From Massalongia carnosa (taxonomy: Eukaryota): a stretch of 64,000 nucleotides of DNA. The stretch covers positions 682,001 through 746,000 of the forward strand of contig OZ287086.1 in assembly GCA_965645245.1 (NCBI GenBank), in the 5' to 3' direction. Positions 1 to 64,000 of this stretch are shown here, one piece after another. The position numbers were made by a program, and so were the translations under genes. The notes under the pieces are model-generated. The model was not told the origin of the DNA and made no database searches. It saw only the letters and a list, made by a program, of their open reading frames with translations. Positions within the stretch are counted from its first letter, which is position 1. Each line of letters starts with the position of its first letter.

Positions 1-3000
1 AGCCATCAGCGTTTTCATCACTGCTTCGTAATGGACCATCTTCGCCAAGCAGTCAACAATGATGAGGATGGAGTCATATCCTACTCCACGCCAGTCGCAA
101 CTGCGCGGGAGCCCTGTAACGAAGTCCATCGTAATGTCTTTCCACTTATGCGAGGGAATCGGCAGGGACTGGAGACTCCCATACGGCTTATGCCGCTGCG
201 ACTTCGACCTCATGCATACGTCACACGCATCCACGTACTTTTCAACGTCCACCTTGATAGTGTCCCAGTGGTATTTCCGAGTCAGCAACTCCTGGGTCTT
301 TTCTATGCCAAAATGCCCCGCCAAGGGGTCATCATGATGGCGCGCCATTAGCTCAGTTCGTAACGTCTCGGGGATATAAGGCTTGCCTTCATAATATAAG
401 ACATCCCCGGACTCCTTCCAGGGCTCGCCCGAAACACCAGAAAACGCATTAACTTCGGAGGTAGCTAGCCTCTTCCGTACAGCCTGGGCGCCCTTGTCTT
501 CCGCAAGCAACTCAGGAAGACGTGGAAGTGATGAACCGATTGCAGTGTAGGGACCCTCTTCAGCCACGACTGCCCTTATAACAGCCCATGACTTGACGAG
601 GTCCGGGACCACCGCAGTCCCACAGATAATCACCTCTAACATCATTTCCCTATACCCCTGTGAGTAGTCACGCTCGCGGGGCTTCTTAGGTTGGCTTAAT
701 GCCTTGCAGGCCCGAATGGTCACGGGCTCGTTCAACAGCAAAGAATCCTGCAAGCGGTGCAATATCTGCCTATTCTCAACTATTAACTCATCGTCATCCG
801 CCTCAGCCTGGGCGGGGCGAGATAAGGCGTCTACGGGGTTGTGAGAACCCTGACGATAGTAAATCCGAAAGTTATACCGGGAGAGCCCCTGCGCCCAACG
901 GATCTGGCGTCCGCCGAGTTGTTTGGTATCCATGAACCGTTTTAGGTTGTTGTGGTCGGTGAGAACTAGGACTTCATGAGTGCTGCCTTCGAGATAATGC
1001 CTCCAATGCCTAAAAGCCTCGACAATGGCCAGCAACTCCGCGTCATGCGTTTCATAATTACGCTCCGCGGGAATCATCTTCCTAGAAAAGTAGGCTACTG
1101 GATGCCAATGACTCTCAACGTCCTTTTGTGATAGTATCCCACCGATGGCATACCCAGATGCATTAGTCTCCACGCGTATATGTCGCTCCGCATCGAAATG
1201 CCTGAGGACTGGGGCCGTGACAAAGGCCCCCTTCAGTTGATCGAACGCTACTAACGCCTCAGCAGTCAGAAACGGGTCCGATTTCGGCATCTTAGGGCCC
1301 GTCGTCTTCAGCATCGCGGTCAAAGGCCTAGCGATCTTACTGAACCCCTTGATGAACCGGCGGTAAAAATTGGCAAAGCCTATAAAGACTTGAATATCGC
1401 GAACGCACTGGGGTCTAGGCCAGCTGCGCACGCTCTCTATCCTATCATTCTCCATCCGAATACCTTCAGGTGAAATAATATACCCAAGAAAGCGAACCTC
1501 TTTCTGACTGAAACGGCACTTCTGCAAATTGGCATACAGGCCGTGCTTTCGTAACTGTTCAAACACCCACTTAACCGCATCAGTGTGCGCTGAATCAGTC
1601 TCTTCAGTGTAAATGAGAATATCGTCTAAATAGACAATGCAAAAAAAATCAAGTTTTTCAGCGAGTACCTTGTTAATCAAAGCTTGAAACGTCGCTGGTG
1701 CATTGGAAAGCCCAAAGTGCATAACCTGATATTCGAAATGGCCATAGCGAGTTCGAAAGGCAGTCTTCCACTCGTCTCCCTTTGCTATTGACGCACCCTA
1801 TGGTACGCAGGATGAGATCAAGCTGGGTAAACTCCTTCGCTCGGCCGAGCCTATCTAGGGCCTCGCCTACTAACGGCAGGGGGTAACGGTTTTTAATCGT
1901 TATATTGTTGAGACCCTTGTAGTCGACGCATAGCCGCAATCCTCCGCTGGGCTTCCTAATTAAGAGGATAGGCGCCCCCGCAGGAGAAGTCGACGGTCTG
2001 ATGAACCCGTTATTGAGGTGGACTTCGATATAACCCCTTAGAGCTTCTAACTCCGTGGGACCGAGGCTATAGATAGGCCCATGAGGAGGCGACTTGCCCT
2101 CCTCTAGGACGATTCTGTGATCATCCGGGGTCAGCGACGGCAACTCGTCAGCTTTCTCCACAGAGAATACCCCTTCATAATCGGCATATTCCGCAGGGAG
2201 CTTGATCTCCTCTGTAGTCGAAATAGCCTGTAGGTTCACGCGCCTAGCGTCGTCCAACGCATCAAAAATGGCGGTTACTTGTACGACAAAGCAAGCGGAC
2301 TTATCATCCCGAGCATCCTCTGCGAAGATCTCCGGCTCAACTAACTCAATGCGCCTTTCGGTCGGCAAAGAAGTCGAGACAGAATAATCTCTCCAAGTGA
2401 GAGACCCTTCAGCGAAGTGGACGTCCGGGTTGCCGAGTTTCAGAAAAGGCATCCCCAACACAACATCATGAGAGACGTTCGCTATTAGAAAAGTCTCCTC
2501 GAACCAGCGAGTTCATTCGAGCTTGTCATCAACAGAGAATTTGGCTAACACCATGCCATGGGTAGTCAACCGAGAGCCAGCTATCGTAGCTGCACCCCAA
2601 TTGGTATGCAGGGTCTGAAGACCTAAAGATCGAACCAACTCTGGAGCGATAGCATTGACTTCGCTACCAGAATCGATCAAGGCTTTCAGAATAGAAAGAT
2701 CCTTCACCATCTGGATGTCGTACAACATACAGGGTTCTCTTTGCAAACGGGGCGCATGCTTGGCAATTGCCTCCCTAGGGTCAGTCACCGGTTCGGAAGT
2801 AACGCCGGCGACAGCTAGTTTTTTGGCTTGGGAGGATTGGTGCAGTGGGTAGAGATATACCCTTTTTCACCGCATCTATAGCAGGTGACTTCGGCAGGAG
2901 GCTCTGCGTTGGCGCCAGTGGCAGGCGTCTTGTTGGCAGAGGTGCCGGAATATTCGGTAGGCTTGTTGTTACCCTTGCCACGTCTGTGATTCTTACCCTG

Positions 3001-4685
3001 AGTCTTCGACGATCGAGTTTGCGAGGCATGCCTTGACTTATCGCGACGAGAGTCGCGATGTGAGGAGTTCTTGGTCGAGGTGTGCATATTAACGGATGCC
3101 TCGGCCTGCATTGCGAGAGCGACGAATTGCGAGTAGGTGCTCGCATTGTCAACCATGTTGTAAAGGGCTGACTTAATCTCAGGACGCAGAGCATCTCGAG
3201 CGCGGCGCATCATGTCAGACTCGGGGGGGAAATGAAGGTCATACTCCTGATGAACGGAGCACAATTGTTGAAGCTGTACGCTAAACGTGCGTACGTTGTC
3301 TCCAGGGCGCTGAACAAAACTAAAGAACTTTCCCCAGGTTTTGTCCGCGAAGGTCTTCTAGTTGCAAAGGTCATCCCGGAGGACCTTTGAGAGTTCGGCC
3401 CAGGGTGGGTCGTAATCAAGCGGCAATGTCTGGACGTATTCTGACCATACATGGCCAACAGTCTCTCCGCGAAGAAAGGAAGCAGTGAAAGAGACGGAGG
3501 AAGAATCATCGGGATGCGCCCGTGCAGTTTTTGAAGTACTCGTGACACTGACGAGCGAACTCATGCAGCTCCTTGTGACTACTTCCCTTGTATATGTTAG
3601 AAACCTTGGGCTTCAGTAAGGGACGAGAAGCGCCGTCATAACGGCGGTTTGAGTAGTCACGCGAAGGTGACCGGCGGCGATGGTAATGGCCGGGCGAGCG
3701 AGAGCGAGAGTCCCGGCGGGTATGATGACTATTCCGCCTGGATGACCTCTCAGGCGACTGGGTGCCCGAGGAGATCGTGGGGCCGATCGAGATCGGCGAG
3801 CAGACCGAGAGGGAGTCCGGCCATGGCCCTGTTTGATTTTGGTCCAGGGTAGACTGGATAGCAGCCCATTGTTCGGCAGTCAGAGTCACTGTGGTAGCTG
3901 ACGTGCCAGAGGAAGGACGGGCGGAGCCGTGTGGGCCGACAGGAAGTGGGCCACTAGGCAACGGAGCAACAGATGCATTGGCTGAATTTAGCTGAAGCAC
4001 CGGAGGTGCCGAGGAGAGAAGGATCCATTGAGGCCCTAATTGCAGCGGACTGGCTGCGGGTGGCCATGGAAGAATCGATGAGGAAGTTTGGCCTGAACGA
4101 CGAAAGGCCAAATGGTGCTGGATGGCGAAAGCGGTAAAAAGCAGCATCCTTATTGCGAACACCGGATCATGCTAATCCGGAGATATATAGAGCAATTAGA
4201 ATTGAAACGGGGAGACCGTCTCCCAGCAGGCATTCACTACTGGAAGAGGGGATCCACAGGGGCTACACAACGTGATGGTCACAATAGAGGTACAAATAGG
4301 TAGGGTCGGGTCAAAGGGTAGACTGAATGCTACCCTTTTGAAGTGCTTGATCATTGATCTATATAGAATAGGACAATCCACAACCTAAGCTCTTCTTCCG
4401 TACCTTGCCCATACTACCTGGTATTTTCGGTCTCCGAAATACTTCGGTCACCGAAAGACACGGGTAGATGAGACTAGGCAGGCGAGCTGGGGGAGGTGAG
4501 GCGAGGCGAGGGGATACTTCGTGTACTACGAAAACACCTCCATAATAAGTTAAGTCCCCACACTATGCCTAACTGGGTTAGGCGGGACCTTATTGTCTTG
4601 GTGTTGTTATGGCTGTACGTATCCCATATAGCCACATAGGCCAGTCTTACGTTCAACGAACGCATACTAGGCCTACCCTATTACA
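1..4685 (-). mobile_element. Ty3/Gypsy LTR retrotransposon, frameshifted, 3' end outside window
   Basis: Minus strand reads: 5' LTR; gag with knuckle CYRCGEKGYISTHC (2815-4162); protease ALIDSGSEVN (2513-2788); RT (LRLCVDYKGLN, NRYPLP, YLDD near 1620-1632); RNase H (ETNASGYAIGG); integrase (HDDPLAGHFG...CDVC, WKDITMDFVTGLP) at 1-350. PR-RT-RH-IN order is Gypsy. Confidence 0.95.
4203..4685 (-). repeat. 5' LTR of the Gypsy element (483 bp)
   Basis: TG...CA termini; nearly identical to the solo LTR at 44557-45043. Confidence 0.9.
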
Positions 4686-7032
4686 ATTTGCATGTTGTGT
4701 ATTCATGATTGCGTGTTTCATTATTTTGCGCACATATGCTACATTTCGCTTGACTTTTGCGTTGATAATACTTGTGTCCAAATTTTTAACAATTAATGCA
4801 TTGTGTTATTGGACGAACGGAGGTAAATATTTCCGTGTCACAATGTCGGCCCGGGATATTGACTCCTTTTAACGTGTTCAAGGCTATATTTCGATCGTTG
4901 AATTTCAAGACAACGGATGATTTGATATTGTTATGACAATCACGTGCTAGCCATCTGGGAACAGCGCATAATTGCATATTCGAATTGAACTTTTGAATTT
5001 CGTCTTGCAAATATTGCATTTTTTCATCAAACATTGCAATATTTACACCGTATGCGACGACTTTGAACCACGATTCGTCCTTTCGAACTACTCGTGGGTC
5101 AAAAATGAATTCTCCCAAGAAGATTTATTGTTCAATAAATTTTCAGCAGTGTTTTCAGGACTAGTAGTCATGACGATATTTGGACCCGTTTTGGACTTTT
5201 CGACCGTGTTAACAACAATAGTCAACTTCGCGTCTTTAAAAAGTGAATTGATTGGTTTCGAAGCAACAATGAATCGATATCGCCGATTTGAGCTTTCGGT
5301 GTGATTATTAACCGTCGAGATTTGATCGCCTTGAAATCGTAGTTATTATCGAATTTGTTCGTATTCGAATTGTTTTTATTGTTTTTGTTGGTTTTTTTGG
5401 ATCGAGGAACGGTAGTCCAATTTTCTGAATTGACAGTCGTTTTTCTGAGCATTTGGCTCCATGTTCTAGCTGTGTCACTGACCTGCGGCCCCGGGACCCA
5501 GGCGGTTCCACTCCGAATTGCTGGATTGACGTTTTTAGTCAAATTCGAATTTCCATTTGAATTTCCATTTGAACTTGTCTGTATAGGACGCACCGATTTT
5601 CTCTTTGTTCCTGGAATTTTGCTAGTTTGTTCTAGCACCCTATTCAATTTCCAATCAATTATTTTTAACGTTGCTTTAGGCTTGATCGATTTCTTTGCCA
5701 GTAGAGAATTAACGTAATCAATGACAATAGCCGTTTCGGGGTATTGATCTAGTACGAATGACTCCAATAATGCTTTTTTTGCCGTATTCAATAGTTGAAC
5801 CGATTTTGTTCGATTGATGACTTCTTGACTTTCAATCGAATGTTCCTCAAATGTTCGTCTTTTGTTGCGTTTAATTGGTAGACTCAGTCGAATATCAGAA
5901 TTCAATGATGGCATGGGAAGATTAGTACTGAATTCACCAGATGGCGCTACAAAAGATTTTGCTTTTAGGGTAGGTGTTGAATATCCAATTCCTACCAGCA
6001 CAATGAACACCTATCGGTACGATTAACATAGCACCTACGGCTGCCTTAGATTGACAGATCATCTATGGAAACCGTAGATGCCGCATTAGGCTTAGTCCCA
6101 AGATAAGATAAGATCACCTCGCTTAGAACATCAGCAATAAGCCAACCCCCAAAACATCGGTACCCTATATTTTGATATACTGAAACTTTCCCAATTTATT
6201 CTCCTCATTCTTCTCATTCATTTGAGCCTACCAGAAGCTTAAACCCATCAGAATTGGGTACAGGAGAGCTCTTCCACTGCTCCTGCAGAGTTTTCCTCGC
6301 GGTCTGTCCGCCCCTTCACCAAAAAGCGCGTCCAAAAAATCTACAAAACACCAAAACACCAACAACAACGTCAAAAATCGCTCGATTTTCGATATTTCTT
6401 CGGTTTAATTGTCGCATAGATCTCATCTATTATCACAAAAATTATCTACAAAATATCATCACTGTCGCGTAACTGTACAACCTGTTCTCGAGACAACAAA
6501 ACTTCTTGGTGTTCATTTGAAATTTAAGGTTACCGGTACCGTATACACTATTCCATTTTGGGTTTTTTCGATTTTCGTTGAACTGCCGACCAACAATCTG
6601 CTGAAACGAAGGGGAAAAACGTCTGAAATAGGGTTAAACCAAAGGCCCTGTTTCAGGCTAACCAGAATAGGAAGTCTCCTCTCTCTCATTGTACTTGATT
6701 TTTATTTCTGGATCAAAAACATTTTTTAAAAAAAAAAAAATTTTTCTGTTCGATCGTAAAATTCTTATTATATTCCATATATCGTAGTGTCAAGGTAAAG
6801 AGTTAAATAAGATCTATTGCCTAAGCGAGGAACGGTCTATTTTAACTCGACTAGGATTTATTTGACTTGTTATTGTCAAATAAATAGGGTTTGGAAAGCA
6901 AGAGTCTTTAGACCAGTAAATCGGTGTAAAAACTCTCTATTCTGACTATTACGTCCGGGGAACGTCAGAATAAATTATTTGGTGGCGATAAAGGGGATAT
7001 AGCAAAGGCAACATCGATTTATTTATAAATCC

Positions 7033-8616
7033 ATGTTTAACGCGGTAATGAACCGCCGGAATATACCAAGGACACCACCCCCAGCCGGTCCCGCCCCCCT
7101 ATCGACCCCTTACCCGGCCCCCCCCCGACACTCCCCCGGACCATCTCCGGTGGCGTTGATAGGGAGCTCTCCCCGTCTTGAACCTATGGATCAAACTCGC
7201 GAATATGCATCAACCCCGTCAACACCGACACCAAAGGCAACGAAATTCCCATCGGGTCCATTTTCCACTATCTTGCCGATGCCTTCATTGAACTTAAACA
7301 TTGGATCAAGCCCACCAATCAAACGAAATAAAAGACGCACATTTGACGAACATTCGAGAGATAGCCAAGAAGCGATCAATCGGGCAAATTCAATTGAGCT
7401 TCTAAAGTCGGCCAAAAAAGCATTATTGCAATCATTTGTACTGGACCAAAATCCACAAACGGCTATCGTAATTGACAACGTTAATTCGTTGATTTCGAAA
7501 AAATCAATCAATTTACAAACATCCTTAGATATGATTAACTATAAAATGGGCATAGTACTTGATCAAACTAGTCATCCTTCCTCAAAAACGTCACAACAAC
7601 AAACGACTCCACTACAGAATGGTCCAAAAATCCAAAAACCTGTTGTTAAATTGAACGAAAATTCAATTATCGAAAATCAGACCATTCGCAAAAGAGCTAC
7701 CGGGGTCTCTGGTAACAATGTTAGCACAACCGGTACATGGAGTCAAATGCTTGGAAAAGCAACCGAAAACTCCGAAAATTGGACTACTATTCAAAGGAAA
7801 AGTTCGAATCATAATTCGAACAAAGTCGATCTATTTGATGCAATCAAGGCCAGACGACTCGTGATTTCACCGAAAAATCCTGACGCTCAAATCGACTCTA
7901 TGAAGTTGCGTGATCAAATTAACGCGCTATTAAAAAACGCAAATTTAAACATCATCGTCAATACTGTTGAAAAGTCCAAAACCGGTCAGAATATCGTTCT
8001 CACCACTAGCCCTGACAACAATTCCGAAGAATTGTTGAAAAATAAATCATCATGGGAACACATTTTCGAATCACAAAGAATTCGAAAAGACGAATCCTGG
8101 TTTAAAGTCATAGCATACGGAGTAAATATCTCGTTATTCGATAATAACATGCAATATATGCAAACCGAAATCGAAAAATACAATTCGAATATGCAACTAT
8201 GCGATTTACCAAGATGGCTTGCTCGGGATCGTCAAAACAAAGTCACGTCGTCGGTAGTTTTGACTTTCAATAATTAAAATCAAGCGTCAAACGCGTTAAG
8301 AGGCGTGAATATCGCGGGTAGACATTGTGACACGGAAATATTTGCATCCGTTCGTCCAAACACGCAATGTATTAATTGTCAGAAATTTGGACATAAGCAT
8401 TATCAATGCAAAAGTCCGGCAAAATGCAATATATGCGCACAAAGTCATGAAACGCATAATCATGAATGCACAACATGCAAGTCTAAAATCGCATGCGCAC
8501 ATGCAATTCTGAAATGCGTCAATTGCAACAAAAATCATCAATCGAACGATATAGGTTGCGAAATGTTTATCTCGCTAAATCCTAGAAAATCGAATGATGA
8601 ATTAATGCTTGGTTAA
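7033..8616 (+). pseudogene. LINE ORF1 (gag-like, three Cys/His knuckles) with one in-frame stop at 8275-8277
   Basis: ORFs 7033-8277 and 8305-8616 are in the same frame; CINCQKFGH, CNICAQSH and CVNCNKNH knuckles. Confidence 0.88.
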
Positions 8617-11600
8617 TGGCGGGACAACATTCGTTGACAAATATCGAAAATACACAAAATGTCAAATTTATTCAACATAATTGTGCAAAGTCAACGAATG
8701 CAATGATTTCGTGTCTGGAATATGCAGTATTAAATCGTGTTGATATTGTTTTATTTCAGGAACCATGGACGCGAGATCAAAAAACAATTTCCCATCCGTC
8801 ATTCACATGTATTATGCCGAAAATAGCGACTTATCGGCCGAGAGTAGCTATATTCGTTACAAAATGCAATCCAAAATTACAATGCACGCCTAGAACGGAT
8901 CTTATAAACGATACTGATCTGCAAATTATCGAAATTACAATTGATGAAGTTCGAAAAGTGCAGATCTTTAACCTTTACAATGAAAAAAGTCTAAACGATC
9001 GAGAAACATATACAATCGATCGACTTTTAGTTAAATATCAACCTATATCAACTGATCAATTTGTCATATGTGGAGATTTCAATGCACATCATAGCTGGTG
9101 GAATTCGAAGATTCAAAATGCAATTCGATCAGAAAATCTAGTCAAATGGTTAAAATTAAACAAATGTAGTTTGATAAATACGCCTGATCTATATACATTT
9201 TTTGCTCATTCAGGAAACTCTTCATCTATTATTGATTTAACATTTGCAAATTCTAAAATCGAAAACGCAATTACAAATTGGTCAATCGATGAAAACGCAG
9301 TCACGGGTTCAGATCATGAAGTTATTCGATTTGAACTTATCGCGTCTTTCAAGAACTTGACGTCACACGCAACCGCATTATCGAATAAATACAACTGCAA
9401 TAAAGCCGATTGGGATAAATTCGCGAAGTTTCTAGACGAAAATGCAGTAAACTACGAGTCCCAAATACAAAGTCTATTGAACAATTATCAATTTGATGAA
9501 TCAGCGTTATATTTGCAAAACGTTATCAAAAACGCGGCTGAAATGTTTATTCCGAAGACAAAAATATGCGCAAAATCGAAAAATTGGTGGTCGCAAGATT
9601 TATCCGGACTTCGAAAAATCATGTGTAGACATCGTCGAGAATGGAAGAATAATCCGTCCTATTTTAGTCATCAAACATTTAGACATAGTCGAATCGAGTA
9701 CTTTCATGCAATTCGAAAAGCGAAACAGCAAACTTGGTTGGCTTTCCTCGAAAACGCAGCGAATAAAGACGTATTTACAGCTTATAAATACACTAAACCG
9801 CGCATGTTCGAAAAAATACCACCTATTCAATATGAAAATAAGTTAAATGTTCAATTCGATCACAAATGCGATGCGTTTGTGTCAGCAATGTACACAAAAA
9901 ACCCGTTCACGGATGATAATATTGAAGATTTAACGAATCAAGACAGCGAAAATGACAACAATTGGCCGAATTTAACCGAAAATGAATTGCAAAATGCGAT
10001 TAGTTTATTTAATCCAAAGAAATCATGTGGACCTGATGCAATCAATTTCACAATAATTCAAAAATCGTTTCAACCATTGAAAAACGTGTTTTTTACTATT
10101 TATTCTAAGTTAATACAAATCGGTTATCACCCGTTATGTTGGCGAACAGGACTCGGTGCTGTTTTAAAAAAACCTAATAAACCAGACTACTCGCTGCTAA
10201 AATCATATCGAATTATTACCTTACTGAATTGTCTTGGTAAAATTGCGGAGAAAATAGTTGCTAATCGACTAGCCTACCTCGGCGAAAATTCGAGCTTGTT
10301 AGATACCGAACAAATGGGCGGACGGAAAAATCATTCTGCAATCGATGCGGTAATGAACGTCGTTCATGATATCGAAATCGCAAACCGAAACAAAAACGTT
10401 TTATCATGTCTATTACTCGATGTCAAAGGAGCATTTGACTTTGTTTCGATTAATCAATTGCTAAATGTTATGAAAAAGCTACATTTATCTCGCATAGTTA
10501 TTCAATGGGTCAAGCATTTTATGACAAAACGATCGATCAATTTGATATTCGATGAACACAAAAGCAAAACGTACTATATCGAATCTGGAATTCCACAAGG
10601 TTCACCTATCTCGCCAATTCTATTTCTGATTTATATTCGTTACTTATTTCCGAAAATACGAATGAAATTCAATGCTCATTCACCTAGCTTTATAGACGAT
10701 GTTGCAATATATGTCGAAAATAAAACTGCCATACAGAATTGCAAAGAAATCGAAATTATCGTCAAAACAGCTTTTGATTGGGCCGCAACGAATAATGTCA
10801 AATTTGATGACGACAAATCTGAGTTGATTCACTTCGAAAAGTCAAGAAATGCATCAAAAGAAAAAGTGCAATTACCAAACGGGACAATACTAGAACCGAA
10901 AAATTCTGTCAAATGGTTAGGAGTCTGGTTAGACCGAAAACTAAATTACAAAAAACACGTCGAAACGCGAATTGCTTCTGCAAATCGATCGCTTTTCGCA
11001 ATTCAAAATTTGATGAAGTCTGAATGGGGACTAAAGCCAACTGCATGCAGACAGCTCTATCTGTCATGTATTATTCCTATTTCGGACTATGGCTCAGAAA
11101 TCTGGTATAAGGGTCAAAAGAAATATGAAAAGCTATTTCAGAATCTGCAAAATCGAATGATTCGAAAGATTTTAGGCACATTCAAAACCACGCCTGTTCA
11201 GGCGATGGAAATTGAATCGCATATTTTACCAGCCAAGCTACGATTGTTGATGAAAAATCAAAAATACGCAATTCGATTATTGAAGATTGCCGAAAATAAT
11301 CCTATTTGTCAAAGAATTCCCAGTATCTATTCTGTGAAATTCGAAAACATCGGTTTTGACACTATTTTATGGAACAACAGATATGCTGAATGGAACGAAG
11401 ACGAGAAAAAATCGAGTAAACCTCATCCTAGTCAGCTTATCCGTATTCTTCATTCCGTTTCGGATATAGTTCACAAAACTGATGAATTCGAATCAGTAAA
11501 TAATTTCATCAAACCATGGAAGCCGTCTTGTAAAATCAAGTTCCAAATCGAAAGATCCAAAGAAACAGCAAAGTCAAGTTATTATTCGACTTTATCAAAA

Positions 11601-12629
11601 ATCCAATCAATAAACGCCGATAAATCGCGAATGTTACTCTATACCGATAGATCAAAAACCGAGTTTTCAACTTCCGCTGTCACATTTGCACCAATTATGC
11701 GAAATTGGAACAATTTCACCGATAACTTCAATCGTTTTATCGAAAAAGATTGTCTCCTCAAACATCATACGATTTCGAAAAGCTGGAAATTAAACAAACA
11801 GTCAAGCGTTAAAAACGCTGAACTCTATGCGATACTACAAGTAATAAAATGGGCATACAAATTGACAATTGCGAATATTCTCTTCAATTTGGAAAAAACG
11901 ATTTGGATTTTTTCCGATAGCATAAACGCGATAAACGAAATTCAGAACTTGACAAATCATACTTACGCAAAACAAATTCGAAAATTCTCGAAATGCTTAT
12001 TCGGAAACAATTATCAGGTGGTTCTACAATGGATTCCTAGTCATTCGAAAATCGTCGAAAATGAAATTGCAGATAAAGCAGCAAAAGCGGGACATAGTCG
12101 AATCCTAGTCGAGTCTTCGATAATAACATTTGATTATGTAAAGGGTCAAATAAATCGAAATATGTTAGCCACATGGGAGAATCAATGGCAACAATGCAAG
12201 TCAAAAGGCAAATACTATGATAAATTCGAAATGCAGCCGGGCAAATCGAGTTTTTATTATCTGTCGAATAATTGTTCGAAATTAATATTTGCGACTATTA
12301 TGCAAATGAAATTCGGACACGGTTATTTTCGATCATATCTGCACCGATTGAAAGATTATAATTCGTCAAAATGCACAGGGCGCTGCAACGAACGTCAAAC
12401 GCCAGAACACTTATTGATGAATTGCATACATTATTCAAATGAAATCCTAAACATGAAACAAAATATCGATACCACAATTACTTTAAAAATGTTGTTTAAT
12501 ACTAGGATCGGAAATAATATTTTGATTAAATTTATTGTTGATAACAAAATCGCGACTAGAAAATGGATGCTAGGTCAGCTCGATGACGAAAATATCGAAA
12601 CGGGAGGTTGGGGAGAGATCGAACAGTAA
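8616..12629 (+). CDS. LINE ORF2: AP endonuclease, reverse transcriptase, RNase H, C-terminal Cys/His motif (1337 aa)
   Basis: APE motifs QEPW, GDFNAH, SDH; RT motifs GIPQGSPISP and FIDD; RNase H motifs YTD, AELYAI, SDS, WIPSH; CTGRC...EHLLMNC. Confidence 0.95.
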   Translation: MAGQHSLTNIENTQNVKFIQHNCAKSTNAMISCLEYAVLNRVDIVLFQEPWTRDQKTISHPSFTCIMPKIATYRPRVAIFVTKCNPKLQCTPRTDLINDTDLQIIEITIDEVRKVQIFNLYNEKSLNDRETYTIDRLLVKYQPISTDQFVICGDFNAHHSWWNSKIQNAIRSENLVKWLKLNKCSLINTPDLYTFFAHSGNSSSIIDLTFANSKIENAITNWSIDENAVTGSDHEVIRFELIASFKNLTSHATALSNKYNCNKADWDKFAKFLDENAVNYESQIQSLLNNYQFDESALYLQNVIKNAAEMFIPKTKICAKSKNWWSQDLSGLRKIMCRHRREWKNNPSYFSHQTFRHSRIEYFHAIRKAKQQTWLAFLENAANKDVFTAYKYTKPRMFEKIPPIQYENKLNVQFDHKCDAFVSAMYTKNPFTDDNIEDLTNQDSENDNNWPNLTENELQNAISLFNPKKSCGPDAINFTIIQKSFQPLKNVFFTIYSKLIQIGYHPLCWRTGLGAVLKKPNKPDYSLLKSYRIITLLNCLGKIAEKIVANRLAYLGENSSLLDTEQMGGRKNHSAIDAVMNVVHDIEIANRNKNVLSCLLLDVKGAFDFVSINQLLNVMKKLHLSRIVIQWVKHFMTKRSINLIFDEHKSKTYYIESGIPQGSPISPILFLIYIRYLFPKIRMKFNAHSPSFIDDVAIYVENKTAIQNCKEIEIIVKTAFDWAATNNVKFDDDKSELIHFEKSRNASKEKVQLPNGTILEPKNSVKWLGVWLDRKLNYKKHVETRIASANRSLFAIQNLMKSEWGLKPTACRQLYLSCIIPISDYGSEIWYKGQKKYEKLFQNLQNRMIRKILGTFKTTPVQAMEIESHILPAKLRLLMKNQKYAIRLLKIAENNPICQRIPSIYSVKFENIGFDTILWNNRYAEWNEDEKKSSKPHPSQLIRILHSVSDIVHKTDEFESVNNFIKPWKPSCKIKFQIERSKETAKSSYYSTLSKIQSINADKSRMLLYTDRSKTEFSTSAVTFAPIMRNWNNFTDNFNRFIEKDCLLKHHTISKSWKLNKQSSVKNAELYAILQVIKWAYKLTIANILFNLEKTIWIFSDSINAINEIQNLTNHTYAKQIRKFSKCLFGNNYQVVLQWIPSHSKIVENEIADKAAKAGHSRILVESSIITFDYVKGQINRNMLATWENQWQQCKSKGKYYDKFEMQPGKSSFYYLSNNCSKLIFATIMQMKFGHGYFRSYLHRLKDYNSSKCTGRCNERQTPEHLLMNCIHYSNEILNMKQNIDTTITLKMLFNTRIGNNILIKFIVDNKIATRKWMLGQLDDENIETGGWGEIEQ

Positions 12630-13442
12630 AATTAGAAATGATTTATGCTGGAATATTTACGAGCTTTACAAAAACAAATTGTAAAATCGATATTTCGATT
12701 ACTAAAGGTTGTTACTAACACGGAGTAAAAACGGGGCAATATTGACGATAGATAGTTTGGTTATAAAGGGTTGATTTATTTGTAAAATAAAACCATATCT
12801 TAAAATAGTTTAGTGTCATAACCTTAGGTTGAATACACTTAATGAATAAATAAAAAAAAAACCTCGCTTAGAAGGGGGTGACCAGTAATAGGAAAAGATT
12901 GCTGCCTAGCAACTCTTCATCCTTAACATCACGGTCATACATACCTTTATTATTACATAGCCATATAGCCATAGTCATATACCATAGTCATATACCTATT
13001 TCAATAGTGGGTGTGGACGGTGCGGACGAAAATTCTCGCGTTTGTTCCATAGCCTCCGTGGATTCTACGGTTAGGGGGGTGCTCCCAATTATCGCTACCG
13101 AAGATGGCGCGGGCGAATCGGTTGGGGTGTGGCCCGGGGGCGTAGTCGGGGGGACCCATAGATGTTTCGGAGGGAGGTCTGGGGGTGGAGTTGATGGTAT
13201 CAATCGATTTGGTCTATGACACATCGGGTTGAACCTTCGATTGAGCATAGTGTTTTTTGTCTTTGCAATATCCCTTTTATCGCCACCAAATAATTTATTA
13301 TGACTTTCCCCGGACGTACTAGTCAGAATAGAATTTACACCTGTTTACTGGTCAAATGACTCTTTCTTTCCTATCCCTATTTATTTGACTATAACGCGTC
13401 AAATAAATCCTAATCGGGTTAAAATAGACCGCTCCTCGCTAA

Positions 13443-14240
13443 GGCTAAGAATGATAAAATAGAGTTGACATCTCTTTCGTGAAGTCTCTATCCCAGTTTT
13501 CGTTCATCTCACTAGTGCGTTTTACGGCCCAATACTATTGATGAATTCTACGATTGGGGTGAACGACGTCCCTTTCGCCCAGGTCAAACCCAGTTTACTT
13601 CTTAAGCATATATCAATAGCGAGTCTAGCCGTAGCCCATGCGCCGGCGAACCGACGGGGTCTCGTTACGAGCGAGATAGACATTCACTGCTCTATATACA
13701 CCGACATGCGCATACTGTCCTCTCGGGCTATGCAGAGGGTCTCCGTACGGTGGCCGCCATTGCATACCACGCCTCACGGGTTTTTTATGCCTACTTCGCG
13801 TTATTCATAAAGGTCTCCCGTTTATGAACCGACCATGTCTCGCAGGGATTTCGACCACTATGCTCCTGACCAGGCAGTATAGTATCGATTTTCCGTCCCT
13901 ACTATCCATACGGGTCGAGGACAACTCGGAGGGGTGCTCGTTTGAAATTCGTCTGTTAGCTCAGGGCCTAGACTGTTATCAATTAACGGGTTCCTCGTAT
14001 ATTGCCCTCTTCTTCTCCCAAGGGTGTCCTATTTGATGACTAGGTTGCCTCCACCATCCCCGGTACGACTCCGGTTTGGGCCGTAGTGCTCACGGTAGCC
14101 ATCAATCGGATGGTTTTTATAACCCAAATCCCTTGTATCGTGTAGGGTGTGACCCTACACTATGTGTCTATATGTTTTATTTCTTTCAGCCGGAGGGCTC
14201 CGTGTTGTAGACGAAGGAGACCCATGTGATAGACATAGCT
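13443..14240. repeat. ~800-bp non-coding dispersed repeat, copy 1
   Basis: Colinear with 32250-33047 from GGCTAAGAAT to GATAGACATAGCT; no recognisable protein domain. Confidence 0.85.
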
Positions 14241-17200
14241 TGGATTCGGAGGTAGCACTGCACAGTAGTTTTTGAGTCCGATCCAACAATCTTCCAACCT
14301 AACGAACAATCCATCCTTCTTCCCTTCTTCATCTTCGATCAACACGTATAAACCTAGCTCCGCTCTACTCCCTTCCATAAACAGAATGCCTACTACCTGC
14401 CGCCCTGCGTCCACCGCCGACGATAGCGGCCCCACTGGCCCCCTCACCCCCCTTGTTCCTGACTCTCAGCCGACCTCCGCAACAATGCAGGCCGGCCAGC
14501 CAGCGGAAGAAGGGCCCACACGCCCCGGTACCCCTGATGAGCTACTTGAACTTCGCGTACAACGCGACATTTTGGTACGAGAGGGGCGCAGGCCGAAATG
14601 AGAAAGCTTAGGAAGGAAATTGTCGACAGACAGGCCGCGTTGGAGGTGGAGGAGGCCCCTACGGGATTTCAGCATGGGGGATCCCAACAGACAAATCAGG
14701 CCATTCAGAGCGAAGGTACGGATGACCCAAGAATCCTCCCTCTGACAAGTGACTTTCCGGCCATAAACCAGCTGTATTTCAGGCAAATTTTGGAAAATAA
14801 GTTTGACCCCATCAATATCGCCAAGATGTGCAGTGATGTTACTCTGAGCAAGTCTACGAAGAAATCTATCAATATCAGCAAAGGTCTGGAGGTCATTACT
14901 GGCGAGGATGACGCATCGTTGAGCGACATCAAGGGTATCACCCACCTAATTCGTTGTCTTTTGGTATACTGGCAAGCGGTATTGCACTTTGCACAACCAA
15001 GTCTGTTCAAAGATCTAGCAAGGGCCTTCATGAAATACGAGGACCGGCTGATTTTGCCTCACAATACCTACACATGGGAGTCGTTGCTGCAAGTTCATAT
15101 GCTATTTCATAGAACGCTGTGGTATCAAGGAGTGGACGACCCCGTAAAATGGAGGCAAAGCTACCCAGACTTGGAAAACACATACCTGGTTAAACGCGAC
15201 AGGCCCCTCAACAACCTTCAAACCCGGACCGGATTTGGGGGATACACAACCAATTCAAACAGCATTACTCCAAGGCCCTACCCTTGCCATCGGTATAACA
15301 CAGGCAAGGACTGCCGAGACTGCAGATACCAACACGTCTGCAGCAACTGCGGGAGACAGCACCCAGCACTTAGTTGCAGGGGCAACAACCCCAACAATAG
15401 CAACCCAAGTAGCCAATCTCGTAACAATCCGAATTGGACACCGGTCAATAGGAAGGATTGACTAGCCGGCCCATATGACCATATCGCGGAAGGTTTTCCG
15501 TACAGACTGATGGACAAACTCGAGGCTCTTCAGCAAGGACCACTCATCCTCGCCGGCTGGAAGAAGCACCTAGAAACTCACCCCGATAACGTGTACAAGC
15601 AGGCTATTTTTGATATTATTCGGTATGGGGCCAAGATTGGGTATACCGGCCCAGAACAATTCATCCTCAGCCCCAATCTGCTATCAGCAAAAGAAGCTCC
15701 TGATATACTCACTAAAGATGTCGAGGAGCAGAGGGATAAGGGACGATTGACGCGAGTAGATATTCTTCCCTCCAAGTTCATATCATCCCCATTAGGTCTC
15801 GTACCCAAATCAAATGGTACATGGCGCCGTATCCATCATTTATCTCATCCTGAAGGATCATCGGTAAATGACTTCATCCCTCAGGAATGGGGGGCCTTGT
15901 AATACCCCACATTCGATGACGCTGTCGCCAAAATAAGAAAACAAGGAAAAATGTGCATATTAGTAAAAAGGGATTTCTCCGATGCCTTTCGCCATATACC
16001 CGTGGCTAAAAGCGACTGGTGGTTGCTGGGATTTCAATGGGATAATGTTTACTGGATGGAGCGCTTTCTACCTTTCGGCTTGCGCACCTCTCCTTTTCTA
16101 TTCGATTTGTTCGCAAAGGGGATAAATTGGATGTGTTTACAAAATCAACATGATGTGCTTCATTATCTAGATGATTTCTTGGCAGTTTGCCGCACTAATC
16201 CCGAAGCGGAAGCTTTCACTCGGTACTTCTTCGATCTTTGCAAAGACCTTAAAAGAAAAATAAAACTGGTCATGTGATCGATTTCTTAGGCATCGAATTG
16301 GATACTGTGCTCATGGAAGCACGGCTACCACCAGACAAACTGCAGAAAGCCAAAGACCTCGTCAAACAGGCCTTGCAAAAATCATCGATTAGAAGGGAGG
16401 AATTAGACTCCTTGGTGGGATTTTTGTCATTCGCAGCTAAAGTGGTAGTGCCAGGGAGAGCTTTCCTCCGACGTCTTTTTAACGCAAAAGCCATGTCTCG
16501 TGGGCGTCATATTCATATTAACGAGAATTTCAAAGCCGACCTGCAGTGGTGGCATCTTTTTTTACCTAAATGGAATGGCGTTCGCATGTTAGACCGTCCT
16601 CGCGAGACATTTCGTCTTTGGACGGACGCATCAGGGTACGGCATTGGGGCCTACATCCTAGTGGAGGATCATACCAGTTTTACCATGCCCGCTGAGCATG
16701 CACTTTCTGAACGTTTCAGGTCTCGGCTTAGGCCAACTCACATCAATGTCAAAGAAATGACAGCGATATTACACGCTTTGCGTAAATGGCTCCCCCTTTG
16801 TGCAGGGAGCCATGTGATTTTCCACTGTGACAACTTTGCTGTCACGTCAGGAATAAGGAAATCATCTATTCGTGGAAACGCTATGCGGCCCCTTCGGGCA
16901 ATCGCAATGCTGACCGCTATTCATGATATTCGGATTGAAATACGTTGGATCCCAACAAAGTCAAATGAGCTCGCTGACCTCCTATCACGGGGCAAACTGG
17001 AGAAAATCGGTAACAAATGGCCCAATTTACAGGAACCTCTACTCAAATCCTAGCACGCGACCCTCCCGAAAGCTGGTATAGCGAAATACCTCTATCCCGA
17101 CCAGCAGCTAGATACCTGTGGTGGGGCTTGGCAGTCAAAACCCGCAGTCTGTATGACACAGGGAGAAGAAGCTATGTAACACACTGCAGAATATCAATGA

Positions 17201-18230
17201 ACGCGACTCCATTTCCGGCAACCATACAGACCTTGTCATCTTGGATAGCGATGCTAGGAGAACACAAAATACAGCCCAAAACCATTAAGGCCTATCTAGC
17301 CGGAGTTCGGTCTAGCCAAATCGACACGGGCTTTGAGGATCTAGAAACGTTTCACCATCCCGTACTAAATAGAATCATTGCAGGCATAAAGCGAAAGAAT
17401 GGCGAAGCCGACAAGAAAGAGCGAATGCCCATTACGAAAAACATACTCCTTCGTTTAGTGAAACGATTGGACTTAGCCGACAACGCGCAGGCCACTCTAC
17501 ACGCAGCATACTGTCTGGCATTCGCAGGATTTCTTCGCGCAGGCAAATTTACGTACACTATCAGAGACCTAACAGACCCAAGCTTCGAATCATGGCATTT
17601 AACTAGGAAATCCGTCCACTTAGAGGTAGATAAGCAGTTCCTCTCCTTGCCGGCGTCCAAAACCGACCCCTTTCGTCGAGGCATTACGCTAACGATAGCC
17701 GCATCAGGGGACGAGGCCTGCGCTGTAAAATCCCTTCGTAATTTGATCACCCGGTTTCCACTACCTGCAACCTCCCCTTTATTCTATAAACAAAAGGCTT
17801 TCACACGCGAATATTTGACCACCGCGATGCGATCAGGCCTTAAGAGATTAGGCATAATAGGTAATTATTCAGGTCACTCTTTCCGAAGAGGTGCAGCGAC
17901 GTCGGCCAAGGAAGCCGGTCTTAGCGGGAACGACATTCAATTACTAGGCCGGTGGAAGTCAGACTCCTACAAGCTTTATATCCAAACGCATCAATCCCAC
18001 ATCTTAGCCACACGCCGTTTTCAACACCCTCCCTCAGCCTCCTAAACAGCATCGCCGCGCGAGCCGTTTCCATCTTGGGCTTGGGAGTATCCACCGCGAT
18101 CTGCACCAAGGCCCGAAAGGGGGCGCTAGGTAGAGGCGCCGGCGAGAGTGACGGCGCCAGCGAGGTGCAGATCGCTGTGTTTCCGCCAACCTTAGAAATA
18201 GAAGCAATACGAGGTCACATGAACTAGACA
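14241..18230 (+). mobile_element. DIRS/Ngaro-type tyrosine-recombinase retrotransposon, degenerate; boundaries approximate
   Basis: Gag-like ORF with Cys/His finger (14385-15461), RT (LPFGLRTSP, HYLDDF; 15510-16277), DIRS-type RNase H (WTDASG, HINVKE, CDN, ADLLSR; 16274-17053) and an overlapping YR ORF. Confidence 0.9.
17017..18045 (+). CDS. Tyrosine recombinase of the DIRS/Ngaro element
   Basis: FAGFLR, SKTD, GHSFRRGAAT and GRWKSDSYKLY carry the R-K-H-R-W-Y catalytic residues. Confidence 0.92.
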   Translation: MAQFTGTSTQILARDPPESWYSEIPLSRPAARYLWWGLAVKTRSLYDTGRRSYVTHCRISMNATPFPATIQTLSSWIAMLGEHKIQPKTIKAYLAGVRSSQIDTGFEDLETFHHPVLNRIIAGIKRKNGEADKKERMPITKNILLRLVKRLDLADNAQATLHAAYCLAFAGFLRAGKFTYTIRDLTDPSFESWHLTRKSVHLEVDKQFLSLPASKTDPFRRGITLTIAASGDEACAVKSLRNLITRFPLPATSPLFYKQKAFTREYLTTAMRSGLKRLGIIGNYSGHSFRRGAATSAKEAGLSGNDIQLLGRWKSDSYKLYIQTHQSHILATRRFQHPPSAS

Positions 18231-18933
18231 ATATTTATCAAGGCTCATGAAATCCTTTTCGCGGAAAAGTCCCTGAAAGAGTTGAATGTGACTATCGCGC
18301 GATTAATAAGTGAAGCTCTTCTCAATAATTACATTGCCGAATTACTCTCAAGTTTAAGAAACAAGAAAATTTAACTGCGATTGTCAATATAGCTGAAATT
18401 TTAGAATAGAAGCGGTGAGACAATCAGATCCTTCAAGGTCAATCTCTCGACTTTTCTTTCAAGAACCTAGAAACGCCGAGATAGAGCTTAAAGTGACTGC
18501 AGAAGAAAGTCAATCGAGAGTTGCCTTTCAACGGCTTCTTGAAAATGAGACCTCGCTCAATAAGGCTCCTGCGGCTGCAGACAAAGTGAAGGCCGGAATG
18601 AAGATGCGCCAGAAAGCGTTATCGAAGACGAGAAAGAAAAGAACAAGGATGAATCGAATTGAAAGAACTCGGTCTCAAATAGTACTGAGATCTCGGGAAG
18701 CGACAAGGACCTCTTCAAACGAGTGAATCCAAGACCAACTCTGATATCAAGAAGCTCATGTCTTACGGTCCTAATGAATCAGAGTCAATACATCTAAACT
18801 TTAAGCCTCAGAGGCCAAAGTTCTAAGGATAACTCTTGGAATTATTTTGACTGTGAATCAAGAGATCATCATTAGGTAGGCTGGTAACCCGTGCCTAATC
18901 TTTCATTCGGCCTGAGACCTAGCAAGTTTTGCT

Positions 18934-19212
18934 GTGAGAAGTTCACGGTCACGTATCCCGACGGACTCATCATCGGGCTTCGAGCTCCCCAACTGTGATC
19001 CGGTGTTTGTCAATCTCAAAAATCCAGTGCTAAAAAGCTTAGCCTTGCGAATAATACATCCAGATCCGGTGAAACGCATTTCCATCAAAGATGCGCTCAC
19101 AGATCGTTGGTTTAAGCAGATCGATAGCTGTAGCCTCAGACTTACGGGCCGGAGACAACCCGAGCCATTGATGCCATCAACTTGGGAAGCTGTCGGCTCG
19201 CGGCATAGATGA
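18934..19212 (+). pseudogene. C-terminal fragment of a Ser/Thr protein kinase
   Basis: LRIIHPDPVKRISIKDALTDRWFKQIDSC resembles kinase subdomain XI; the rest of the domain is not seen. Confidence 0.6.
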
Positions 19213-19959
19213 GTATCAAGAAATCTCACCATCATCTGCTACAGAAGTAGAGTTGAATCCCTCAGCATCAGTTTGACATGGGACACAGATGATCATAGAC
19301 AATTACATCTTTAGCACGCATGGAGAAGGGACCGGTCGTTGCATTTGCTGCTACAGCGCGGTTTGAGCAAAAACCGGGGTGATTGAAGGGATTTGGCGTT
19401 TTCGTTGGATCTGTATGTTACATGAACAGTTGACGGCATAATGCTGAAATCACTAAGAAGGTGACTGCTTATAGCAGTCATGACAGCCTGCAGGGCTGAG
19501 CTAGAACTATTGGGACTAAGCCTGTATAACCCAAGGTCCCGCGTCAGCAGCTTGTGCCTGAAAAGCTCACGTCAGTAGGGTTGCTTCCTCAAAGCTCACC
19601 TTTGAAAGTTCCATTCTCTCGACCTCATTCTCCCCAGAATTATCGCTCCTTCAGGAAGTATTAATGCCAACATCTCATCGCCTTTCAAGACACAATTCTA
19701 GCATGACGACCCAACACTAAGTTTGGTCATCCCACTCTCCATGTCCACCTTGAAGCAGAAGCTAACAGCATCACTCAGTCGAGCACGGCATCAAGATCGA
19801 ACCGGCGCCGCGTTGCCGAAGGCAGATCGTCATATTCAGCTTCAACTCCCTGCGCCATCAAATCAGCAATGATTCCTTCTCTTCAAATGAGTCAGCTCAG
19901 CGCAACAATCCGCTTACCGTACCAAATATCTCTTTCGCCTCGTACATGTCCAGTTTAAA

Positions 19960-20260
19960 CCCTCGCTCGAGATGCACCTGAGACTGCCAACAAGGACTTC
20001 CTTATATCTCTCATAGAATCTCTGAACAGCGACATCTTCAACCTGCCGAAGGATGTGAAGGGAGTTTCGCAGGAATTCTTAAATGTGCTGGAGCGGATAC
20101 CGAAGAAGAGCCCAAAACCAGATAACGCGTGTCCCATATGCACCGAGAAGTTCTTGAACGATCTATACCCCCTTATGGTCGAGCTGCAGTGCCATCAAAA
20201 CCACAAGTTCAGTGCGTGGGACCTTGGCTGCAGCTGAAAGGAACCTGCCCGATATGCTGA
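19960..20260 (+). pseudogene. RING-H2 zinc-finger protein remnant
   Basis: KGVSQEFLNVLERIPKK...CPICTEKFLNDLYPLMVELQCHQNHKF, followed by a frameshift or deletion before a TCPIC-like end. Confidence 0.65.
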
Positions 20261-20657
20261 ACGCATTTAACAAAGTATAATCCCAGATGCGATGATACGT
20301 CGGACAGGATAAAGAAGATATAGGACCAAAAGGGCAAGCCCGTACAAGAGAAGGGGGAAGATAAGGATTCAGACATGCTATACGACTGAACTTGGTAGGA
20401 CTAGCGTATCGAAGAGCATACACACGGCCACAGATGAACAACGGCGTTCAGGGGCGTGATCAGGGGCAGGGTTCGAGACTTTTATTTCACCTCGCGATAA
20501 ACTTGAGTTACTCCATAACTTCGGTTACCGAAAATGCAGACTAATGCAAAGCTTCCGTTTTCCTCAATGATTTATTTCTCCCATCACCTTTCGGCAGCAT
20601 CTCTAGATCGCAGGCGGCTTTCCCTTCTTCTCCGGACTACCACCACCACTAGCCTTC

Positions 20658-21029
20658 TCATTCCCCCTCATTCTTCGTCGTGCCCTTCATAGTCGGACCG
20701 CCCTTATCACCCAGCGGAACGGACTTCTTCAGGTTAGCACCGCTCACAGCCAGCGGGTTACCTTCGTTCTTATTGCCCGCAGCTTCTTTCTCCTCCTCAG
20801 GGCGTGTATTGGACGGTTCAAACGCTGCGTCCGTCTCGGCGGCGCCTTGATCCGTACCGAACTTGCTACCCTCGGTCGACTTGGGCTTCAGCGAGTTTCG
20901 GTCTTGGTCATCCTTGTAGGGCATCCGCAGCAGCGATGAACTGTGGTAGTTAGCGGCGAGCTAGCGCGGCGCAAAGGCGCGGGCTCGTGGTGCCTAGAGC
21001 GCGGCGCGGAGGGAGCAGAAGGAGGACAT
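20658..21029 (-). pseudogene. Small hydrophilic fungal hypothetical protein, probably pseudogenised
   Basis: ORF 20658-20924 (QDRNSLKPKSTEGSK...AAFEPSNTRPE...NPLAVSGAN). An upstream ATG at 21029 is followed by an in-frame TAG. Confidence 0.45.
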
Positions 21030-21313
21030 GTTTGTGTTTGTAGGTGGTGTAGGTATGTGGTATGTGGTTCAGTATTTTCGTATGGCTATGTGATTGCTTT
21101 ATGCAAGATTTCAGAGGAGTGGCAGAAGATCCATTGCTTGAGATTTCGTGAAGTTGTTGAGTGAGAAAGCAAGCTGAAGTCTATTTCGCAATGGAAATCA
21201 TTTAGAAGACTGAGGCCAGGATGATCGTTGAAAGATCCTGACCATCACTTTTCATCTGTATCGATTACGCAGATATCAGTTATCATCTTCTCCGAAATTC
21301 ATCACAAAGCTGT

Positions 21314-22141
21314 TCACCTTTTCTTGAATTTCTCGTCCGTGCACTCCTTGTACATAGCATACTGTTCAAAGAAGCAAGCTACTTCCACAAACTCTCTTGA
21401 TTCTGAACGATCCCGTGCTTTCAGGAATTTCTGAAAGGCCTCGTTAACGCTGATGAGCTTTGCCGAACGCTCTTCAAGATCCTTTATATCCTGCTTATGC
21501 GTGGTGCTTATCCAGCCCAATATCTGTAAAGCTCTGCTTCCCCATTTTGCTTTTGACGATCCTTCAAAGGGCGTTCCAAGGAAGACGACTCCAATCGTTC
21601 TCTCCACGAGGTTAGTGCTAGCCATGTCGGTACCATTGTGCCTTGACAACGCATTGGCGCAAACGAGACCCCATAGACTGTGCGAGACGAAAATAATCGG
21701 ACGTTCAGCCTGGACATAGACATCCTATTAACGTATTTCCGGTGGAAAGACAAGGGGGTGCGCCAATTCCTACAGTTTTCGTTTTCTCGCGAAGACCGAT
21801 TAGGCTCTGCAACATTGCACTCGCGTGATCATCAATAGCTAAATGCTCCGGGATGAATTTCGGCCCAACAAACGGATAGAAGTGAGCAAAGTCCGTGTTG
21901 TAACCAAAAGAAAGGATGCGAGTTGTTGGGCAGGCTTGAGGTAAGAGATCTAGCGGCCACAACAGCGATCTATCGCGACCCTCCCATGTCCAGGTTTTCA
22001 CTCTATCACCGCCGAGCCCGTGGACGAAGACAATGCTGTATGGTCAGTACCAAGCAACTCGGACGAGACATCTGGTGCGTACTCTATATTCGCGTCTGGA
22101 GAATCAAAGAGGGGGTCGCCTAATCCGTACGGTTCGGCCAT
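21314..22141 (-). pseudogene. SesB-like (lipase-type alpha/beta hydrolase) gene, apparently 3'-truncated
   Basis: Spliced reading: MAEPYG...D-IVFVHGLGG, WPLDLLP...RILSFGYN, RPIIFVSHSLWG (nucleophile elbow, normally HSLGG), VFLGTPFEGS, ACFFE. The C-terminal catalytic-His segment is not seen. Confidence 0.8.
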
Positions 22142-22438
22142 GCTGGCGTTGTCATCGCAACACAGAGGAGTCGTACCCTTGTACTTCAAACTTAGCACTA
22201 TAACTGATGCGAGATAATTGTACACCGCAGTACCGCCTGCATGGATAGACCAGGCGCTTGAGCACGTGCATAGCCTTGGCTCTATCAGCCAGTCATCTAT
22301 CCCGTGCCCGCATGATGGCGGGGGCCTTCCATCGGCGAGTCCGTGCCTGTATTTATATAGATGAACCGTGCTTTTGGAAAGTCTTAGGCGTCGAGTTTCT
22401 GACCGAGCCTAGGTGCGGTCCCGAGGACGGTAAAGATA

Positions 22439-23776
22439 CAGTACTAGGTCAAAAGTTTCCGACAGCCCCACCATCAACTTTTTACCCCCCCCACTGCTTT
22501 GAATTATCAACTATCAAGTTGTTATTTTGATGTCTTGAAACTTCGTACGATGATTACATACATTATAGCAAGCACATTGGGCTGAGAAATATATTTGTAA
22601 TATTTCGTATACCATCCTTTTGACTGGATGCAAGCTTCAATCCTCCTTTCCATGCTGTCTACTAAACTCTTCAGCATTTCCTCATCTATGAAGGCCCATG
22701 CTTCTTCCAAAGCTTTCCAAAGTACCTCGCGGACCCTATCATCACCACCAGTCACCGAGTCGATGTCCGGATTGACCTGGTAGACGAGCTTTTTGAGCAC
22801 GTACCAAACGTGCTCGATGGGATTCAAATCAGGAGAATAAGGGGGCCAATCGATGACTGTTATGCCGTTTTCATCGAACCATTTCTTCACCTTTTTGGCA
22901 GTGTGAATGGGGGCATTATCCTGCATGAAAATGAGACCTGGTTCCCAAATTCCAAGCAGATTATCGTTCAATAATTCCAAATATGAATTCGCGGAGTACC
23001 CCATCTTCTTTGCCTCGAAATCACGGGCCAATTTGTAGATATCCGACCTTCCCCCCCCCAAAAAGCCCCCCATACCATGACCTTGACCTCTTTACCTTTG
23101 CCGTACGGTTGTATCATAGGTTTTTTCCATTTTTCGTCCGGAAATCTGAACACCCATTGACGCTGTTTGCCCGACCCCTTTTCCACCGAGCACTCGTCTG
23201 ACCATATTATTTTTGACCACTGCTCAAAAGTCCACTCACGCCGAAGCAAGCACCAGTCCAGTCTCTTCTTTGCCACCTCGGGCATCAATAAAGGCCGCTT
23301 TTTAGCCAGCCAGTTTGTTAGACCATAGTCTTTGAGCGTCCGATAGAGAGTGGATCGACTACATTGCACCCCAACCTCCGTACGCAGCTGCGCGTAGGTG
23401 ATGCGTGGATTGATTCGTGCAAGTTTGATGATACGTCTTCGGTCGCGGTCCGAGAATATTCCAGGCCGACCCGATCGCGATTTGGACTTTTCGTTGTTGC
23501 GTTCTGAGTGCTTTTGAAGAGTGTAAATGACGGTGGTTCGAGGCACATTTAATGTCTTTGCAATTTCGGCCGATGCATGCCCCAAAGCCTGGGCTCCAAT
23601 AATCATACCTCTTTGACATTGATTCAATTCGATATTACGAAGCTTATTACCAGAAATTGAAGTCAACGGAGTGCGTGGCATGGTGAAATGATGAGGTCAA
23701 AGTTGATGGGTTGGTAGGTTAAAACGCGAAATCACGAAAATCTCGGGTAGTGTCGGAAACTTTTGACACGGGACTG
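22439..23776 (-). mobile_element. Tc1/mariner (DD34E) DNA transposon with a frameshifted transposase (22522-23681)
   Basis: TA duplication at 22437-22438 and 23777-23778; TIRs CAGTACTAGGTCAAAAGTTTCCGACA and TGTCGGAAACTTTTGACACGGGACTG; WSDE, QDNA and SPDLNPIEH motifs; frameshift in a G/C run near 23055. Confidence 0.95.
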
Positions 23777-23839
23777 TAGGGTTTCAGTCTTATTCAATAC
23801 ATCCCTGAGCTCTAATGTCTACAATCTTCCGACGCAGCA

Positions 23840-26800
23840 ATGGCCGGTAACACGCCAGCAGTCTCTACAGGCGCGAAGGATTTTGGCACGATTTCTGGCA
23901 ACCAAGGCGCTGTGATCGGTGACGTCTCAGGCTATGCGAACGTGATTGGTTTGCGTCCTGTTCACATTGATATTGATCTTATGCTAAATCCTGATTAGGT
24001 TCTCAGACAAACAATATTGTTCAATGTCCAGGCAAGTCGCCATTCGCAATGATATAGCGTCCTGTGAGCCGAGGCTGATAGCATTTTGCGTTTGTAGAAA
24101 GACCCGATACCCCACCAAGCTCATCATCTGCTGTTCCTTTCCGCCGCGACCATGATTTCGTCGATCGCGGAACGCTACTTGATCAGATCCACGAAAAGTG
24201 CTCGGCGCCAGCATCAAGGGTAGCGCTTGTCGGCCTAGGCGGCGTTGGGTAAGCCAAAGGGCCTCAGGCTAGTTCTAATAGCTTACTTTCGCAAAGAAAG
24301 TCGCAGCTTGCCATCGAGTACTGCTATAGAATCAGAGAGCAGTTGCCGACGACGTGGGTGTTCTGGATACATGCTAGTAATGCAGCCCGTATCGAGCAAG
24401 GTTATCGGGATGTTGCAGAGCAAGTCAAGATTCCTGGCAGGGAGGATCCAAAGGCGGACATATTCCGGCTAGTTGACAAGTGGTTACGCGACGAGAAGAA
24501 CGGAAAGTGGGCTCTAGTCCTCGATAATGCCGACGAAGCTACTGTGCTTTTCGAAACTCATGCTACAGGCCAGAAGGCGCAGGATGGAGGCATTAGAAGC
24601 GGGCTCACGCAATCACTGTTAGCATATCTACCTCAGAGTCGAAACGGCTCGATTCTCATCACCTCCCGGACTAAAAGCGTGGCATTGCGGCTAGCAGAAG
24701 AAAGCGACATAATACCGGTTGAGCCGATGGACGATACACATGCGCTAGCGCTCCTTGAAAAGAAGCTGGGAGAACAGATGAACAGAGATGATACTGCTGA
24801 GCTAGCAGCAGCACTCGAATTCATGCCGCTTGCCATCATTCAAGCGGCCGCATACATTCGACAAAGAGTACCAAGATATTCTGTTCGACAGTACATAAAA
24901 GAGTTCTATAAAAACGATAAAAGAAAGACCAGTCTGTTGAATCACGAAGCGGGACATCTTCGCAGGGACCTGGAGGCTAAAAATTCAATCATTATAACCT
25001 GGCAAATATCGTTTGATCATATTCATCAGATCAAGCCTTCGGCAGCTAATCTGCTGTCGCTTATGAGCTTTTTCGATCGACAGGGAATTCCTGAGGCTTT
25101 ACTCAAGACACAAAACGAGGCAGGAAATGAAAATACGGGAGAAAATGCTGGAAATGACGAAGATGATGACCACGAAGACGATAGCGATAAGGATACCGTA
25201 TCCGATTCCAGCGTCGACGAGTTTGAAGACGATATACTTGTCTTGAGAAACTTCTCGTTCATCACCATCAGCATGGATGAAACCACCTTTGAGATGCACG
25301 GGCTAGTGCAGCTAGCGATCAGAAAGTGGCTAGAAGCATCCAATCAGCTCGAAAGATGGAAGCAGCAGTACATCAAGAATCTCAGTACAGTATTTCCGAC
25401 GGGAAATTACGAGAATTGGACAAAGTGTCAAGCGCTTTTTCCTCACGCAAAGTCGGCAGTAGCGCAGGAGCCAGCTGTCGAAAGCTCATTACAAGATTGG
25501 GCCTTGATACTATATCACGCTGCATGGTATGCGTGGGCGAAAGGGAGTTACGCTGAAGCAGCGACAATGGCCCTAAAAGCAACAAGAACCAGGCAAAAAG
25601 TGCTTGGTCCAGAGGATGAAGAGACATTGAATAGTATGGCTATGCTAGCATCGGCATACACGGGACAAGGACGATGGACGAAGGCCGAAGAGCTGCAGGT
25701 GCAAGTGATGGAGACGAGTGCGAGGGTGCTAGGGGCGGAGCATCCTTCCACGCTGACTAGCATGGCCAATCTTGCATTGACGCATTGGAATCAAGGACGA
25801 TGGACGGAGGCCGAAGAGCTGCAGGTGCAAGTGATGGAGGCGAGTGCGAGGGTGCTAGGGGCGGAGCATCCTTCCACGCTGACTTGCATGGCCAATCTTG
25901 CGTTAACGTATTGGAATCAAGGACGATGGACGGAGGCCGAAGAGCTGCAGGTGCAAGTGATGGAGCCGAGTGCGAGGGTGCTAGGGGCGGAGCATCCTTC
26001 CACGCTGATTAGCATGGCCAATCTTGCGTCGACGTACAGGAATCAAGGACGATGGACAGAGGCCGAAGAGCTGGAGGTGCAAGTGATGGAGACGAGAAAG
26101 AGGGTGCTAGGGGCGGAGCATCCAGACACGCTGAATAGCATGGCCAATCTTACGTTGACGTACAGGAATCAAGGACGATGGACGGAGGCCGTAGAGCTGC
26201 AGGTGCAAGTGATGGAGATGAGTGCGAGGGTGCTAGGGGCGGAGCATCCTTCCACGCTGACTAGCATGGCCAATCTTGCGTCGACGTACAGGAATCAAGG
26301 ACGATGGACAGAGGCCGAAGAGCTGGAGGTGCAAGTGATGGAGACGAGAAAGAGGGTGCTAGGGGCGGAGCATCCAGACACGCTGACTAGCATGGCCAAT
26401 CTTGCGTTGACGTATTCGAATCAAGGACGATGGACGGAGGCCGAAAAGCTGCAGGTGCAAGTGATGGAGACGAGTGTGAGGGTGCTAGGGGCGGAGCATC
26501 CTTCCACGCTGATTAGCATGAACAATCTTGCGTCGACGTATTCGAATCAAGGACGATGGACGGAGGTCGAAGAGCTGCAGGTGCAAGTGATGGAGACGAG
26601 TGCGAGGGTGCTAGGGGCGGAGCATCCTTCCACGCAGACTAGCATGAACAATCTTGCGTTGACGCATTGGAATCAAGGACGATGGACAGAGGCCGAAGAG
26701 CTGCAGGTGCAAGTGATGACGACGAGAAAGAGGGTGCTAGGGGCGGAGCATCCAGACACGCTAACTATCATGGCCAATCTTGCGTCGACGTATTCGAATC

Positions 26801-28458
26801 AAGGACGATGGACGGAGGCCGAAGAGCTGCAGGTGCAAGTGATGGAGACGAGTGCGAGGGTGCTAGGGGCGGAGCATCCTTCCACGCTGACTAGCATAGC
26901 CAATCTTGCGTCGACGTACAGGAATCAAGGACGATGGACGGAGGCCGAAAAGCTGCAGGTGCAAGTGATGGAGACGAGTGCGAGGGTGCTAGGGGCGGAG
27001 CATCCTTCCACGCTGACTAGCATGGCCAATCTTGCGTCGACGTACAGGAATCAAGGACGATGGACGGAGGCCGAAGAGCTGGAGGTGCAAGAGGTGGAGA
27101 CGAGTGCGAGGGTGCTAGGGGCGGAGCATCCTTCCACGCTGACTAGCATGGCCAATCTTGCGTCGACGTACACGAATCAAGGACGATGGACGGAGGCCGT
27201 AGAGCTGCAGGTGCAAGTGATGGAGATGAGTGCGAGGGTGCTAGGGGCGGAGCATCCTTCCACGCTGATTAGCATGGCCAATCTTGCGTCGACGTACAGG
27301 AATCAAGGACGATGGACGGAGGCCGAAGAGCTGCAGGTGCAAGTGATGGAGACGAGTGCGAGGGTGCTAGGGGCGGAGCATCCTTCCACGCTGACTAGCA
27401 TGGCCAATCTTGCGTCGACGTACAGGAATCAAGGACGATGGACAGAGGCCGAAGAGCTGGAGGTGCAAGTGATGGAGACGAGAAAGAGGGTGCTAGGGGC
27501 GGAGCATCCAGACACGCTGGCTAGCATGGCCAATCTTGCGTTGACGTATTGGAATCAAGGACGATGGACGGAGGCCGAAAAGCTGCAGGTGCAAGTGATG
27601 GAGACGAGTGTGAGGGTGCTAGGGGCGGAGCATCCTTCCACGCTGATTAGCATGAACAATCTTGCGTCGACGTATTCGAATCAAGGACGATGGACGGAGG
27701 CCGAAGAGCTGCAGGTGCAAGTGATGGAGACGAGTGCGAGGGTGCTAGGGGCGGAGCATCCTTCCACGCAGACTAGCATGAACAATCTTGCGTCGACGTA
27801 CAGGAATCAAGGACGATGGACAGAGGCCGAAGAGCTGGAGGTGCAAGTGATGGAGACGAGAAAGAGGGTGCTAGGGGCGAAGCATCCAGACACGCTGACT
27901 AGCATGGCCAATCTTGCGTTGACGTATTGGAATCAAGGACGATGGACGGAGGCCGAAGAGCTGCAGGTGCAAGTGATGGAGACGAGTGTGAGGGTGCTAG
28001 GGGCGGAGCATCATTTCACGCTGATTAGCATGAACAATCTTGCGTCGACGTACACGAATCAAGGACGATGGACGGAGGCCGAAGAACTGCAGGTGCAAGT
28101 GATGGAGACGAGTGCGAGGGTGCTAGGGGCGGAGCATCCTTCCACGCAGACTAGCATGAACAATCTTGCGTCGACGTACAGGAATCAAGGACGATGGACG
28201 GAGGCCGAAGAGCTGCAGGTGCAAGTGATGACGACGAGAAAGAGGGTGCTAGGGGCGGAGCATCCAGACACGCTGACTAGCATGAGCAACCTTGCATTCA
28301 CGTGGAAGTTTCAAGGCCGCAATGATGAGGCTCTCTCACTGCTAAAGGAATGTTTTCAGCTACGAAGACACAAATTGGGTCCTCAACATCCTGATACAGA
28401 GTCTTTGCTTGAGCTTCTCAATGGTTGGCAGATGGAGAGTTTATCATTAGAGTCTTAA
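23840..28458 (+). CDS. Fungal NLR: short N-terminal amyloid-like motif, NB-ARC domain, TPR array; predicted join(23840..23948,23999..24031,24098..24248,24297..28458)
   Basis: Splicing restores ERPDTPP...VPFRRDHDFVDR...P-loop GLGGVGKSQLA in frame with the 1371-aa ORF; Walker B LVLDNAD; LPQSRNGSILITSR; MPLAI; MHGLVQ; 42-aa TPRs. Intron 2 is GC-AG. Confidence 0.92.
25640..28290 (+). repeat. Array of 21 near-identical 126-bp (42-aa) TPR units
   Basis: GGACGATGG (GRW) recurs every 126 bp from 25669 to 28189. Confidence 0.95.
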
Positions 28459-28465
28459 AGCAATT

Positions 28466-28466
28466 C

Positions 28467-28499
<33 letters not shown>

Positions 28500-31400
28500 A
28501 TTCTTATTCCGATGTGGTACCGGCCGAAGGCCGACCCATGCGGGCGAGTCTATCTAGTTTTATAGTACATGGAAAACCTTTTGAGGAAGAAAAACCATGC
28601 AATCCTGTGTCCGGCCGAGGACCCTCCAGGTCCCAGCCGTGTGCTCCATGAAAAAATTTTTGACCTAAGACAAGTATGAAAAATGAAACAAAGCATGCCT
28701 ACTGATAGCAGTATAGACGCTATGCTGTCAGCGAAAATTGTGACAAAAAACCTGTCTTCATTAGCCACATTGTGACTAATTTCATTGCTTTAGATGACTT
28801 AGTGATTAATCGATAGTTGTTTGTGCCTATCGTATTTAGCAGAGTTTTTCTGTTGTCGTTGAGTTTGCAAAACATGATCACATGTTTTGCAGTCTGTTTG
28901 CGCCAGCCGCATGAGCATTTCGGGGACGAGACGTCTGGGACTCGGAGTCTATGTAGGAAGGTAGCTAGGCCTATCTTTTCTGAGCGTATCTGAATGGCTA
29001 GCGCGCTCTCCGCTTTGGCTAGAGTTTCGTGCAATTTGATGCGTTTTTGGAGAGTGTACCTGATTGTGCCGGGGTGGGAACGGGTGTGCGTTCCTGATAT
29101 GATCTCCACGAGGCCTGCCATGCAACTGTTTGTCGTTTTTTTATTTGAGCAGTTTTTTTGTTATGAGCGGCGCGTGCCTCCCCTATTTCTCGGGCGAGAT
29201 TCGGGGGGGATTCGGCCCATGGTGGATTTGGTGTCGGTGTTGGAGGGTTATATGCCTCCGATGTGATTCTCTTGGCCCAGGAGTATTTCAGCGTTCATGG
29301 AGTGATGACTGGGGCCCTCTTGCGTCCTGCCCGACCTCGAAGTTATTGGCTATTTTGTTGCATGCATTTGTTATGAAACTCTTTTGGCCATTTCGACACA
29401 GGCGTTGTCTGGTCTGGGCCTGTAGTTGATCTAAATGTATGTCAATTGAGGCTATAAATGTCTCTGCTTCTAGTGCAGCCATAGGCCTTGCTTTGAAGGC
29501 TCAGGCTAAGTTTCTTTGACATTTGTTTTGTATGACAGCCAGTTTGTTTGAGATGATGTTTGATTTTTGAATTTCTTTTGGTATGTGCCAAATGGTAGAG
29601 CCGTACGTCATGGCCGGCCGGACTACGGCGGTGTAAACTTGGCGTGCCTTTAGAAGAGTGGCGCCCCATGTTGAGGTGGATATTTTTGTCAATGCCCTGG
29701 ATTGTTTTGTCATTTATTCCTGGATATTCCTTGTGTGAACACCCTATTTCAATTTTGAATCGATTTGAAGTCTAGAATTCTGATTTCTGTCTTTGGTTTT
29801 ATTTTGTTATTTCCTATTTGAATAACAGTGAACATGTTGAATTTCTTCGGATTTCTTGACAGATGTATCAATTCGTATTTCTTCGGAGCAAAGACTGAAC
29901 CATGTCGACTTGCCCATTTTTCACATTTTTTGTGAATTACCTCTAGCGTCTTGCAATTTTCTTCGGTGCTTTTTCCGTATGCTAGCATATTGATGTCAAA
30001 TACGAAGGCTAGAGCACTCGTGTTGCTGCCTGGTCTTTCACATATGTCTAGTAGGTCTGCATTGTAGAACAGATAAAGAATAGGAGAAATAGGGGAGCCT
30101 TGTGGGATTCCGGTTTTTACATCGAATATGCCCGTGACTCGGCTGTGAATCGCCAGGGTAGTGCTTCTTTTATTCAGAAAACTGTTCCTCCAGTCAGTAA
30201 TCCACATTGGGATTTTCCTTTTGCGAATATTGTGAATCAGTCTTCGATTTGTCACTGTGTCATAGGCTCCTGCTACGTATATGCTCAATAATGTTGCTAC
30301 TTTGTCTGTGCCTTAGCCCAACACTCTTTGAATTTGTTTAGTCAACAATTCTATTGCAGATTCGGTTGATCTTCCTCGTCTGGCGCCGATCTAGGTGTCG
30401 GGCAGGAGTCGGTAGGTTTCCGCTAGATGGTTTATTTTTTGTAATATGATAGATTCCAATACTTTTCCAAGCGTTTTTAGGAGGGCTATGGGTCGATAGG
30501 CGTTCGGGGCCGAATAGTCATCCTTGCCTCTTTTCTTGAGCGTGATTGTGTTGGCTGTTTTAAATGCACGAGGATGATATGCTTGATCTACACATGCTTG
30601 AAAGAGTAGGGTCAGTAATTCGATTAGCTTTTCCGAGCATGCCTTTACAATTCTGTTGGCAATTCTGTTCGGACCCGAGGCCGTATCGGGCTTGAGTCGG
30701 CGTATGGCTTCTATCACCACTAGTTTGGTTATGATCATTGGACATTGTGGCGGGCTGGGGTAAAATAAACCCTCTATGTCGCTGAGGTCGGCCGGAGGAA
30801 CGGGTGTATAAATTTTCTGTTTTAGCATGTCCGATTTCTCCTCGAACGTCTCTGCTACATAGTCGTCTCGAACGAGATTGGGCATTTTGGGAATTTCTCT
30901 TGTCTGGTCACTTTTGTCTTTCACCCATTTGGCTAGTCGCATGAGACCAGTCGGCGATTCAGTGGCTTTTTCTATTTCCTTGCGGAACGACAGTCTTTTA
31001 GCCTTTTGAATGATTTTTTGATTTCTGTAATTGGATTTTGGGTATGTTATCCAATCAGAAATGTCTCTGAAATTTGACCAGATACGTCTGAGCCTACGAG
31101 TTTCTTTCGTGATCACACTGCATTCATTATTCCAAAAGGGTTTGGCGTACTTACTGGGTCTAGCCCAAGGTACAGAGGTTTCTATCACTTCTTGAAGTAT
31201 ATTCTGAATTGACACGGTGTAAGCATCGATTTCGGCGGGGTATCGGGGGGTCTTCGGGAGGAGCGCCCTCTTTTCCGCTTCTCTCAATTTTCTGATATTC
31301 GTCAGTTTCCAGGCCCTGCGTTCTCTGATTGTTTGAACCTTACTGTTCAGCGCAATTCGGGTGGAGGTCGGAATGTGATCGGACGACTGATTGAGTTCCG

Positions 31401-32250
31401 GTCTTAACATGCAATGTTCAAGTCTATCCGTTAATTCTTCTGACACGAATACAAGATCGATTGTGCTAGACGATTGTCAAGCCTCCCATATAATGGTGCC
31501 CTTTGGAAGTGTTAGTGATATATTTGCCTCTTCAATTATGTTCGGTAATTGTTCGGACTCCGCATGTTAAGTAGGCCTCGACGAATGATTCCACAATGGA
31601 TGATGTAGGTTGAAGCCGCCCAGTAAAATGTGTTGTCACTGCAATTAATTGGCGTTTCACTGTTGCTAGAGTAGACGGACATTCTATAGAAGAGTAGGAA
31701 ATGGGAGAGGGATTATAAACATTGTGGATATGGATCACCTTTGATGTGTTTCCAGTTTTCATTCGAACTTTTAAGGTGCATATGTCGGCCGACGGATACT
31801 CTGCTTCCCAGCTATCAGGGTCAATAGTATCATTTATATAGAAACACACTCTGGTATCTCTATTTGGGCGAAATAATAAATGAAACCCACTTGGATGTGA
31901 GCTTAAGTTGGTAGGAATAGATGGATTGCGCCAGGGTTCCTGAATTGCGATAATGTCATAGTCTTGAGTGTTCGGATCGGCTAAGAGGGGTAAAATTGTA
32001 CTCATTCTGTCATTTCTGATATTGTACTACAATATCGAGAGAGATTTCGTGTCCATTATAGGACGTCTATTGATTCGGCCTGGGAGATCGAGGGGTCGTT
32101 GGTGGTGCTGTGTGCTCTGATTATCGCCGGGGCAGTAGATACAGCTCGGGGTCTGAGTGGAGGTCTACCTACAACTGGTTTTGTATAGGCCTTTGTCATA
32201 TTTTCTGGATTCATGATGCCCGTGTCAGCCCAGGATATTCCCGTTCGTGG
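28466..32250 (-). mobile_element. Degenerate Tad-like LINE (end of ORF1, ORF2 APE-RT, (CAT)n tail)
   Basis: Fragmented ORFs homologous to 51521-54895 (DIIAIQEPW, GIPQGSPISP, QIRSEKIGL, CSCG...KHV); (ATG)n tract at 28468-28497. Confidence 0.92.
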
Positions 32251-33047
32251 GCTAAGAATTATAAATAAAGTTAACATATCCTTCGTGAAGTCTCTATCCC
32301 AGTTTTCGTTCATCTCACTGGTGCGTTTTACGGCCCAAGACTATTGATAAATTCTACGATTGGGGTAAACGACGTCCCTTTCGCCCAGGTTAAACCCAGT
32401 TTAATCCTTAAGCATATATCAAGGGAGAGTCTAGCCGTAGCCCATGCGCTGGCGTACCGACGGGGTCTCGTTACGAGCGAGATAGACATTCCCTGCTCTG
32501 TATACACCGACATGCGCATACTATCCTCTCGGGCTTTGCAGACGGTCTCCGTACGGTGGCCGCCATTGCATACTACTCCTCATAGGTTTTTTACGCCCAC
32601 TTCGCGTTACTCACAAAGGTCTCCCGTTTATGAACCGACTATATCTCTCAAGGATTTCGACCACTATGCTCCTGACCAGGCAGTATATTATCGATTTTCC
32701 GTCCCTAATAACCAAAACGAGTCGAGGACAACTCGAAGGGGCGCACGTTTGAAATTCGTCTATTAGCTCGGGGCCTAGACTGTTATCAATTAACGGGTTC
32801 CTCGTATATTGCCCTCTTCTTGTCCCAAGGGTTTCCTATTTAATGACTAGGTTGCCTCCACCATCCCCGGTACGACTCCGGTTCGGGCCGTATTACTCAC
32901 GGTAGCCATCAATTGGATGGTTTTCATAACCCAAATCCCTTGTATCGTTTAGGGTGTGACCCTATACTATTTGTCTATATGTTTTATTTCTTTCAGCAGG
33001 AGGGCTCCGTGTTGTAGACGAAGGAGACCCGTGTGATAGACATAGCT
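32250..33047. repeat. ~800-bp non-coding dispersed repeat, copy 2
   Basis: Colinear with 13443-14240. Confidence 0.85.
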
Positions 33048-33394
33048 GACCCGCGTCGTACGTCCTTAGCTTTCAGCCGATGACTGCAGGGAAGGACTTA
33101 AACCTTTAAGAGTATGACCGAACGTTGTCAACGAAGTCTATGAAAATCTTTTAACGAGATCTTCGAGGACAATATTAACGAAGTTCCGCTGAACTCTTTT
33201 CAGTCGTTTTGTGATCTATCGAGGTCTACCCGTGTCAAATCCGCACCATGCCCTTGTCAAATACATTTTTCTCAGCTGATGAATGCTAGAAAGGACTTGA
33301 ACCTCTAAAAATATGTATTCCGATATGAACGGGATGTAGATCTGTCTTAATGAGCATCCGCAGAAACCCCTTCACAGGGACGTGTTATGGATTT

Positions 33395-33560
33395 GTGACT
33401 ATGTTTGTTGAGACTGTGTGTTTTGTAACTGTATGTTTTGTGACTGTATATTTTATAAATGTGTGTTTTGTGACTGTGTGTTTGTGACTGTATGCTTTGT
33501 GGTTGTATGCTTTGCAAAACGTGTGATTGATGACTATGTGTTTTGTGACTCTGTGTTTTC
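33395..33560. repeat. Degenerate 15-bp minisatellite (TGTGTTTTGTGACTG-like)
   Basis: About ten TG-rich units with 15-bp periodicity. Confidence 0.8.
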
Positions 33561-34094
33561 CTCGATTTCATTTAACAGGCCGGGCCTATTTAATGGGATA
33601 TTGTTATTCTGCTCCGAGATTGAGTTTTCTTGAGGTAACAGCATTCGCCCCGGTGCCTTTACGCGTTCTGTTGATCCCAGCTGATGACTGAATGGGGAAA
33701 CTTAAACTCTTAAGAGCTAGAACGCGTATCGACTCTTCCCGGGTAGGGGATGATGCGGCTCCTTTGGTCCGTATCTTCTTCCAGCTGATGACTACATAAA
33801 GGGACTTGAACCCTTAGAAGCATGGTGCAGGGACGCGCGCATTCGACCCTCCGGCGGTTGGCCTTCGTATCCTCTTCCGTACGTACGTCTGCGACGCGTA
33901 TGAACGCGTTAAATTAGCATTGTTTTGATTCGAAGAGATATGAGTAAATCTATATATTTGAGGGTCGACCCACGATGAGGCCTTTGGCGTCTCCGTGGTG
34001 AGGACCGATGGTGTAGAAGGAGGAGGACTGATCGTGTAAAAGGAGGAGGATCGATCCATGCTTCAACGCGCAATTGATATTTATCTACTTATAA

Positions 34095-36348
34095 ATAATA
34101 TTTGCAAAAATAGCAAAGACAATCTATTTATCGTCAATTTTTCTCCGTTTTTACTTCGTGTTAATAATAATCTATAGTCATCGAAAAATTATCGATTTTA
34201 CAATTTTTCTTTGTAAGTTCTTTTTATTTCTTTATTTTTATTTATTCATTGAGCGTATTCAACCTAAGGTTATGATACTGATCTATTTTAGGATATGATT
34301 CCATAATACAAAAAATCAACCCTTTATAACCTATCTATGTATCGTCAATTTTTCCCCGTTTTCACTCCGTGTTATTAACAACCTATAGTAATCGAAAAAT
34401 TATCGATTTTACAATTTGTCTTTCTAAGTCCGTAAATGTTTCAGCATAAATCGTTTCTGATTTTACTCTTCAATTTCTCCCCAACCTCCAGTTTCGACAA
34501 TTTCGTCATCAAGATAACCTAGTATCTATTTTCTAGTCGCGATTTTGTTATTGACAATGAATTTAATCAAAATGTCATTTTCGATTTTTGTATTAAACAA
34601 AATATTGAAATAAATCGTAGTATCGAAATTTTGTTTCATATATTAAATTTTATCGAAATAATGAATACAATTCAATAATACGTTTGCTGGCGTTTGTCGT
34701 TGATTGCATCGATTTGTGCATTTCGACGAATTATAATCTTTTAATAGATGTAAATATGATCGAAAATAGCCGTGTCCGAAATTTAATTGCATAATAGTAG
34801 CAAATATCAATTTGGAACAGTTATTTGATAAATAATAAAAACTCAATATGCCAGGTTTTATTTCGATCGATTACTATAGGTTGTTACTAAGACGGAGTAA
34901 AAACGGGGAAAAATTGACGATACATAGATATCTTATAAAGGGTTGAATTGTTCGTATTATATAAACATATACTAAAATAGTTTAGTATCATAACCTTAGG
35001 TTGAATACACCTAATAAATAAATAAATTAAAAAAAGATAGGCGGATAGAAAACAATTCTACAATTGACGCAGTAACGAATGTCGTTCATGACATTGAAAT
35101 GAAATATCGTAATAAGAACGTTTATCATGTTTATTTCTTGTTGAAATAGGTTTATGACTATGGCTCTATTGCTATGTAATAATAAATGTATGTATGACCG
35201 TGATGTTAAGGATAAAGAGTTGCTAGGCAGCAATCTTTTCCTATTACTGGTCACCCCCTTCTAAGCGAGGTGATCTTATCTTATCTTGGGACTAAGCCTA
35301 ATGCGGCATCTACGGTTTCCGTAGATGATCTGTCTATCTAGGACAGCCGTAGGTGCTATATTCATCGTACTGATAGGTGTTCATTGTGCTGGTAGGAATT
35401 GGATATTCAACATTTCTCGACTTTAAAGGCGCAATTAACTATTTGTCAATTAATCAGTTGTTAAATATCATGAAAAATCTGTTAATTATCTCGCATAGTT
35501 ATTCAATAGGTCAAACATTTTATGACAAAATGATCGGTCAATCTAATATTCGATGAAAATAAGAGCAAAACGTATTATCTCGAATCAGGAATTCCACAAG
35601 GCTCACCTATTTCGCCTATATAATTTCTATTTAAATTAGTAATATATTTCCGAAAGTTCAAATAAAATTCAATGAATATTCTCCTTGTTTTATTAGCGAT
35701 GTAGCAATATATCAATACATGTCGAAAAAAAAAACTGCAAAACAGAGTTGCAAAGAAATCGAAATCATAGTAAAAACTGCATTTGATTAGGCCGTATCGA
35801 ATAATGTCAAATTTGATGATGAAAAATCCGAACTGATCTACTTTGAAAAGACAAGAAATACCTTGAAAGACGCTGATATTACTAAATGGAACTATACTTG
35901 AACCGAAAAATGTAGTCAAATGGTTAGGAATCTGGCTAGATCAAAAATTGAATTACAAAAAGACGTCGAAACATGAAGTTCTTCTGCAAATCGGTTGTTC
36001 TTTGGGATTAAAAATTTGATTAAATCGGAATTGGGTCTGAAACCGAATTCATGCAGACAGCTTTATTTGTCAAACATTTTTTCTATTTCGGATTATGGTT
36101 CGGAAATCTTATACAACGGTCAAAAGAAATATGAAAAACAATTTCAGAATTTGCACAATCGGATGATTCGAAAGATTTTTGAAAATTCAGAACAATACCT
36201 GTTCAGGTGATAGAAATTCAATCGCATGTTTTACCAGTCAAACTACGATTATTGATGAAAACTCTGAAATATGCTATTCGATTGTTGAATATTGCAGAAA
36301 ATAATACCATTTGTAAAAGAATTACAAACAAATATTCGATGAAATTTT
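34095..36348. mobile_element. Cluster of fragments of the RNase H-type LINE: 3' ends in both orientations (34095-35035) and an RT fragment (35036-36348, +)
   Basis: Matches the 3' UTR at 12630-12860 and ORF2 segments (GHGYFRSYL, GIPQGSPISP, GLKPNSCRQLY). Confidence 0.85.
35139..35412 (-). mobile_element. Solo LTR (274 bp)
   Basis: TGTTGAA...TTCAACA termini; perfect TSD TTTCT; same family as 5975-13006. Confidence 0.92.
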
Positions 36349-36610
36349 AAGGTAACGCACGTCCTGACTTAAGCGAATCGTTAGTTATAACCGATCTCCG
36401 ATCTCCGTCTGGGACACGGCTCGTCTTCCTATTCTTCTTTTTATTGTACCAATCATAATCACTGTAATTAAATCAATGAAATCCTGACCCGAAGAAGTGG
36501 GGTTATAGGATAAAGACCCGATCGTCCACTTCTTTTGAGGGGTCACTAATCAATTTATTAATTTACTACTCTATTCGTATATTTATCTCGAATCCATATA
36601 GTAGTCACGC

Positions 36611-37179
36611 TGTTAGACTTGACCCCTTATGTCAGGGCATAGAAGGAATAAGGGCTAAGCTAACGAAGCGGGGCTTAGTTCTCCGGCTAGGCTTAGTCAT
36701 ATGGAAAGCAGTTGGTCTGCGTTACGCGGCTGGTTTCTACTGCCGAGAGTATAGTACAAGCGATCGAGATATACGAGGATGCTCGTACGATTAGTGAGCG
36801 GATGGTACGATACAGTCAGCACAGTATCCACGATACAGTCAGCACAGTGTCTACGATACAGTCAGCACAGTATCCACGATGCAGTCAGCAGAGTGTTTAG
36901 CCGGCTTATCCGGTAGGAGTAATGGGCGGTCAAGATAGTTACAGAATCAAGGGCCCAGAGGGTCAAGGGCTTCGGTCCGGGTGTATAAGGAGGCTGCTCG
37001 AGGGAGATGCAATCTTCAAAGATTAGTCTTCCGCTTTACCTACATACTTCTTTTAGTATATTAGTATAGCAAATCATTAGTATCTTCACATTGTCATATA
37101 TCCCTAGGCCTGGTGTCTGATAATCGCCAGGTCTGACTCTTACACCTTACATTTTGATCAGTCTTATATCCTAGTAACA
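36611..37179 (+). repeat. Probable LTR with an internal ~23-bp tandem repeat
   Basis: TGTTA...TAACA termini; ACGATACAGTCAGCACAGTATCC-like unit about three times at 36807-36890; no clean TSD. Confidence 0.6.
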
Positions 37180-39835
37180 ACCCGACGATACTATGGCACC
37201 CCGACGTGCGACTTCAGCTATGGTCAGAGGTAATTCCTCTGGAAACAACGAGTCGGGCACAGTGGAAAACACGCCCGACTCCGGGACGACAAACCCGCCT
37301 CTCTCCTCCATAGACGATATGCAACGTGAATTAGACGAGATAAACGCCTAAAGACAACGCGCCCAGCTGGCTACTAGTCTATTAAATGCCAGAGCTGACA
37401 GAGACGCCGGATTCCCCGACGACGTTGACTATTCGTCCGAAGGAAATCGACCCATTGAGTCTTGAAAAATCGTTCAAGACTGCTGAACCGAAGACCTATA
37501 TAAGAACTAATCAGAAGGACTACGAACAATTCGTCAGAGAATATCTTCGTACCTTCAATCAAAAACCCATCACCTGTGAAAAGAAATCAACAAAGGTCTT
37601 GTATAGGGAGAATTATATTGGAGGAACTCCAGCAGATGACTGGCATAGAGAGAATCCCACACTTGATGAATCTTCTCTTACCTGGAAATATTTTGTTGAC
37701 TTTCTCCAAGAAAAGCTAAAACCAAAACATCTTCGTCTATTGGATCTCGGAGGACAATTGAAGAAATTAAAACAACGACCGGGACAAACAGTGTCGGAAT
37801 TAGTTTCTTATCTCGACATACTAGATGATAAACTTCCAGAAATACCTTCCGAATCACAAAGATATAGTAATTTTCTACATTCTCTTCATGATTATCTACA
37901 GAGAGCTATTATTCAAGCTAATTCTCAGGGCACAACACGACTTGCATTAATTTAAGCGGCCCGAGTAGCAGAAAGAGTGGAACCTAAACCTGATTTCGAT
38001 CGGAACGCCACTCGTCCCCATCATCGATCTATGAACGAAGAAAGGCCGCAGATGGCCCCGAGTCACCAACGAACCGTGACCTACAACAAGGCCTCGAGTT
38101 TAAAGACGAGCGAAAATTCCGAGGCTAGTTCCGCTCAAGTAGCCGTCACCTACCCGAGTCGTAAACGACCCCGAGAAGACACCACCGACTCTCCAAAAAT
38201 CACTTGTTGGAATTATGGTAAGAAGGTTCATTAAAAATCTGACCGTCGAGCCCCAACAAGGAAGACGGGAAAAGCCTAGAGTTAATCGATGTTGCCTCGA
38301 TTCTGTTTGCTCGTCAAAAGAGAAGTGAAAAAATAAATCACTTGTTTACTATGCTAACTTTATATCTAGGACAAGTCATACTACGAATTCGGGCCATGAT
38401 TGACAGCGGTTCGACATGAAATTTCGTGTTACAACTCAAGGTCAAAGAACTCGGCATCCGATTCACCCCCGACTCGCCACCGCCGTCCGATTTAAAGACT
38501 CTGGATGAAATAGCTCTACGTACCTATCGAAATTACTCCCTACTAGTTGGTATTATTGATAGTAGGGGTATGAGGATCGAACGGAATATAAGTTCGTGAG
38601 TGCTGACATGTTCGGATTGGATATAATACTAGGCCTACCCTGGTTAAATCGGGTGGACCCGGTTATCCGCTAGCATGAGCGCAAATTGTTCCATGTTCGT
38701 CGGACCAAAAGTGGCGACGATGGGGCTTGTCTGCAAGAGATTTTACATCTCGAGACTGAAAGGCCTATAGAAGTGGGGGTTACCCCCCCCCCCGAAGTAA
38801 AATACCAGTAGTCAAGCGGACGTAGCGAGGGTAAGCGGGGACGAAATTTAGGATATTTGTAAAAAAGATAGAGTTCAGGCATTGAAGAAGGGTAGTCGTG
38901 CGTGCTAATGGAAGGTGGTGGTACGTGATGATAGATGGCGAACTGAGTAGTGAACACAAAAACACACACACGCAAACGTCTGAATAGACCTACGACTGCA
39001 TAGACATGAAAAGAACTCGACTACTGAACGACTGAACGACTAGTTGATGCACGAAATGAACGTTTGTCGATGACTACGTGACACGACGATGATGATGACA
39101 GCGTAGGTGATAGAAGATGATGTCCGGAGATGATGAAGAAAACGCCAGCAAAAAACCCGTTTTATCCCCATACAGGCTTGCCATGTCACCTGACCATAGA
39201 TGACACATGTCGCCCCACCACAGCATTCCTTTTAGATACCGAGAAGCTCGATCGGGCAGGAACCGTAGTCGGTTCGGTGACTGAGGTTACAAATGAAATC
39301 CCTTCAAAATATTCAGATTTCCACGACGTCTTTTCGAAAGATAATACATAGAAGTTGCCTTAACATGGTCCTCAGGATCATGTTATCGATACGGAAGGAA
39401 AACAGCCTCTATTCGGCCCAATATACAATTTATCCTTGACCGAGTTACAAATATTACGGGAGTACCTCGACGAATATTTGGTCAAAGGATTATAGTTCCG
39501 AGCACTTCATCGGCCTCTGCTCCTATTTTATTCGTCAAGAAAAAAGGATGGGGGTCTGAGACTATGTGTTGATTAACGGGAACTGAACGCTATTACCATC
39601 AAAAATCGATATCCTTTACTCTTGATCATAAACCTATTAAATGTTCTTGTTGGCGCCGTCTACTTCACGAAACTCGATATCCGGGATGCATATCATAAAA
39701 TCCGGGTACGGGCCGGTGACGAATGGAAAACGGCTTTTCGATGCAGGTACGGTTAATTTAAATACCGGGTTATGCTATTCGGACTAGTCTACTCCCCTGC
39801 GTCATTCCAGGCCTACATAAACGAAGCCCTACGGG

Positions 39836-40006
39836 TGAAACGGTTCGACTAAGTGTGGTACGGACGGCAGGACCTATAGCGAACATAGCGGGAGTCCCAG
39901 TTATCGTAGAATAGAGCTTGGTCTGTGGACTAAGTATTGTGCCTTTTGGTCGGGAAAGACAGGTGGCGCAAAGGTAGAAATCTATTCACTATCTCGCTTC
40001 GTCACA
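39836..40006 (+). mobile_element. 171-bp solo mini-LTR
   Basis: TG...CA ends; TSD ACGGG. Confidence 0.88.
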
Positions 40007-40410
40007 ACGGGAATGCTTAGACGACTTTGTAGTAGTGTACTTGGACGACATTTTGATACTCTCTAAATCGATGAAAGATCATACATTTCATGTCCGACTA
40101 GTCCTGGAGAAATTACGGAAATTCAGTCTACAAGTAAAATTATCCAAGTGCCTCTTTGACCAGACTGAAATTGAATTTCTGGGATTTATTGTAAATCGGA
40201 ATGGTACATCTATAGAATCGTCTCTGGTGGCGACGATTATAAATTGGCCTGAACCCAAAAATTATCGAGATGTTCAAGTACTTCTCGGGTTTGCAGATTT
40301 CTATGGGCGATTTGTCAACGAATTCTCGCGCATTGTAGCCGACTTAACGACGCTACTAAAAGGGGGAAAGAAAGGAAAGTTCGATATTAAATTCTCATTT
40401 ACCGAAGAAG

Positions 40411-40581
40411 TGTGACGAAGCGAGATAGTGAATAGATTTCTACTATTGCGCCACCTGTCCTTCCCGACCAAAAGGCACAATACTTAGTCCGCAGACCAAG
40501 CTCTATTCTACTATAACTGGGTCTCCTGCTATGTTTGCTGTAGGTCCTGCCGTCCGCACCACGCTTGGTCGAACCGTTACA
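40411..40581 (-). mobile_element. 171-bp solo mini-LTR, inverted copy of the same family
   Basis: TG...CA ends; TSD AGAAG; reverse complement of 39836-40006. Confidence 0.88.
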
Positions 40582-41344
40582 AGAAGCAAGAGAATTATTT
40601 CGTCGTCTCAAGCATGCTTTTACCACCGCTCCTATATTATTGCATTTTGACCCTAAGCGGGAGGAGTCCCAGTTATAGTAGAATAGAGCTTGATCTGGGC
40701 GACATCAAAGTCTTTTAAAAGATTGCAGCACACCTTTCGAAACACAAGTACCGCAACTTTTGATACTCTATAACTTTAATAGTCAATTGAGCGTCTATTT
40801 CTCAGTCATTTGAGCTCCTCCAGAGCAAAAACACTCTTAGATTAAGTGTAGGAGAGCTCTAGTAAAGCTCCAGTAGAGTTTTCCTGCTGGTCGGACGCGA
40901 CCGACGTGATAAAGCGCGCTCTAGAAGTTGGAAAAAACAACAAATACCAACAAAATCACCAAAAACCGCTCTTTATTCTTGTTTTCTTCTTTTCTGTTGT
41001 CGCAGGACTTTCAATTATTACTATAAGAATTATCTACAAAAAATATCTACTCTCGCGGTACTGTACAACAACTGTTGCGACGTCAAAGTCTTCTAAAGTT
41101 CATTCCTCATTTAAGGTTACGGGAACTTCCGCAAGCACAAATTTTCACAGCATATTTCACGTATAATTTTTGCACATTCCATTTTTGGCTTTATCGATCT
41201 TCTTTGAACGGCCGGTCAACAGATCACTGAAAAGAAGGGGAAAAACGTCTGGAATAGAACCTTCAATCCCACAATCGGACAGTCTCATCCCGGGGGAGCC
41301 TAGCGCGCCTATCGCGATGATTCATCCATTCGGGACCCCACCGC

Positions 41345-41506
41345 TAGGGCTCCGAAAATTTCGCTCTTTTGACAAGATGACACGAAAAATTCATCACGTG
41401 CTGACATGAACCCTGAATTTTTGGAAATTAATTACCTAAGCACACATAACTTATACGACAATTAGTAGAATATCGGAATACCTCGATTTACTAGGTAATT
41501 GCACTT
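41345..41506 (+). mobile_element. 5' end of the hAT transposon, separated from its body by an inversion
   Basis: TIR TAGGGCTCCGA preceded by the 8-bp TSD CCCACCGC. Confidence 0.85.
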
Positions 41507-43793
41507 GATTGATGATTGATTTTTCTTACGCCGATATGACACCAGCTGAAGCTGGCCCATGCGGGAGATACTACATAGGCTATATAAAGGCAGAAAACCC
41601 GAACGGGTAAAAAACTGCTCCTGCGTACCAGGTTTGTAGAGGACTCGCTCTTTCCCCGGGTTGATCTCTACGGTTTGGGAAACCCGCTATACCCGTTATG
41701 CGCCTGAGTAAGTGCAAGAATAAAAGAGAAGAAAAGAAAATAAGTAGAAGAAAAAACCAATTCTCCTCTCATTATTGCTCCGTCATTTGCGCGGCAATGG
41801 TGTACTGTGTTAGTATGCCCGTACGCATAAGCCATGCAGTGATTATTTTGATCGCTTTGGGGTCTGTTATCAGTTTTTGATAATCCAGCGAGCCAGCTGC
41901 ACGCAACATATCGATTCTATTATGCAATCCGCAGAACATTATCACATGTTTCGCCGTTTGAAAGCGGCTTCCGCACAGGCAGGCCGCGGACTCAATGTCT
42001 GGCACCTTGCGTTTGAATAGAAAACTCGCTAACCCGATTTTCTCTGTTCTAATTTGAATTGCGAGGGAGCTTTGCGCCTTATTCAGCAGCTTGTGCGTGT
42101 TCAACCTGTTTTTGTGCAATGGACCCGACTGTGCTATTGTTGGATCAAGCGTATGTATTGATTGATACGCTATCCATTTGTCCTTCCATTTTTCTTTAAA
42201 TCGTTTCGCTATGATTCCGTCTCTTTCTCTTTGAAGTGCGGCATATTCTGCTCGTTTTTCCTCTTGTGCATTCTCCGCTTTTTCCCATGGTGGTGTGCGT
42301 TTGGGCTTTCTCTTTGTTGATACTTCAGCTGTCAGCTTGGCCACCCATCTCTGTCTACGAGCTCCCGGTGTTTCTCCAATAATCCGTTGTCGCCCTCTTT
42401 TCCCTTTCAATCTCGTTCTGATTTTCTCGCATGCCTGTTCTATGACTTTTGCCTGACCGTTGTGTTGTAGCCTCGATCTACCTTTGGCCTGCAGATGATC
42501 CAAATGTTGCGTCAATGGACAGATGAATGTTTCCGCCTGTAACACCTCGATGGGTGTGGCCCTGTACGCTCCGGCTACTACTCGTAAACATTTGTTTTGT
42601 ACGATCTCGAGTTTGCTTTTCCTCGTGACTTTGACGTGCTTTTGTGTTTCCTCCGGCGTGTGCCATACCAGAGAACCATGGGTCATTGCCGGGCGTACCA
42701 CCGCCGTGTACACGTGACGGGCTTGTAGGAGGGTCGCACCCCAAGTGGCTGCGGCGATTCTAGTCAGCGCTCTCGTTTGTCTCGTCATTTTCTTCTGTAT
42801 CTCTTTGTAGTGCGCCGACCAATTGAGCCTCGTGTCTATGTACACCCCCAGCACTCGTACAGATTTCGTGACGTTGAGTAGTTTGCCGTTTACTGTGAAG
42901 GAAGCTTCGAGATTGAATTTCTTGGGATTTTTTGCTAGATGTATGAGCTCGTATTTATGCGGCGCGAACACGGAGCCGTGGCGTTTCGCCCATCGTTCGC
43001 AATTCTCGTGTATTTCTTTCAATGTTTTGCAATTTTCTTCCGTGGATTTGCCATATGTCAGGATGTTCACGTCGTCTACGAATCCTATGCCTGCCGCGTT
43101 TGTGCTGGGTCTATTGCAAATGTCTAAGAGGTCCGCATTGTAAAAGAGATATAGAATGGGAGATAGAGGAGATCCCTGAGGGATTCCTATGCTCAGCGGA
43201 AATGCGTTAGTGGTGCGTTGATTAATCGTGAGCGTGGTTTCTCTTTCTTTCAAGAAACTATCCGTCCATTTGGCTATCCACTCTGGGATCTTTCGTTTTC
43301 TCATGTCGTGAATGAGCCTACGATGAGAGACGGTGTCAAAGGCTCCCGATACGTCTATGCTCAATAGAGATGCCACTTTATCGTTACCCTGATTCCATAC
43401 GGTGTGCACTTGTTCAGTGAGCAGCTCCAGTGCTGTTTCCGTTCCGCGGCCCGGCCTTGCACCCATTTGAGTATCCGGGATCAGTTTAAATTCTTCCGTC
43501 AGATGGCTAATTTTCCTTGCTATAATGGATTCCAATGCTTTGCCCAACGTGTTCAACAACGCTATGGGTCTCCATGCCTTGGGATCCGTATAGTTTCCTT
43601 TTCCTGGCTTCTTTAGCGTGATAGTGTTGGCGATTTTAAAGACTTTCGGATGATATCCTTCATTCACACATGCTTGAAAAAGTGGTGTCAGCAATTTGAT
43701 TAGGTTTTCTGAACAGGCTTTGAGAATTCTATTTGTGATTCCATCCGGTCCTGGGGCTTTGTCTGGCTTTGGCTTTCGCAGCGCCGCCGCCAC
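41507..43793 (-). mobile_element. 5'-truncated young Tad-like LINE (RT ORF 41772-43793)
   Basis: Almost identical to 52872-55161; (AATC)n tail. Confidence 0.95.
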
Positions 43794-44556
43794 TTGCTGT
43801 CATGATTGTTGTCGCTATTATTGTCATTAGAGTCATTATCATTCTCTTTATCAACTTCATCTTCGTTGTGACCAGATTGAGAGACAGAAGACTGAATAGC
43901 ATTGCTACCTGAATGGCTGGAGTGGTTCGATATTGCACAGGTATGAGGGATCATTTTAGTGAGTTTCCCTGAGATCTAATGTCAGTTTTTCTTTGTCTTA
44001 GCTCTTATACATTTAATTATTACATCTCCCAGTTTTATTGGACAAGCTCGCTCTGATTCGAAAGTCACAATGATCGCACTTAACTAGATATCGATTCTTC
44101 TCGGCCTCCTCAACACGCTATGACTCGCCCTTGCTTGCGAGCCAATTAGTGATCGCCTGCCTTGTCTTATATTTATCGTCCCACTCTTGGCCGATATAAA
44201 GTGACATTGTTGATGATTCGGCTGAAGGATGATTCGGCCAAAGCGAGATTGAACGAGACATAAGTATGCAGAAAAGATGGACGAAGATATGCACATATAA
44301 GTCCAGAGTTAATGCTAGATAGCCCGAGTGCCACGTAGTTCAAATGCCTTGTTTAAGCATTCTATGGAATTTTAATGGCTTATAGCACTGAAAGCAGAAA
44401 GTTATAGAGCTGTAATTGGTAGGTTCAGTCACTCTACCAATGATTGACCTCCCGATATCGCACGATCATCAGGCTACAGATATCTACTCGCTCTTTTTTA
44501 TCGCCGTAATCGTGTCTTCTTTCGTGGAGTGGCAAGGCTTTTATCGGATAGCTGAT

Positions 44557-45043
44557 TGAAACGGGGAGACCTTCTCCCAGCAGGTATTCACTACTGGAAG
44601 ATGGGATCCACAGGGGCTACACAACGTGATAGTCACAATAGAGGTACAAAATAGGTAGGGTCGGGGGTCAAAGGGTAGACTAAATGCTACCCTTTTAAAG
44701 TGCTTGATCATTGATCTATATAGGATAGGACAATCCATAACCTAAGCTCTTCTTCCATACCTTGCCCATACTACCTGGTATTTTCGGACTCCGAAATACT
44801 TCGGATACCGAAAGACACGGGTAGATAAGACTAGGCAGGTGAGCTAGGGGAGGTGAGGCGAGGCGAGGGGAAACTTCGTGTACAACGACAACACCTCCAT
44901 AATAAGTTAAGTCCCCACACTATGCCTAACTGGGTTAGGCGGGACCTTATTGTCTTGGTGGTTATTTTGGCTGTACATATCCCACATAGCCACATAGGCC
45001 AGTCTTACGTTCAACGAACGCATACTTGGCCTACCCTATTACA
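44557..45043 (-). mobile_element. Solo LTR of the Gypsy family at 1-4685
   Basis: Matches 4203-4685; perfect TSD CTGAT. Confidence 0.95.
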
Positions 45044-45299
45044 CTGATGTTCAACGGACTTTTCCTCGTGATTGCCATTTAATCGTGCGGTCGTAATATT
45101 ACTTTAAGACCGATTTTGAAATCTAACCCCCAAATGACCACCAAATGACCCCCCGTGCCCCTTCAAATTAATTACAGTTCTTGGGGGTCATCGTGACAGC
45201 GCCAGAAGCAAAATTACGTGTATGTTACGGTAATTGACCCCCAAATACTCCCCATATTCCCTGGGGGTTATTTGGGGGTCATCTCAGAAATTTGTCGAA

Positions 45300-46145
45300 A
45301 AATCTAACTCCCATAATGCTCTGTACAAACTCACCAGACATCAAGCATCAAGAGTCACGGATTACGCATTGAAGCATCTTGGTGATGAGGCAAAAGAGGC
45401 TGGAAAGCATACAGCTGTCACATCTTCTCGTGAAGTGCTCATGATTTAAGCATTCAACGGAGCCTCTCATATAGTCAATCTTGCAGAACGTACCTGCACG
45501 TGTTTGGAATTTCAGGACAAGAAGTTACCTTGTCGTCATGCAATTCTAGGTCAGGAGTATAATCTGGAGTCAGAGGTGCATCTTGGTGATATATATAGGA
45601 TGGAAACGTATCGTGGCACGTACGGGACGTTTATGCCTCCTATTTGCATAGAAGATCTTCATTGTTCCTCCGATTTTCCAGCTCCTCTGATTCGTCGAAA
45701 ATCTGGTCGTAACATAAAGAAGAGGCGGGAGAAAAAGAAGAAAAATCTTTGCATGAAACGCTATTCTTTCTGCAGAAGTACGGATCACAATCGACGCAGA
45801 TGTGATCAGGAAATTCCGCCTCAAGGGAGATGCCGAGACAATGATAACAACGAGGATTTGGATAACAGCTCCACAGCGAATAGCACCATAGATAATGACA
45901 CGGAGAGTAGTTTCGCTGGCTTTTCTGATTATCATGTCAATCTAGAAAGCCCTGGGCATTCTGATTCTTCTAGTTTTTCGGGTGAGGATACGACGATTTT
46001 TGCTTCCAATGTAAATGATCAAGCGGAGGAGTTTAGGCATTGGAATATGGATATGAATTGGAATGGAAGGGGTGGAGGTAGGAGTGGTAATGGGAATGAT
46101 AAAGGGAATGAGAATGGGAATAAGAATGGAGGATTAGAAATATAA
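45300..46145 (+). pseudogene. MULE/Mutator transposase C-terminal remnant
   Basis: SWIM finger VNLAERTCTCLEFQDKKLPCRHA, then YRGTY...P, GRNIKKRR and a degenerate knuckle FCRSTDHNRRRC. Confidence 0.75.
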
Positions 46146-47511
46146 GTGCTAATGAGAAAGAATGGATGAAGATGTGGGTGTTGATAAAAATACGATTGTA
46201 CAAGAGCATTTCTTTGTCAGAAGGAAGGTCAACTCCAACATCTATTTTATCTGAAAAATTATCAACTCATTGAATGCAGCTTTAGAAGAGGATTTGCCGT
46301 TTGAAGATGACGCCAGCGAGGATGATCGTGAATTGAAGGCTCAGTAGGCTGTTTCTAAGGATCCTGATGTTGCCTAATTAACCCACTACATTGAGGAAAG
46401 TGGGGGCTTCAGTGGTATGTTTTCTGCTCAGTTGGCAAAGCATTTGAAGCATAAAGAGAGATATCCAGAAGATGCAGCCAACGAGATGCGAAAGAAAAGA
46501 AGTTGTCTTGCTCTCGACACCGGCAATGGTCCTCGTCTTACCAGAGAGCAATACTTTGATACCACTAAGGAGTATGATATACCTGAGCCTCCCGATTATC
46601 CTCAGGTTCATCAAATGCTGTTATCAATGACTCGATCGAGGCTTCGTCTGAGTCACTGACGAGGACCAGAAGGGTCAGAAAACTAACGGGAAAGGGTCGG
46701 GTGTGGGCAAATGAGGAGGGACCGACAGCTAGAGCGTTGAAGAGAGCAAGGACGGAGTCTCCGCCTGCGTCTCCAGTGAAGAGGAGAGGAAGATATAGAA
46801 AGAAGATACAGAAGATAGTTAAGGTGACCCGGAAAGATAAAGGGTTGGAGAGAATAGAGATGATGTACAGAGTATTGATATTGAATCATTCCTGTTGTAA
46901 TAGATGATTCGTCAGCATTTTTCATGTATAATACTGCAATTCTGAATATGAAAACGTCGCAGTTGATTGACCAGATGTATGCATTGACTGATGAGGTTAT
47001 TCAGTATCGAAAGAAAATGGGGGTTATAGGAGTAAGAAAATAGGGGTATGCGAGTAAGAAAAGTTTTGGGGGGAGTAATTTGCTGCTGCAAGTAATTTTT
47101 GGCTCGTTTTAAACGAGCTTCGTAGAAAATTCGTTGAGACTGTCAGTTTTTTCGTTGAGACTCAGTTTTCGTTGTGAAGTCGTCCGTGCTCGTAAATTGC
47201 GGGCGCTACAGGCAAATGTGAAGTCAGCTTCAAGATCAAAAGTTGACAGTCTCAAAAAAAAACCTCCGGTCCCTTTAGCGGGAAAAATCGTGACTTCACT
47301 TGAGAGGGAAAATACGGGGACTACGAACTCGTTTTCAACGACAATCATGCGCTTCCGGCTCGATTTTCACGAACAGAAAGTTATCATCATCTCGCCCATG
47401 CCAAGCAAAATTTCGGTCGCTTGTGTCAGGGCGCGCTTCCCACGAGGACGTGGTAAAGCATTGCGGGAAAGATCATTACGAAAGAAATCGTGGTGGGGGG
47501 TTCGCGGTGGG

Positions 47512-49783
47512 TAGGGCTCCGATTTGAAAAGAACTGAAAGTTTGCCTAACCCGATCGGGCGAAACTTTCACTGTCATCTTCATGAGTGAAACTTTCATGG
47601 ATTATTTACAGGGGGGGAGGGGGTGGGTAGGGAGGTGCGGAAAGGGGGAAAAGCGGGGAAAAGTCAGCAAATAGTAAACTTAAAAAGTACGTAATTTTGC
47701 CGGTCATCGTCATACAATTAATTGTATGTATTTCTACTTATTCAACCCATAATCTCGCTGAATCACCTCCTATTTCTTGACTGGCCGGACGTTTCGATGA
47801 CGTCAAGGACTCCTGAATGACAATTTCATCCTGCAGTAATCTGTCTTCCATTTCACATAGATCGCTTTCGTCAATGTCGATGCCAGCAAATTGTAACTTC
47901 TTTTTGATATCCCCAGGTCGGTTGAGGGTACGCTCATTCATGTAGATAAACATGAGTTTATCTACGCTTATCGAGCTCATGGAATTGCGCGTTTTATTCA
48001 TGATCAGATTTATTACCGACCAGCTTCTTTCGGCCAATACCGAACTACCAGGAAGTTTCACCACCTTTCTGGCTAAGCTGCTAAGGGTTGATGCAAAATT
48101 TCTGCTGAATGTCCAAAACAGCTCCGGATCCATTTGATACGTCTAGGATTCGGAGCTTGTATGAAAGCCATCTTCTTGATCGCGAAATGCGAGCTATTTC
48201 TTCATGGCAGTAGCTGCCTCTGCACTAGTCAGATGTTGATTGAAACATCTATGCATTAGCGGAGCAAATGTCGGCTCCGTAGATACGCTAATCACCTTTA
48301 TAGCATGATTCTGAGGAAGCAAAAGAGCTGCTACCACATGAAGCTCAGTAACCTGACTGAGATATCTGTCTTCCCCAAATCAACTGAGCAATGTGATTCA
48401 AATCCGTCTCGTCGTCTTCATTGGCAGCAATTGATTATAGATGAGATCAAATCTTATTCAAGGTGTTGGCTATGGTATAAAGTTTATGCTCTTCGGCCTC
48501 GCACATGTATTGAAACTGATGTATGGGATCCATCACTTTCTTGACAATGAACAGCTTTTTCCAAAAAGAAAAGTCATTGACGAAGCATCTCAAAGAATTC
48601 TTTCTTCCCTGATCAATGCCGGGATTCTTTTGTTGAAAATAATCCAATAAGGCCTGCTGATTTCTGAGGACTGAGTTTAATAAGCCTATCGTCGTTCCCT
48701 ATCTGGTAAGAACGTTAAGAATCAATGAACGGCGTTGTTGATAGGCCTAGAAGTTTGATCATCAGAAAGGTTAGTAATCAGAAAGTTTTATAATTCAAGA
48801 ATTTGGCATACCTTCATTTGATAACCCCTTAAAATAGACATTTCCTTATTCGACCCCCGAAAGCTAGTTACTATCAAATGTGCCTTTTCTAGAACCTCCG
48901 AAAAGAATAGAAATTTCAGTATGTCTCCCATTAGCAATTGCAGACCATAACTGTCGCAGGGAACGAAAAACACGTGTTTCATCTCTGGAAATTTTGCTAT
49001 CTCCATCCACATAGCCTTCATGGTTGCACACGTATCAGTGGCAATGCAATTGATTCTCCAAAACTGATCGTTGGTTGCTTCCTTACAACCTTTTATTACC
49101 CATTGAGCTTGAACGACAGTACTCATCTTCTCGGCAACACCAGCATCAGCTTTCAATTGAAATCCTCCTCCATTGGAGGTGGCGGACGGGGGAACATGAC
49201 AACAGAGATTTATAACACGTTCTTTTCGAATGTTGGCTGTCTCGTCAGTGAAGAAGTTCAGGTAATAAGAAGCATTCAATTCCTTGATAACTTTCGATTT
49301 AACGATGCTATAGATTTCGTCCAACAGCTTGCCAGCAACAAGGCTAGAATGAGGAGGTTTATAGCCTGAATTAAGTTCCTGATGATGAGCAATAACGTAC
49401 GGATTTTCGAAGTGGTTAAATGGCAGATTTGTCATATAGACAGACATCGCAGCTGCTCGATGTGCTGATGCAATTTGGGCTTGATTAAGGGGACGAATCA
49501 ACGTAATGATGGGCAGTTGAATAGAGGTATTACTGAGAATACCTTTCTGTTTTCTAGCTTTCTCTTTTTGATAGGCATCACATTGATTTAGATGCTGTTG
49601 TCCCCTAGCAGCATTTCTGGTTGATTGATGACCGCAATGAATGCATTGATGTTGAGAATTTTTTAAGCCCTCAGTAATGATATCCTTGAAATTCTTATCT
49701 ACCAGGTGATTTTTCTGACGTCCATCTCGGTGAGACATAATAGATAATAATAGAAAGATTCTTGATTATAAGTGCAATTACCT
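47512..49783 (-). mobile_element. hAT transposon body with a degenerate transposase (47738-49738)
   Basis: BED finger CIHC...HLNQC, DETAN, ATDTCATM, PCDSY, TR*GT and dimerisation motif SSVLAERSWS; TIR TAGGGCTCCGA at 47512 next to GCGGTGGG. Confidence 0.9.
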
Positions 49784-49913
49784 GATCTTTAATTAAAACA
49801 CGAGAACGGTAATCGTCAGAATAAGGGTTTATTGAAGGATATATATTAAATCAGCGAGCTTCTCAAGACCCGTCGGAGACTCGTACGAAGGCCGACGCTG
49901 GTGATTCTAAAGA

Positions 49914-51524
49914 ATGATCACGAACGAATACGCCTTGACGCGTGAAATGAGTGAAGCCTACCACTTAACATGTAAAGCGAGGGAGGTACTAAAAGGTATG
50001 GGGGAGACCGTACCAGGCGCAGTAGTGAGTCGCTGGATACTCGCATTGGTGGAGTTCATAGAACAAAACGAGGCAAAACGCGACGCGCCTGACGCGTCGA
50101 ATCAAGAAAGTCTTCAAAGCACACTGCACGACATACAACAAAGATTACAGAAGATTGAGAAGCAGGGAGAAAACAATGGAAAAGCGCTCAGCTACGCCGC
50201 CGTCGCGTCTGGGGGCCGTAGGGGAACGACTGGGGATATCGGAAAGACGCAGACCCAAATCGATGAAAACATGCTTAGAGAAAAGAGAAAGATGAAAGAA
50301 CTCATAGTCAGAATAGAAGATCCCAAAGAGCAAGAGGCCTTGGGAAGAAAGACGACAAAAGAAATCATAGAAGCTATAAAAATCCCCAACAGCGAGATAG
50401 CGGGTATCAGGAAGCTCCCCAGCGGGGATTTGAAAATCCACACCAAAACAGCGCAGGCTAAGCAGAGCCTCCAATCACAACCAGCATGGATAAAGAATGT
50501 GGCGGCATCGGCGACGATTCGTAAAGAGGGATACGCGGTAATAGCACACGGCATGCGGATGAACGATGTACGAGGACCAAAACAAATGAAGGCCATAGAA
50601 TATCTGATAAGAGAAAACAAGGATCTGCACGAAGACCTAAAAATTAATAGAGTGGCATGGAGCACTAGAGCCATTAAGCAGAACAAGAGATACGCGTCTA
50701 TGCACATCGAGGTAGAAACTGCGGAGATGGCCAATCGGCTCATCCTCGTAGGTCTAGCAAACAGAGGAGAAATCAAGACGTGCGAGCTATTCGAAGCCGG
50801 ATGCAAGCTCACACAATGCTTCAATTGTCAACAATACGGCCATATAGCAAAGTTCTGCAGAAATCCCACCACATGTGGATACTGCGCGGGGAGACACGAA
50901 AGCCGATCGTGCCCCGGCAACAAGGCGCCGAGGTTCCTACGATGCGGAGCGTGTGGAGAAAAAGGCCACCCAGCATGGGCGGCAGAATGCAGAACAAGAA
51001 AGGAGAGAAAGCATCGAACGGAAATCGCAAGGGACTCCGCTAGAAGACTTTACGCAACACCTCCGAGCGGGAGAGAAGAGGAAAAGAGAAAGGAAAGAGG
51101 ATTAGGATCGAAAAGCACACCATCTCCCAACGCACCGCTGCAGAACGTCGAAGTGATCATCACAACCGACAACAACAAAGACACCCAACGAAGCCAGACC
51201 GACGGGACAGGGAGCACCATAGTAGAGGAGGAAGAGGTACAGGAGACAAACGATGAAGAAATGACAGAGGCTATGGAAACAATAAGAAAAAGAAAGCCAA
51301 GCACGAACCTCGCAGGAAGACCGCTGGTGGCACGATCGCGATCATTATCGCCCAGGAGAGAGGATAGAGAGAAGCCCCTACGAGGAAGAGAAGAATGGAG
51401 AACGACAAGAATGATGAATCCGGAGATTCGAGAAATGGCCTTCGCCAAGCCGGTGAGAGGTCGTCCACGCATCAGGACGCCAAGCACTAACGAAGAACTT
51501 CTCAACAATGACGATCAATTATGA
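49914..51524 (+). CDS. LINE ORF1 gag-like protein (536 aa)
   Basis: SYAAVA, LPSGDL and knuckles CFNCQQYGH, CGYCAGRH, CGACGEKGH. Confidence 0.93.
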   Translation: MITNEYALTREMSEAYHLTCKAREVLKGMGETVPGAVVSRWILALVEFIEQNEAKRDAPDASNQESLQSTLHDIQQRLQKIEKQGENNGKALSYAAVASGGRRGTTGDIGKTQTQIDENMLREKRKMKELIVRIEDPKEQEALGRKTTKEIIEAIKIPNSEIAGIRKLPSGDLKIHTKTAQAKQSLQSQPAWIKNVAASATIRKEGYAVIAHGMRMNDVRGPKQMKAIEYLIRENKDLHEDLKINRVAWSTRAIKQNKRYASMHIEVETAEMANRLILVGLANRGEIKTCELFEAGCKLTQCFNCQQYGHIAKFCRNPTTCGYCAGRHESRSCPGNKAPRFLRCGACGEKGHPAWAAECRTRKERKHRTEIARDSARRLYATPPSGREEEKRKERGLGSKSTPSPNAPLQNVEVIITTDNNKDTQRSQTDGTGSTIVEEEEVQETNDEEMTEAMETIRKRKPSTNLAGRPLVARSRSLSPRREDREKPLRGREEWRTTRMMNPEIREMAFAKPVRGRPRIRTPSTNEELLNNDDQL

Positions 51525-54500
51525 GAGACACGAACACTCTCACAATTCTGCAGTACAACGTCAGGAAAAGTGCGAAAGGCACACTGATACCATTGCTTGC
51601 AGACGAGAAAACAAAGAATTTCGATATCATTGCTATTCAAGAACCATGGAAAAACCCTACAACGGCCCTACTACTCAACCCCTATCAGAGCGGGTTTCAC
51701 TTACTTTACAAATCCGGAGGAGACACACGCGTCTGCTTCTATATCAACGAGAAGATAGATCCAGAAAGTTGGGACGTGGAATATCCAACAGAAGATCTAT
51801 GCACATTGAATATAGAAATCAGAATAGGAAGCGTGTTAAGAAAAATTCATATACACAACATCTACAATCCATCCCCGTTATCTATCTCAGCGACGGATAG
51901 TCCGTCTACCCTACCGGCCGCCCTGCGTCAACTGAACGGGCCAGGAGAACACATCTTGCTAGGGGATTTCAACCTTCATCATCCACATTGGGGAGGTGCG
52001 AGAGTGCGAGGTCAACACGAGGCGTCCGAACAGCTACTAGACATCATTGAAAGTAAAAATCTTTCGCTCACCCTGCCAAGAGGAACAGTGACATGGGAGG
52101 CAAGAAACTCATTCAGCACCATCGATCTGGTGTTCATGACGGAAGATCTCGTAGAAAGATTGGAACACTGTATCACAGTCCCGGAGCTGAATCAAGACTC
52201 AGATCACGTACCAATATCGACGAGGCTCCGCCTCACCTGTGAACCCCTTACGCCTCCCCGCCGAAGAGCCTGGAAACTCCTGGACATGAATAAACTGAGA
52301 GAAGTTGAGAGAAATGCCCCCACACCACGCGTCGTACGAGGCGCCAACGAAATTGATGCATACACTGCAGATATTCAAGACTACCTCAAAAGAATCGTTC
52401 AAGAGGCGGTACCATGGGCTAAACCTAGTCCCCAGGCGAAGTCCTTCTGGAATAGAGAGTGCGAGGAGGCAACGAAGGAGACCCGCAGGCTTCGTAGGAT
52501 CTGGACGGCGGAAAGAAATCTGTCAGACTGGAAAAACTACATCAGAATGAACGACAAAAAACAGAAAATCATCGGTAAGGCAAGAAATCTTCATTTCAGA
52601 GAACAAATGGCCGAAGTTGCAGCATCAAGAACAGGACTCTTCCGACTCGCAAAATGGGGCAAAGACAGAAGCGACGCACCAAGAGAAATTCCAAAAATGC
52701 CCCCGTTAGCAACAGCACAAAATCCCAATACGATAGCAGACACGTTCGAGAAGAGAGTAAATATGCTGAAGAAGTCCTTCTTTCCCCCTCCTCCTAACGC
52801 GGATCTCGGGGATCTCGTAGGATATTCGTACCCTCCAACACCAGAATGTCCAGCACTGATAACGGAAGAAGAAGTGGCGGCGGCGCTGCGAAAGCCAAAG
52901 CCAGACAAAGCCCCAGGACCGGATGGAATCACAAATAGAATTCTCAAAGCCTGTTCAGAAAACCTAATCAAATTGCTGACACCACTTTTTCAAGCATGTG
53001 TGAATGAAGGATATCATCCGAAAGTCTTTAAAATCGCCAACACTATCACGCTAAAGAAGCCAGGAAAAGGAAACTATACGGATCCCAAGGCATGGAGACC
53101 CATAGCGTTGTTGAACACGTTGGGCAAAGCATTGGAATCCATTATAGCAAGGAAAATTAGCCATCTGACGGAAGAATTTAAACTGATCCCGGATACTCAA
53201 ATGGGTGCAAGGCCGGGCCGCGGAACGGAAACAGCACTGGAGCTGCTCACTGAACAAGTGCACACCGTATGGAATCAGGGTAACGATAAAGTGGCATCTC
53301 TATTGAGCATAGACGTATCGGGAGCCTTTGACACCGTCTCTCATCGTAGGCTCATTCACAACATGAGAAAACGAAAGATCCCAGAGTGGATAGCCAAATG
53401 GACGGATAGTTTCTTGAAAGAAAGAGAAACCACGCTCACGATTAATCAACGCACCACTAACGCATTTCCGCTGAGCATAGGAATCCCTCAGGGATCTCCT
53501 CTATCTCCCATTCTATATCTCTTTTACAATGCGGACCTCTTAGACATTTGCAATAGACCCAGCACAAACGCGGCAGGCATAGGATTCGTAGACGACGTGA
53601 ACATCCTGACATATGGCAAATCCACGGAAGAAAATTGCAAAACATTGAAAGAAATACACGAGAATTGCGAACGATGGGCGAAACGCCACGGCTCCGTGTT
53701 CGCGCCGCATAAATACGAGCTCATACATCTAGCAAAAAATCCCAAGAAATTCAATCTCGAAGCTTCCTTCACAGTAAACGGCAAACTACTCAACGTCACG
53801 AAATCTGTACGAGTGCTGGGGGTGTACATAGACACGAGGCTCAATTGGTCGGCGCACTACAAAGAGATACAGAAGAAAATGACGAGACAAACGAGAGCGC
53901 TGACTAGAATCGCCGCAGCCACTTGGGGTGCGACCCTCCTACAAGCCCGTCACGTGTACACGGCGGTGGTACGCCCGGCAATGACCCATGGTTCTCTGGT
54001 ATGGCACACGCCGGAGGAAACACAAAAGCACGTCAAAGTCACGAGGAAAAGCAAACTCGAGATCGTACAAAACAAATGTTTACGAGTAGTAGCCGGAGCG
54101 TACAGGGCCACACCCATCGAGGTGTTACAGGCGGAAACATTCATCTGTCCATTGACGCAACATTTGGATCATCTGCAGGCCAAAGGTAGATCGAGGCTAC
54201 AACACAACGGTCAGGCAAAAGTCATAGAACAGGCATGCGAGAAAATCAGAACGAGATTGAAAGGGAAAAGAGGGCGACAACGGATTATTGGAGAAACACC
54301 GGGAGCTCGTAGACAGAGATGGGTGGCCAAGCTGACAGCTGAAGTATCAACAAAGAGAAAGCCCAAACGCACACCACCATGGGAAAAAGCGGAGAATGCA
54401 CAAGAGGAAAAACGAGCAGAATATGCCGCACTTCAAAGAGAAAGAGACGGAATCATAGCGAAACGATTTAAAGAAAAATGGAAGGACAAATGGATAGCGT

Positions 54501-54895
54501 ATCAATCAATACATACGCTTGATCCAACAATAGCACAGTCGGGTCCATTGCACAAAAACAGGTTGAACACGCACAAGCTGCTGAATAAGGCGCAAAGCTC
54601 CCTCGCAATTCAAATTAGAACAGAGAAAATCGGGTTAGCGAGTTTTCTATTCAAACGCAAGGTGCCAGACATTGAGTCCGCGGCCTGCCTGTGCGGAAGC
54701 CGCTTTCAAACGGCGAAACATGTGATAATGTTCTGCGGATTGCATAATAGAATCGATATGTTGCGTGCAGCTGGCTCGCTGGATTATCAAAAACTGATAA
54801 CAGACCCCAAAGCGATCAAAATAATCACTGCATGGCTTATGCGTACGGGCATACTAACACAGTACACCATTGCCGCGCAAATGACGGAGCAATAA
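51521..54895 (+). CDS. LINE ORF2 APE-RT polyprotein (1124 aa)
   Basis: QEPW, GDFNLHH, SDH, APGPDGI, GIPQGSPLSP, FVDD, CLCG...KHV; no RNase H domain. Confidence 0.95.
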   Translation: MRDTNTLTILQYNVRKSAKGTLIPLLADEKTKNFDIIAIQEPWKNPTTALLLNPYQSGFHLLYKSGGDTRVCFYINEKIDPESWDVEYPTEDLCTLNIEIRIGSVLRKIHIHNIYNPSPLSISATDSPSTLPAALRQLNGPGEHILLGDFNLHHPHWGGARVRGQHEASEQLLDIIESKNLSLTLPRGTVTWEARNSFSTIDLVFMTEDLVERLEHCITVPELNQDSDHVPISTRLRLTCEPLTPPRRRAWKLLDMNKLREVERNAPTPRVVRGANEIDAYTADIQDYLKRIVQEAVPWAKPSPQAKSFWNRECEEATKETRRLRRIWTAERNLSDWKNYIRMNDKKQKIIGKARNLHFREQMAEVAASRTGLFRLAKWGKDRSDAPREIPKMPPLATAQNPNTIADTFEKRVNMLKKSFFPPPPNADLGDLVGYSYPPTPECPALITEEEVAAALRKPKPDKAPGPDGITNRILKACSENLIKLLTPLFQACVNEGYHPKVFKIANTITLKKPGKGNYTDPKAWRPIALLNTLGKALESIIARKISHLTEEFKLIPDTQMGARPGRGTETALELLTEQVHTVWNQGNDKVASLLSIDVSGAFDTVSHRRLIHNMRKRKIPEWIAKWTDSFLKERETTLTINQRTTNAFPLSIGIPQGSPLSPILYLFYNADLLDICNRPSTNAAGIGFVDDVNILTYGKSTEENCKTLKEIHENCERWAKRHGSVFAPHKYELIHLAKNPKKFNLEASFTVNGKLLNVTKSVRVLGVYIDTRLNWSAHYKEIQKKMTRQTRALTRIAAATWGATLLQARHVYTAVVRPAMTHGSLVWHTPEETQKHVKVTRKSKLEIVQNKCLRVVAGAYRATPIEVLQAETFICPLTQHLDHLQAKGRSRLQHNGQAKVIEQACEKIRTRLKGKRGRQRIIGETPGARRQRWVAKLTAEVSTKRKPKRTPPWEKAENAQEEKRAEYAALQRERDGIIAKRFKEKWKDKWIAYQSIHTLDPTIAQSGPLHKNRLNTHKLLNKAQSSLAIQIRTEKIGLASFLFKRKVPDIESAACLCGSRFQTAKHVIMFCGLHNRIDMLRAAGSLDYQKLITDPKAIKIITAWLMRTGILTQYTIAAQMTEQ

Positions 54896-56515
54896 TGAGA
54901 GGAGAATTGGTTTTTTCTTCTACTTATTTTCTTTTCTTCTCTTTTATTCTTGCACTTACTCAGGCGCATAACGGGTATAGCGGGTTTCCCAAACCGTAGA
55001 GATCAACCCTGGGAAAGAGCGAGTCCTCTACAAACCTGGTACGCAGGAGCAGTTTTTTACCCGTTCGGGTTTTCTGCCTTTATATAGCCTATGTAGTATC
55101 TCCCGCATGGGCCAGCTTCAGCTGGTGTCATATCGGCGTAAGAAAAATCAATCAATCAATCAATCATGACAGCAAGAGCGACAATATGAGCGTTCATACT
55201 GACATGGGTGACTGGGATGGATTCAGTGATCGTTCTTTTGTTTTTAGGTCTCGCAGATTCTCAGCTCAAAACGATGAAGATATTGCGATCGAGAGTGACA
55301 AGAGTTTTACATCTCATCGCGACAAAAGTATTACACTCGAGAGTGAGATGGATTCCTCATCTCGATCTCAATCGTCGTCAATTGTAACAGACTCATCAGA
55401 AGATACTAAGGAAGAGCAGAAAAACTATGCTTGTTGGGCTATTGGATGGCTAGATATGGACGAGGCACAGTTACAACAATTTCAAAGGTTTGATATGGAT
55501 CAGACGTTTGCTGGAACACTACAGTAACATAGAAATTACAAACGTCGCTTTCCAGAGGCGGCCGAAGAAGAAGCTCGCAAAAAACGAATACTTTATGCTA
55601 ACCAGGCACGTACTCACCATATGATTAATTCATGGCTAATAATTGAAAGCAGGGTCGAAGATTTCTGACAGAGCGACAGTATCAACTTATCGTTCCCCAT
55701 TTTGAGCCCATAGCTCCAGCTCCATCGTCGCATTCTTCAGTTCTTAGAAAGTTTTTCACCCGCCCATTATAGACGTATCCTCAAAGACGATGTCCTCTTC
55801 CTCTACGCATTCCTTTAGGAGAGCCAACACCACTTTCGGAAGGGGAGAGAACACCAGTAGGCTGTGGTTTTGATGACTTTCCGTACGAGAAAGACGATGC
55901 ATTACCGGAAGAGAGAGTGGAAGTCGAGAATACATTAGCGGATGAGCGACAAGAAGCTGAGGATATACTGGCGGAGGAGCAAAATTGGAGCATGCTAGAG
56001 AAAGGTAAAGAACGTGACCGGGCACTGATCTCACCTCGTAAATCTAGATCTGGACGGATATTGAAACGTACTGTGAGAGCGCAAGAAGCTTTACACACAA
56101 AGCATGCCAACTTAGCAAAGGCAGCTTTAGAACGCTCTAGAGAAGTATCATTGACTGACATAATAAACAAGTCACCTCCTCGAAAACGACAAAGGCGAAG
56201 GACAAAGTCGAGTCAATAGTTGAGTCTAGAGATTATCCTTACAGAGAGAAAGGATAAGCAATCGTGTTTTCTGTCATGAAGTGACAGGGCATCTGCCGGC
56301 TAGCTACGTTCCATGTACCACTTCTTCGGAGGCGATTTTTTTGGTGAAGGAATAACATATCGAAACATGACAGTCTGGGGATGGAAAATTAGAACATGAC
56401 TTTATATTGTGATGTTTTCCATATATTTTTGTATAGGTATCTACTCGCTTTTCCTCGTGCTTGCCATTTAATCGTGCAGTCGTAATATATACTTCAAGAT
56501 CGATTTCGAAATCTA

Positions 56516-57878
56516 CACTGTAGCTGTGTAAAAGTCTTCGGCACACCCCACCAAAACTAAAATTCCCTTTTACAGGAGATTTGTTCCACCTATTCCCTAC
56601 CCCCCAAACAACCGTTTGAAACCTCCAAAATTGCATTGATAATCGATTGATATGTGCTCTATTTACTACCCGAATTTGGTGGTGCTGATACTTTGTATGC
56701 CACCCCTCCGCAGCAATAAATGCTGCCACCTTGCGGGGCATGCTTGCAATCAGTCCATCTATTACCTCCTCACGAATGTTCCCCCATGCCTCCTGCAGAA
56801 TGTTAAACAGCTTGGATTCTGCCTCGTCGCCCTTGCCCTCTAGCGAATTGATGTCGGGATAAACTTTGTAGGCATCTTTCTTGAGAAGGGCCCAAAGCTT
56901 TTCGATGGGATTTAAGTCGGGGCTGTAGGGTGGCAAGTCCATTACCTCTATCCCCCATTCCTTAAACCACGCCTTTGTTTTATTCGCTCCATGAATAAGG
57001 GCATTATCCTGCATGAAAACAAGACCGGGCGTCTATATTCCTAGCAAGTTGGACTCCAAAACCTGTATGTAGGACTTTGCTGAGTAACCTTGCTTTTTAG
57101 ACTCCTAATCCCGCTCCAAAAGATGAAGATTCGACCTTCCCGATCCCCAAAGTGCCTCCCATATCATAATACTAAAGGCCTTGCCTTTGGGACCTTCCTG
57201 AAGCTTATCACGATCCCATTTCTGATCAGGAGTTCCAAAAGACCAGTCACGGCCTTTGCCCGAACCCTTTTCACAGAAGACTCATCTGATTAGATTACAG
57301 TTTTCCACTGTTCCACCGTCCAGTCCTCGTGTTTTCGTGCCCAATTCAGTCGGAGATTTGCCAGAGCTGGGGTCAATTTAGGCCGCCTCAAGGCGATCCA
57401 ATGAGCTATCCCATTGTTCTTGAGCACCTTGTTGAACGTCTGCCTGCAGATTTTCAACCCCAAGGCTGTTTTGACCTGATTCCAACTTGTTTTTGGGTTG
57501 ATTCGAACATACCGCAGCACGGATCTGACCGCTCGAGGGGTAACAACAGGGGGCCGGTCGCATCGGGATCTATTTTCTCCAGACGGAACTGTTTGTTCTC
57601 TCTGCAAAAATCTCTGAATGGTGGTGCGGGGGACGTTCAATTGATGATGAATTTCAGTGGGTATTAAACCCGCCCGGGCGAGGCCTGATCGGGCGAGGCC
57701 TGATATTTGACCTTTTGTAAACGTAGATAACTCCCTTCGAGGGGTCTTATTAGCAGAGATAGGGGTCAATGGGCTTCGTTTCGGCATGGTGATGGTGGGT
57801 TGAAAAGGATGAGTTTGGGGGAGACGCGATTTTTCTCGAAAATTACGCGAAATAACGAACACTTAATCATACCCACTG
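56516..57878 (-). mobile_element. Degenerate Tc1/mariner transposon
   Basis: TA flanks at 56514-56515 and 57879-57880; transposase fragments (MPKRSPL, QDNA, SPDLNPIE, GWHTKY); imperfect TIRs. The host sequence is uninterrupted at 45059-45298. Confidence 0.9.
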
Positions 57879-58161
57879 TAAACCCCCAATGACCCCCCAA
57901 TGACCCCCAAATGACCCCCAAATGACCCCCTTCAATTAATTACAGTTCTTGGGGGGTCATCGTGACAGCGCTAGAAGCAAAATTACGTTTATGTTACGGT
58001 AATTGACCCCCAATTAACCCCAGACAATATGGGGGTTATTTAGGAGTCATTTCAGAAATTTGCCGATCTCAGTAATTTGACCGTTGATTTAAAAATATCA
58101 CCTCTTTTATTACGAGCTTGTTGAAAACAAGCAATTTATTTATGAGCGCGTGAGTTATCAT

Positions 58162-59283
58162 GATGTATTCATACTCCCATGTCCCTGGCCATAGGCCGGC
58201 CCATACGGGCAAAGCTATCTAAGTTATATTACAAGGAAACCCTTTTTAAGGTGTAAAAACTTTATCCCTCGATACCTGTCTGATGCGATACCGGGTCCAT
58301 GCCGGACGGGAGACGCAGAGCGAGAAGCGTGTGAGGGCTGTGACGCCTTGTGAGATGAGAAGGAAAAGAGAAGTGAGACTACTGTTGATTGTACAACAGT
58401 GTGAATGCCAGTGTGAATTCAGTTCAGTAGACCTGTTTTCATTAGCCAAGCAGTTAATATCTTCAGAGTTTTTGAAGTTTCGGTCAGCTGTTGATAGTTG
58501 TTCGTGCCAGCGGCGCGAAACATCTGTTCCCTGTTGTCAATAAGTCTACAGAATATAATTACGTGTTCTGGAGTTTGTCTGTGCCAGCCACATGGGCAGG
58601 CCGGTGAGGTGACGGCGGGGACCCGTCGCTGGTAGAGGAAGTCAGCTAAACTGATCTTACCGGTGCGAACCTGTGTTGTCACGGCGCTTTCTGCCTTTTC
58701 CAGCAGCGTGTGTATTTTCAGTCTTTTTTTGCTCAAGGGACTGATTGAGCTATGGAGGGTTCGATGACGCGATTTTGATATACGTGCCACGGGTCGTCCC
58801 AGACTTTCAGCTGTCGTGCTTTAAGTATCTTCAGTTACTTTAGACGAGCCGACGCTGCTACAGAGACTTCACGGAGATGTGACTAGGAGGGTTCCGAAAA
58901 TAGTAGGTCTGCTTTAGGTGGTTAAAAGACTTTTGCGTCGATCAGCAGGTTATTGGCCCAGGTATGCTTCAACTCGCCCGGGGGTTTATTGAATACGTTT
59001 ACGGCCTACCTTGCCTCGGTGTTTGTTTACTATTCTGCTGTATGCGGAATAAATGATTTTCGATTAACCTCCGGCTCTGAGACGATGTCTGGCCTGTGCT
59101 TGTATCGTGTCGAGATTTGCATCTGAAGGAGCTATGTATGTCTCTACTTCAAGAACTGGAGTGGGAGTGGCTTTGAAGGTGCCAGCTATAGTGCGGAGAC
59201 AGTTGTTTTGTATGATACTCGTTGACGTTTTTGACTTTTTGGGAATGTGCCATACGGTTGACCTGTATGTCATGACCCGCATT
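58162..59283 (-). mobile_element. 5'-truncated degenerate Tad-like LINE
   Basis: CLRTIAGTFKATP, QVRTGKI and CPCGWHRQT; imperfect TSD TGAGTTATCAT/TGAATTATCAT. Confidence 0.85.
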
Positions 59284-59313
59284 TGAATTATCATTTATTA
59301 TAACGAGCTCGAT

Positions 59314-61590
59314 TTAATTGTCCTGCTCCAGATCTTCATCCCAATATTGAGGCTTGCCCGTCAATTTGCGATATTGCTTACCCGTCTTCTTATAAGAGAA
59401 GTTCCTGATAAACTCCTCGTTAAGAAAAAGCTCTTTGGCCATCATTGCATCTCGCGCGTTGATGCTTTTTCGTCTTTTACGAATAACTTTTAACAACTCT
59501 GTTTGACTTATACGTTCCATATTTCCCTTCTTTTTCGCACGTCGCATATGTGCATTCCAAAAATCCTCTTTATTTGCGTAATTGCGTCGTTCCTGCATGA
59601 TGCACTTTATTTCGTTTAAAAAGTGTTCTTTAATAAAGTGCTCGTCAAAAAACATACCTTCCAATTGCTATAATGTCCTTTGATAAGAGTCCATGTTTCT
59701 GACATATAACCTTTGTATAACGTTCCCCAATAACGTACAGGTACGCTGATACCTCTCACATACATGTAATACGGATGGCGCTAGAGGGATACGTGATCGC
59801 CTATGGCGGTTGCGGGATAAACTAGCGTGGACCATGCCGTAGTACGAAGTCGCATAAGCCGTCGAGGCTGACACACTGCCATCTTGCCCCGAAACTTCGG
59901 AGTTATTGTTATCACGTTCTTGACTACTTACAGATCAAACACCTGTCGAGGCCGTGGTGGTAGATTGCCATGGAGTGTAAGGCGGACTCCTGTAGAGACG
60001 CCGAGGAACTCTATATGGGATCTACTGGCCTACTCGGAGCTACTGGATCTCTTGCTGGATCAAGAGATGTAGCAGGAGGCACAGCTCGCTGGACGCAGCT
60101 TGAGTATAGCCTCCCCGGTGTAAACTTCAGCTTCAACCTTTATTACTACGTTGGTAGTGATGTCGGCTGAATAAACCTACATGACCTCGTTGTCTAGACC
60201 TTGTGTCTAGAATCAGGTCCGCAGTGTAGCGAGGTATTCAGTCGAAGGTAACCTTCCATCACTAGGTAGTGGTGACGGCGAAATGAAGCTACATAGCCTG
60301 AGGCATGTAGTGAGGGATCTAGCTCGGGGTAGAATTGTTCTACCTTGCAAGGGAAGATCTAGAAGGCTGCTAGAGGCTGACTAGATGATCCAGCGAACGC
60401 CTAGTTCGTGGATGGATCCTGAGGGATGGTTGGATGTAATGCGATAAAGTCGGATGTGGATTGCAAGACTGTAATGCTCGCAAGACTCCCAAGGCTTGCA
60501 AGGCTCCTAAGATTCCAAGCCTCCCAAGGCTTTAGGCTTGAGGTGAGTAGGATAAATATCAGAACGAATCTTGTAGTATTCGTTAGCAATTAGTCTTTAT
60601 TCTATAAACAACCTACGTTTGGGTCTCCGACGAGATCTCTTGCTCTAAGCACTTTACATCCATTAGTTCTTTGGATCACATATACTCTCGGAGACTAGCA
60701 CGTAGTAGCTATCTTCCACCTCTCACGCTGAGCATTTCCCCTTTCGAGATCAATGTCGCTCGTGATAAGCTTACTGGTCTCGTAGCCCATTACAATACAC
60801 TTGCGCGGATGTTTCGTCCTCCCAATCGTTAAACAACGCGCTCAGATTTTCAGCATATTTGACATGCGGAGGAGCAGGCACATCATCAATCGTGAAGGTC
60901 ACTTGGCCGTGTGGCATGACAATCGTTGTTGTTTTCTTTTTCTTCGTTGGTAATAAGCTCGCTGCATCTGCTGTTTGAGAATTTGCTCGCTTAGAACGAG
61001 ACAAGGGTGCTAATGTTCCCGATTTGCCAGCTGTTGCTTCCTGCACAATTCTTTGCATTGTTTCTTCTAAATTATCTGTGGCTTTATCTGATGGAACGAT
61101 ATAATGATGATGATGATACGTGATTATTTGTTGTTTGCTCGTACTAGATAATGGAGTTTCTATACGAGAAAAGACTGGTCGAAATTTATTTTTTGAAACG
61201 AGCTCATTGGAAATAAACGGATCGCTATCATTGGGAACGAATGTGATAAAGGGTCGAGAAGAAGATAAAGTAGCATCAGAATTCGTCACAGAATCTGATA
61301 TAGTAGTAGCATTCAGTGCAGCGGTAGTGGCTAATCTATGTAAGTAATTGTCTTCAATTAAGTCCAGCTTATTATAATATACCGATCAGACGAGAATCTT
61401 CTTTTTGTTCAGTCATTGTTTTTTCACCCGCAAGAAAATATCTATGAGCAAAAGCTACCATTGCTTCTCTTTGCTCAGAAGTACGAAGATCGTCATCAGC
61501 GCGCTCGTTACTAATAAGACTATTTCTAACAACGTCTTGCACGGGGAGATTTCCTCGACCTGTAATTTGTTTCTTGATTTTAAGAGGCAT
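59314..61590 (-). pseudogene. Unknown-function partner gene of the YR element, interrupted by an LTR
   Basis: Removing 59747-60782 restores ...DVPAPPHVKYAENLSALFNDWED...CNG(L/V)PVRYWGTLYKG...WTLIKGHYSNWK, then an intron and ...FWNAH...FSYKKTG. Confidence 0.65.
59747..60782. mobile_element. Probable solo LTR (~1.04 kb)
   Basis: Ends TGATACC...GGTCTCG; degenerate 5-bp TSD TACGC/TAGCC; its removal restores the host reading frame. Confidence 0.65.
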
Positions 61591-61838
61591 ATTTCGATTG
61601 AAAAGAGCACGTTCACGACGAGTTTTGATATAATAAACGTTATCAAATAAATAAGTAGACGAAGAAAATTAACAATCATATCGTTAGCTTAAAATAAATA
61701 TTTGCTTGCAAGAACAAGCGTTGTTTCTTAGTGTTAAATATTTTCACTTTTCTTTATCTTACACGTCGAGCTCGTTTCTTCCTTGTTTAATTATCACGTT
61801 TTGATTATCAACTATTTTTTCATTTCGAGCCCCTCAAT

Positions 61839-63753
61839 ATGAACTCGTCACAGCAAGACGATCTTGTGTTGTCTTCTGATTTGCAGTCTATAATTGATGC
61901 ACAACAAGATGAATTAGATCAAGACGAAATAAACGAAGATTTTCAAGAACAAAGCTCAACAACAGCTGCAGAAGAGGATTTAGATTCTGAAAACCATATC
62001 GATTTACCTTTATGTGCTACGCAAAGCTTCTGAGGGTGCTCATGCCAAAAGTACACTTGCGGGATACAAAGGGTATTATTCTTTATGAACGTGCTCTTTA
62101 ATAAAGTTCACGTTTAAAATGTAGAGCATCTGTTAATAAATGAATCCAGTCAATGGAGGATGTTTTCATCCTGGGTCAAGGATAATTTTCCTAACATGAG
62201 ATATCTGTGTTACATCCAGACAAAAACACTCTATATTTGATAGCTTATTGGATTTATCAAAACTGTGATTCTCCTGAATCTGTTGAGTAAATGCATTATT
62301 CTTTAATACTAATGATCTCGTTATTAATGAACCTTTCAATAATTAAAACTCAACACTTGCTATTCCTCAAGATAAGTCATGGTTACATGCATGTAAAATG
62401 CGCTCCGCATGCAGTTGGAAGTATACATATAGCATGGAGATAGGTTCGCATCCTTGGAGAAAGGATCGAGATTGTTTATACAGTGGCAATCCGTCTATTT
62501 CGAGCACGGTATCTATCTACATGAAAAGCTTACAAAGAAAAAAAGTGAGTTCTTTTCGTTCGAGCTCTTTTAAAATAAGCATTATCAATAATATATTTCA
62601 GGTGCGAGCAGGTACTGTATCTCAAAGCGCAAGAGCAATAGTGTAAGGTTATTGTGACAGGCGATGGGAGGGAGCCCTATAGAGCTATGGCATGCGAGGA
62701 TAGAATGGATAAACTGAAAACTAGCTATCTATAAGAACCGAAACGACTAATATATACCCCTCTCTGATGTCCTACTCCTAAGAAATTCCTATCCTGATAA
62801 CTCCGATGACGCGTTGTCAGGGTCTAGACGTTCTGTCCCCGATCGAGGCGAGGATCCTCGTCCATGTGTCGAGACTCTGACAAATAGACGCAAATTTGTT
62901 ATTTCGTTTATACGAAAATAACAAGCAACATAAAACCGCTAGTCAACTGCATAGACTCGATGTAGACGAGCAAGGAGATCGATTTTAGGGCGGAGCAGCT
63001 CAACGTATGATGATATCAGTTGCTTATGTTTTGAGTTTCTTGTGTCTTTTGCGATTTGATAAAGTTCTGCACATTCAAGCACATCATATCGAGCTCATAG
63101 ATGAAGAGAAAGGTAAAATCTCGTTGTGGTTAAAGTTTCGCAAAACACATCAGGAAGGAGGTATGTGATTGCTATATGAGAGTTCATATTATACGAGCTT
63201 GTTTTAAACGAGAATAACAATAACAATTCTCAGAAATCAAACCGTTTTATTAAGACTGGAATCGGAAGGAACCAAATCTAGATGCTGTACATCTCTTGTG
63301 TAGATGGTTGCATCATACTGAAATAAAAGAAGGATTTATTTTCCGTCGATTCGATCAGTATGATAGAGTGGATAAAGCAAGTCGTCCTATAGTGAGTATG
63401 CTTGATAGTTCTTGTTTTCAAAGTGCTCTCTTTAAACGAGCTCTTAGACCTCGTCCACGTTTTTAGAGAATTTTCGCAACAATCTTGCCGATATAGGAAT
63501 AGATCCAGCTCCTTATGGTACTCATTCATTTCGAAGAGGAGGTGTACAATATCTTTCGAGTGAAAAACGATGCAACATACGCAAATTATGTGACTGGGGT
63601 GGATGGTCTTAAAGTTATAATACTTTAACAATCGTTCGTTATTTAATGAATTGGAATGATGATCCTATAAGATATCGAGATGATTTCATTAATCCGGAAG
63701 CACAGATCGGAGTAAAATGTTCTTATTGTAGTCGAGCTTGCGATTGTGCATAA
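61839..63753 (+). pseudogene. Intron-containing tyrosine recombinase (Crypton-like); missed by the ORF track
   Basis: Spliced reading: GNPSIS...SARAI|D...FLCLLRFD...FRKTHQEG-EIKPF...FRNNLADIGID...YGTHSFRRGGVQY...CDWGGWS...TIVRYL...CSYCSRACDCA. Several in-frame stops. Confidence 0.88.
62642..62882. mobile_element. Solo LTR (241 bp) inside the YR gene
   Basis: TGT...ACA ends; perfect TSD AATAG; removal restores the reading frame. Confidence 0.88.
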
Positions 63754-64000
63754 AGAACTCATTAAATACTAGTTTATGAGCTCGAACAATGAAAACCAGG
63801 AGGATGATATCAATCTGTTCTATAATGATAAAAGTTAAGTGCTTATTTAGATAAACTCTTTTCACCCGAAATCCGACTCCTCATCTTTATCCTCCCCCCC
63901 CCCCCTCCTCTTCACCCTCCTCCTCACTCCTCTCCTCTTCCTTACCTTCCTCCTCTCTCATCTCCTCATCCGTACTGAAAGGATCGGACGACACTTCCTC

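Follow-up and report, generated by a model that had tools for sequence, protein, structure and literature searches.

What is the noncoding sequence that stands directly before two unrelated, 5′-truncated LINEs in one genome? An initial annotation of the 64,000-nucleotide stretch of Massalongia carnosa DNA analyzed here (the window) had described an ∼800-bp module at 13443-14240 and 32250-33047. The proposal was that a discrete structured RNA had been captured by LINE machinery. The two copies in the window share 92.6% identity over 799 bp. The host genome (52 Mb in 25 contigs, with TTAGGG telomeres) contains numerous Tad-like and RNase-H-clade LINEs. The elements involved are listed below; here and in the text, a slash within a sequence marks the junction.

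13445..14240, minus strand: copy 1, the 3′ part of the module with its 5′ part lost; terminal G at 13445
32252..34055, minus strand: copy 2, the module at full length; terminal G at 32252
13007..13444, minus strand: 5′-truncated RNase-H-clade LINE piece (5′ UTR and start of ORF1), joined to copy 1 at G/CCTTAG
28469..32251, minus strand: 5′-truncated Tad-like LINE with a (CAT)n tail, joined to copy 2 at G/CCCACG
14241..18045, plus strand: DIRS/Ngaro-like retroelement that cuts copy 1; ORFs at 14550-18045

Extent and copy number of the module

As the initial annotation had recognized, each window copy is followed by a 5′-truncated LINE on the same (minus) strand; that of copy 1 belongs to the RNase-H clade, and that of copy 2 is Tad-like. 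The two end points that it reported as shared fared differently. The 3′ end point is common to both copies. The 5′ one is accidental: copy 1 appears to end at 14240 because the DIRS/Ngaro-like element cuts the module there, and of 31 copies examined, 30 have ∼960 bp more of the module 5′ of the 798-bp repeat, one of them on the far side of an inserted LINE. At full length the module is a noncoding sequence of ∼1756 nt, of which the 798-bp repeat is only the 3′ part, and the earlier size of ∼800 bp becomes ∼1.76 kb. The module had also been drawn as running to ATTCTTAGCC, but the terminal CC is the LINE's and the module stops at the G (13445 and 32252). No Pfam domain was found in the 163-aa frame within copy 2, in agreement with the reported lack of a domain-bearing ORF. 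The strand described as structured folds somewhat better than its shuffled versions (z = −2.35, 20 shuffles).

Two copies had been considered weak statistics. The genome holds 103 candidates, and all 40 of those scored are full length (95%-100%). The last 21 nt of the module have 76 matches in the genome, whereas the reversed control has none. Loci were fetched for 74 anchors, and 69 copies with a 3′ end were analyzed; five copies that end internally at unrelated sequence, probably through later insertions, were left out. Ten further copies were fetched afterwards as a held-out set, which gives 79 copies with a 3′ end in total.

Several other features surround these copies. The retroelement that cuts copy 1 is broken. 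Between 14550 and 18045 it has matches to reverse transcriptase and RNase H, weak integrase/tyrosine-recombinase matches and a zinc-finger ORF, and its domain order suggests the family name used here. The LINE piece at 13007..13444 (minus strand) is interrupted further on. The tail of the LINE joined to copy 2 stops ∼10 bp beyond the stop codon of a 1401-aa, NLR-like ORF (window 24253-28458, plus strand) with ∼22 TPR repeats in a 126-bp tandem array. Transposon remnants (Tc1/mariner, SWIM or MULE-like, and DUF659 or hAT-like) lie at window 22522-23696, 45450-46145, 48788-49765 and 56304-57862, and the window contains no tRNA genes. An rDNA spacer origin of the module was rejected, since no similarity was found to 20 kb at the rDNA end of contig C3 or to the group I matches of the genome. 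Group I introns (loci L148-L150 and L145-L147) comprise one in the rDNA on C3 and three on C25, which is probably the mitochondrion. The left telomere of C3 has a variant repeat mixed in, and several nontelomeric contig ends (among L032-L070) look bacterial by eye, possibly as assembly carry-over.

Junctions, insertion and regeneration of the module end

The LINE adjacency of most copies, on which the capture proposal hung, is evident throughout the genome: 77 of the 79 copies run straight into a same-strand, 5′-truncated LINE of one of two clades. Of the other two, one is joined to a SINE-like element and one is unclassified (L308). No free-standing module was recognized among the 79 copies (about 100 candidates exist). 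Within the original 69, a sense LINE ORF begins at most 350 nt downstream in 66 by tblastn (35 Tad-like, 31 RNase-H clade), and two more begin with short LINE pieces recognized by nucleotide match. Nine of the 10 held-out copies are LINE-fused and one is unclassified; a pyrimidine is at +1 in eight. The SINE-like partner (L081:2800-3490) is a noncoding element of ∼690 nt that contains 59-bp repeats and ends in a LINE tail of the RNase-H clade; its family is present in L091 and L133 too. Clustering of the partners into LINE families failed because of nested insertions, so the claim is limited to two clades and several types of tail. With partners from two clades and 58 distinct junction classes among 69 copies, the module is not a UTR or LTR segment of one longer element.

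The module ends in UUCUUAG. All 69 copies stop at one base, and this base is G in 68 of them and in 78 of 79 overall. Comparison with reference LINE copies, available for 48 of the 58 junction classes, reveals that the bases 3′ of the terminal G are LINE-derived. Among the 58 junctions, C is found at +1 in 43, at +2 in 47 and at +3 in 30; position +4 is G in 29. On the lost side of the LINE, A is at −1 in 33 of 48 junctions. These biases have binomial p values from 1e-6 to 1e-20. A pyrimidine is at −3 in 35 of the 48. The LINE sites thus resemble (Y)(A)A/CCCG, in which U can replace C. Among the non-C bases U is favored (31 of 54, p = 2e-5), as G-U wobble pairing predicts. Upstream microhomology is zero at 45 of 48 junctions, and the crossover falls at the identical module base even where the LINE bases are AA, AT or GG. 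At one junction (L092), the chimera has C where the reference LINE has A. Nine junction classes recur, which indicates that whole chimeras are also copied uncut or duplicated.

Four junctions (L099, L101, L122 and window copy 1) lie in or near a LINE 5′ UTR, and at such sites the module could stand in for the promoter of a nearly complete LINE. The junction site is the same in L099 and window copy 1, whose LINEs belong to different subfamilies.

Target-site duplications (TSDs) had been reported as absent. None was found for window copy 2, but genome-wide they enclose the whole composite in 24 of the 54 testable copies, which are those with a 5′ end. The search gave 27 candidates; 24 (11-16 bp) come after a LINE tail (poly-A or repeats of CAT, TATC or AATC) and bracket the array, the module and the LINE as one unit, and three were dropped as chance. 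This arrangement rules out that LINEs inserted at a fixed position in a longer repeat. Together, the junctions and TSDs support the earlier proposal in its main point, that a discrete structured RNA was repeatedly captured at the 5′ ends of truncated, unrelated LINEs and inserted by LINE machinery.

Some copies carry sequence inherited from an earlier insertion site. Eleven have 60-583 bp of one 5′ flank in common that is found nowhere else in the genome. They have 11 different junctions with LINEs of both clades, and six have a TSD outside the extension. In a second case, L087 lies inside a LINE, bounded by a 16-bp TSD of its own, and 450 bp of its flank recur in L093b, whose LINE partner is different (junction bases CCCC in L087 vs UUCG in L093b). 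The two are sisters in the module tree. No TSD was detected for L093b, and gene conversion could also account for this pair. In a third case, the target of L075 is duplicated on both sides, and seven copies carry its target flank and 5′ junction with other partners. The L075 junction is CUGG, whereas 7 of 7 relatives carrying its flank have C at +2. Inheritance of parental 5′ flanks with different LINE partners implies that the end is regenerated from chimeric templates. Chimeras thus re-seed new chimeras with the same end and appear to be the source themselves, which would explain why a source gene was not found. In the module tree, which is weakly supported, LINE-clade labels are clustered (11 changes vs 22 when shuffled). 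Simple template switching onto an abundant host RNA (the U6-L1 type), the precedent invoked earlier, does not by itself account for a source gene not found, an exact end regenerated by re-seeding and sequence-specific cutting of the LINE.

The 5′ kilobase of the module, listed here for copy 2, has a repetitive organization.

34000..34055, minus strand: 23-bp tandem array at the module 5′ end, ∼2 units in copy 2
About 33803, 33699, 33293 and 33094, minus strand: four dispersed repeats with a B-box/T-loop-like hairpin, within 33094..33813
About 33392-33558, minus strand: 15-bp tandem tract

Elsewhere in the genome the array has about 1.5 to 26 units. Nine copies have a TSD that abuts the array. 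An extra G stands between them in five (four independent), two are ambiguous and two lack it. If the extra G is read as a copied cap, the capped transcript starts within the array, and the array is probably its start. The region 33094..33813 is a probable internal promoter region. The pattern of B-box repeats had no matches in viral sequences. The 23-mer is not a telomere repeat, since the telomeres are TTAGGG and it occurs at 0 of 40 contig ends. A telomerase RNA or telomeric transcript was likewise rejected because the template motif is absent from both strands.

A structured core common to fungal genomes and RNA viruses

Searches of Rfam with the module and its homologs gave only chance-level matches and no ribozyme. 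Among 11 loci from a metagenome scan, four are collinear, fungal-type homologs and seven are chance. Homolog L153 ends in UUUG/UCCC before a sense LINE ORF2 (tblastn 2e-15), and L152 ends in UUUG/CCCC. L151 lacks the end and adjoins an intron-containing dehydrogenase gene. Within L158:1-900, ∼500 nt of the 5′ domain are tandemly duplicated. Most of the module is also present in one sequencing run labeled lichen metagenome, and contigs from another run hold further diverged pieces of the module.

A 20-nt core pattern was found in 30 viral contigs. The first viral group is one related set (L203-L232) with the motif in an intergenic region of ∼470 nt before downstream ORFs. It has an RdRP_2-like ORF, checked in L219, whose match (E = 8e-5) is below the curated cut-off. 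A second, more distant group (L241, L262 and L270) has the same motif order before an AUG. In both groups, a long, highly conserved structured intergenic RNA that is not in Rfam lies directly before the downstream ORF. This RNA may be a ribozyme or an IRES.

13601..13855, minus strand: conserved structured core also present in viral intergenic regions; the viral covariance model matches 13670-13855
13829-13841 and 13701-13711, minus strand: helix of the core formed by GACAUG and CAUGUC, copy 1
13601-13611, minus strand: covarying helix H8 and UAAG, copy 1
14119..14130, minus strand: candidate guide UUUGGGUUA, complementary to the junction and directly 5′ of a conserved AAACCA
32926-32937, minus strand: copy 2 equivalent of the candidate guide

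A covariance model trained solely on 18 of the 27 distinct viral sequences of the first group matches the window at 13670-13855 (E = 5.9e-11), although part of this match follows from the search pattern itself. The ∼130 nt upstream, in which inner helices are kept by changed pairs, match independently of the pattern. The model also matches soil homologs L158, L152 and L151, and window copy 2 weakly (E = 0.009). It matches nothing in the remaining 39 sources, among them chance loci, group I loci and the three contigs of the second viral group, or in L153, which lacks the modeled part. A virus-related RNA, one of the origins suggested in the initial annotation, has gained support from these matches.

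Four helices recur across the 36 sequences compared, a set with 13 distinct helix types from which window copy 1 is absent because the anchor search passed over it. All 13 types keep pairs 4-8 of helix H8, and many of the changes there are compensatory, whereas helix Y is uninformative on its own because it is nearly invariant. A viral scan for the H8 end gave one chance match only. Prokaryote scans gave 40 and 6 pattern matches. None of the 40 is collinear by blastn, and none of those given to the covariance model (10 of the 40 and all 6) is collinear. A compact core of the viral type was not found in the host genome.

The candidate guide UUUGGGUUA could pair both with the module's own UAG/CCCG and with UAA/CCCR in LINEs. 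Scored by raw pairing with the 48 targets, it comes first among about 1750 positions in two of three windows. By enrichment it ranks third, after two ACACGGGU repeats outside the conserved core. The dominance of G at +4, where the guide predicts A or G, and the frequency of C at −3 (16 of 48) count against it. A G-rich run recurs next to AAACCA in the homologs; L152 has A's at this position, which we read as G-to-A mutation. In the second viral group, an upstream loop UUUGA faces G/UCAAA, with a paired change at the next position between L241 and L262, and the distance from the G to the last helix equals that of the fungal ends. In the first viral group, GUAC faces G/UAC in most, not all, members; the G is at a different distance from the last helix, and L206 has no G.

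These features invite comparison with group I introns. The terminal G is preceded by a P9.0-like pairing in the module, as in that class (G in 78 of 79 copies). Each base pair between UAAG and CUUA is present in 65-68 of 68 copies; a shifted register fits the homologs equally well. A first model of P7 fitted 62 near-identical copies and failed in the homologs. For P7 with a G-binding G-C pair and a P3/P7 pseudoknot, only a 3-bp P7-like candidate of near-invariant bases was found, and no J8/7. A P4-P6 domain was not found, as only 13-16 nt lie between the P4-like helix and the P3-like 3′ strand. The Rfam Intron_gpI model had no match in module or homologs at E up to 5-10, and its six genome matches lie elsewhere. 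Because P6 and J8/7 have no room, Rfam gives no match and a consistent P7 was not found, the module is not classified as a group I intron. A group II intron was also rejected, with no convincing D5 carrying an AGC triad, an end in AG or UG, and no Rfam match above chance. For a hammerhead retrozyme or Penelope element, one antisense CUGAUGA...GAAA was seen, with stem I absent by eye and no Rfam match.

Possible mechanisms and comparison with known systems

The fixed G end, the target bias, the TSD-bounded composites, the re-seeding and a conserved fold also present in viruses are observed. Our tentative explanation, quite possible though short of probable, is that the module is a nonautonomous RNA parasite of LINEs with its own promoter, whose large structured 3′ domain would act as a group-I-like ribozyme. 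To the corresponding route we give slightly less than even credence: this ribozyme would cut at the terminal G and graft the module onto LINE RNA, and LINE reverse transcriptase would insert the product.

From the junctions and pairings, we infer three steps that precede insertion. A capped RNA would be made from a chimeric genomic copy, with transcription starting in the 23-bp array or in the upstream flank. The guide would then pair across the module's own UAG/CCCG junction, and a cut after the terminal G would free its 3′-OH. The same guide would next pair with YAA/YYYR in LINE RNAs, where the terminal G would attack in a manner like the first step of group I reverse splicing and join the module to the 3′ part of the LINE. 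The last step is evident from the anatomy: LINE reverse transcriptase inserts the chimera by target-primed reverse transcription, as the LINE tail and the TSD around the composite show. The partners would be LINEs because only joins to RNAs with LINE 3′ ends get inserted.

We consider it rather unlikely that the role of the structured domain is limited to making or directing the cut at the terminal G, by self-cleavage or with a recruited nuclease, and that proteins do the joining. LINE reverse transcriptase could jump end to end, or a host tRNA ligase could act, as has reportedly been proposed for U6-L1 chimeras. Such a division of labor would explain the fixed, regenerated end, the missing microhomology and the re-seeding without a full group I core, and it fits the position of the viral domain just upstream of the downstream ORF. 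However, it needs a separate reason for the A/YYYG bias of the LINE sites, unless the guide directs cutting of LINE RNA in trans.

A scheme without catalysis seems to us quite improbable. The domain would bind LINE reverse transcriptase or, in an IRES-like manner in viruses, ribosomes, and the chimeras would arise by template switching: a stalled cDNA end (the complement of CCCG) anneals to the CCCG after UAG, and copying restarts. The CCCG bias and the tolerated transition-type mismatches fit this scheme, and the C-for-A change in L092 is what annealing to an RNA ending in C would give. The viral domain directly before the AUG of the downstream ORF agrees with an IRES-like role, and template switching is the published model for MINE chimeras (PMC2104539). 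But the crossover base is invariant even with AA, AT or GG in the LINE, the daughters lack the parental junction (L093b against L087, and 7 of 7 relatives against L075), and A at −1 is left unexplained. Finally, a DNA-level or spliceosomal origin (fixed-site LINE insertion, recombination or use of a 3′ splice site) is largely refuted and very improbable: the module end does resemble a pyrimidine tract with YAG, and recombination could yield single flank swaps such as L093b, but the TSDs after LINE tails match the site upstream of the array rather than a common remainder, the points where the 5′ extensions stop vary and lack GT, the presumed branch A is altered in several copies and the homologs end in UUG.

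The grafting route has wider implications. It is possible, though we lean to the doubtful side, that a new class of large ribozymes is common to RNA viruses and fungal genomes and has become mobile through catalytic grafting onto LINE RNA. If so, the viral ribozyme may cut out the message of the downstream gene, and the Magnaporthe WEIRD RNA would be another member. The proposal also gives the 5′ RNA of fungal MINE-type chimeras a testable identity and its missing source gene a testable explanation. A literature search that covered few subscription papers found MINE but no description of the module RNA. The results point to a large conserved RNA fold, absent from Rfam, as a link between a nuclear retro-parasite and the intergenic regions of RNA viruses. 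Should this fold prove catalytic, it would be a natural ribozyme that joins RNAs under the direction of a guide, outside rDNA, which would be categorically new, and the chimeras would be a genomic record of the route from reverse splicing through reverse transcription to integration. According to PMC3679873, full experimental evidence for that route was missing. Even without catalysis, this is a distinct parasitism of LINEs, acting from the 5′ side and across LINE clades.

Among known elements, several share parts of this organization. SINEs are noncoding, LINE-dependent and carry B-box-like motifs, as does the module. The module differs in that it lacks a 3′ tail of its own and borrows a new LINE 3′ end at each event, and its extra 5′ G suggests a capped transcript. 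In U6-L1 chimeras, a noncoding RNA with a fixed 3′ end is reportedly joined to a truncated LINE without microhomology, and we know of no sequence specificity at the L1 joining sites. There the 5′ partner is a host snRNA with its own gene, whereas here the gene was not found and copies re-seed.

The lariat-capping ribozyme GIR1 also has a group-I-derived fold with a remodeled core, and its cut after a terminal G releases downstream RNA (PMC2219692). A similar release would suit the viral position before a downstream ORF. The RNA described here is much larger (about 470 nt in viruses and 700-1100 nt in fungi) and has no Rfam match, and here the upstream product is what spreads. Group I introns likewise have a terminal G and a pairing just before it. 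They also have a guide that pairs with the bases after the G, for which the module has a candidate, and hydrolysis at their 3′ splice site followed by the first step of reverse splicing resembles the route proposed here (PMC3679873). The helix order of the module resembles IGS-P2-P2.1-P3-P4-P3′-P8-UAAG-P9. In contrast to these introns, the module lacks a 5′ exon, a U-G P1, a consistent P7, P6, J8/7 and an Rfam match, and it is not in rDNA, where that review places all known nuclear group I introns.

The closest counterpart is MINE of Magnaporthe, in which a 1.1-kb noncoding RNA, WEIRD, is fused to one LINE family (MGL) in 33 chimeras (PMC2104539). WEIRD is likened to the module by layout and description, not by sequence. 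In both systems, a full-length noncoding 5′ part precedes a 5′-truncated LINE in the same orientation (PMC2104539, PMC3978060), a TSD surrounds the composite, one partner is a SINE, and no solo copy was found. The MINE junction consensus is GCC with variants GTC and GCT, junctions recur, and microhomology is not reported in the available portion of that paper (PMC2104539). Its authors assign the junction G to the LINE and call WEIRD a housekeeping RNA rather than a transposable element (PMC2104539). Here, the module is 1.76 kb, there are at least 79 copies and two LINE clades rather than one LINE family, the G is the module's and the chimeras re-seed. The module thus extends MINE-type composites to a new lineage, and it has a conserved RNA core that had not been recognized before.

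What the first reader, a model, noticed from the sequence alone, without database searches (positions are those of the whole stretch)
21314..24100. Candidate amyloid-signalling immune module: effector-less NLR head-to-head with a SesB-like hydrolase
Seen: two tiny exons missed by the ORF track encode a ~47-aa NLR N-terminus, MAGNTPAVSTGAKDFGTISGNQGAVIGDVSGYANVIGSQTNNIVQCP. It is G/N/S/V/I-rich with a pseudo-repeat (TISGNQGAVIG / DVSGYANVIG) and no folded effector domain. Without the Tc1 insertion the two start codons are only ~360 bp apart. Known: fungal NLRs such as NWD2 (HET-S) and PNT1 (HELLP), and sigma-motif clusters with SesB, activate adjacent effectors through shared amyloid motifs. 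Inference: a two-component NLR-hydrolase system whose motif I cannot assign to HRAM, PP or sigma. Caveat: this hydrolase copy is truncated (HSLWG, no C-terminus) and I found no matching motif on it.
Basis: partly seen in the sequence, partly recalled or inferred. Interest (0 to 1): 0.8.

Follow-up and report, generated by a model that had tools for sequence, protein, structure and literature searches.

The report
Broken fungal NLR–hydrolase signalling pair
A fungal immune-type receptor gene starts with a short glycine-rich tag that also ends intact relatives of the neighbouring hydrolase gene, the hallmark of prion-like receptor-to-effector signalling, but here the hydrolase has lost its tag and a transposon sits between the two genes.

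Summary
A Lobaria immixta NLR (P0001) and a metagenome contig (L001) have the same exons.

The window's hydrolase is a truncated copy: residues 1-228 of about 344, with G to W in the nucleophile elbow. Its full-length relatives end in a conserved motif of about 45 aa that resembles the NLR N-terminus beyond composition (0-2 of 5000 shuffles for the closest pairs). L001 holds an intact head-to-head pair, 283 bp between start codons, in which both motifs are present and similar (1 of 5000 shuffles).

The motif fits none of the published consensus patterns for HRAM, PP, sigma or PUASM (0 of 21 each) and hits no Pfam amyloid-motif model. It is therefore a candidate further family of fungal NLR/effector signalling motifs.

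Amyloid formation is inferred, not shown, and there is no RNA evidence. In this window the module is decayed: the effector tail is deleted and a polymorphic Tc1/mariner lies in the shared promoter region.

The parts
23840..23948 (+). NLR exon 1 (36 codons + 1 base): start codon and most of the N-terminal motif
   Evidence: Script translation. 92% identical to the P0001 N-terminus and 65% to the L001 NLR exon 1. Third-position excess of differences, 10/7/19.
23999..24031 (+). NLR exon 2 (33 nt): end of the motif; followed by an intron with a GC donor
   Evidence: The same exon is in L001 with a GTAAGT donor and in the annotated P0001. Homology to effector tails runs across the exon 1/2 junction.
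24098..24248 (+). NLR exon 3: proline/serine linker and first part of the P-loop (GLGGVG)
   Evidence: aligned with P0001.
24297..28458 (+). NLR exon 4: NB-ARC, DUF7779 and TPR domain, stop codon
   Evidence: Pfam: TPR_10 (22 stretches), TPR_12, DUF7779, weak NB-ARC. NBD 72% identical to P0001.
25666..28295 (+). Array of 20.9 near-identical 126-bp (42-aa) TPR units inside the NLR
   Evidence: Tandem Repeats Finder, 91% matches.
21314..22141 (-). Truncated SesB-like alpha/beta-hydrolase gene (exons 22141-22083, 22035-21774, 21709-21314; 238 aa)
   Evidence: Script: residues 1-228 are 203/228 identical to P0002 and the last 10 aa are unrelated. tblastn finds no remnant of residues 229-344 anywhere in the window. 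DUF676 scores E=0.005, below the cut-off. G120, invariant in 18 relatives, is W here.
21346..21347 (.). Breakpoint where the hydrolase homology ends
   Evidence: tblastn end at 21347. Contigs of runs X1, X2 and X3 diverge from the window at 21346/21351 and continue with letters that I translated by hand as the normal hydrolase sequence (table 7). Summed depth falls sharply left of 21340 (table 2).
22439..23776 (-). Tc1/mariner transposon, frameshifted transposase, flanked by TA (22437-38, 23777-78)
   Evidence: HTH_Tnp_Tc3_2 and DDE_3 in two overlapping frames. Inverted repeats. Empty-site joint in 4 of 4 runs.
22142..22438 (.). Left part of the shared intergenic (divergent promoter) region
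   Evidence: Lies between the hydrolase ATG and the transposon. The counterpart in L001 is 283 bp in all.
23779..23839 (.). Right part of the shared intergenic region, up to the NLR ATG

Best explanation
This is a decayed copy of a two-gene fungal immune module. The intact form, seen in contig L001, has an NB-ARC/TPR NLR without an effector domain, transcribed divergently from a stand-alone SesB-like alpha/beta-hydrolase. The NLR begins with, and the hydrolase ends with, related motifs of about 40-45 aa. Each motif is three short hydrophobic strands, each closed by a glycine; in the effector these are V-x-M-G, G-V-V-M-G and V-R-I-T-G. Inferred mechanism, by analogy with NWD2/HET-S, PNT1/HELLP/SBP and HET-eN/SesA/SesB: ligand binding to the TPR array makes the NLR oligomerise. 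The clustered N-terminal motifs then adopt a cross-beta fold, and that fold templates the same fold in the hydrolase tail, which switches on or relocates the hydrolase. Shown here: the gene structures, the shared motif, its specificity for the cognate family, and the head-to-head arrangement. Inferred: amyloid formation, templating, and the outcome (cell death or defence). In this window the hydrolase lost everything after residue 228, including its tail and an invariant histidine, and it has a G to W change in the GxSxG elbow. A Tc1/mariner has also entered the 358-bp shared promoter region. The NLR frame is still open, so at most it could signal to an intact hydrolase copy elsewhere in the genome.
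For: Gene models by script. The NLR N-terminus is conserved in P0001 and L001, and at 92% over 37 aa it is better conserved than the NBD at 72%. There are 29 stand-alone relatives of the hydrolase, 239-431 aa plus one NLR-length hit. 18 aligned members share a C-terminal motif with invariant G303, G316 and G334. Smith-Waterman scores of NLR N-terminus against effector tail, compared with composition-preserving shuffles: the L001 pair was reached by 1 of 5000 shuffles, window vs P0002 by 2 of 5000, P0001 vs P0002 by 0 of 5000, and L001 vs P0002 by 0 of 5000. With an effector-only HMM, the L001 score was reached by 2 of 5000, the window by 48 of 5000 and P0001 by 90 of 5000. Specificity: the window and P0001 N-termini match best the tail of P0002 (z 4.8 and 4.5), which is the closest full-length relative of the window's hydrolase. 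They do not match tails carrying other motifs (z 1.6 or less). In L001 the intact hydrolase (motif HMM 89 bits) and the NLR exon 1 are head-to-head. The core varies in parallel within pairs: S-H-N-C-G-V-V with E-H-N-R-G-V-V in L001, and G-N-Q-G-A-V with N-N-Q-G-V-V for window/P0002. A second pair, L070, shows the same architecture with a different matched motif (SW 81, reached by 0 of 5000 shuffles). The same hydrolase domain is fused directly upstream of NB-ARC in 16 of the 80 loci, the 'all-in-one' alternative. A profile search found 48 proteins with the motif at E<=0.001, nearly all of them hydrolase C-termini or fragments.
Against: There are no transcripts: no RNA run was listed and all laid contigs look like DNA. 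No amyloid predictor or experiment was available. Similarity of the window's own N-terminus to the family profile is modest (7.4 bits, reached by 48 of 5000 shuffles), and it is weak or absent against distant family members (z 0.3-1.6). Only three NLR-side instances are known (window, P0001, L001), with P0072 as a possible fourth. No annotated NLR reached E<=0.001 in the profile search, and two word-based searches found only P0001 or nothing. Of the 3 metagenome loci whose hydrolase carries the motif, one (L006) has no NLR within 10 kb upstream or 2.3 kb downstream, and one (L002) is too short to tell. No hydrolase of this family was found in the annotated Lobaria immixta proteins. The window's intron 2 has a GC donor, which may or may not be spliced.
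Confidence: 0.6

Rival explanations
1. The shared motif is real but does not work as an amyloid. It would be a conventional heterotypic docking or co-folding tag (for example beta-strand addition) that recruits the hydrolase to the activated NLR.
For: AlphaFold places short strands in the tail of P0002 at low confidence (pLDDT 47-61 for residues 291-344). Nothing computed here separates amyloid templating from ordinary binding. Pfam amyloid-motif models and published consensus patterns do not match.
Against: The architecture is the one that defines the validated amyloid systems: a motif at the very N-terminus of an effector-less NLR and at the very C-terminus of a stand-alone effector, G/N/S plus hydrophobic composition, and glycine-capped strands (Daskalov 2012, passages read; Wojciechowski 2022, sections 19 and 24). 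Within-pair identity of about 48-56% lies in the range reported to allow cross-seeding (bioRxiv 10.1101/2020.01.06.895854, passages).
Confidence: 0.2
2. The motif is not a new family but a divergent branch of a known one. It could be PP/RHIM-like with the central Q mostly replaced by V, HET-s-related, or the second PNP_UDP-associated motif.
For: Some distant members have G-V-Q-phi-G at the core: P0026 matches the G-phi-Q-phi-G signature (1 of 21), and P0059, P0069 and L002 read similarly. One fragment, P0076, joins the motif to a PNP_UDP_1-like part (Atlas score 0.92, a lead only). The Pfam negatives are weak, because tails that look like other motifs were not hit either. The HMMs and logos of Wojciechowski 2022 could not be read.
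Against: Published consensus patterns for PP, sigma A and B, PUASM and the HRAM core each matched 0 of 21 sequences. No hit to PF11558, PF17046, PF17106 or PF17108 was found in 1 NLR exon, 1 NLR and 12 effectors or fragments scanned at E<=1 or 10. Motif strings and six effector accessions are absent from the readable supplementary tables of that paper. P0076 has no Pfam or PDB sequence hit.
Confidence: 0.25
3. The resemblance is due to composition only: the N-terminus is a disordered G/N/S-rich leader with no partner.
For: Shuffles of the window N-terminus reach the HMM score in 48 of 5000 cases, and shuffles of P0001 in 90 of 5000. Short low-complexity peptides match easily.
Against: Pairwise scores beat 4998-5000 of 5000 shuffles for the closest pairs. 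The match is specific to the cognate tail. It extends across the exon 1/2 junction, it recurs in the independent locus L001 next to the intact hydrolase, and the peptide is more conserved than the NBD.
Confidence: 0.07
4. The whole locus is dead, the NLR included: GC donor at intron 2, transposon in the promoter, partner truncated, transposon-rich surroundings.
For: GC donor. Tc1 between the two start codons. The hydrolase is truncated and mutated. The window is full of LINE, gypsy, DIRS-like, hAT-like and Tc1 elements.
Against: The 4455-nt NLR frame is uninterrupted, including 21 near-identical TPR units. G|GCAAGT is, from my own knowledge, the usual form of functional GC-AG introns. The Tc1 insertion is polymorphic, so probably recent.
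Confidence: 0.3

Closest known systems
HET-eN / SesA / SesB sigma locus of Nectria haematococca and its homologues (Daskalov et al. 2012, PMC3321046, passages read)
   Same: A stand-alone SesB-type alpha/beta-hydrolase lies next to an effector-less STAND/NLR, with a homologous extension of about 40 aa at the hydrolase C-terminus and the NLR N-terminus. NB-ARC/TPR variants are described there. There too the NLR-side motif was first missed because of an unnoticed 5' intron.
   Different: The sigma sub-motifs (GxGxQFNxx, GGTQNINT) are absent (0 of 21). No SesA partner was seen. This motif is built of three glycine-capped hydrophobic strands.
PNT1 / HELLP / SBP (PP motif; RHIM-related)
   Same: SBP is a SesB-like lipase carrying a C-terminal motif shared with an NLR. 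A few distant members here have a G-V-Q-phi-G core like the G-phi-Q-phi-G signature.
   Different: The pseudopalindromic consensus FxGx(x)NxGLQLxGxNxGxL matched 0 of 21 sequences, and the central Q is V or I in most members. There is no HeLo-like partner.
NWD2 / HET-S (HRAM)
   Same: The same logic of NLR N-terminus templating an effector C-terminus, with repeated strand-glycine units.
   Different: The 21-aa HRAM pattern (G19; hydrophobic residues at 5, 8, 10, 16, 18; R/K at 15; PMC4518210, passages read) matched 0 of 21 sequences. According to the papers read, HRAMs are reported with HeLo, HeLo-like or PNP_UDP effectors, not with SesB-like hydrolases.
PUASM and the second PNP_UDP-associated motif (Wojciechowski et al. 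2022, PMC9815663, sections 19 and 24 and tables S3-S6 seen)
   Same: These are recently added fungal NLR/effector motif families, found by the same pairing criterion. One fragment here (P0076) may join this motif to a PNP_UDP-like domain.
   Different: FxGxGxQxxGxGxF matched 0 of 21 sequences. Those motifs were reported only with PNP_UDP. The logo of the second one (PF01048_015) could not be seen, so identity with it is not excluded.
All-in-one SesB-like/NB-ARC/TPR NLRs
   Same: The same hydrolase domain and the same NBD/TPR type. 16 of the 80 metagenome loci have the hydrolase fused directly upstream of NB-ARC.
   Different: Here the two parts are separate genes linked only by the terminal motif.

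Membership tests
Fungal NB-ARC/TPR NLR (STAND) | P-loop NTPase of NB-ARC type followed by TPR repeats | tested here: met
   GLGGVGKS spans exons 3/4. TPR_10, TPR_12 and DUF7779 are strong. NB-ARC scores only 17.1 bits (cut-off 23.5) in exon 4 alone, but 33.4 bits in the 72%-identical P0001.
NLR/effector amyloid-signalling pair (criteria of Daskalov 2012) | NLR with a short N-terminal extension instead of an effector domain | tested here: met
   47 aa precede the linker, with no Pfam domain.
NLR/effector amyloid-signalling pair (criteria of Daskalov 2012) | Adjacent gene encodes a domain that also occurs as an N-terminal effector domain of NLRs | tested here: met
   The hydrolase is head-to-head in the window and in L001. 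The same domain is fused to NB-ARC in 16 of 80 loci.
NLR/effector amyloid-signalling pair (criteria of Daskalov 2012) | Homology between the NLR N-terminus and the effector C-terminus of the same locus | tested here: inconclusive
   Not met in the window itself, where the tail is deleted. Met in the intact locus L001 (1 of 5000 shuffles) and between the window NLR and the closest full-length hydrolase P0002 (2 of 5000).
NLR/effector amyloid-signalling pair (criteria of Daskalov 2012) | The motif forms amyloid and propagates or cross-seeds | not testable with these tools
   No ArchCandy, PCFG or ASMscan here. Complex prediction never ran.
HRAM (HET-s-related amyloid motif) | 21-aa unit with invariant G19, hydrophobic residues at 5/8/10/16/18, and R/K at 15 | tested here: not met
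   Both the full and the relaxed regular expression matched 0 of 21 sequences. No PF11558 or PF17108 hit; this negative is weak, since no positive control was available.
PP motif | FxGx(x)NxGLQLxGxNxGxL, with core G-phi-Q-phi-G | tested here: not met
   Strict and relaxed patterns matched 0 of 21; the core matched 1 of 21 (P0026). No PF17046 hit.
sigma motif | Three-fold repeats of GxGxQFNxx and/or GGTQNINT | tested here: not met
   0 of 21 for either sub-motif. No PF17106 hit.
PUASM | FxGxGxQxxGxGxF at the C-terminus of PNP_UDP proteins | tested here: not met
   0 of 21 strict or relaxed. The effectors here are alpha/beta-hydrolases.
SesB-like alpha/beta-hydrolase (DUF676 / PGAP1-like) | Alpha/beta-hydrolase fold with a GxSxG nucleophile and downstream catalytic residues | tested here: inconclusive
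   Family: DUF676 is above its cut-off in P0018, P0023, P0026, P0027, P0052, P0071 and others. The AlphaFold model has the alpha/beta-hydrolase fold (pLDDT 70; Foldseek prob 1.0 but TM only 0.3-0.45). Window copy: 16.8 bits, below the cut-off. It reads S-H-S-L-W-G, and everything after residue 228, including invariant H256, is missing.
Tc1/mariner transposon | HTH plus DDE transposase, terminal inverted repeats, TA target duplication | tested here: met
   The transposase is split over two frames near a C-run around 23050.

The most novel reading that the evidence does not exclude
The motif defines a further, so far uncatalogued family of fungal amyloid signalling motifs: three glycine-capped strands, about 40-45 aa, with a core G-V-[VQ]-phi-G that may be a Q-less relative of the PP/RHIM core. 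It couples NB-ARC/TPR receptors to stand-alone SesB-like hydrolases, and perhaps to PNP_UDP enzymes. The NLR-hydrolase cassette, whose hydrolase is 74-81% identical between lichen-associated, dothideomycete, geoglossomycete and Aspergillus records, moves between distant classes of Pezizomycotina. The receptor side has escaped surveys because it is encoded by two tiny 5' exons that gene callers miss.
Probability: 0.4. Interest if true: 0.7.

Novelty: new variant of a known kind. Interest (0 to 1): 0.6.

Why it matters
Five families of fungal NLR-associated amyloid signalling motifs are listed in the 2025 paper I read (HRAM, sigma, PP, PUASM 1-2; PMC12261475, passages read). A further family tied to SesB-like hydrolases would widen the known sequence space of functional, signal-transducing amyloids. 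It would give a new pair for cross-seeding and structural work. It would also show that surveys based on annotated proteins under-count receptor-side motifs hidden in micro-exons; Daskalov 2012 noted the same problem for het-eN. The locus also shows how such modules decay through effector truncation and transposon insertion while the receptor frame stays open. Finally, it puts such a module in a probable lichen-forming fungus; my two literature searches on this found no paper describing one in lichen fungi.

Tried and rejected
- RNA evidence: the look-up of sequencing runs listed no RNA holder. The four runs laid were contigs with introns in place and no splice joints, so nothing can be said on expression.
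- Own genome: none is held.
- Motif elsewhere in the window: tblastn found no second copy and no remnant of the hydrolase tail.
- Word-based protein searches for NLR-side copies: only P0001, then none.
- Profile search with effector tails: no annotated NLR at E<=0.001. One 1617-aa repeat protein (P0060) looks unrelated.
- Pfam amyloid-motif models: no hit. Tails that look like other motifs were not hit either, so this negative is weak.
- Supplements of PMC9815663: motif strings occurred 0 times (files 8-10 not searched). Six effector accessions occurred 0 times (files 8-9 not searched). The HMM, FASTA and PDF files could not be read, so the decisive scan with the published profiles was not possible.
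- P0076: no Pfam or PDB sequence hit, only an Atlas lead to PNP_UDP_1.
- L006: the hydrolase carries the motif but no NLR lies in the held flanks.
- Complex prediction (NLR exon 1 peptide against the tail alignment): the queue was full at every try, so the job never ran.
- AlphaFold and Foldseek on P0002 gave only a generic alpha/beta-hydrolase fold.
- Earlier notes of this scan: nothing on this genome. One unrelated cyanobacterial note.
- Considered and dropped: a shared intron between the NLR-side and effector-side motifs. The introns lie four codons apart and in different phases.
- Considered and dropped: N-myristoylation. The peptide starts M-A-G, not M-G.

Full report
**1. What is in the sequence**

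Splicing 23840-23948, 23999-24031, 24098-24248 and 24297-28458 on the + strand gives one open frame of 1484 aa.
- Introns 1 and 3 are GT..AG. Intron 2 (24032-24097) starts with GCAAGT, a GC donor.
- Exon 3 carries a Pro/Ser linker and the start of the P-loop, which is completed in exon 4.
- Exon 4 holds a weak NB-ARC match, DUF7779 and about 22 TPR_10/TPR_12 units. These form an array of 20.9 copies of a 126-bp unit with 91% matches.

On the other strand a hydrolase gene starts at 22141 (exons 22141-22083, 22035-21774, 21709-21314).

Between the two start codons lies a Tc1/mariner element, 22439-23776.
- It has TA on both sides and terminal inverted repeats.
- Its transposase (HTH_Tnp_Tc3_2 + DDE_3) is split over two frames.
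- A joint 22438 to 23779, the empty site, stands in all four public runs laid, from three studies. The insertion is therefore polymorphic.

**2. Are the micro-exons real?**

No RNA run was available and the laid contigs are DNA-like, so the evidence is comparative.
- A word search with the 60-aa frame around exon 1 found one protein, P0001. This is an 800-aa NB-ARC/TPR protein annotated in Lobaria immixta. Its N-terminus is 92% identical over 37 aa and continues through the same exon 2 and linker.
- Its NBD is only 72% identical to the window's. The N-terminal peptide is therefore better conserved than the ATPase domain.
- A metagenome contig (L001) has the same exon 1, a 49-nt intron with a conserved branch site, the same 30-nt exon 2, and a canonical GTAAGT donor where the window has GCAAGT.
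- Differences between the two exon 1 sequences fall at codon positions 1/2/3 in 10/7/19 places.

I take the exon structure as well supported. The splicing of the window's own GC intron remains open.

**3. The hydrolase is a truncated copy of a family that does carry the motif**

The 136-aa frame 21314-21724 has 29 relatives in the protein collection.
- They are nearly all stand-alone proteins of 239-431 aa. They come from Dothideomycetes, Aspergillus nanangensis, Penicillium, Geoglossum, Xylariales and Hypocreales, and from unnamed assemblies.
- The closest, P0002 (344 aa), is 203/228 identical to the window's product over residues 1-228.
- After that point the window reads ten unrelated residues and a stop, while P0002 continues for 116 residues.
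- No remnant of that part exists anywhere in the 64 kb.
- Contigs of three runs leave the window at 21346-21351. They continue with letters that I translated by hand as the normal next residues of the family (table 7).
- The window copy also has W in place of G120 in the GxSxG elbow, a residue invariant in 18 relatives. It lacks invariant H256.
- The AlphaFold model of P0002 is an alpha/beta-hydrolase: pLDDT 70, with only generic Foldseek matches at TM 0.3-0.45.

Full-length members end in a conserved stretch of about 45 aa with invariant G303, G316 and G334. The consensus runs S-V-x-M-G-D-V-N-Y-x-x-K-I-x-N-N-x-G-V-V-M-G-H-A-Y-S-T-A-x-D-G-V-R-I-T-G-S-x-x-x-N-T-Y. That is three short hydrophobic strands, each closed by glycine.

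**4. The NLR N-terminus matches that tail**

By eye, the window's I-S-G-N-Q-G-A-V-I-G lies on P0002's I-D-N-N-Q-G-V-V-M-G. The end of exon 1 plus exon 2 lies on ...I-T-G-S-S-T-T-N.

Smith-Waterman scores against 5000 composition-preserving shuffles of the N-terminus:

| NLR N-terminus | Effector tail | SW score | Shuffles reaching the score |
|---|---|---|---|
| window | P0002 | 51 | 2 of 5000 |
| P0001 | P0002 | 52 | 0 of 5000 |
| L001 | P0002 | 55 | 0 of 5000 |
| L001 | L001 | 62 | 1 of 5000 |
| window | L001 | 50 | 11 of 5000 |

An HMM built from effector tails only is less decisive for the window:

| NLR N-terminus | HMM score (bits) | Shuffles reaching the score |
|---|---|---|
| window | 7.4 | 48 of 5000 |
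| P0001 | 6.3 | 90 of 5000 |
| L001 | 15.8 | 2 of 5000 |

A cross-table shows specificity.
- The window and P0001 N-termini match best the tail of P0002 (z 4.8 and 4.5). P0002 is the closest full-length relative of the window's own hydrolase.
- They do not match tails carrying other motifs (z 1.6 or less), nor the most distant family members (z 0.3-1.6).

**5. An intact pair**

A scan of metagenome contigs with the hydrolase alignment gave 80 loci.

In L001 (2984 bp) a full-length hydrolase starts at 530 on the + strand, and its tail scores 89 bits with the motif HMM. The NLR exon 1 starts at 246 on the - strand, 283 bp away, head-to-head as in the window. Within this pair the aligned motif is 15/27 identical without the 4-residue gap. 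The core varies in parallel: H-N-C-G-V-V with H-N-R-G-V-V here, and N-Q-G-A-V with N-Q-G-V-V for window/P0002. That is two pairs only, so it is an anecdote and not a test.

Results against a strict pairing rule:
- Of the three loci whose hydrolase carries the motif, L006 has no NLR in 10 kb upstream and 2.3 kb downstream.
- L002 is too short to tell.

Context supporting the general model:
- L070 holds a more distant hydrolase head-to-head with an NB-ARC/TPR gene. Their termini share a different motif (SW 81, reached by 0 of 5000 shuffles).
- In 16 of the 80 loci the hydrolase domain is fused directly upstream of NB-ARC. This is the 'all-in-one' alternative described by Daskalov et al. 2012 (passages).

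**6. How far does the motif reach?**

A profile of 15 tails searched against 1.84 billion representatives found 48 proteins at E<=0.001, 18 of them at E<=1e-10.
- Those I read (34 of 48) are hydrolase C-termini or short fragments. Many read into an intron that follows G-S-S-T-S.
- P0060 is a 1617-aa repeat protein that looks unrelated.
- P0076 is a fragment whose N-part the ESM Atlas places near PNP_UDP_1 clusters (score 0.92, a lead only). It has no Pfam or PDB hit.
- P0072 has the motif at residues 6-48 after a start methionine and may be another NLR exon 1.
- No annotated NLR reached the threshold. That is expected if the receptor-side copies score 6-16 bits and sit in micro-exons.

**7. 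Which family?**

- Pfam models: the paper PMC12261475 (passages) names PF11558 and PF17108 for HET-s, PF17046 for PP and PF17106 for sigma. None hit exon 1 at E<=10, nor P0001 and 12 effectors or fragments at E<=1. Tails that look like other motifs were not hit either, so this negative is weak.
- Published consensus patterns: I turned them into regular expressions and tested 18 tails and 3 N-termini. The patterns were PP and sigma (PMC3321046), PUASM (PMC9815663, section 24) and the HRAM core (PMC4518210). All matched 0 of 21. The exception was the G-phi-Q-phi-G core, 1 of 21 (P0026).
- A few distant members thus have Q in the middle of the central strand. A remote link to PP/RHIM is possible.
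- Supplements: motif strings and six effector accessions are absent from the readable supplementary tables of PMC9815663. Its HMM, FASTA and PDF files could not be read, so identity with its rare motif PF01048_015 is not excluded.
- Literature: my searches and the papers read (PMC9815663 sections 19, 24, 61 and tables; passages of PMC3321046, PMC5485727, PMC4518210, PMC12261475, PMC12258605 and bioRxiv 2020.01.06.895854) did not show this motif.

**8. Mechanism and state of this locus**

By analogy with the validated systems, the TPR array senses a ligand and the NB-ARC domain oligomerises. The N-terminal motifs then nucleate a cross-beta fold, which templates the hydrolase tail and activates the enzyme.
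- Shown: the architecture and the motif match.
- Inferred: amyloid formation and the outcome.

In this window the effector is dead (tail, invariant His and elbow Gly lost) and a transposon splits the divergent promoter. The NLR frame is intact.

The window is a transposon island: gypsy-like, several LINEs, a DIRS-like element, hAT-like and MULE-like pieces, and a second Tc1. No other candidate effector was found in it.

**9. Verdict**

The motif is a candidate new family within a known kind of system. Amyloid behaviour, expression and the exact relation to known motif families remain to be tested.

Noticed in passing
window 22439-23776: The Tc1/mariner insertion between the two genes is polymorphic. 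An empty-site joint (22438 to 23779, with two extra letters GG) stands in contigs of 4 of 4 runs from 3 studies. A second, diverged joint (22435 to 23786) stands in one run.
   Followed up: partly
window 21314-22141 and proteins P0002-P0013: The hydrolase is 74-81% identical (best local alignment) to proteins annotated in Dothideomycetes, Geoglossum and Aspergillus nanangensis, and 93% identical to an unnamed assembly. This is high for an immune-type gene across classes, and the distribution is patchy: none was found in the annotated Lobaria immixta set. It could be horizontal transfer of the cassette. No tree was built.
   Followed up: no
window 21341-25400 (read laying): Summed contig depth over the hydrolase and the NLR 5' part is tens to hundreds of times that of the left flank (21200-21340) in the runs laid, and many contigs are only 90-99% alike. 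This suggests many paralogous or allelic copies of the module in those samples. Depth of contigs is not a copy number.
   Followed up: no
window 25666-28295: 20.9 tandem copies of a 126-bp TPR unit at 91% identity. This is the highly internally conserved repeat type known from fungal NLRs. The Lobaria immixta relative has only about 7 units.
   Followed up: partly
L070 6646-11005: A second NLR/hydrolase head-to-head pair with a different shared motif: the hydrolase tail ...F-Q-Q-G-T-G-N-A-G-R-D-F-Y-Q-G against the NLR start ...V-Q-Q-G-A-G-H-A-A-R-D-L-Y-N-G. SW score 81, reached by 0 of 5000 shuffles. It was not assigned to a family.
   Followed up: partly
L009, L010, P0028 (hydrolase C-termini): Other members of the wider hydrolase family end in still other G/N/Q-rich tails. 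The domain seems to have been combined with several different terminal motifs.
   Followed up: no
P0076, P0072: P0076 joins the motif to a PNP_UDP_1-like fragment (Atlas lead only). P0072 has a very similar motif right after its start methionine. Together they may be the effector and NLR sides of a PNP_UDP version of the system.
   Followed up: partly
P0068: A 192-aa predicted protein reads from a degenerate hydrolase tail into the NLR linker (...R-P-D-T-P-P-S-P...F-R-R-D-S-D-F-V-D) on one strand. This hints at a tail-to-head or rearranged, possibly mutated copy of the pair in some genome.
   Followed up: no
L001 about 1690-1760 and many fragments: The effector-side motif is itself interrupted by an intron after G-S-S-T-S. 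The NLR-side motif is interrupted four codons earlier, in another phase.
   Followed up: partly
window 1-20000 and 28700-64000: The locus lies in a transposon island: gypsy-like RT/RNase H/integrase (1-1797); LINE-like elements (8601-12629, 28720-32026, 41772-43799, 51512-54895); an RNase H frame followed by a frame resembling a tyrosine recombinase (my reading, no Pfam hit) (16253-18045); a SWIM and a DUF659 frame (45450-46145, 48788-49765); and a second Tc1/mariner (56304-57862).
   Followed up: partly
window 28467-28498: A perfect (ATG)x10.7 microsatellite begins 9 bp after the NLR stop codon.
   Followed up: no
window 20658-20960 (-): A 100-aa frame rich in K/E/G/D, without a Pfam match, lies just beyond the hydrolase breakpoint. 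It may be the original neighbour of the inserted or rearranged segment.
   Followed up: no

Follow-up and report, generated by a model that had tools for sequence, protein, structure and literature searches.

Towards the right-hand end of the window analysed here (a stretch of 64,000 nucleotides of Massalongia carnosa DNA), a gene for a tyrosine recombinase (YR) lies nested among other transposons, raising the question of what kind of element, if any, it once mobilised. To our knowledge, Cryptons, DNA transposons reportedly described by Goodwin et al. in 2003, remain less well understood than any other class of DNA transposon in eukaryotes, with ends that are hard to find and accessory factors that are unknown, and we know of no resolution of their relation to the DIRS/Ngaro retroelements and the Starships. 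The original prediction for this locus was of a poorly described, bipartite, Crypton-like element at 58070..63850, in which a YR gene and a spliced partner gene stand head to head with their starts ~250 bp apart. Our analysis indicates that the locus is probably a dead copy of a DNA transposon, belonging to a family that is common among fungi, measures only about 4.5-5.1 kb, lacks reverse transcriptase (RT) and is moved by a YR. This is a Crypton-like YR DNA transposon family with a new architecture. The locus is laid out as follows, in coordinates of the window.

57892-58066: Tc1/mariner terminal repeat, cutting off the adjoining arm remnant on its left
58070..58161, minus strand: remnant of the element arm downstream of the partner gene; AT-rich (39% G+C), with palindrome matches at 58112 and 58142
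58162..59284, minus strand: 5'-truncated LINE (non-LTR retrotransposon), inserted just past the partner stop and foreign to the element
61590-59314, minus strand: partner gene (ATG at 61590, stop at 59314-16), head to head with the YR gene
59314..59604, minus strand: partner exon 4 (last), C-terminal half of the conserved domain (profile E 2e-38)
59605..59657, minus strand: partner intron 2, 53 nt, GT..AG, with a palindrome match at 59636
59658..59759, minus strand: partner exon 3, which is exon 2 resumed past the LTR (..VRGISVPVRYWGTLYKG..NWK)
59760..60794 (1035 bp), minus strand: solo LTR of 1030 bp, TG..CA, plus one copy of the 5-bp duplication TGTAT (minus strand); an insertion foreign to the element
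60795..61330, minus strand: partner exon 2, in which a low-complexity stretch containing YHHHH precedes the start of the conserved domain (..DVPAPPHVKY..DWED..)
61331..61382, minus strand: partner intron 1, 52 nt, GT..AG; its removal joins two frames without a stop
61383..61590, minus strand: partner exon 1, ATG at 61590-61588
61591..61838, no strand: divergent intergenic region, 248 bp, 30% G+C, with a palindrome at 61766
61839..63753, plus strand: YR gene, now a pseudogene; start codon at 61839, stop at 63751-53
62073-62149, 62545-62601, 63161-63233 and 63392-63447, plus strand: GT-AG introns of the YR gene; a further gap in the YR reading lies at 62287-62371
62637..62882 (246 bp), no strand: solo LTR of 241 bp (62642-62882), TG..CA, plus one copy of the 5-bp duplication AATAG; inside a YR exon and foreign to the element
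63754..64000, no strand: first part of the arm that follows the YR gene, with a palindrome match at 63776; CT-rich from 63881

The two LTRs and the LINE had been predicted to be insertions, and each proved to be so. Contigs from all four public runs bridge both LTR sites and skip exactly 59760-60794 and 62637-62882, with five letters that fit either side each time, as expected of 5-bp duplications. Both LTRs are richer in G+C (50% and 47%, respectively) than the element (36-40%), and the read depth at the larger of them, which splits the conserved domain of the partner, is ~100x that of neighbouring bins. The LINE is flanked by 10-bp direct repeats (58152-61 and 59285-94, identical at 9 of 10 positions), and 58425-59276 on the minus strand corresponds to residues ~795-1115 of the window's own LINE ORF2, with tblastn matches spanning 59360-58425; once the LINE between these repeats is taken out, the arm remnant at 58070..58161 joins 59285-59313. 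A reading of 62641-62886 as a YR intron was rejected, this stretch being the solo LTR that the run contigs skip. Within the window, neither further copies of the element nor a second copy of either LTR were found. No inverted repeat marking the other Tc1/mariner end was found in 55000-58300. The predicted right limit of 63850 had to be abandoned, since a 4810-nt contig of run X5 aligned up to base 64000 and then continued for 1395 nt more; the element extends past the window's edge. On the minus strand, the right arm also holds an acidic open frame that comes in from outside the window.

Every YR motif named in the original prediction was located on the plus strand (FLCLLRFD, FRKTHQEGG, HSFRRGG, CDWGGWS, TIVRYL and a C-terminal CxxCxxxCxC). 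The catalytic R, H-x-x-R, W and Y residues, invariant in 10 aligned YR homologues, are present in the reading frames of the window. Such homologues made up 14 of 29 scored candidates, with 54-67% identity over the last exon, and their source names include 'DNA breaking-rejoining enzyme' and 'Tyr recombinase domain-containing'. Pfam searches of single window exons yielded nothing useful, and three of seven YR proteins gave Phage_integrase matches below the curated cut-off (best E 5e-5); a PDB sequence search with the YR returned Cre alone (E 0.06 and above). In agreement with the predicted lack of an RT, none of 11 ORF pieces scanned between 58419 and 63753 had a Pfam RT match, and in 16 related loci the 65 ORFs that reach 100 aa or more were likewise free of matches to RT, RNase H and DDE transposase. 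The YR copy in the window is a pseudogene with three in-frame stops (a TAG that replaces W at 62986-88, and TAA codons at 63251-53 and 63610-12) and at least one frameshift; a single nucleotide is deleted at 62192, the four runs all having one more A there, and the frame also changes near 62005. Its decay had escaped the original prediction, as had a shortening of the partner by 12 residues. An open YR frame of at least 350 aa was found in one of the 80 related metagenome loci.

The start codons of the two genes are separated by 248 bp, matching the predicted spacing, and this region is presumably their shared promoter. With the LTR and the two introns removed, the partner gene forms an open frame of 378 aa, which has lost 12 residues from exon 4 relative to a 90%-identical copy elsewhere. 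Apparent 'frameshifts' in the partner were rejected as such, being the two GT-AG introns, and at intron 2 the relatives break at the same point, after ..NW(K/R). Exon 2 matched at least 29 loci among the matches listed (best E 2e-8), and exon 1 gave a weak match to the pseudogenised copies in L037 and L042. The partner protein (P) consists of a low-complexity N-terminus and a conserved domain of ~190 residues, for which no Pfam family was matched. Its predicted model is confident (pLDDT 89, pTM 0.82), and searches with the sequence against the PDB gave nothing below E 0.1, whilst those with the model gave a best E of 1.5 against the PDB with Foldseek, a best Z of 4.7 (none at 5 or more) against the PDB with VIA-align wide, and a best E of 0.95 against BFVD, although such absence of a match is no proof that the fold is new. 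A protein word-index search returned nothing for a 204-aa partner ORF or the partner-domain alignment; this is weak evidence, and tblastn on metagenome loci later found the relatives. We infer that P is probably a sequence-specific DNA-binding accessory, whose likely target would be a 15-bp palindrome described below.

Copies of the element are not confined to this locus. A 90%-identical copy resides on another contig of 2.02 Mb, and diverged as well as uninterrupted copies were present in four runs from three studies; the locus is thus not single-copy. Soil metagenomes contained 232 relatives, many of them on ~5-kb contigs. Co-occurrence of the gene pair, which had been proposed as a check, was examined in 80 related metagenome loci, and the partner domain was found beside the YR in 42 of them (profile E 4e-26 to 2e-6), always on the opposite strand. 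The partner lay upstream of the YR in a head-to-head layout in 22 of these and downstream in a tail-to-tail layout in 20, and six further, left-truncated loci with a partner were found by means of exon 2 of the window. Exceptions to the linkage were L038 and L039, which represent one sequence with 10 kb downstream of the YR, and L051 with 3 kb downstream, all of the tail-to-tail clade and without a partner; in L037, L042 and L043 the partner was found only as pieces with stops.

Gene layout follows the YR tree. One clade (SH-aLRT 98) comprises all 17 tail-to-tail loci in the tree, seven loci without a partner match and all eight Agaricomycete proteins; the other side (SH-aLRT 87) holds the loci with head-to-head layout along with the ascomycete proteins and the window, which groups with proteins of lichen-forming and rock-inhabiting ascomycetes. 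Of the hypothetical proteins of Basidiomycota to which a likeness had been proposed, the Agaricomycete ones belong to the tail-to-tail sister clade. The linked pair of the proposed bipartite element stands, but two genes are too few for the window's clade, which has a third. This small Cys-rich gene, Z (CxxC...CGC motif), was found downstream of the YR in 28 of the 80 loci, whereas the 20 loci with tail-to-tail layout all lacked it; Z belongs to the clade of the window, and in the copy studied here it would lie beyond base 64000. No Pfam match was found for Z, nor any in a PDB sequence search, and its model gave a best E of 3 against the PDB; it is probably a zinc-binding helper. The suggestion of horizontal acquisition was unsupported; low G+C is a trait of the family, and a near-identical sequence is present in a lichen metagenome. 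RIP was rejected as an explanation for either the low G+C or the stop codons, because the indices do not fit it (TpA/ApT 0.76-0.85, CpG not depleted).

The termini had to be determined in relatives, because the window's own ends are missing, and these relatives share only protein-level similarity with the window. Intact relatives measure about 4.5-5.1 kb and carry no RT. L010 and L015 (98.6% identical) diverge right after ..GGACTGTCTGATTACAGGAAGAATC, whilst L052 and L075 have 4.7 kb in common and differ on both sides, with ends AAAT|TGGG.. and ..GGGTAAAT|, the former locus being adjoined by a host PRMT5 gene. A 4-bp direct repeat is found at the ends of relatives: L052 and L075 each begin and finish with AAAT, and GAAT occurs at left ends and right ends elsewhere; each end rests on one copy pair per subfamily, and the right end of L075 has only 16 nt of flank. 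Words of 7-8 bp lie ~15-25 bp inside each end in inverted orientation, and each subfamily has its own (GGACTGTC or ACCGTAT); the window contains no copy of the 8-mer GGACTGTC. Relatives also carry, 300-400 bp in from their left end, adjacent copies of the right end and the left end, giving the order A1...B1-A2...genes...B2. This layout occurs in two subfamilies with different words (sets of eight and four left arms, together with right ends), and in L052 the words are positioned at 96/340/470 (A type) and 351/371/4822 (B type). The internal end copies match the terminal ones at only 12-23 of 30 positions. A likeness of 63754-64000 to the arm motifs of relatives, noted by eye, was rejected, as it was not above that of shuffled controls.

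A 15-bp palindrome, YTCG-N7-CGAR in relatives and AACGAGCTCGTT in the window, is scattered over introns, intergenic DNA and arms, with 13-20 dispersed copies in intact relatives. Its matches numbered 35 in L030 (vs 0.54 expected) and 20 in L009 (vs 0.07 expected), and L059 contains ~170-bp repeats with one palindrome in each. When up to 1 mismatch is allowed, the window has ten matches, six of which lie in element DNA, although this makes up 5.3% of the window (p 4e-6); there is a match in each of the four YR introns, in the gap at 62287-62371 and in one partner intron.

Among known systems, the family is close to the Cryptons, CryptonF in particular, with which it shares a YR as the sole recognisable enzyme, the lack of an RT, spliceosomal introns in the YR gene and fungal hosts. 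The 4-bp direct repeat at both ends of relatives fits the circle-and-microhomology integration model. Published Cryptons are described without TIRs or long repeats (PMC3212892); relatives here have inverted words near both ends and an internal end copy. Further unlike Crypton and CryptonF, this family has not a single gene but two or three, always arranged in a set way, as well as dispersed 15-bp palindromes and a C-terminal CxxCxxxCxC in the YR. GCR1_C, a feature of CryptonF, was detected in neither its YR nor its partner, and DUF3435 had no match in the YR homologues or related loci, consistent with the predicted intron-bearing, RT-less YR element of neither type. Matches to DUF3504, typical of the YR of CryptonA/Glomhopper, were likewise lacking in seven YR homologues (E up to 0.1) and in YR exon ORFs of related loci (E up to 0.01). 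Precedents for Cryptons with extra genes are the oomycete CryptonS/CryptonF elements with a second gene (a C48 peptidase) and MarCry (Kojima and Jurka 2011, PMC3212892); unlike these, the extra genes here are neither peptidases nor DDE transposases, without Pfam match, and their linkage is kept across two deep clades and two orientations. With the Starships (PMC11162782 and PMC13486527), the family shares its nature as a fungal YR-mobilised DNA element, short direct repeats at the ends and accessory genes adjoining the YR, but it differs in lacking a DUF3435 match and cargo, in its size (5 kb vs tens to hundreds of kb) and in the position of its YR, which does not come first from either end. 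Nothing in Pfam scored above threshold, and no publication describing the family was found in the literature; Repbase and Dfam, outside the comparison, may already file it.

Two alternatives would draw the family closer to known elements. The family could be an ordinary CryptonF whose GCR1_C domain had split off as a separate gene, with P as a divergent GCR1_C protein that takes over the task of the C-terminal domain in CryptonF transposases, a reading we consider somewhat doubtful. The first language-model look-alike of P0022 was a cluster with PF12550 in 20% of members (score 0.91, 186/256 features), and a PF12550 cluster ranked third for the L080 partner domain (0.89, 174 features, 33% of members), so that two sequences of only ~25% identity both point to PF12550-bearing clusters; in addition, NDC10_II was weakly matched by a single YR homologue (E 0.0066), Ndc10/Cbf2 being derived from CryptonF according to Kojima and Jurka 2011 (PMC3212892). 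These look-alike scores, however, lie where 4-10% of shuffled proteins also score, and PF12550 was found in none of 38 aligned partner sequences (hmmscan, E up to 10), in neither of two overlapping sets of 8 and 12, and in none of seven YR proteins, making kinship of the partner with GCR1_C only a lead. It is improbable that the family consists of non-autonomous or degenerate YR retrotransposons of the DIRS/Ngaro type that lost their RT and moved in trans. Inverted end sequences with a side-by-side internal copy of both ends are a hallmark of DIRS/Ngaro elements, and PMC13465315 describes for DIRS, Ngaro and PAT a YR and end sequences repeated inside as an adjacent pair (an internal complementary region, or split direct repeats A1..B1A2..B2). 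The family differs from these in lacking RT, RNase H and methyltransferase and in keeping its introns, and its internal pair is near the left end, before the genes, with imperfect repeats of ~25-35 bp. The absence of RT and RNase H from the 65 ORFs argues against such derivatives, as does the conservation at protein level of the same two or three non-RT genes across two deep clades, which is unlike deletion derivatives; nearly all YR genes have kept spliceosomal introns, which argues against passage through spliced RNA.

The remaining alternatives would deny that the locus is a transposon, and we regard both as very unlikely. Annotations list a number of the named homologues as lone hypothetical genes within long contigs, and in L037/L043 the YR lies inside a contig of >100 kb, as might be expected if the YR and its partner were host genes, a domesticated recombinase module merely situated in a transposon-rich region. 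The window copy is instead a pseudogene among dead transposons, with a second copy on another contig; there are also many diverged short contigs within one organism, exact ends common to copies in different flanks and the numerous ~5-kb contigs among the soil relatives, all of which speak against a host module. An integrated nuclear plasmid of the 2-micron kind, with the YR for copy-number control, the partners for partitioning and the palindrome arrays as partition locus, would agree with the clustering of relatives' contigs at 4.7-5.6 kb and with the inverted repeats, dispersed palindromes and palindrome-bearing repeats of L059. Nevertheless, the end overlap expected of an assembled circle was present in no contig, L052 continues into the PRMT5 gene, the pairs L010/L015 and L052/L075 have the same ends in different flanks, and the window copy is chromosomal.

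For a YR-moved DNA transposon, the Crypton model and the intact relatives together suggest how movement might proceed. The YR would recognise the inverted words inside each end, excise the element as a circle and recombine it into a new site at GAAT or AAAT, a 4-bp sequence that would afterwards flank the element on either side as a direct repeat. The internal junction copy would offer a second pair of direct sites, at which recombination could free a complete circle and leave a short A1-B remnant. This model rests on anatomy, no transposition event, circle or whole-element empty site having been seen. The window copy has received a solo LTR in each gene and a LINE after the partner, its left arm is cut by the Tc1/mariner element, and its YR was killed by point mutations. 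A bolder reading, which we put forward tentatively, is of a distinct YR DNA transposon lineage, comprising a YR, P of a new fold and the zinc protein Z, with DIRS/Ngaro-type ends and no RT. Were this true, the family would stand to YR retrotransposons as their counterpart without an RNA stage, or as the type from which they arose, its internal junction would let the element shed complete circles whilst a short remnant stays, and P would coat the element via the 13-20 palindromes in every intron and spacer.

The window copy is dead and has no functional consequence, but the family to which it belongs is widespread in fungi and soil DNA. It offers a clear anatomy, with exact ends, an internal junction-like site and words that are candidates for recombinase binding and change along with the YR clade, together with a conserved partner in two orientations and a dense set of palindromes. 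An element of 5 kb makes DNA recognition by a eukaryotic YR transposon, and the role of its partner, questions for the bench. P and Z, which have no Pfam or PDB relative, gain a likely functional context, and many genes annotated as 'hypothetical' or 'DNA breaking-rejoining enzyme' in Agaricomycetes and lichen fungi are likely to be transposon genes.

All of the tyrosine-recombinase (YR) motifs named in the original prediction were found in forward-strand frames at 61839-63753, and the roughly 250 bp that it placed between the start codons of this gene and its divergent, spliced partner measured 248 bp (YR 61839; partner 61590, reverse strand). The closest named homologue, the 518-aa hypothetical protein P0007 of Physcia stellaris, aligned through its residues 81-469 over 62014-63705, and the gene contains four introns and a further gap. 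The YR of the window is dead; it carries stop codons and frame changes, and one exon is interrupted by an LTR. No RIP signature was seen in the base composition of this copy. The partner, with its stop at 59314-16, formed a single open frame of 378 codons once two introns and a 1035-bp stretch (59760-60794) had been deleted. Frameshifts considered for the partner were rejected, GT-AG introns explaining the frame changes instead, and its sole break is its LTR, with 12 residues missing in frame.

Introns and lesions of the two genes
62073-62149, forward strand: YR intron (GT-AG)
62545-62601, forward strand: YR intron (GT-AG)
63161-63233, forward strand: YR intron (GT-AG)
63392-63447, forward strand: YR intron (GT-AG)
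62287-62371, forward strand: further YR gap, splice sites not assignable
62986-88, forward strand: YR lesion, TAG where relatives have W
63251-53, forward strand: YR lesion, TAA
63610-12, forward strand: YR lesion, TAA
62192: YR lesion, 1-nt deletion, frame restored by an extra A in four of four runs
near 62005: YR lesion, another frame change
61331-61382, reverse strand: partner intron (GT-AG)
59605-59657, reverse strand: partner intron (GT-AG)

Contigs of four public runs, drawn from three studies and two coded organisms and including a lichen metagenome, were mapped over 57500-64000. The contigs of all four runs skipped 59760-60794 (1035 bp) and 62637-62882 (246 bp), with five letters fitting either side at each skip. 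Both skipped pieces begin with TG, end with CA, exceed the element in G+C and are flanked by 5-bp duplications (TGTAT, reverse strand, and AATAG), identifying the two predicted LTRs as solo LTRs. The 1030-bp solo LTR at 59765-60794 was covered at about 100 times the depth of neighbouring element bins in all four runs, and is thus a member of a highly successful family of LTR elements in this fungal group. The predicted LINE was likewise recovered: 58425-59276 (reverse strand) matches the last ~320 residues of ORF2 of the window's own LINE and is bracketed by 10-bp direct repeats (58152-61 and 59285-94, 9/10 identical), and is therefore a 5'-truncated insertion lying 20 bp beyond the partner stop. 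To its left, 92 bp of element-like DNA (58070-58161) remain before a Tc1/mariner terminal repeat. The right limit of 63850 proposed originally is not an end, since the lichen-metagenome run X5 contains a 4810-nt contig, ~3.5% divergent from the window, that extends from within the last exon of the partner past the two empty LTR sites as far as base 64000 and continues for 1395 nt more.

The remainder of the window (1-57900) is a transposon graveyard, the recognizable members of which are as follows.

Transposon remains at 1-57900
1-1797, reverse strand: Ty3/Gypsy pol
8601-12629, forward strand: LINE with endonuclease and RT
41772-43799, reverse strand: LINE with endonuclease and RT
49911-54895, forward strand: LINE with endonuclease and RT
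22968-23696, reverse strand: Tc1/mariner
56304-57862, reverse strand: Tc1/mariner
45450-46145, forward strand: SWIM/MULE-like frame
48788-49765, reverse strand: DUF659 hAT-like frame

Two pairs of long direct repeats, 13457-14209 with 32263-33016 (93-94% identity, ~19 kb apart) and 10485-11173 with 35486-36179 (81-87% identity, ~25 kb apart), are probably further LTR or LINE element copies. A 126-bp unit is repeated in tandem about 22 times at 25474-28419 (83-95% identity to the reference copies), within an open frame of 1401 codons (24253-28458, forward strand) in the most G+C-rich and most skewed part of the window; the array is a satellite or else coding sequence of a highly repetitive kind.

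When the last exon of the partner was used as a query, ten proteins, mostly short fragments, were retrieved among 1.84 billion representatives. The database protein P0025 is identical to the partner frame of the window. Two others, P0015 and P0017 (90% identical), sit together on a different, 2.02-Mb contig and represent a second copy, so that the single-copy locus which would have told against a mobile element was not what was found. A scan of metagenome contigs with the YR alignment confirmed 232 relatives among 405 candidate stretches, from which 80 loci were kept. Linkage of the gene pair was borne out in these loci: a profile of the C-terminal domain of the partner matched 42 of 80, always (42/42) on the strand opposite to the adjoining YR; 22 of these matches lie upstream of it (head to head) and 20 immediately downstream (tail to tail). 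Exon 2 of the window's partner located the gene in six more loci among 29 listed (L007, L012, L022, L031, L034 and L037), the contigs of which end before the C-terminal domain. Flanks were too short in most loci lacking a partner match; no partner was seen in L038/L039 (one sequence) and L051 despite 3-10 kb downstream. In L037, L042 and L043 the partner is left only as pieces containing stops. These three loci, on contigs of 118-132 kb, carry ~200-bp tandem repeats after the YR and one partner piece 9 kb off, and look like an old copy disrupted by later insertions. An open YR frame of at least 350 aa was present in only one of the 80 loci, and introns were kept in nearly all YR genes.

Protein searches with the last YR exon, its stop read as X, gave 14 YR homologues among 29 candidates, with 54-67% identity. 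These originated from Agaricomycetes (Psilocybe, Suillus, Marasmius, Favolaschia, Paramarasmius), Physcia and Cryoendolithus, under source names including 'DNA breaking-rejoining enzyme' and 'Tyr recombinase domain-containing protein'. Pfam searches of seven YR homologues returned sub-threshold Phage_integrase matches in three and one weak NDC10_II match; none matched DUF3504, nor GCR1_C or DUF3435, the two domains of which the original prediction saw no sign. Ten aligned YR proteins shared the catalytic residues R, HxxR, W and Y without exception. In the 1210-aa protein P0014 of Paramarasmius palmivorus, the family YR (~384-540) is joined to XPG_N/XPG_I nuclease domains (729-902), through the merging of gene models or else a genuine fusion. 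In a quick maximum-likelihood tree built on the YR catalytic region (85 rows, 198 columns), one clade (SH-aLRT 98) took in every one of the 17 tail-to-tail loci that the tree included, together with seven loci without a partner match and all eight Agaricomycete proteins; the head-to-head loci, the window and the three ascomycete proteins lay on the other side (SH-aLRT 87).

The head-to-head clade also has an extra reverse-strand frame downstream of the YR, 40-75% identical between loci, which encodes a small protein (Z) with an invariant CxxC...CGC and a GWKAL.RPERER stretch. The Z profile matched 28 of the 80 loci and not a single tail-to-tail locus (0 of 20); ten tail-to-tail loci also showed no further conserved frame. 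The Z stop lies ~85-630 bp beyond the YR stop in relatives and the window ends 247 bp beyond its own, so the gene would fall largely or wholly outside. The last bases (63881-64000) include a CT-rich run with 14 consecutive C, and an acidic, E/G-rich reverse-strand open frame that enters the final ~110 bp from outside and stops near 63889 could be the tail of this third gene. Among 65 frames of 100 aa or more taken from 16 related loci, none matched RT, RNase H, DDE or any other transposon domain, in keeping with the lack of RT noted in the original prediction; the only strong domain match was a host PRMT5 gene in L052.

The partner had no Pfam family in any of 38 sequences of the full alignment or in two smaller overlapping sets, and no PDB sequence match. 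The fold of its domain was predicted confidently (pLDDT 89, pTM 0.82), and neither PDB nor BFVD yielded a convincing structural neighbour. Protein-language-model look-alikes included clusters in which 20-33% of members carry GCR1_C, and kinship with that domain is a lead. Z had no match in Pfam, PDB or fold searches.

The ends of the element could be delimited in relatives, which are 4538-5101 bp long. The 98.6% identical loci L010 and L015 diverge right past ..GGACTGTCTGATTACAGGAAGAATC, and eight loci show this right-end structure 35-180 bp from the contig end: GACAGTCC-N7-GGACTGTC, then ~16 conserved bases with GAAT last. A slightly altered form occurs in four more. In a second subfamily, L052 and L075 are 91-93% identical over 4.7 kb with different flanks on both sides, giving ends AAAT|TGGGCC.. 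and ..GGGTAAAT|. Both subfamilies carry candidate recognition words (GGACTGTC and ACCGTAT, respectively): A1 at the left end, B2 at the right and, 300-400 bp inward of A1, an inverted word pair together with a copy of the right-end sequence (B1) and a second copy of the left-end sequence (A2). Internal and terminal copies match at 12-23 of 30 positions. The word GGACTGTC is absent from the window, and end-like motifs after its YR stop were rejected, their resemblance not exceeding that of shuffled controls.

Relatives are also rich in a 15-bp palindrome, YTCG-N7-CGAR, which occupies introns, spacers and arms (35 matches in L030 versus 0.54 expected; 20 in L009 versus 0.07). The element of the window bears a variant of its own, AACGAGCTCGTT: when up to one mismatch is allowed, six of ten window matches fall in element DNA (5.3% of the window; p 4e-6), and when up to two are allowed, 17 of 47 do (p 1e-10). 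A match is present in each of the four YR introns, the gap at 62287-62371 and one partner intron. In L059 (4130-5222) and L062, six or more repeats of ~170 bp, each with one GCTCGGAATTTCCGAGC palindrome, occupy the arm that follows the YR and form an iteron-like array ahead of the terminal word pair.

Cryptons, in the model of Goodwin (2003), reportedly excise as a circle and insert at a short shared sequence. The same model is set out by Kojima and Jurka (2011, PMC3212892), and the anatomy of the present elements fits it. Published Cryptons are described as having one gene and neither inverted nor long repeats, some of them with an extra peptidase or DDE gene. The present family differs in that its accessory genes are fixed, its recognition words are inverted and its ends recur in an internal, junction-like copy. 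This last feature is shared with DIRS/Ngaro retroelements, from which, according to PMC13465315, it is otherwise known. No description of such elements was found in the literature, Repbase/Dfam and supplementary files being outside its scope; the list of element structures in Additional file 1 of Kojima and Jurka may affect how novel the family is. Horizontal transfer need not be invoked. The PRMT5 (arginine methyltransferase) gene, at 4490-5821 of L052, directly adjoins the right end of a complete element, and hence this family inserts beside housekeeping genes.
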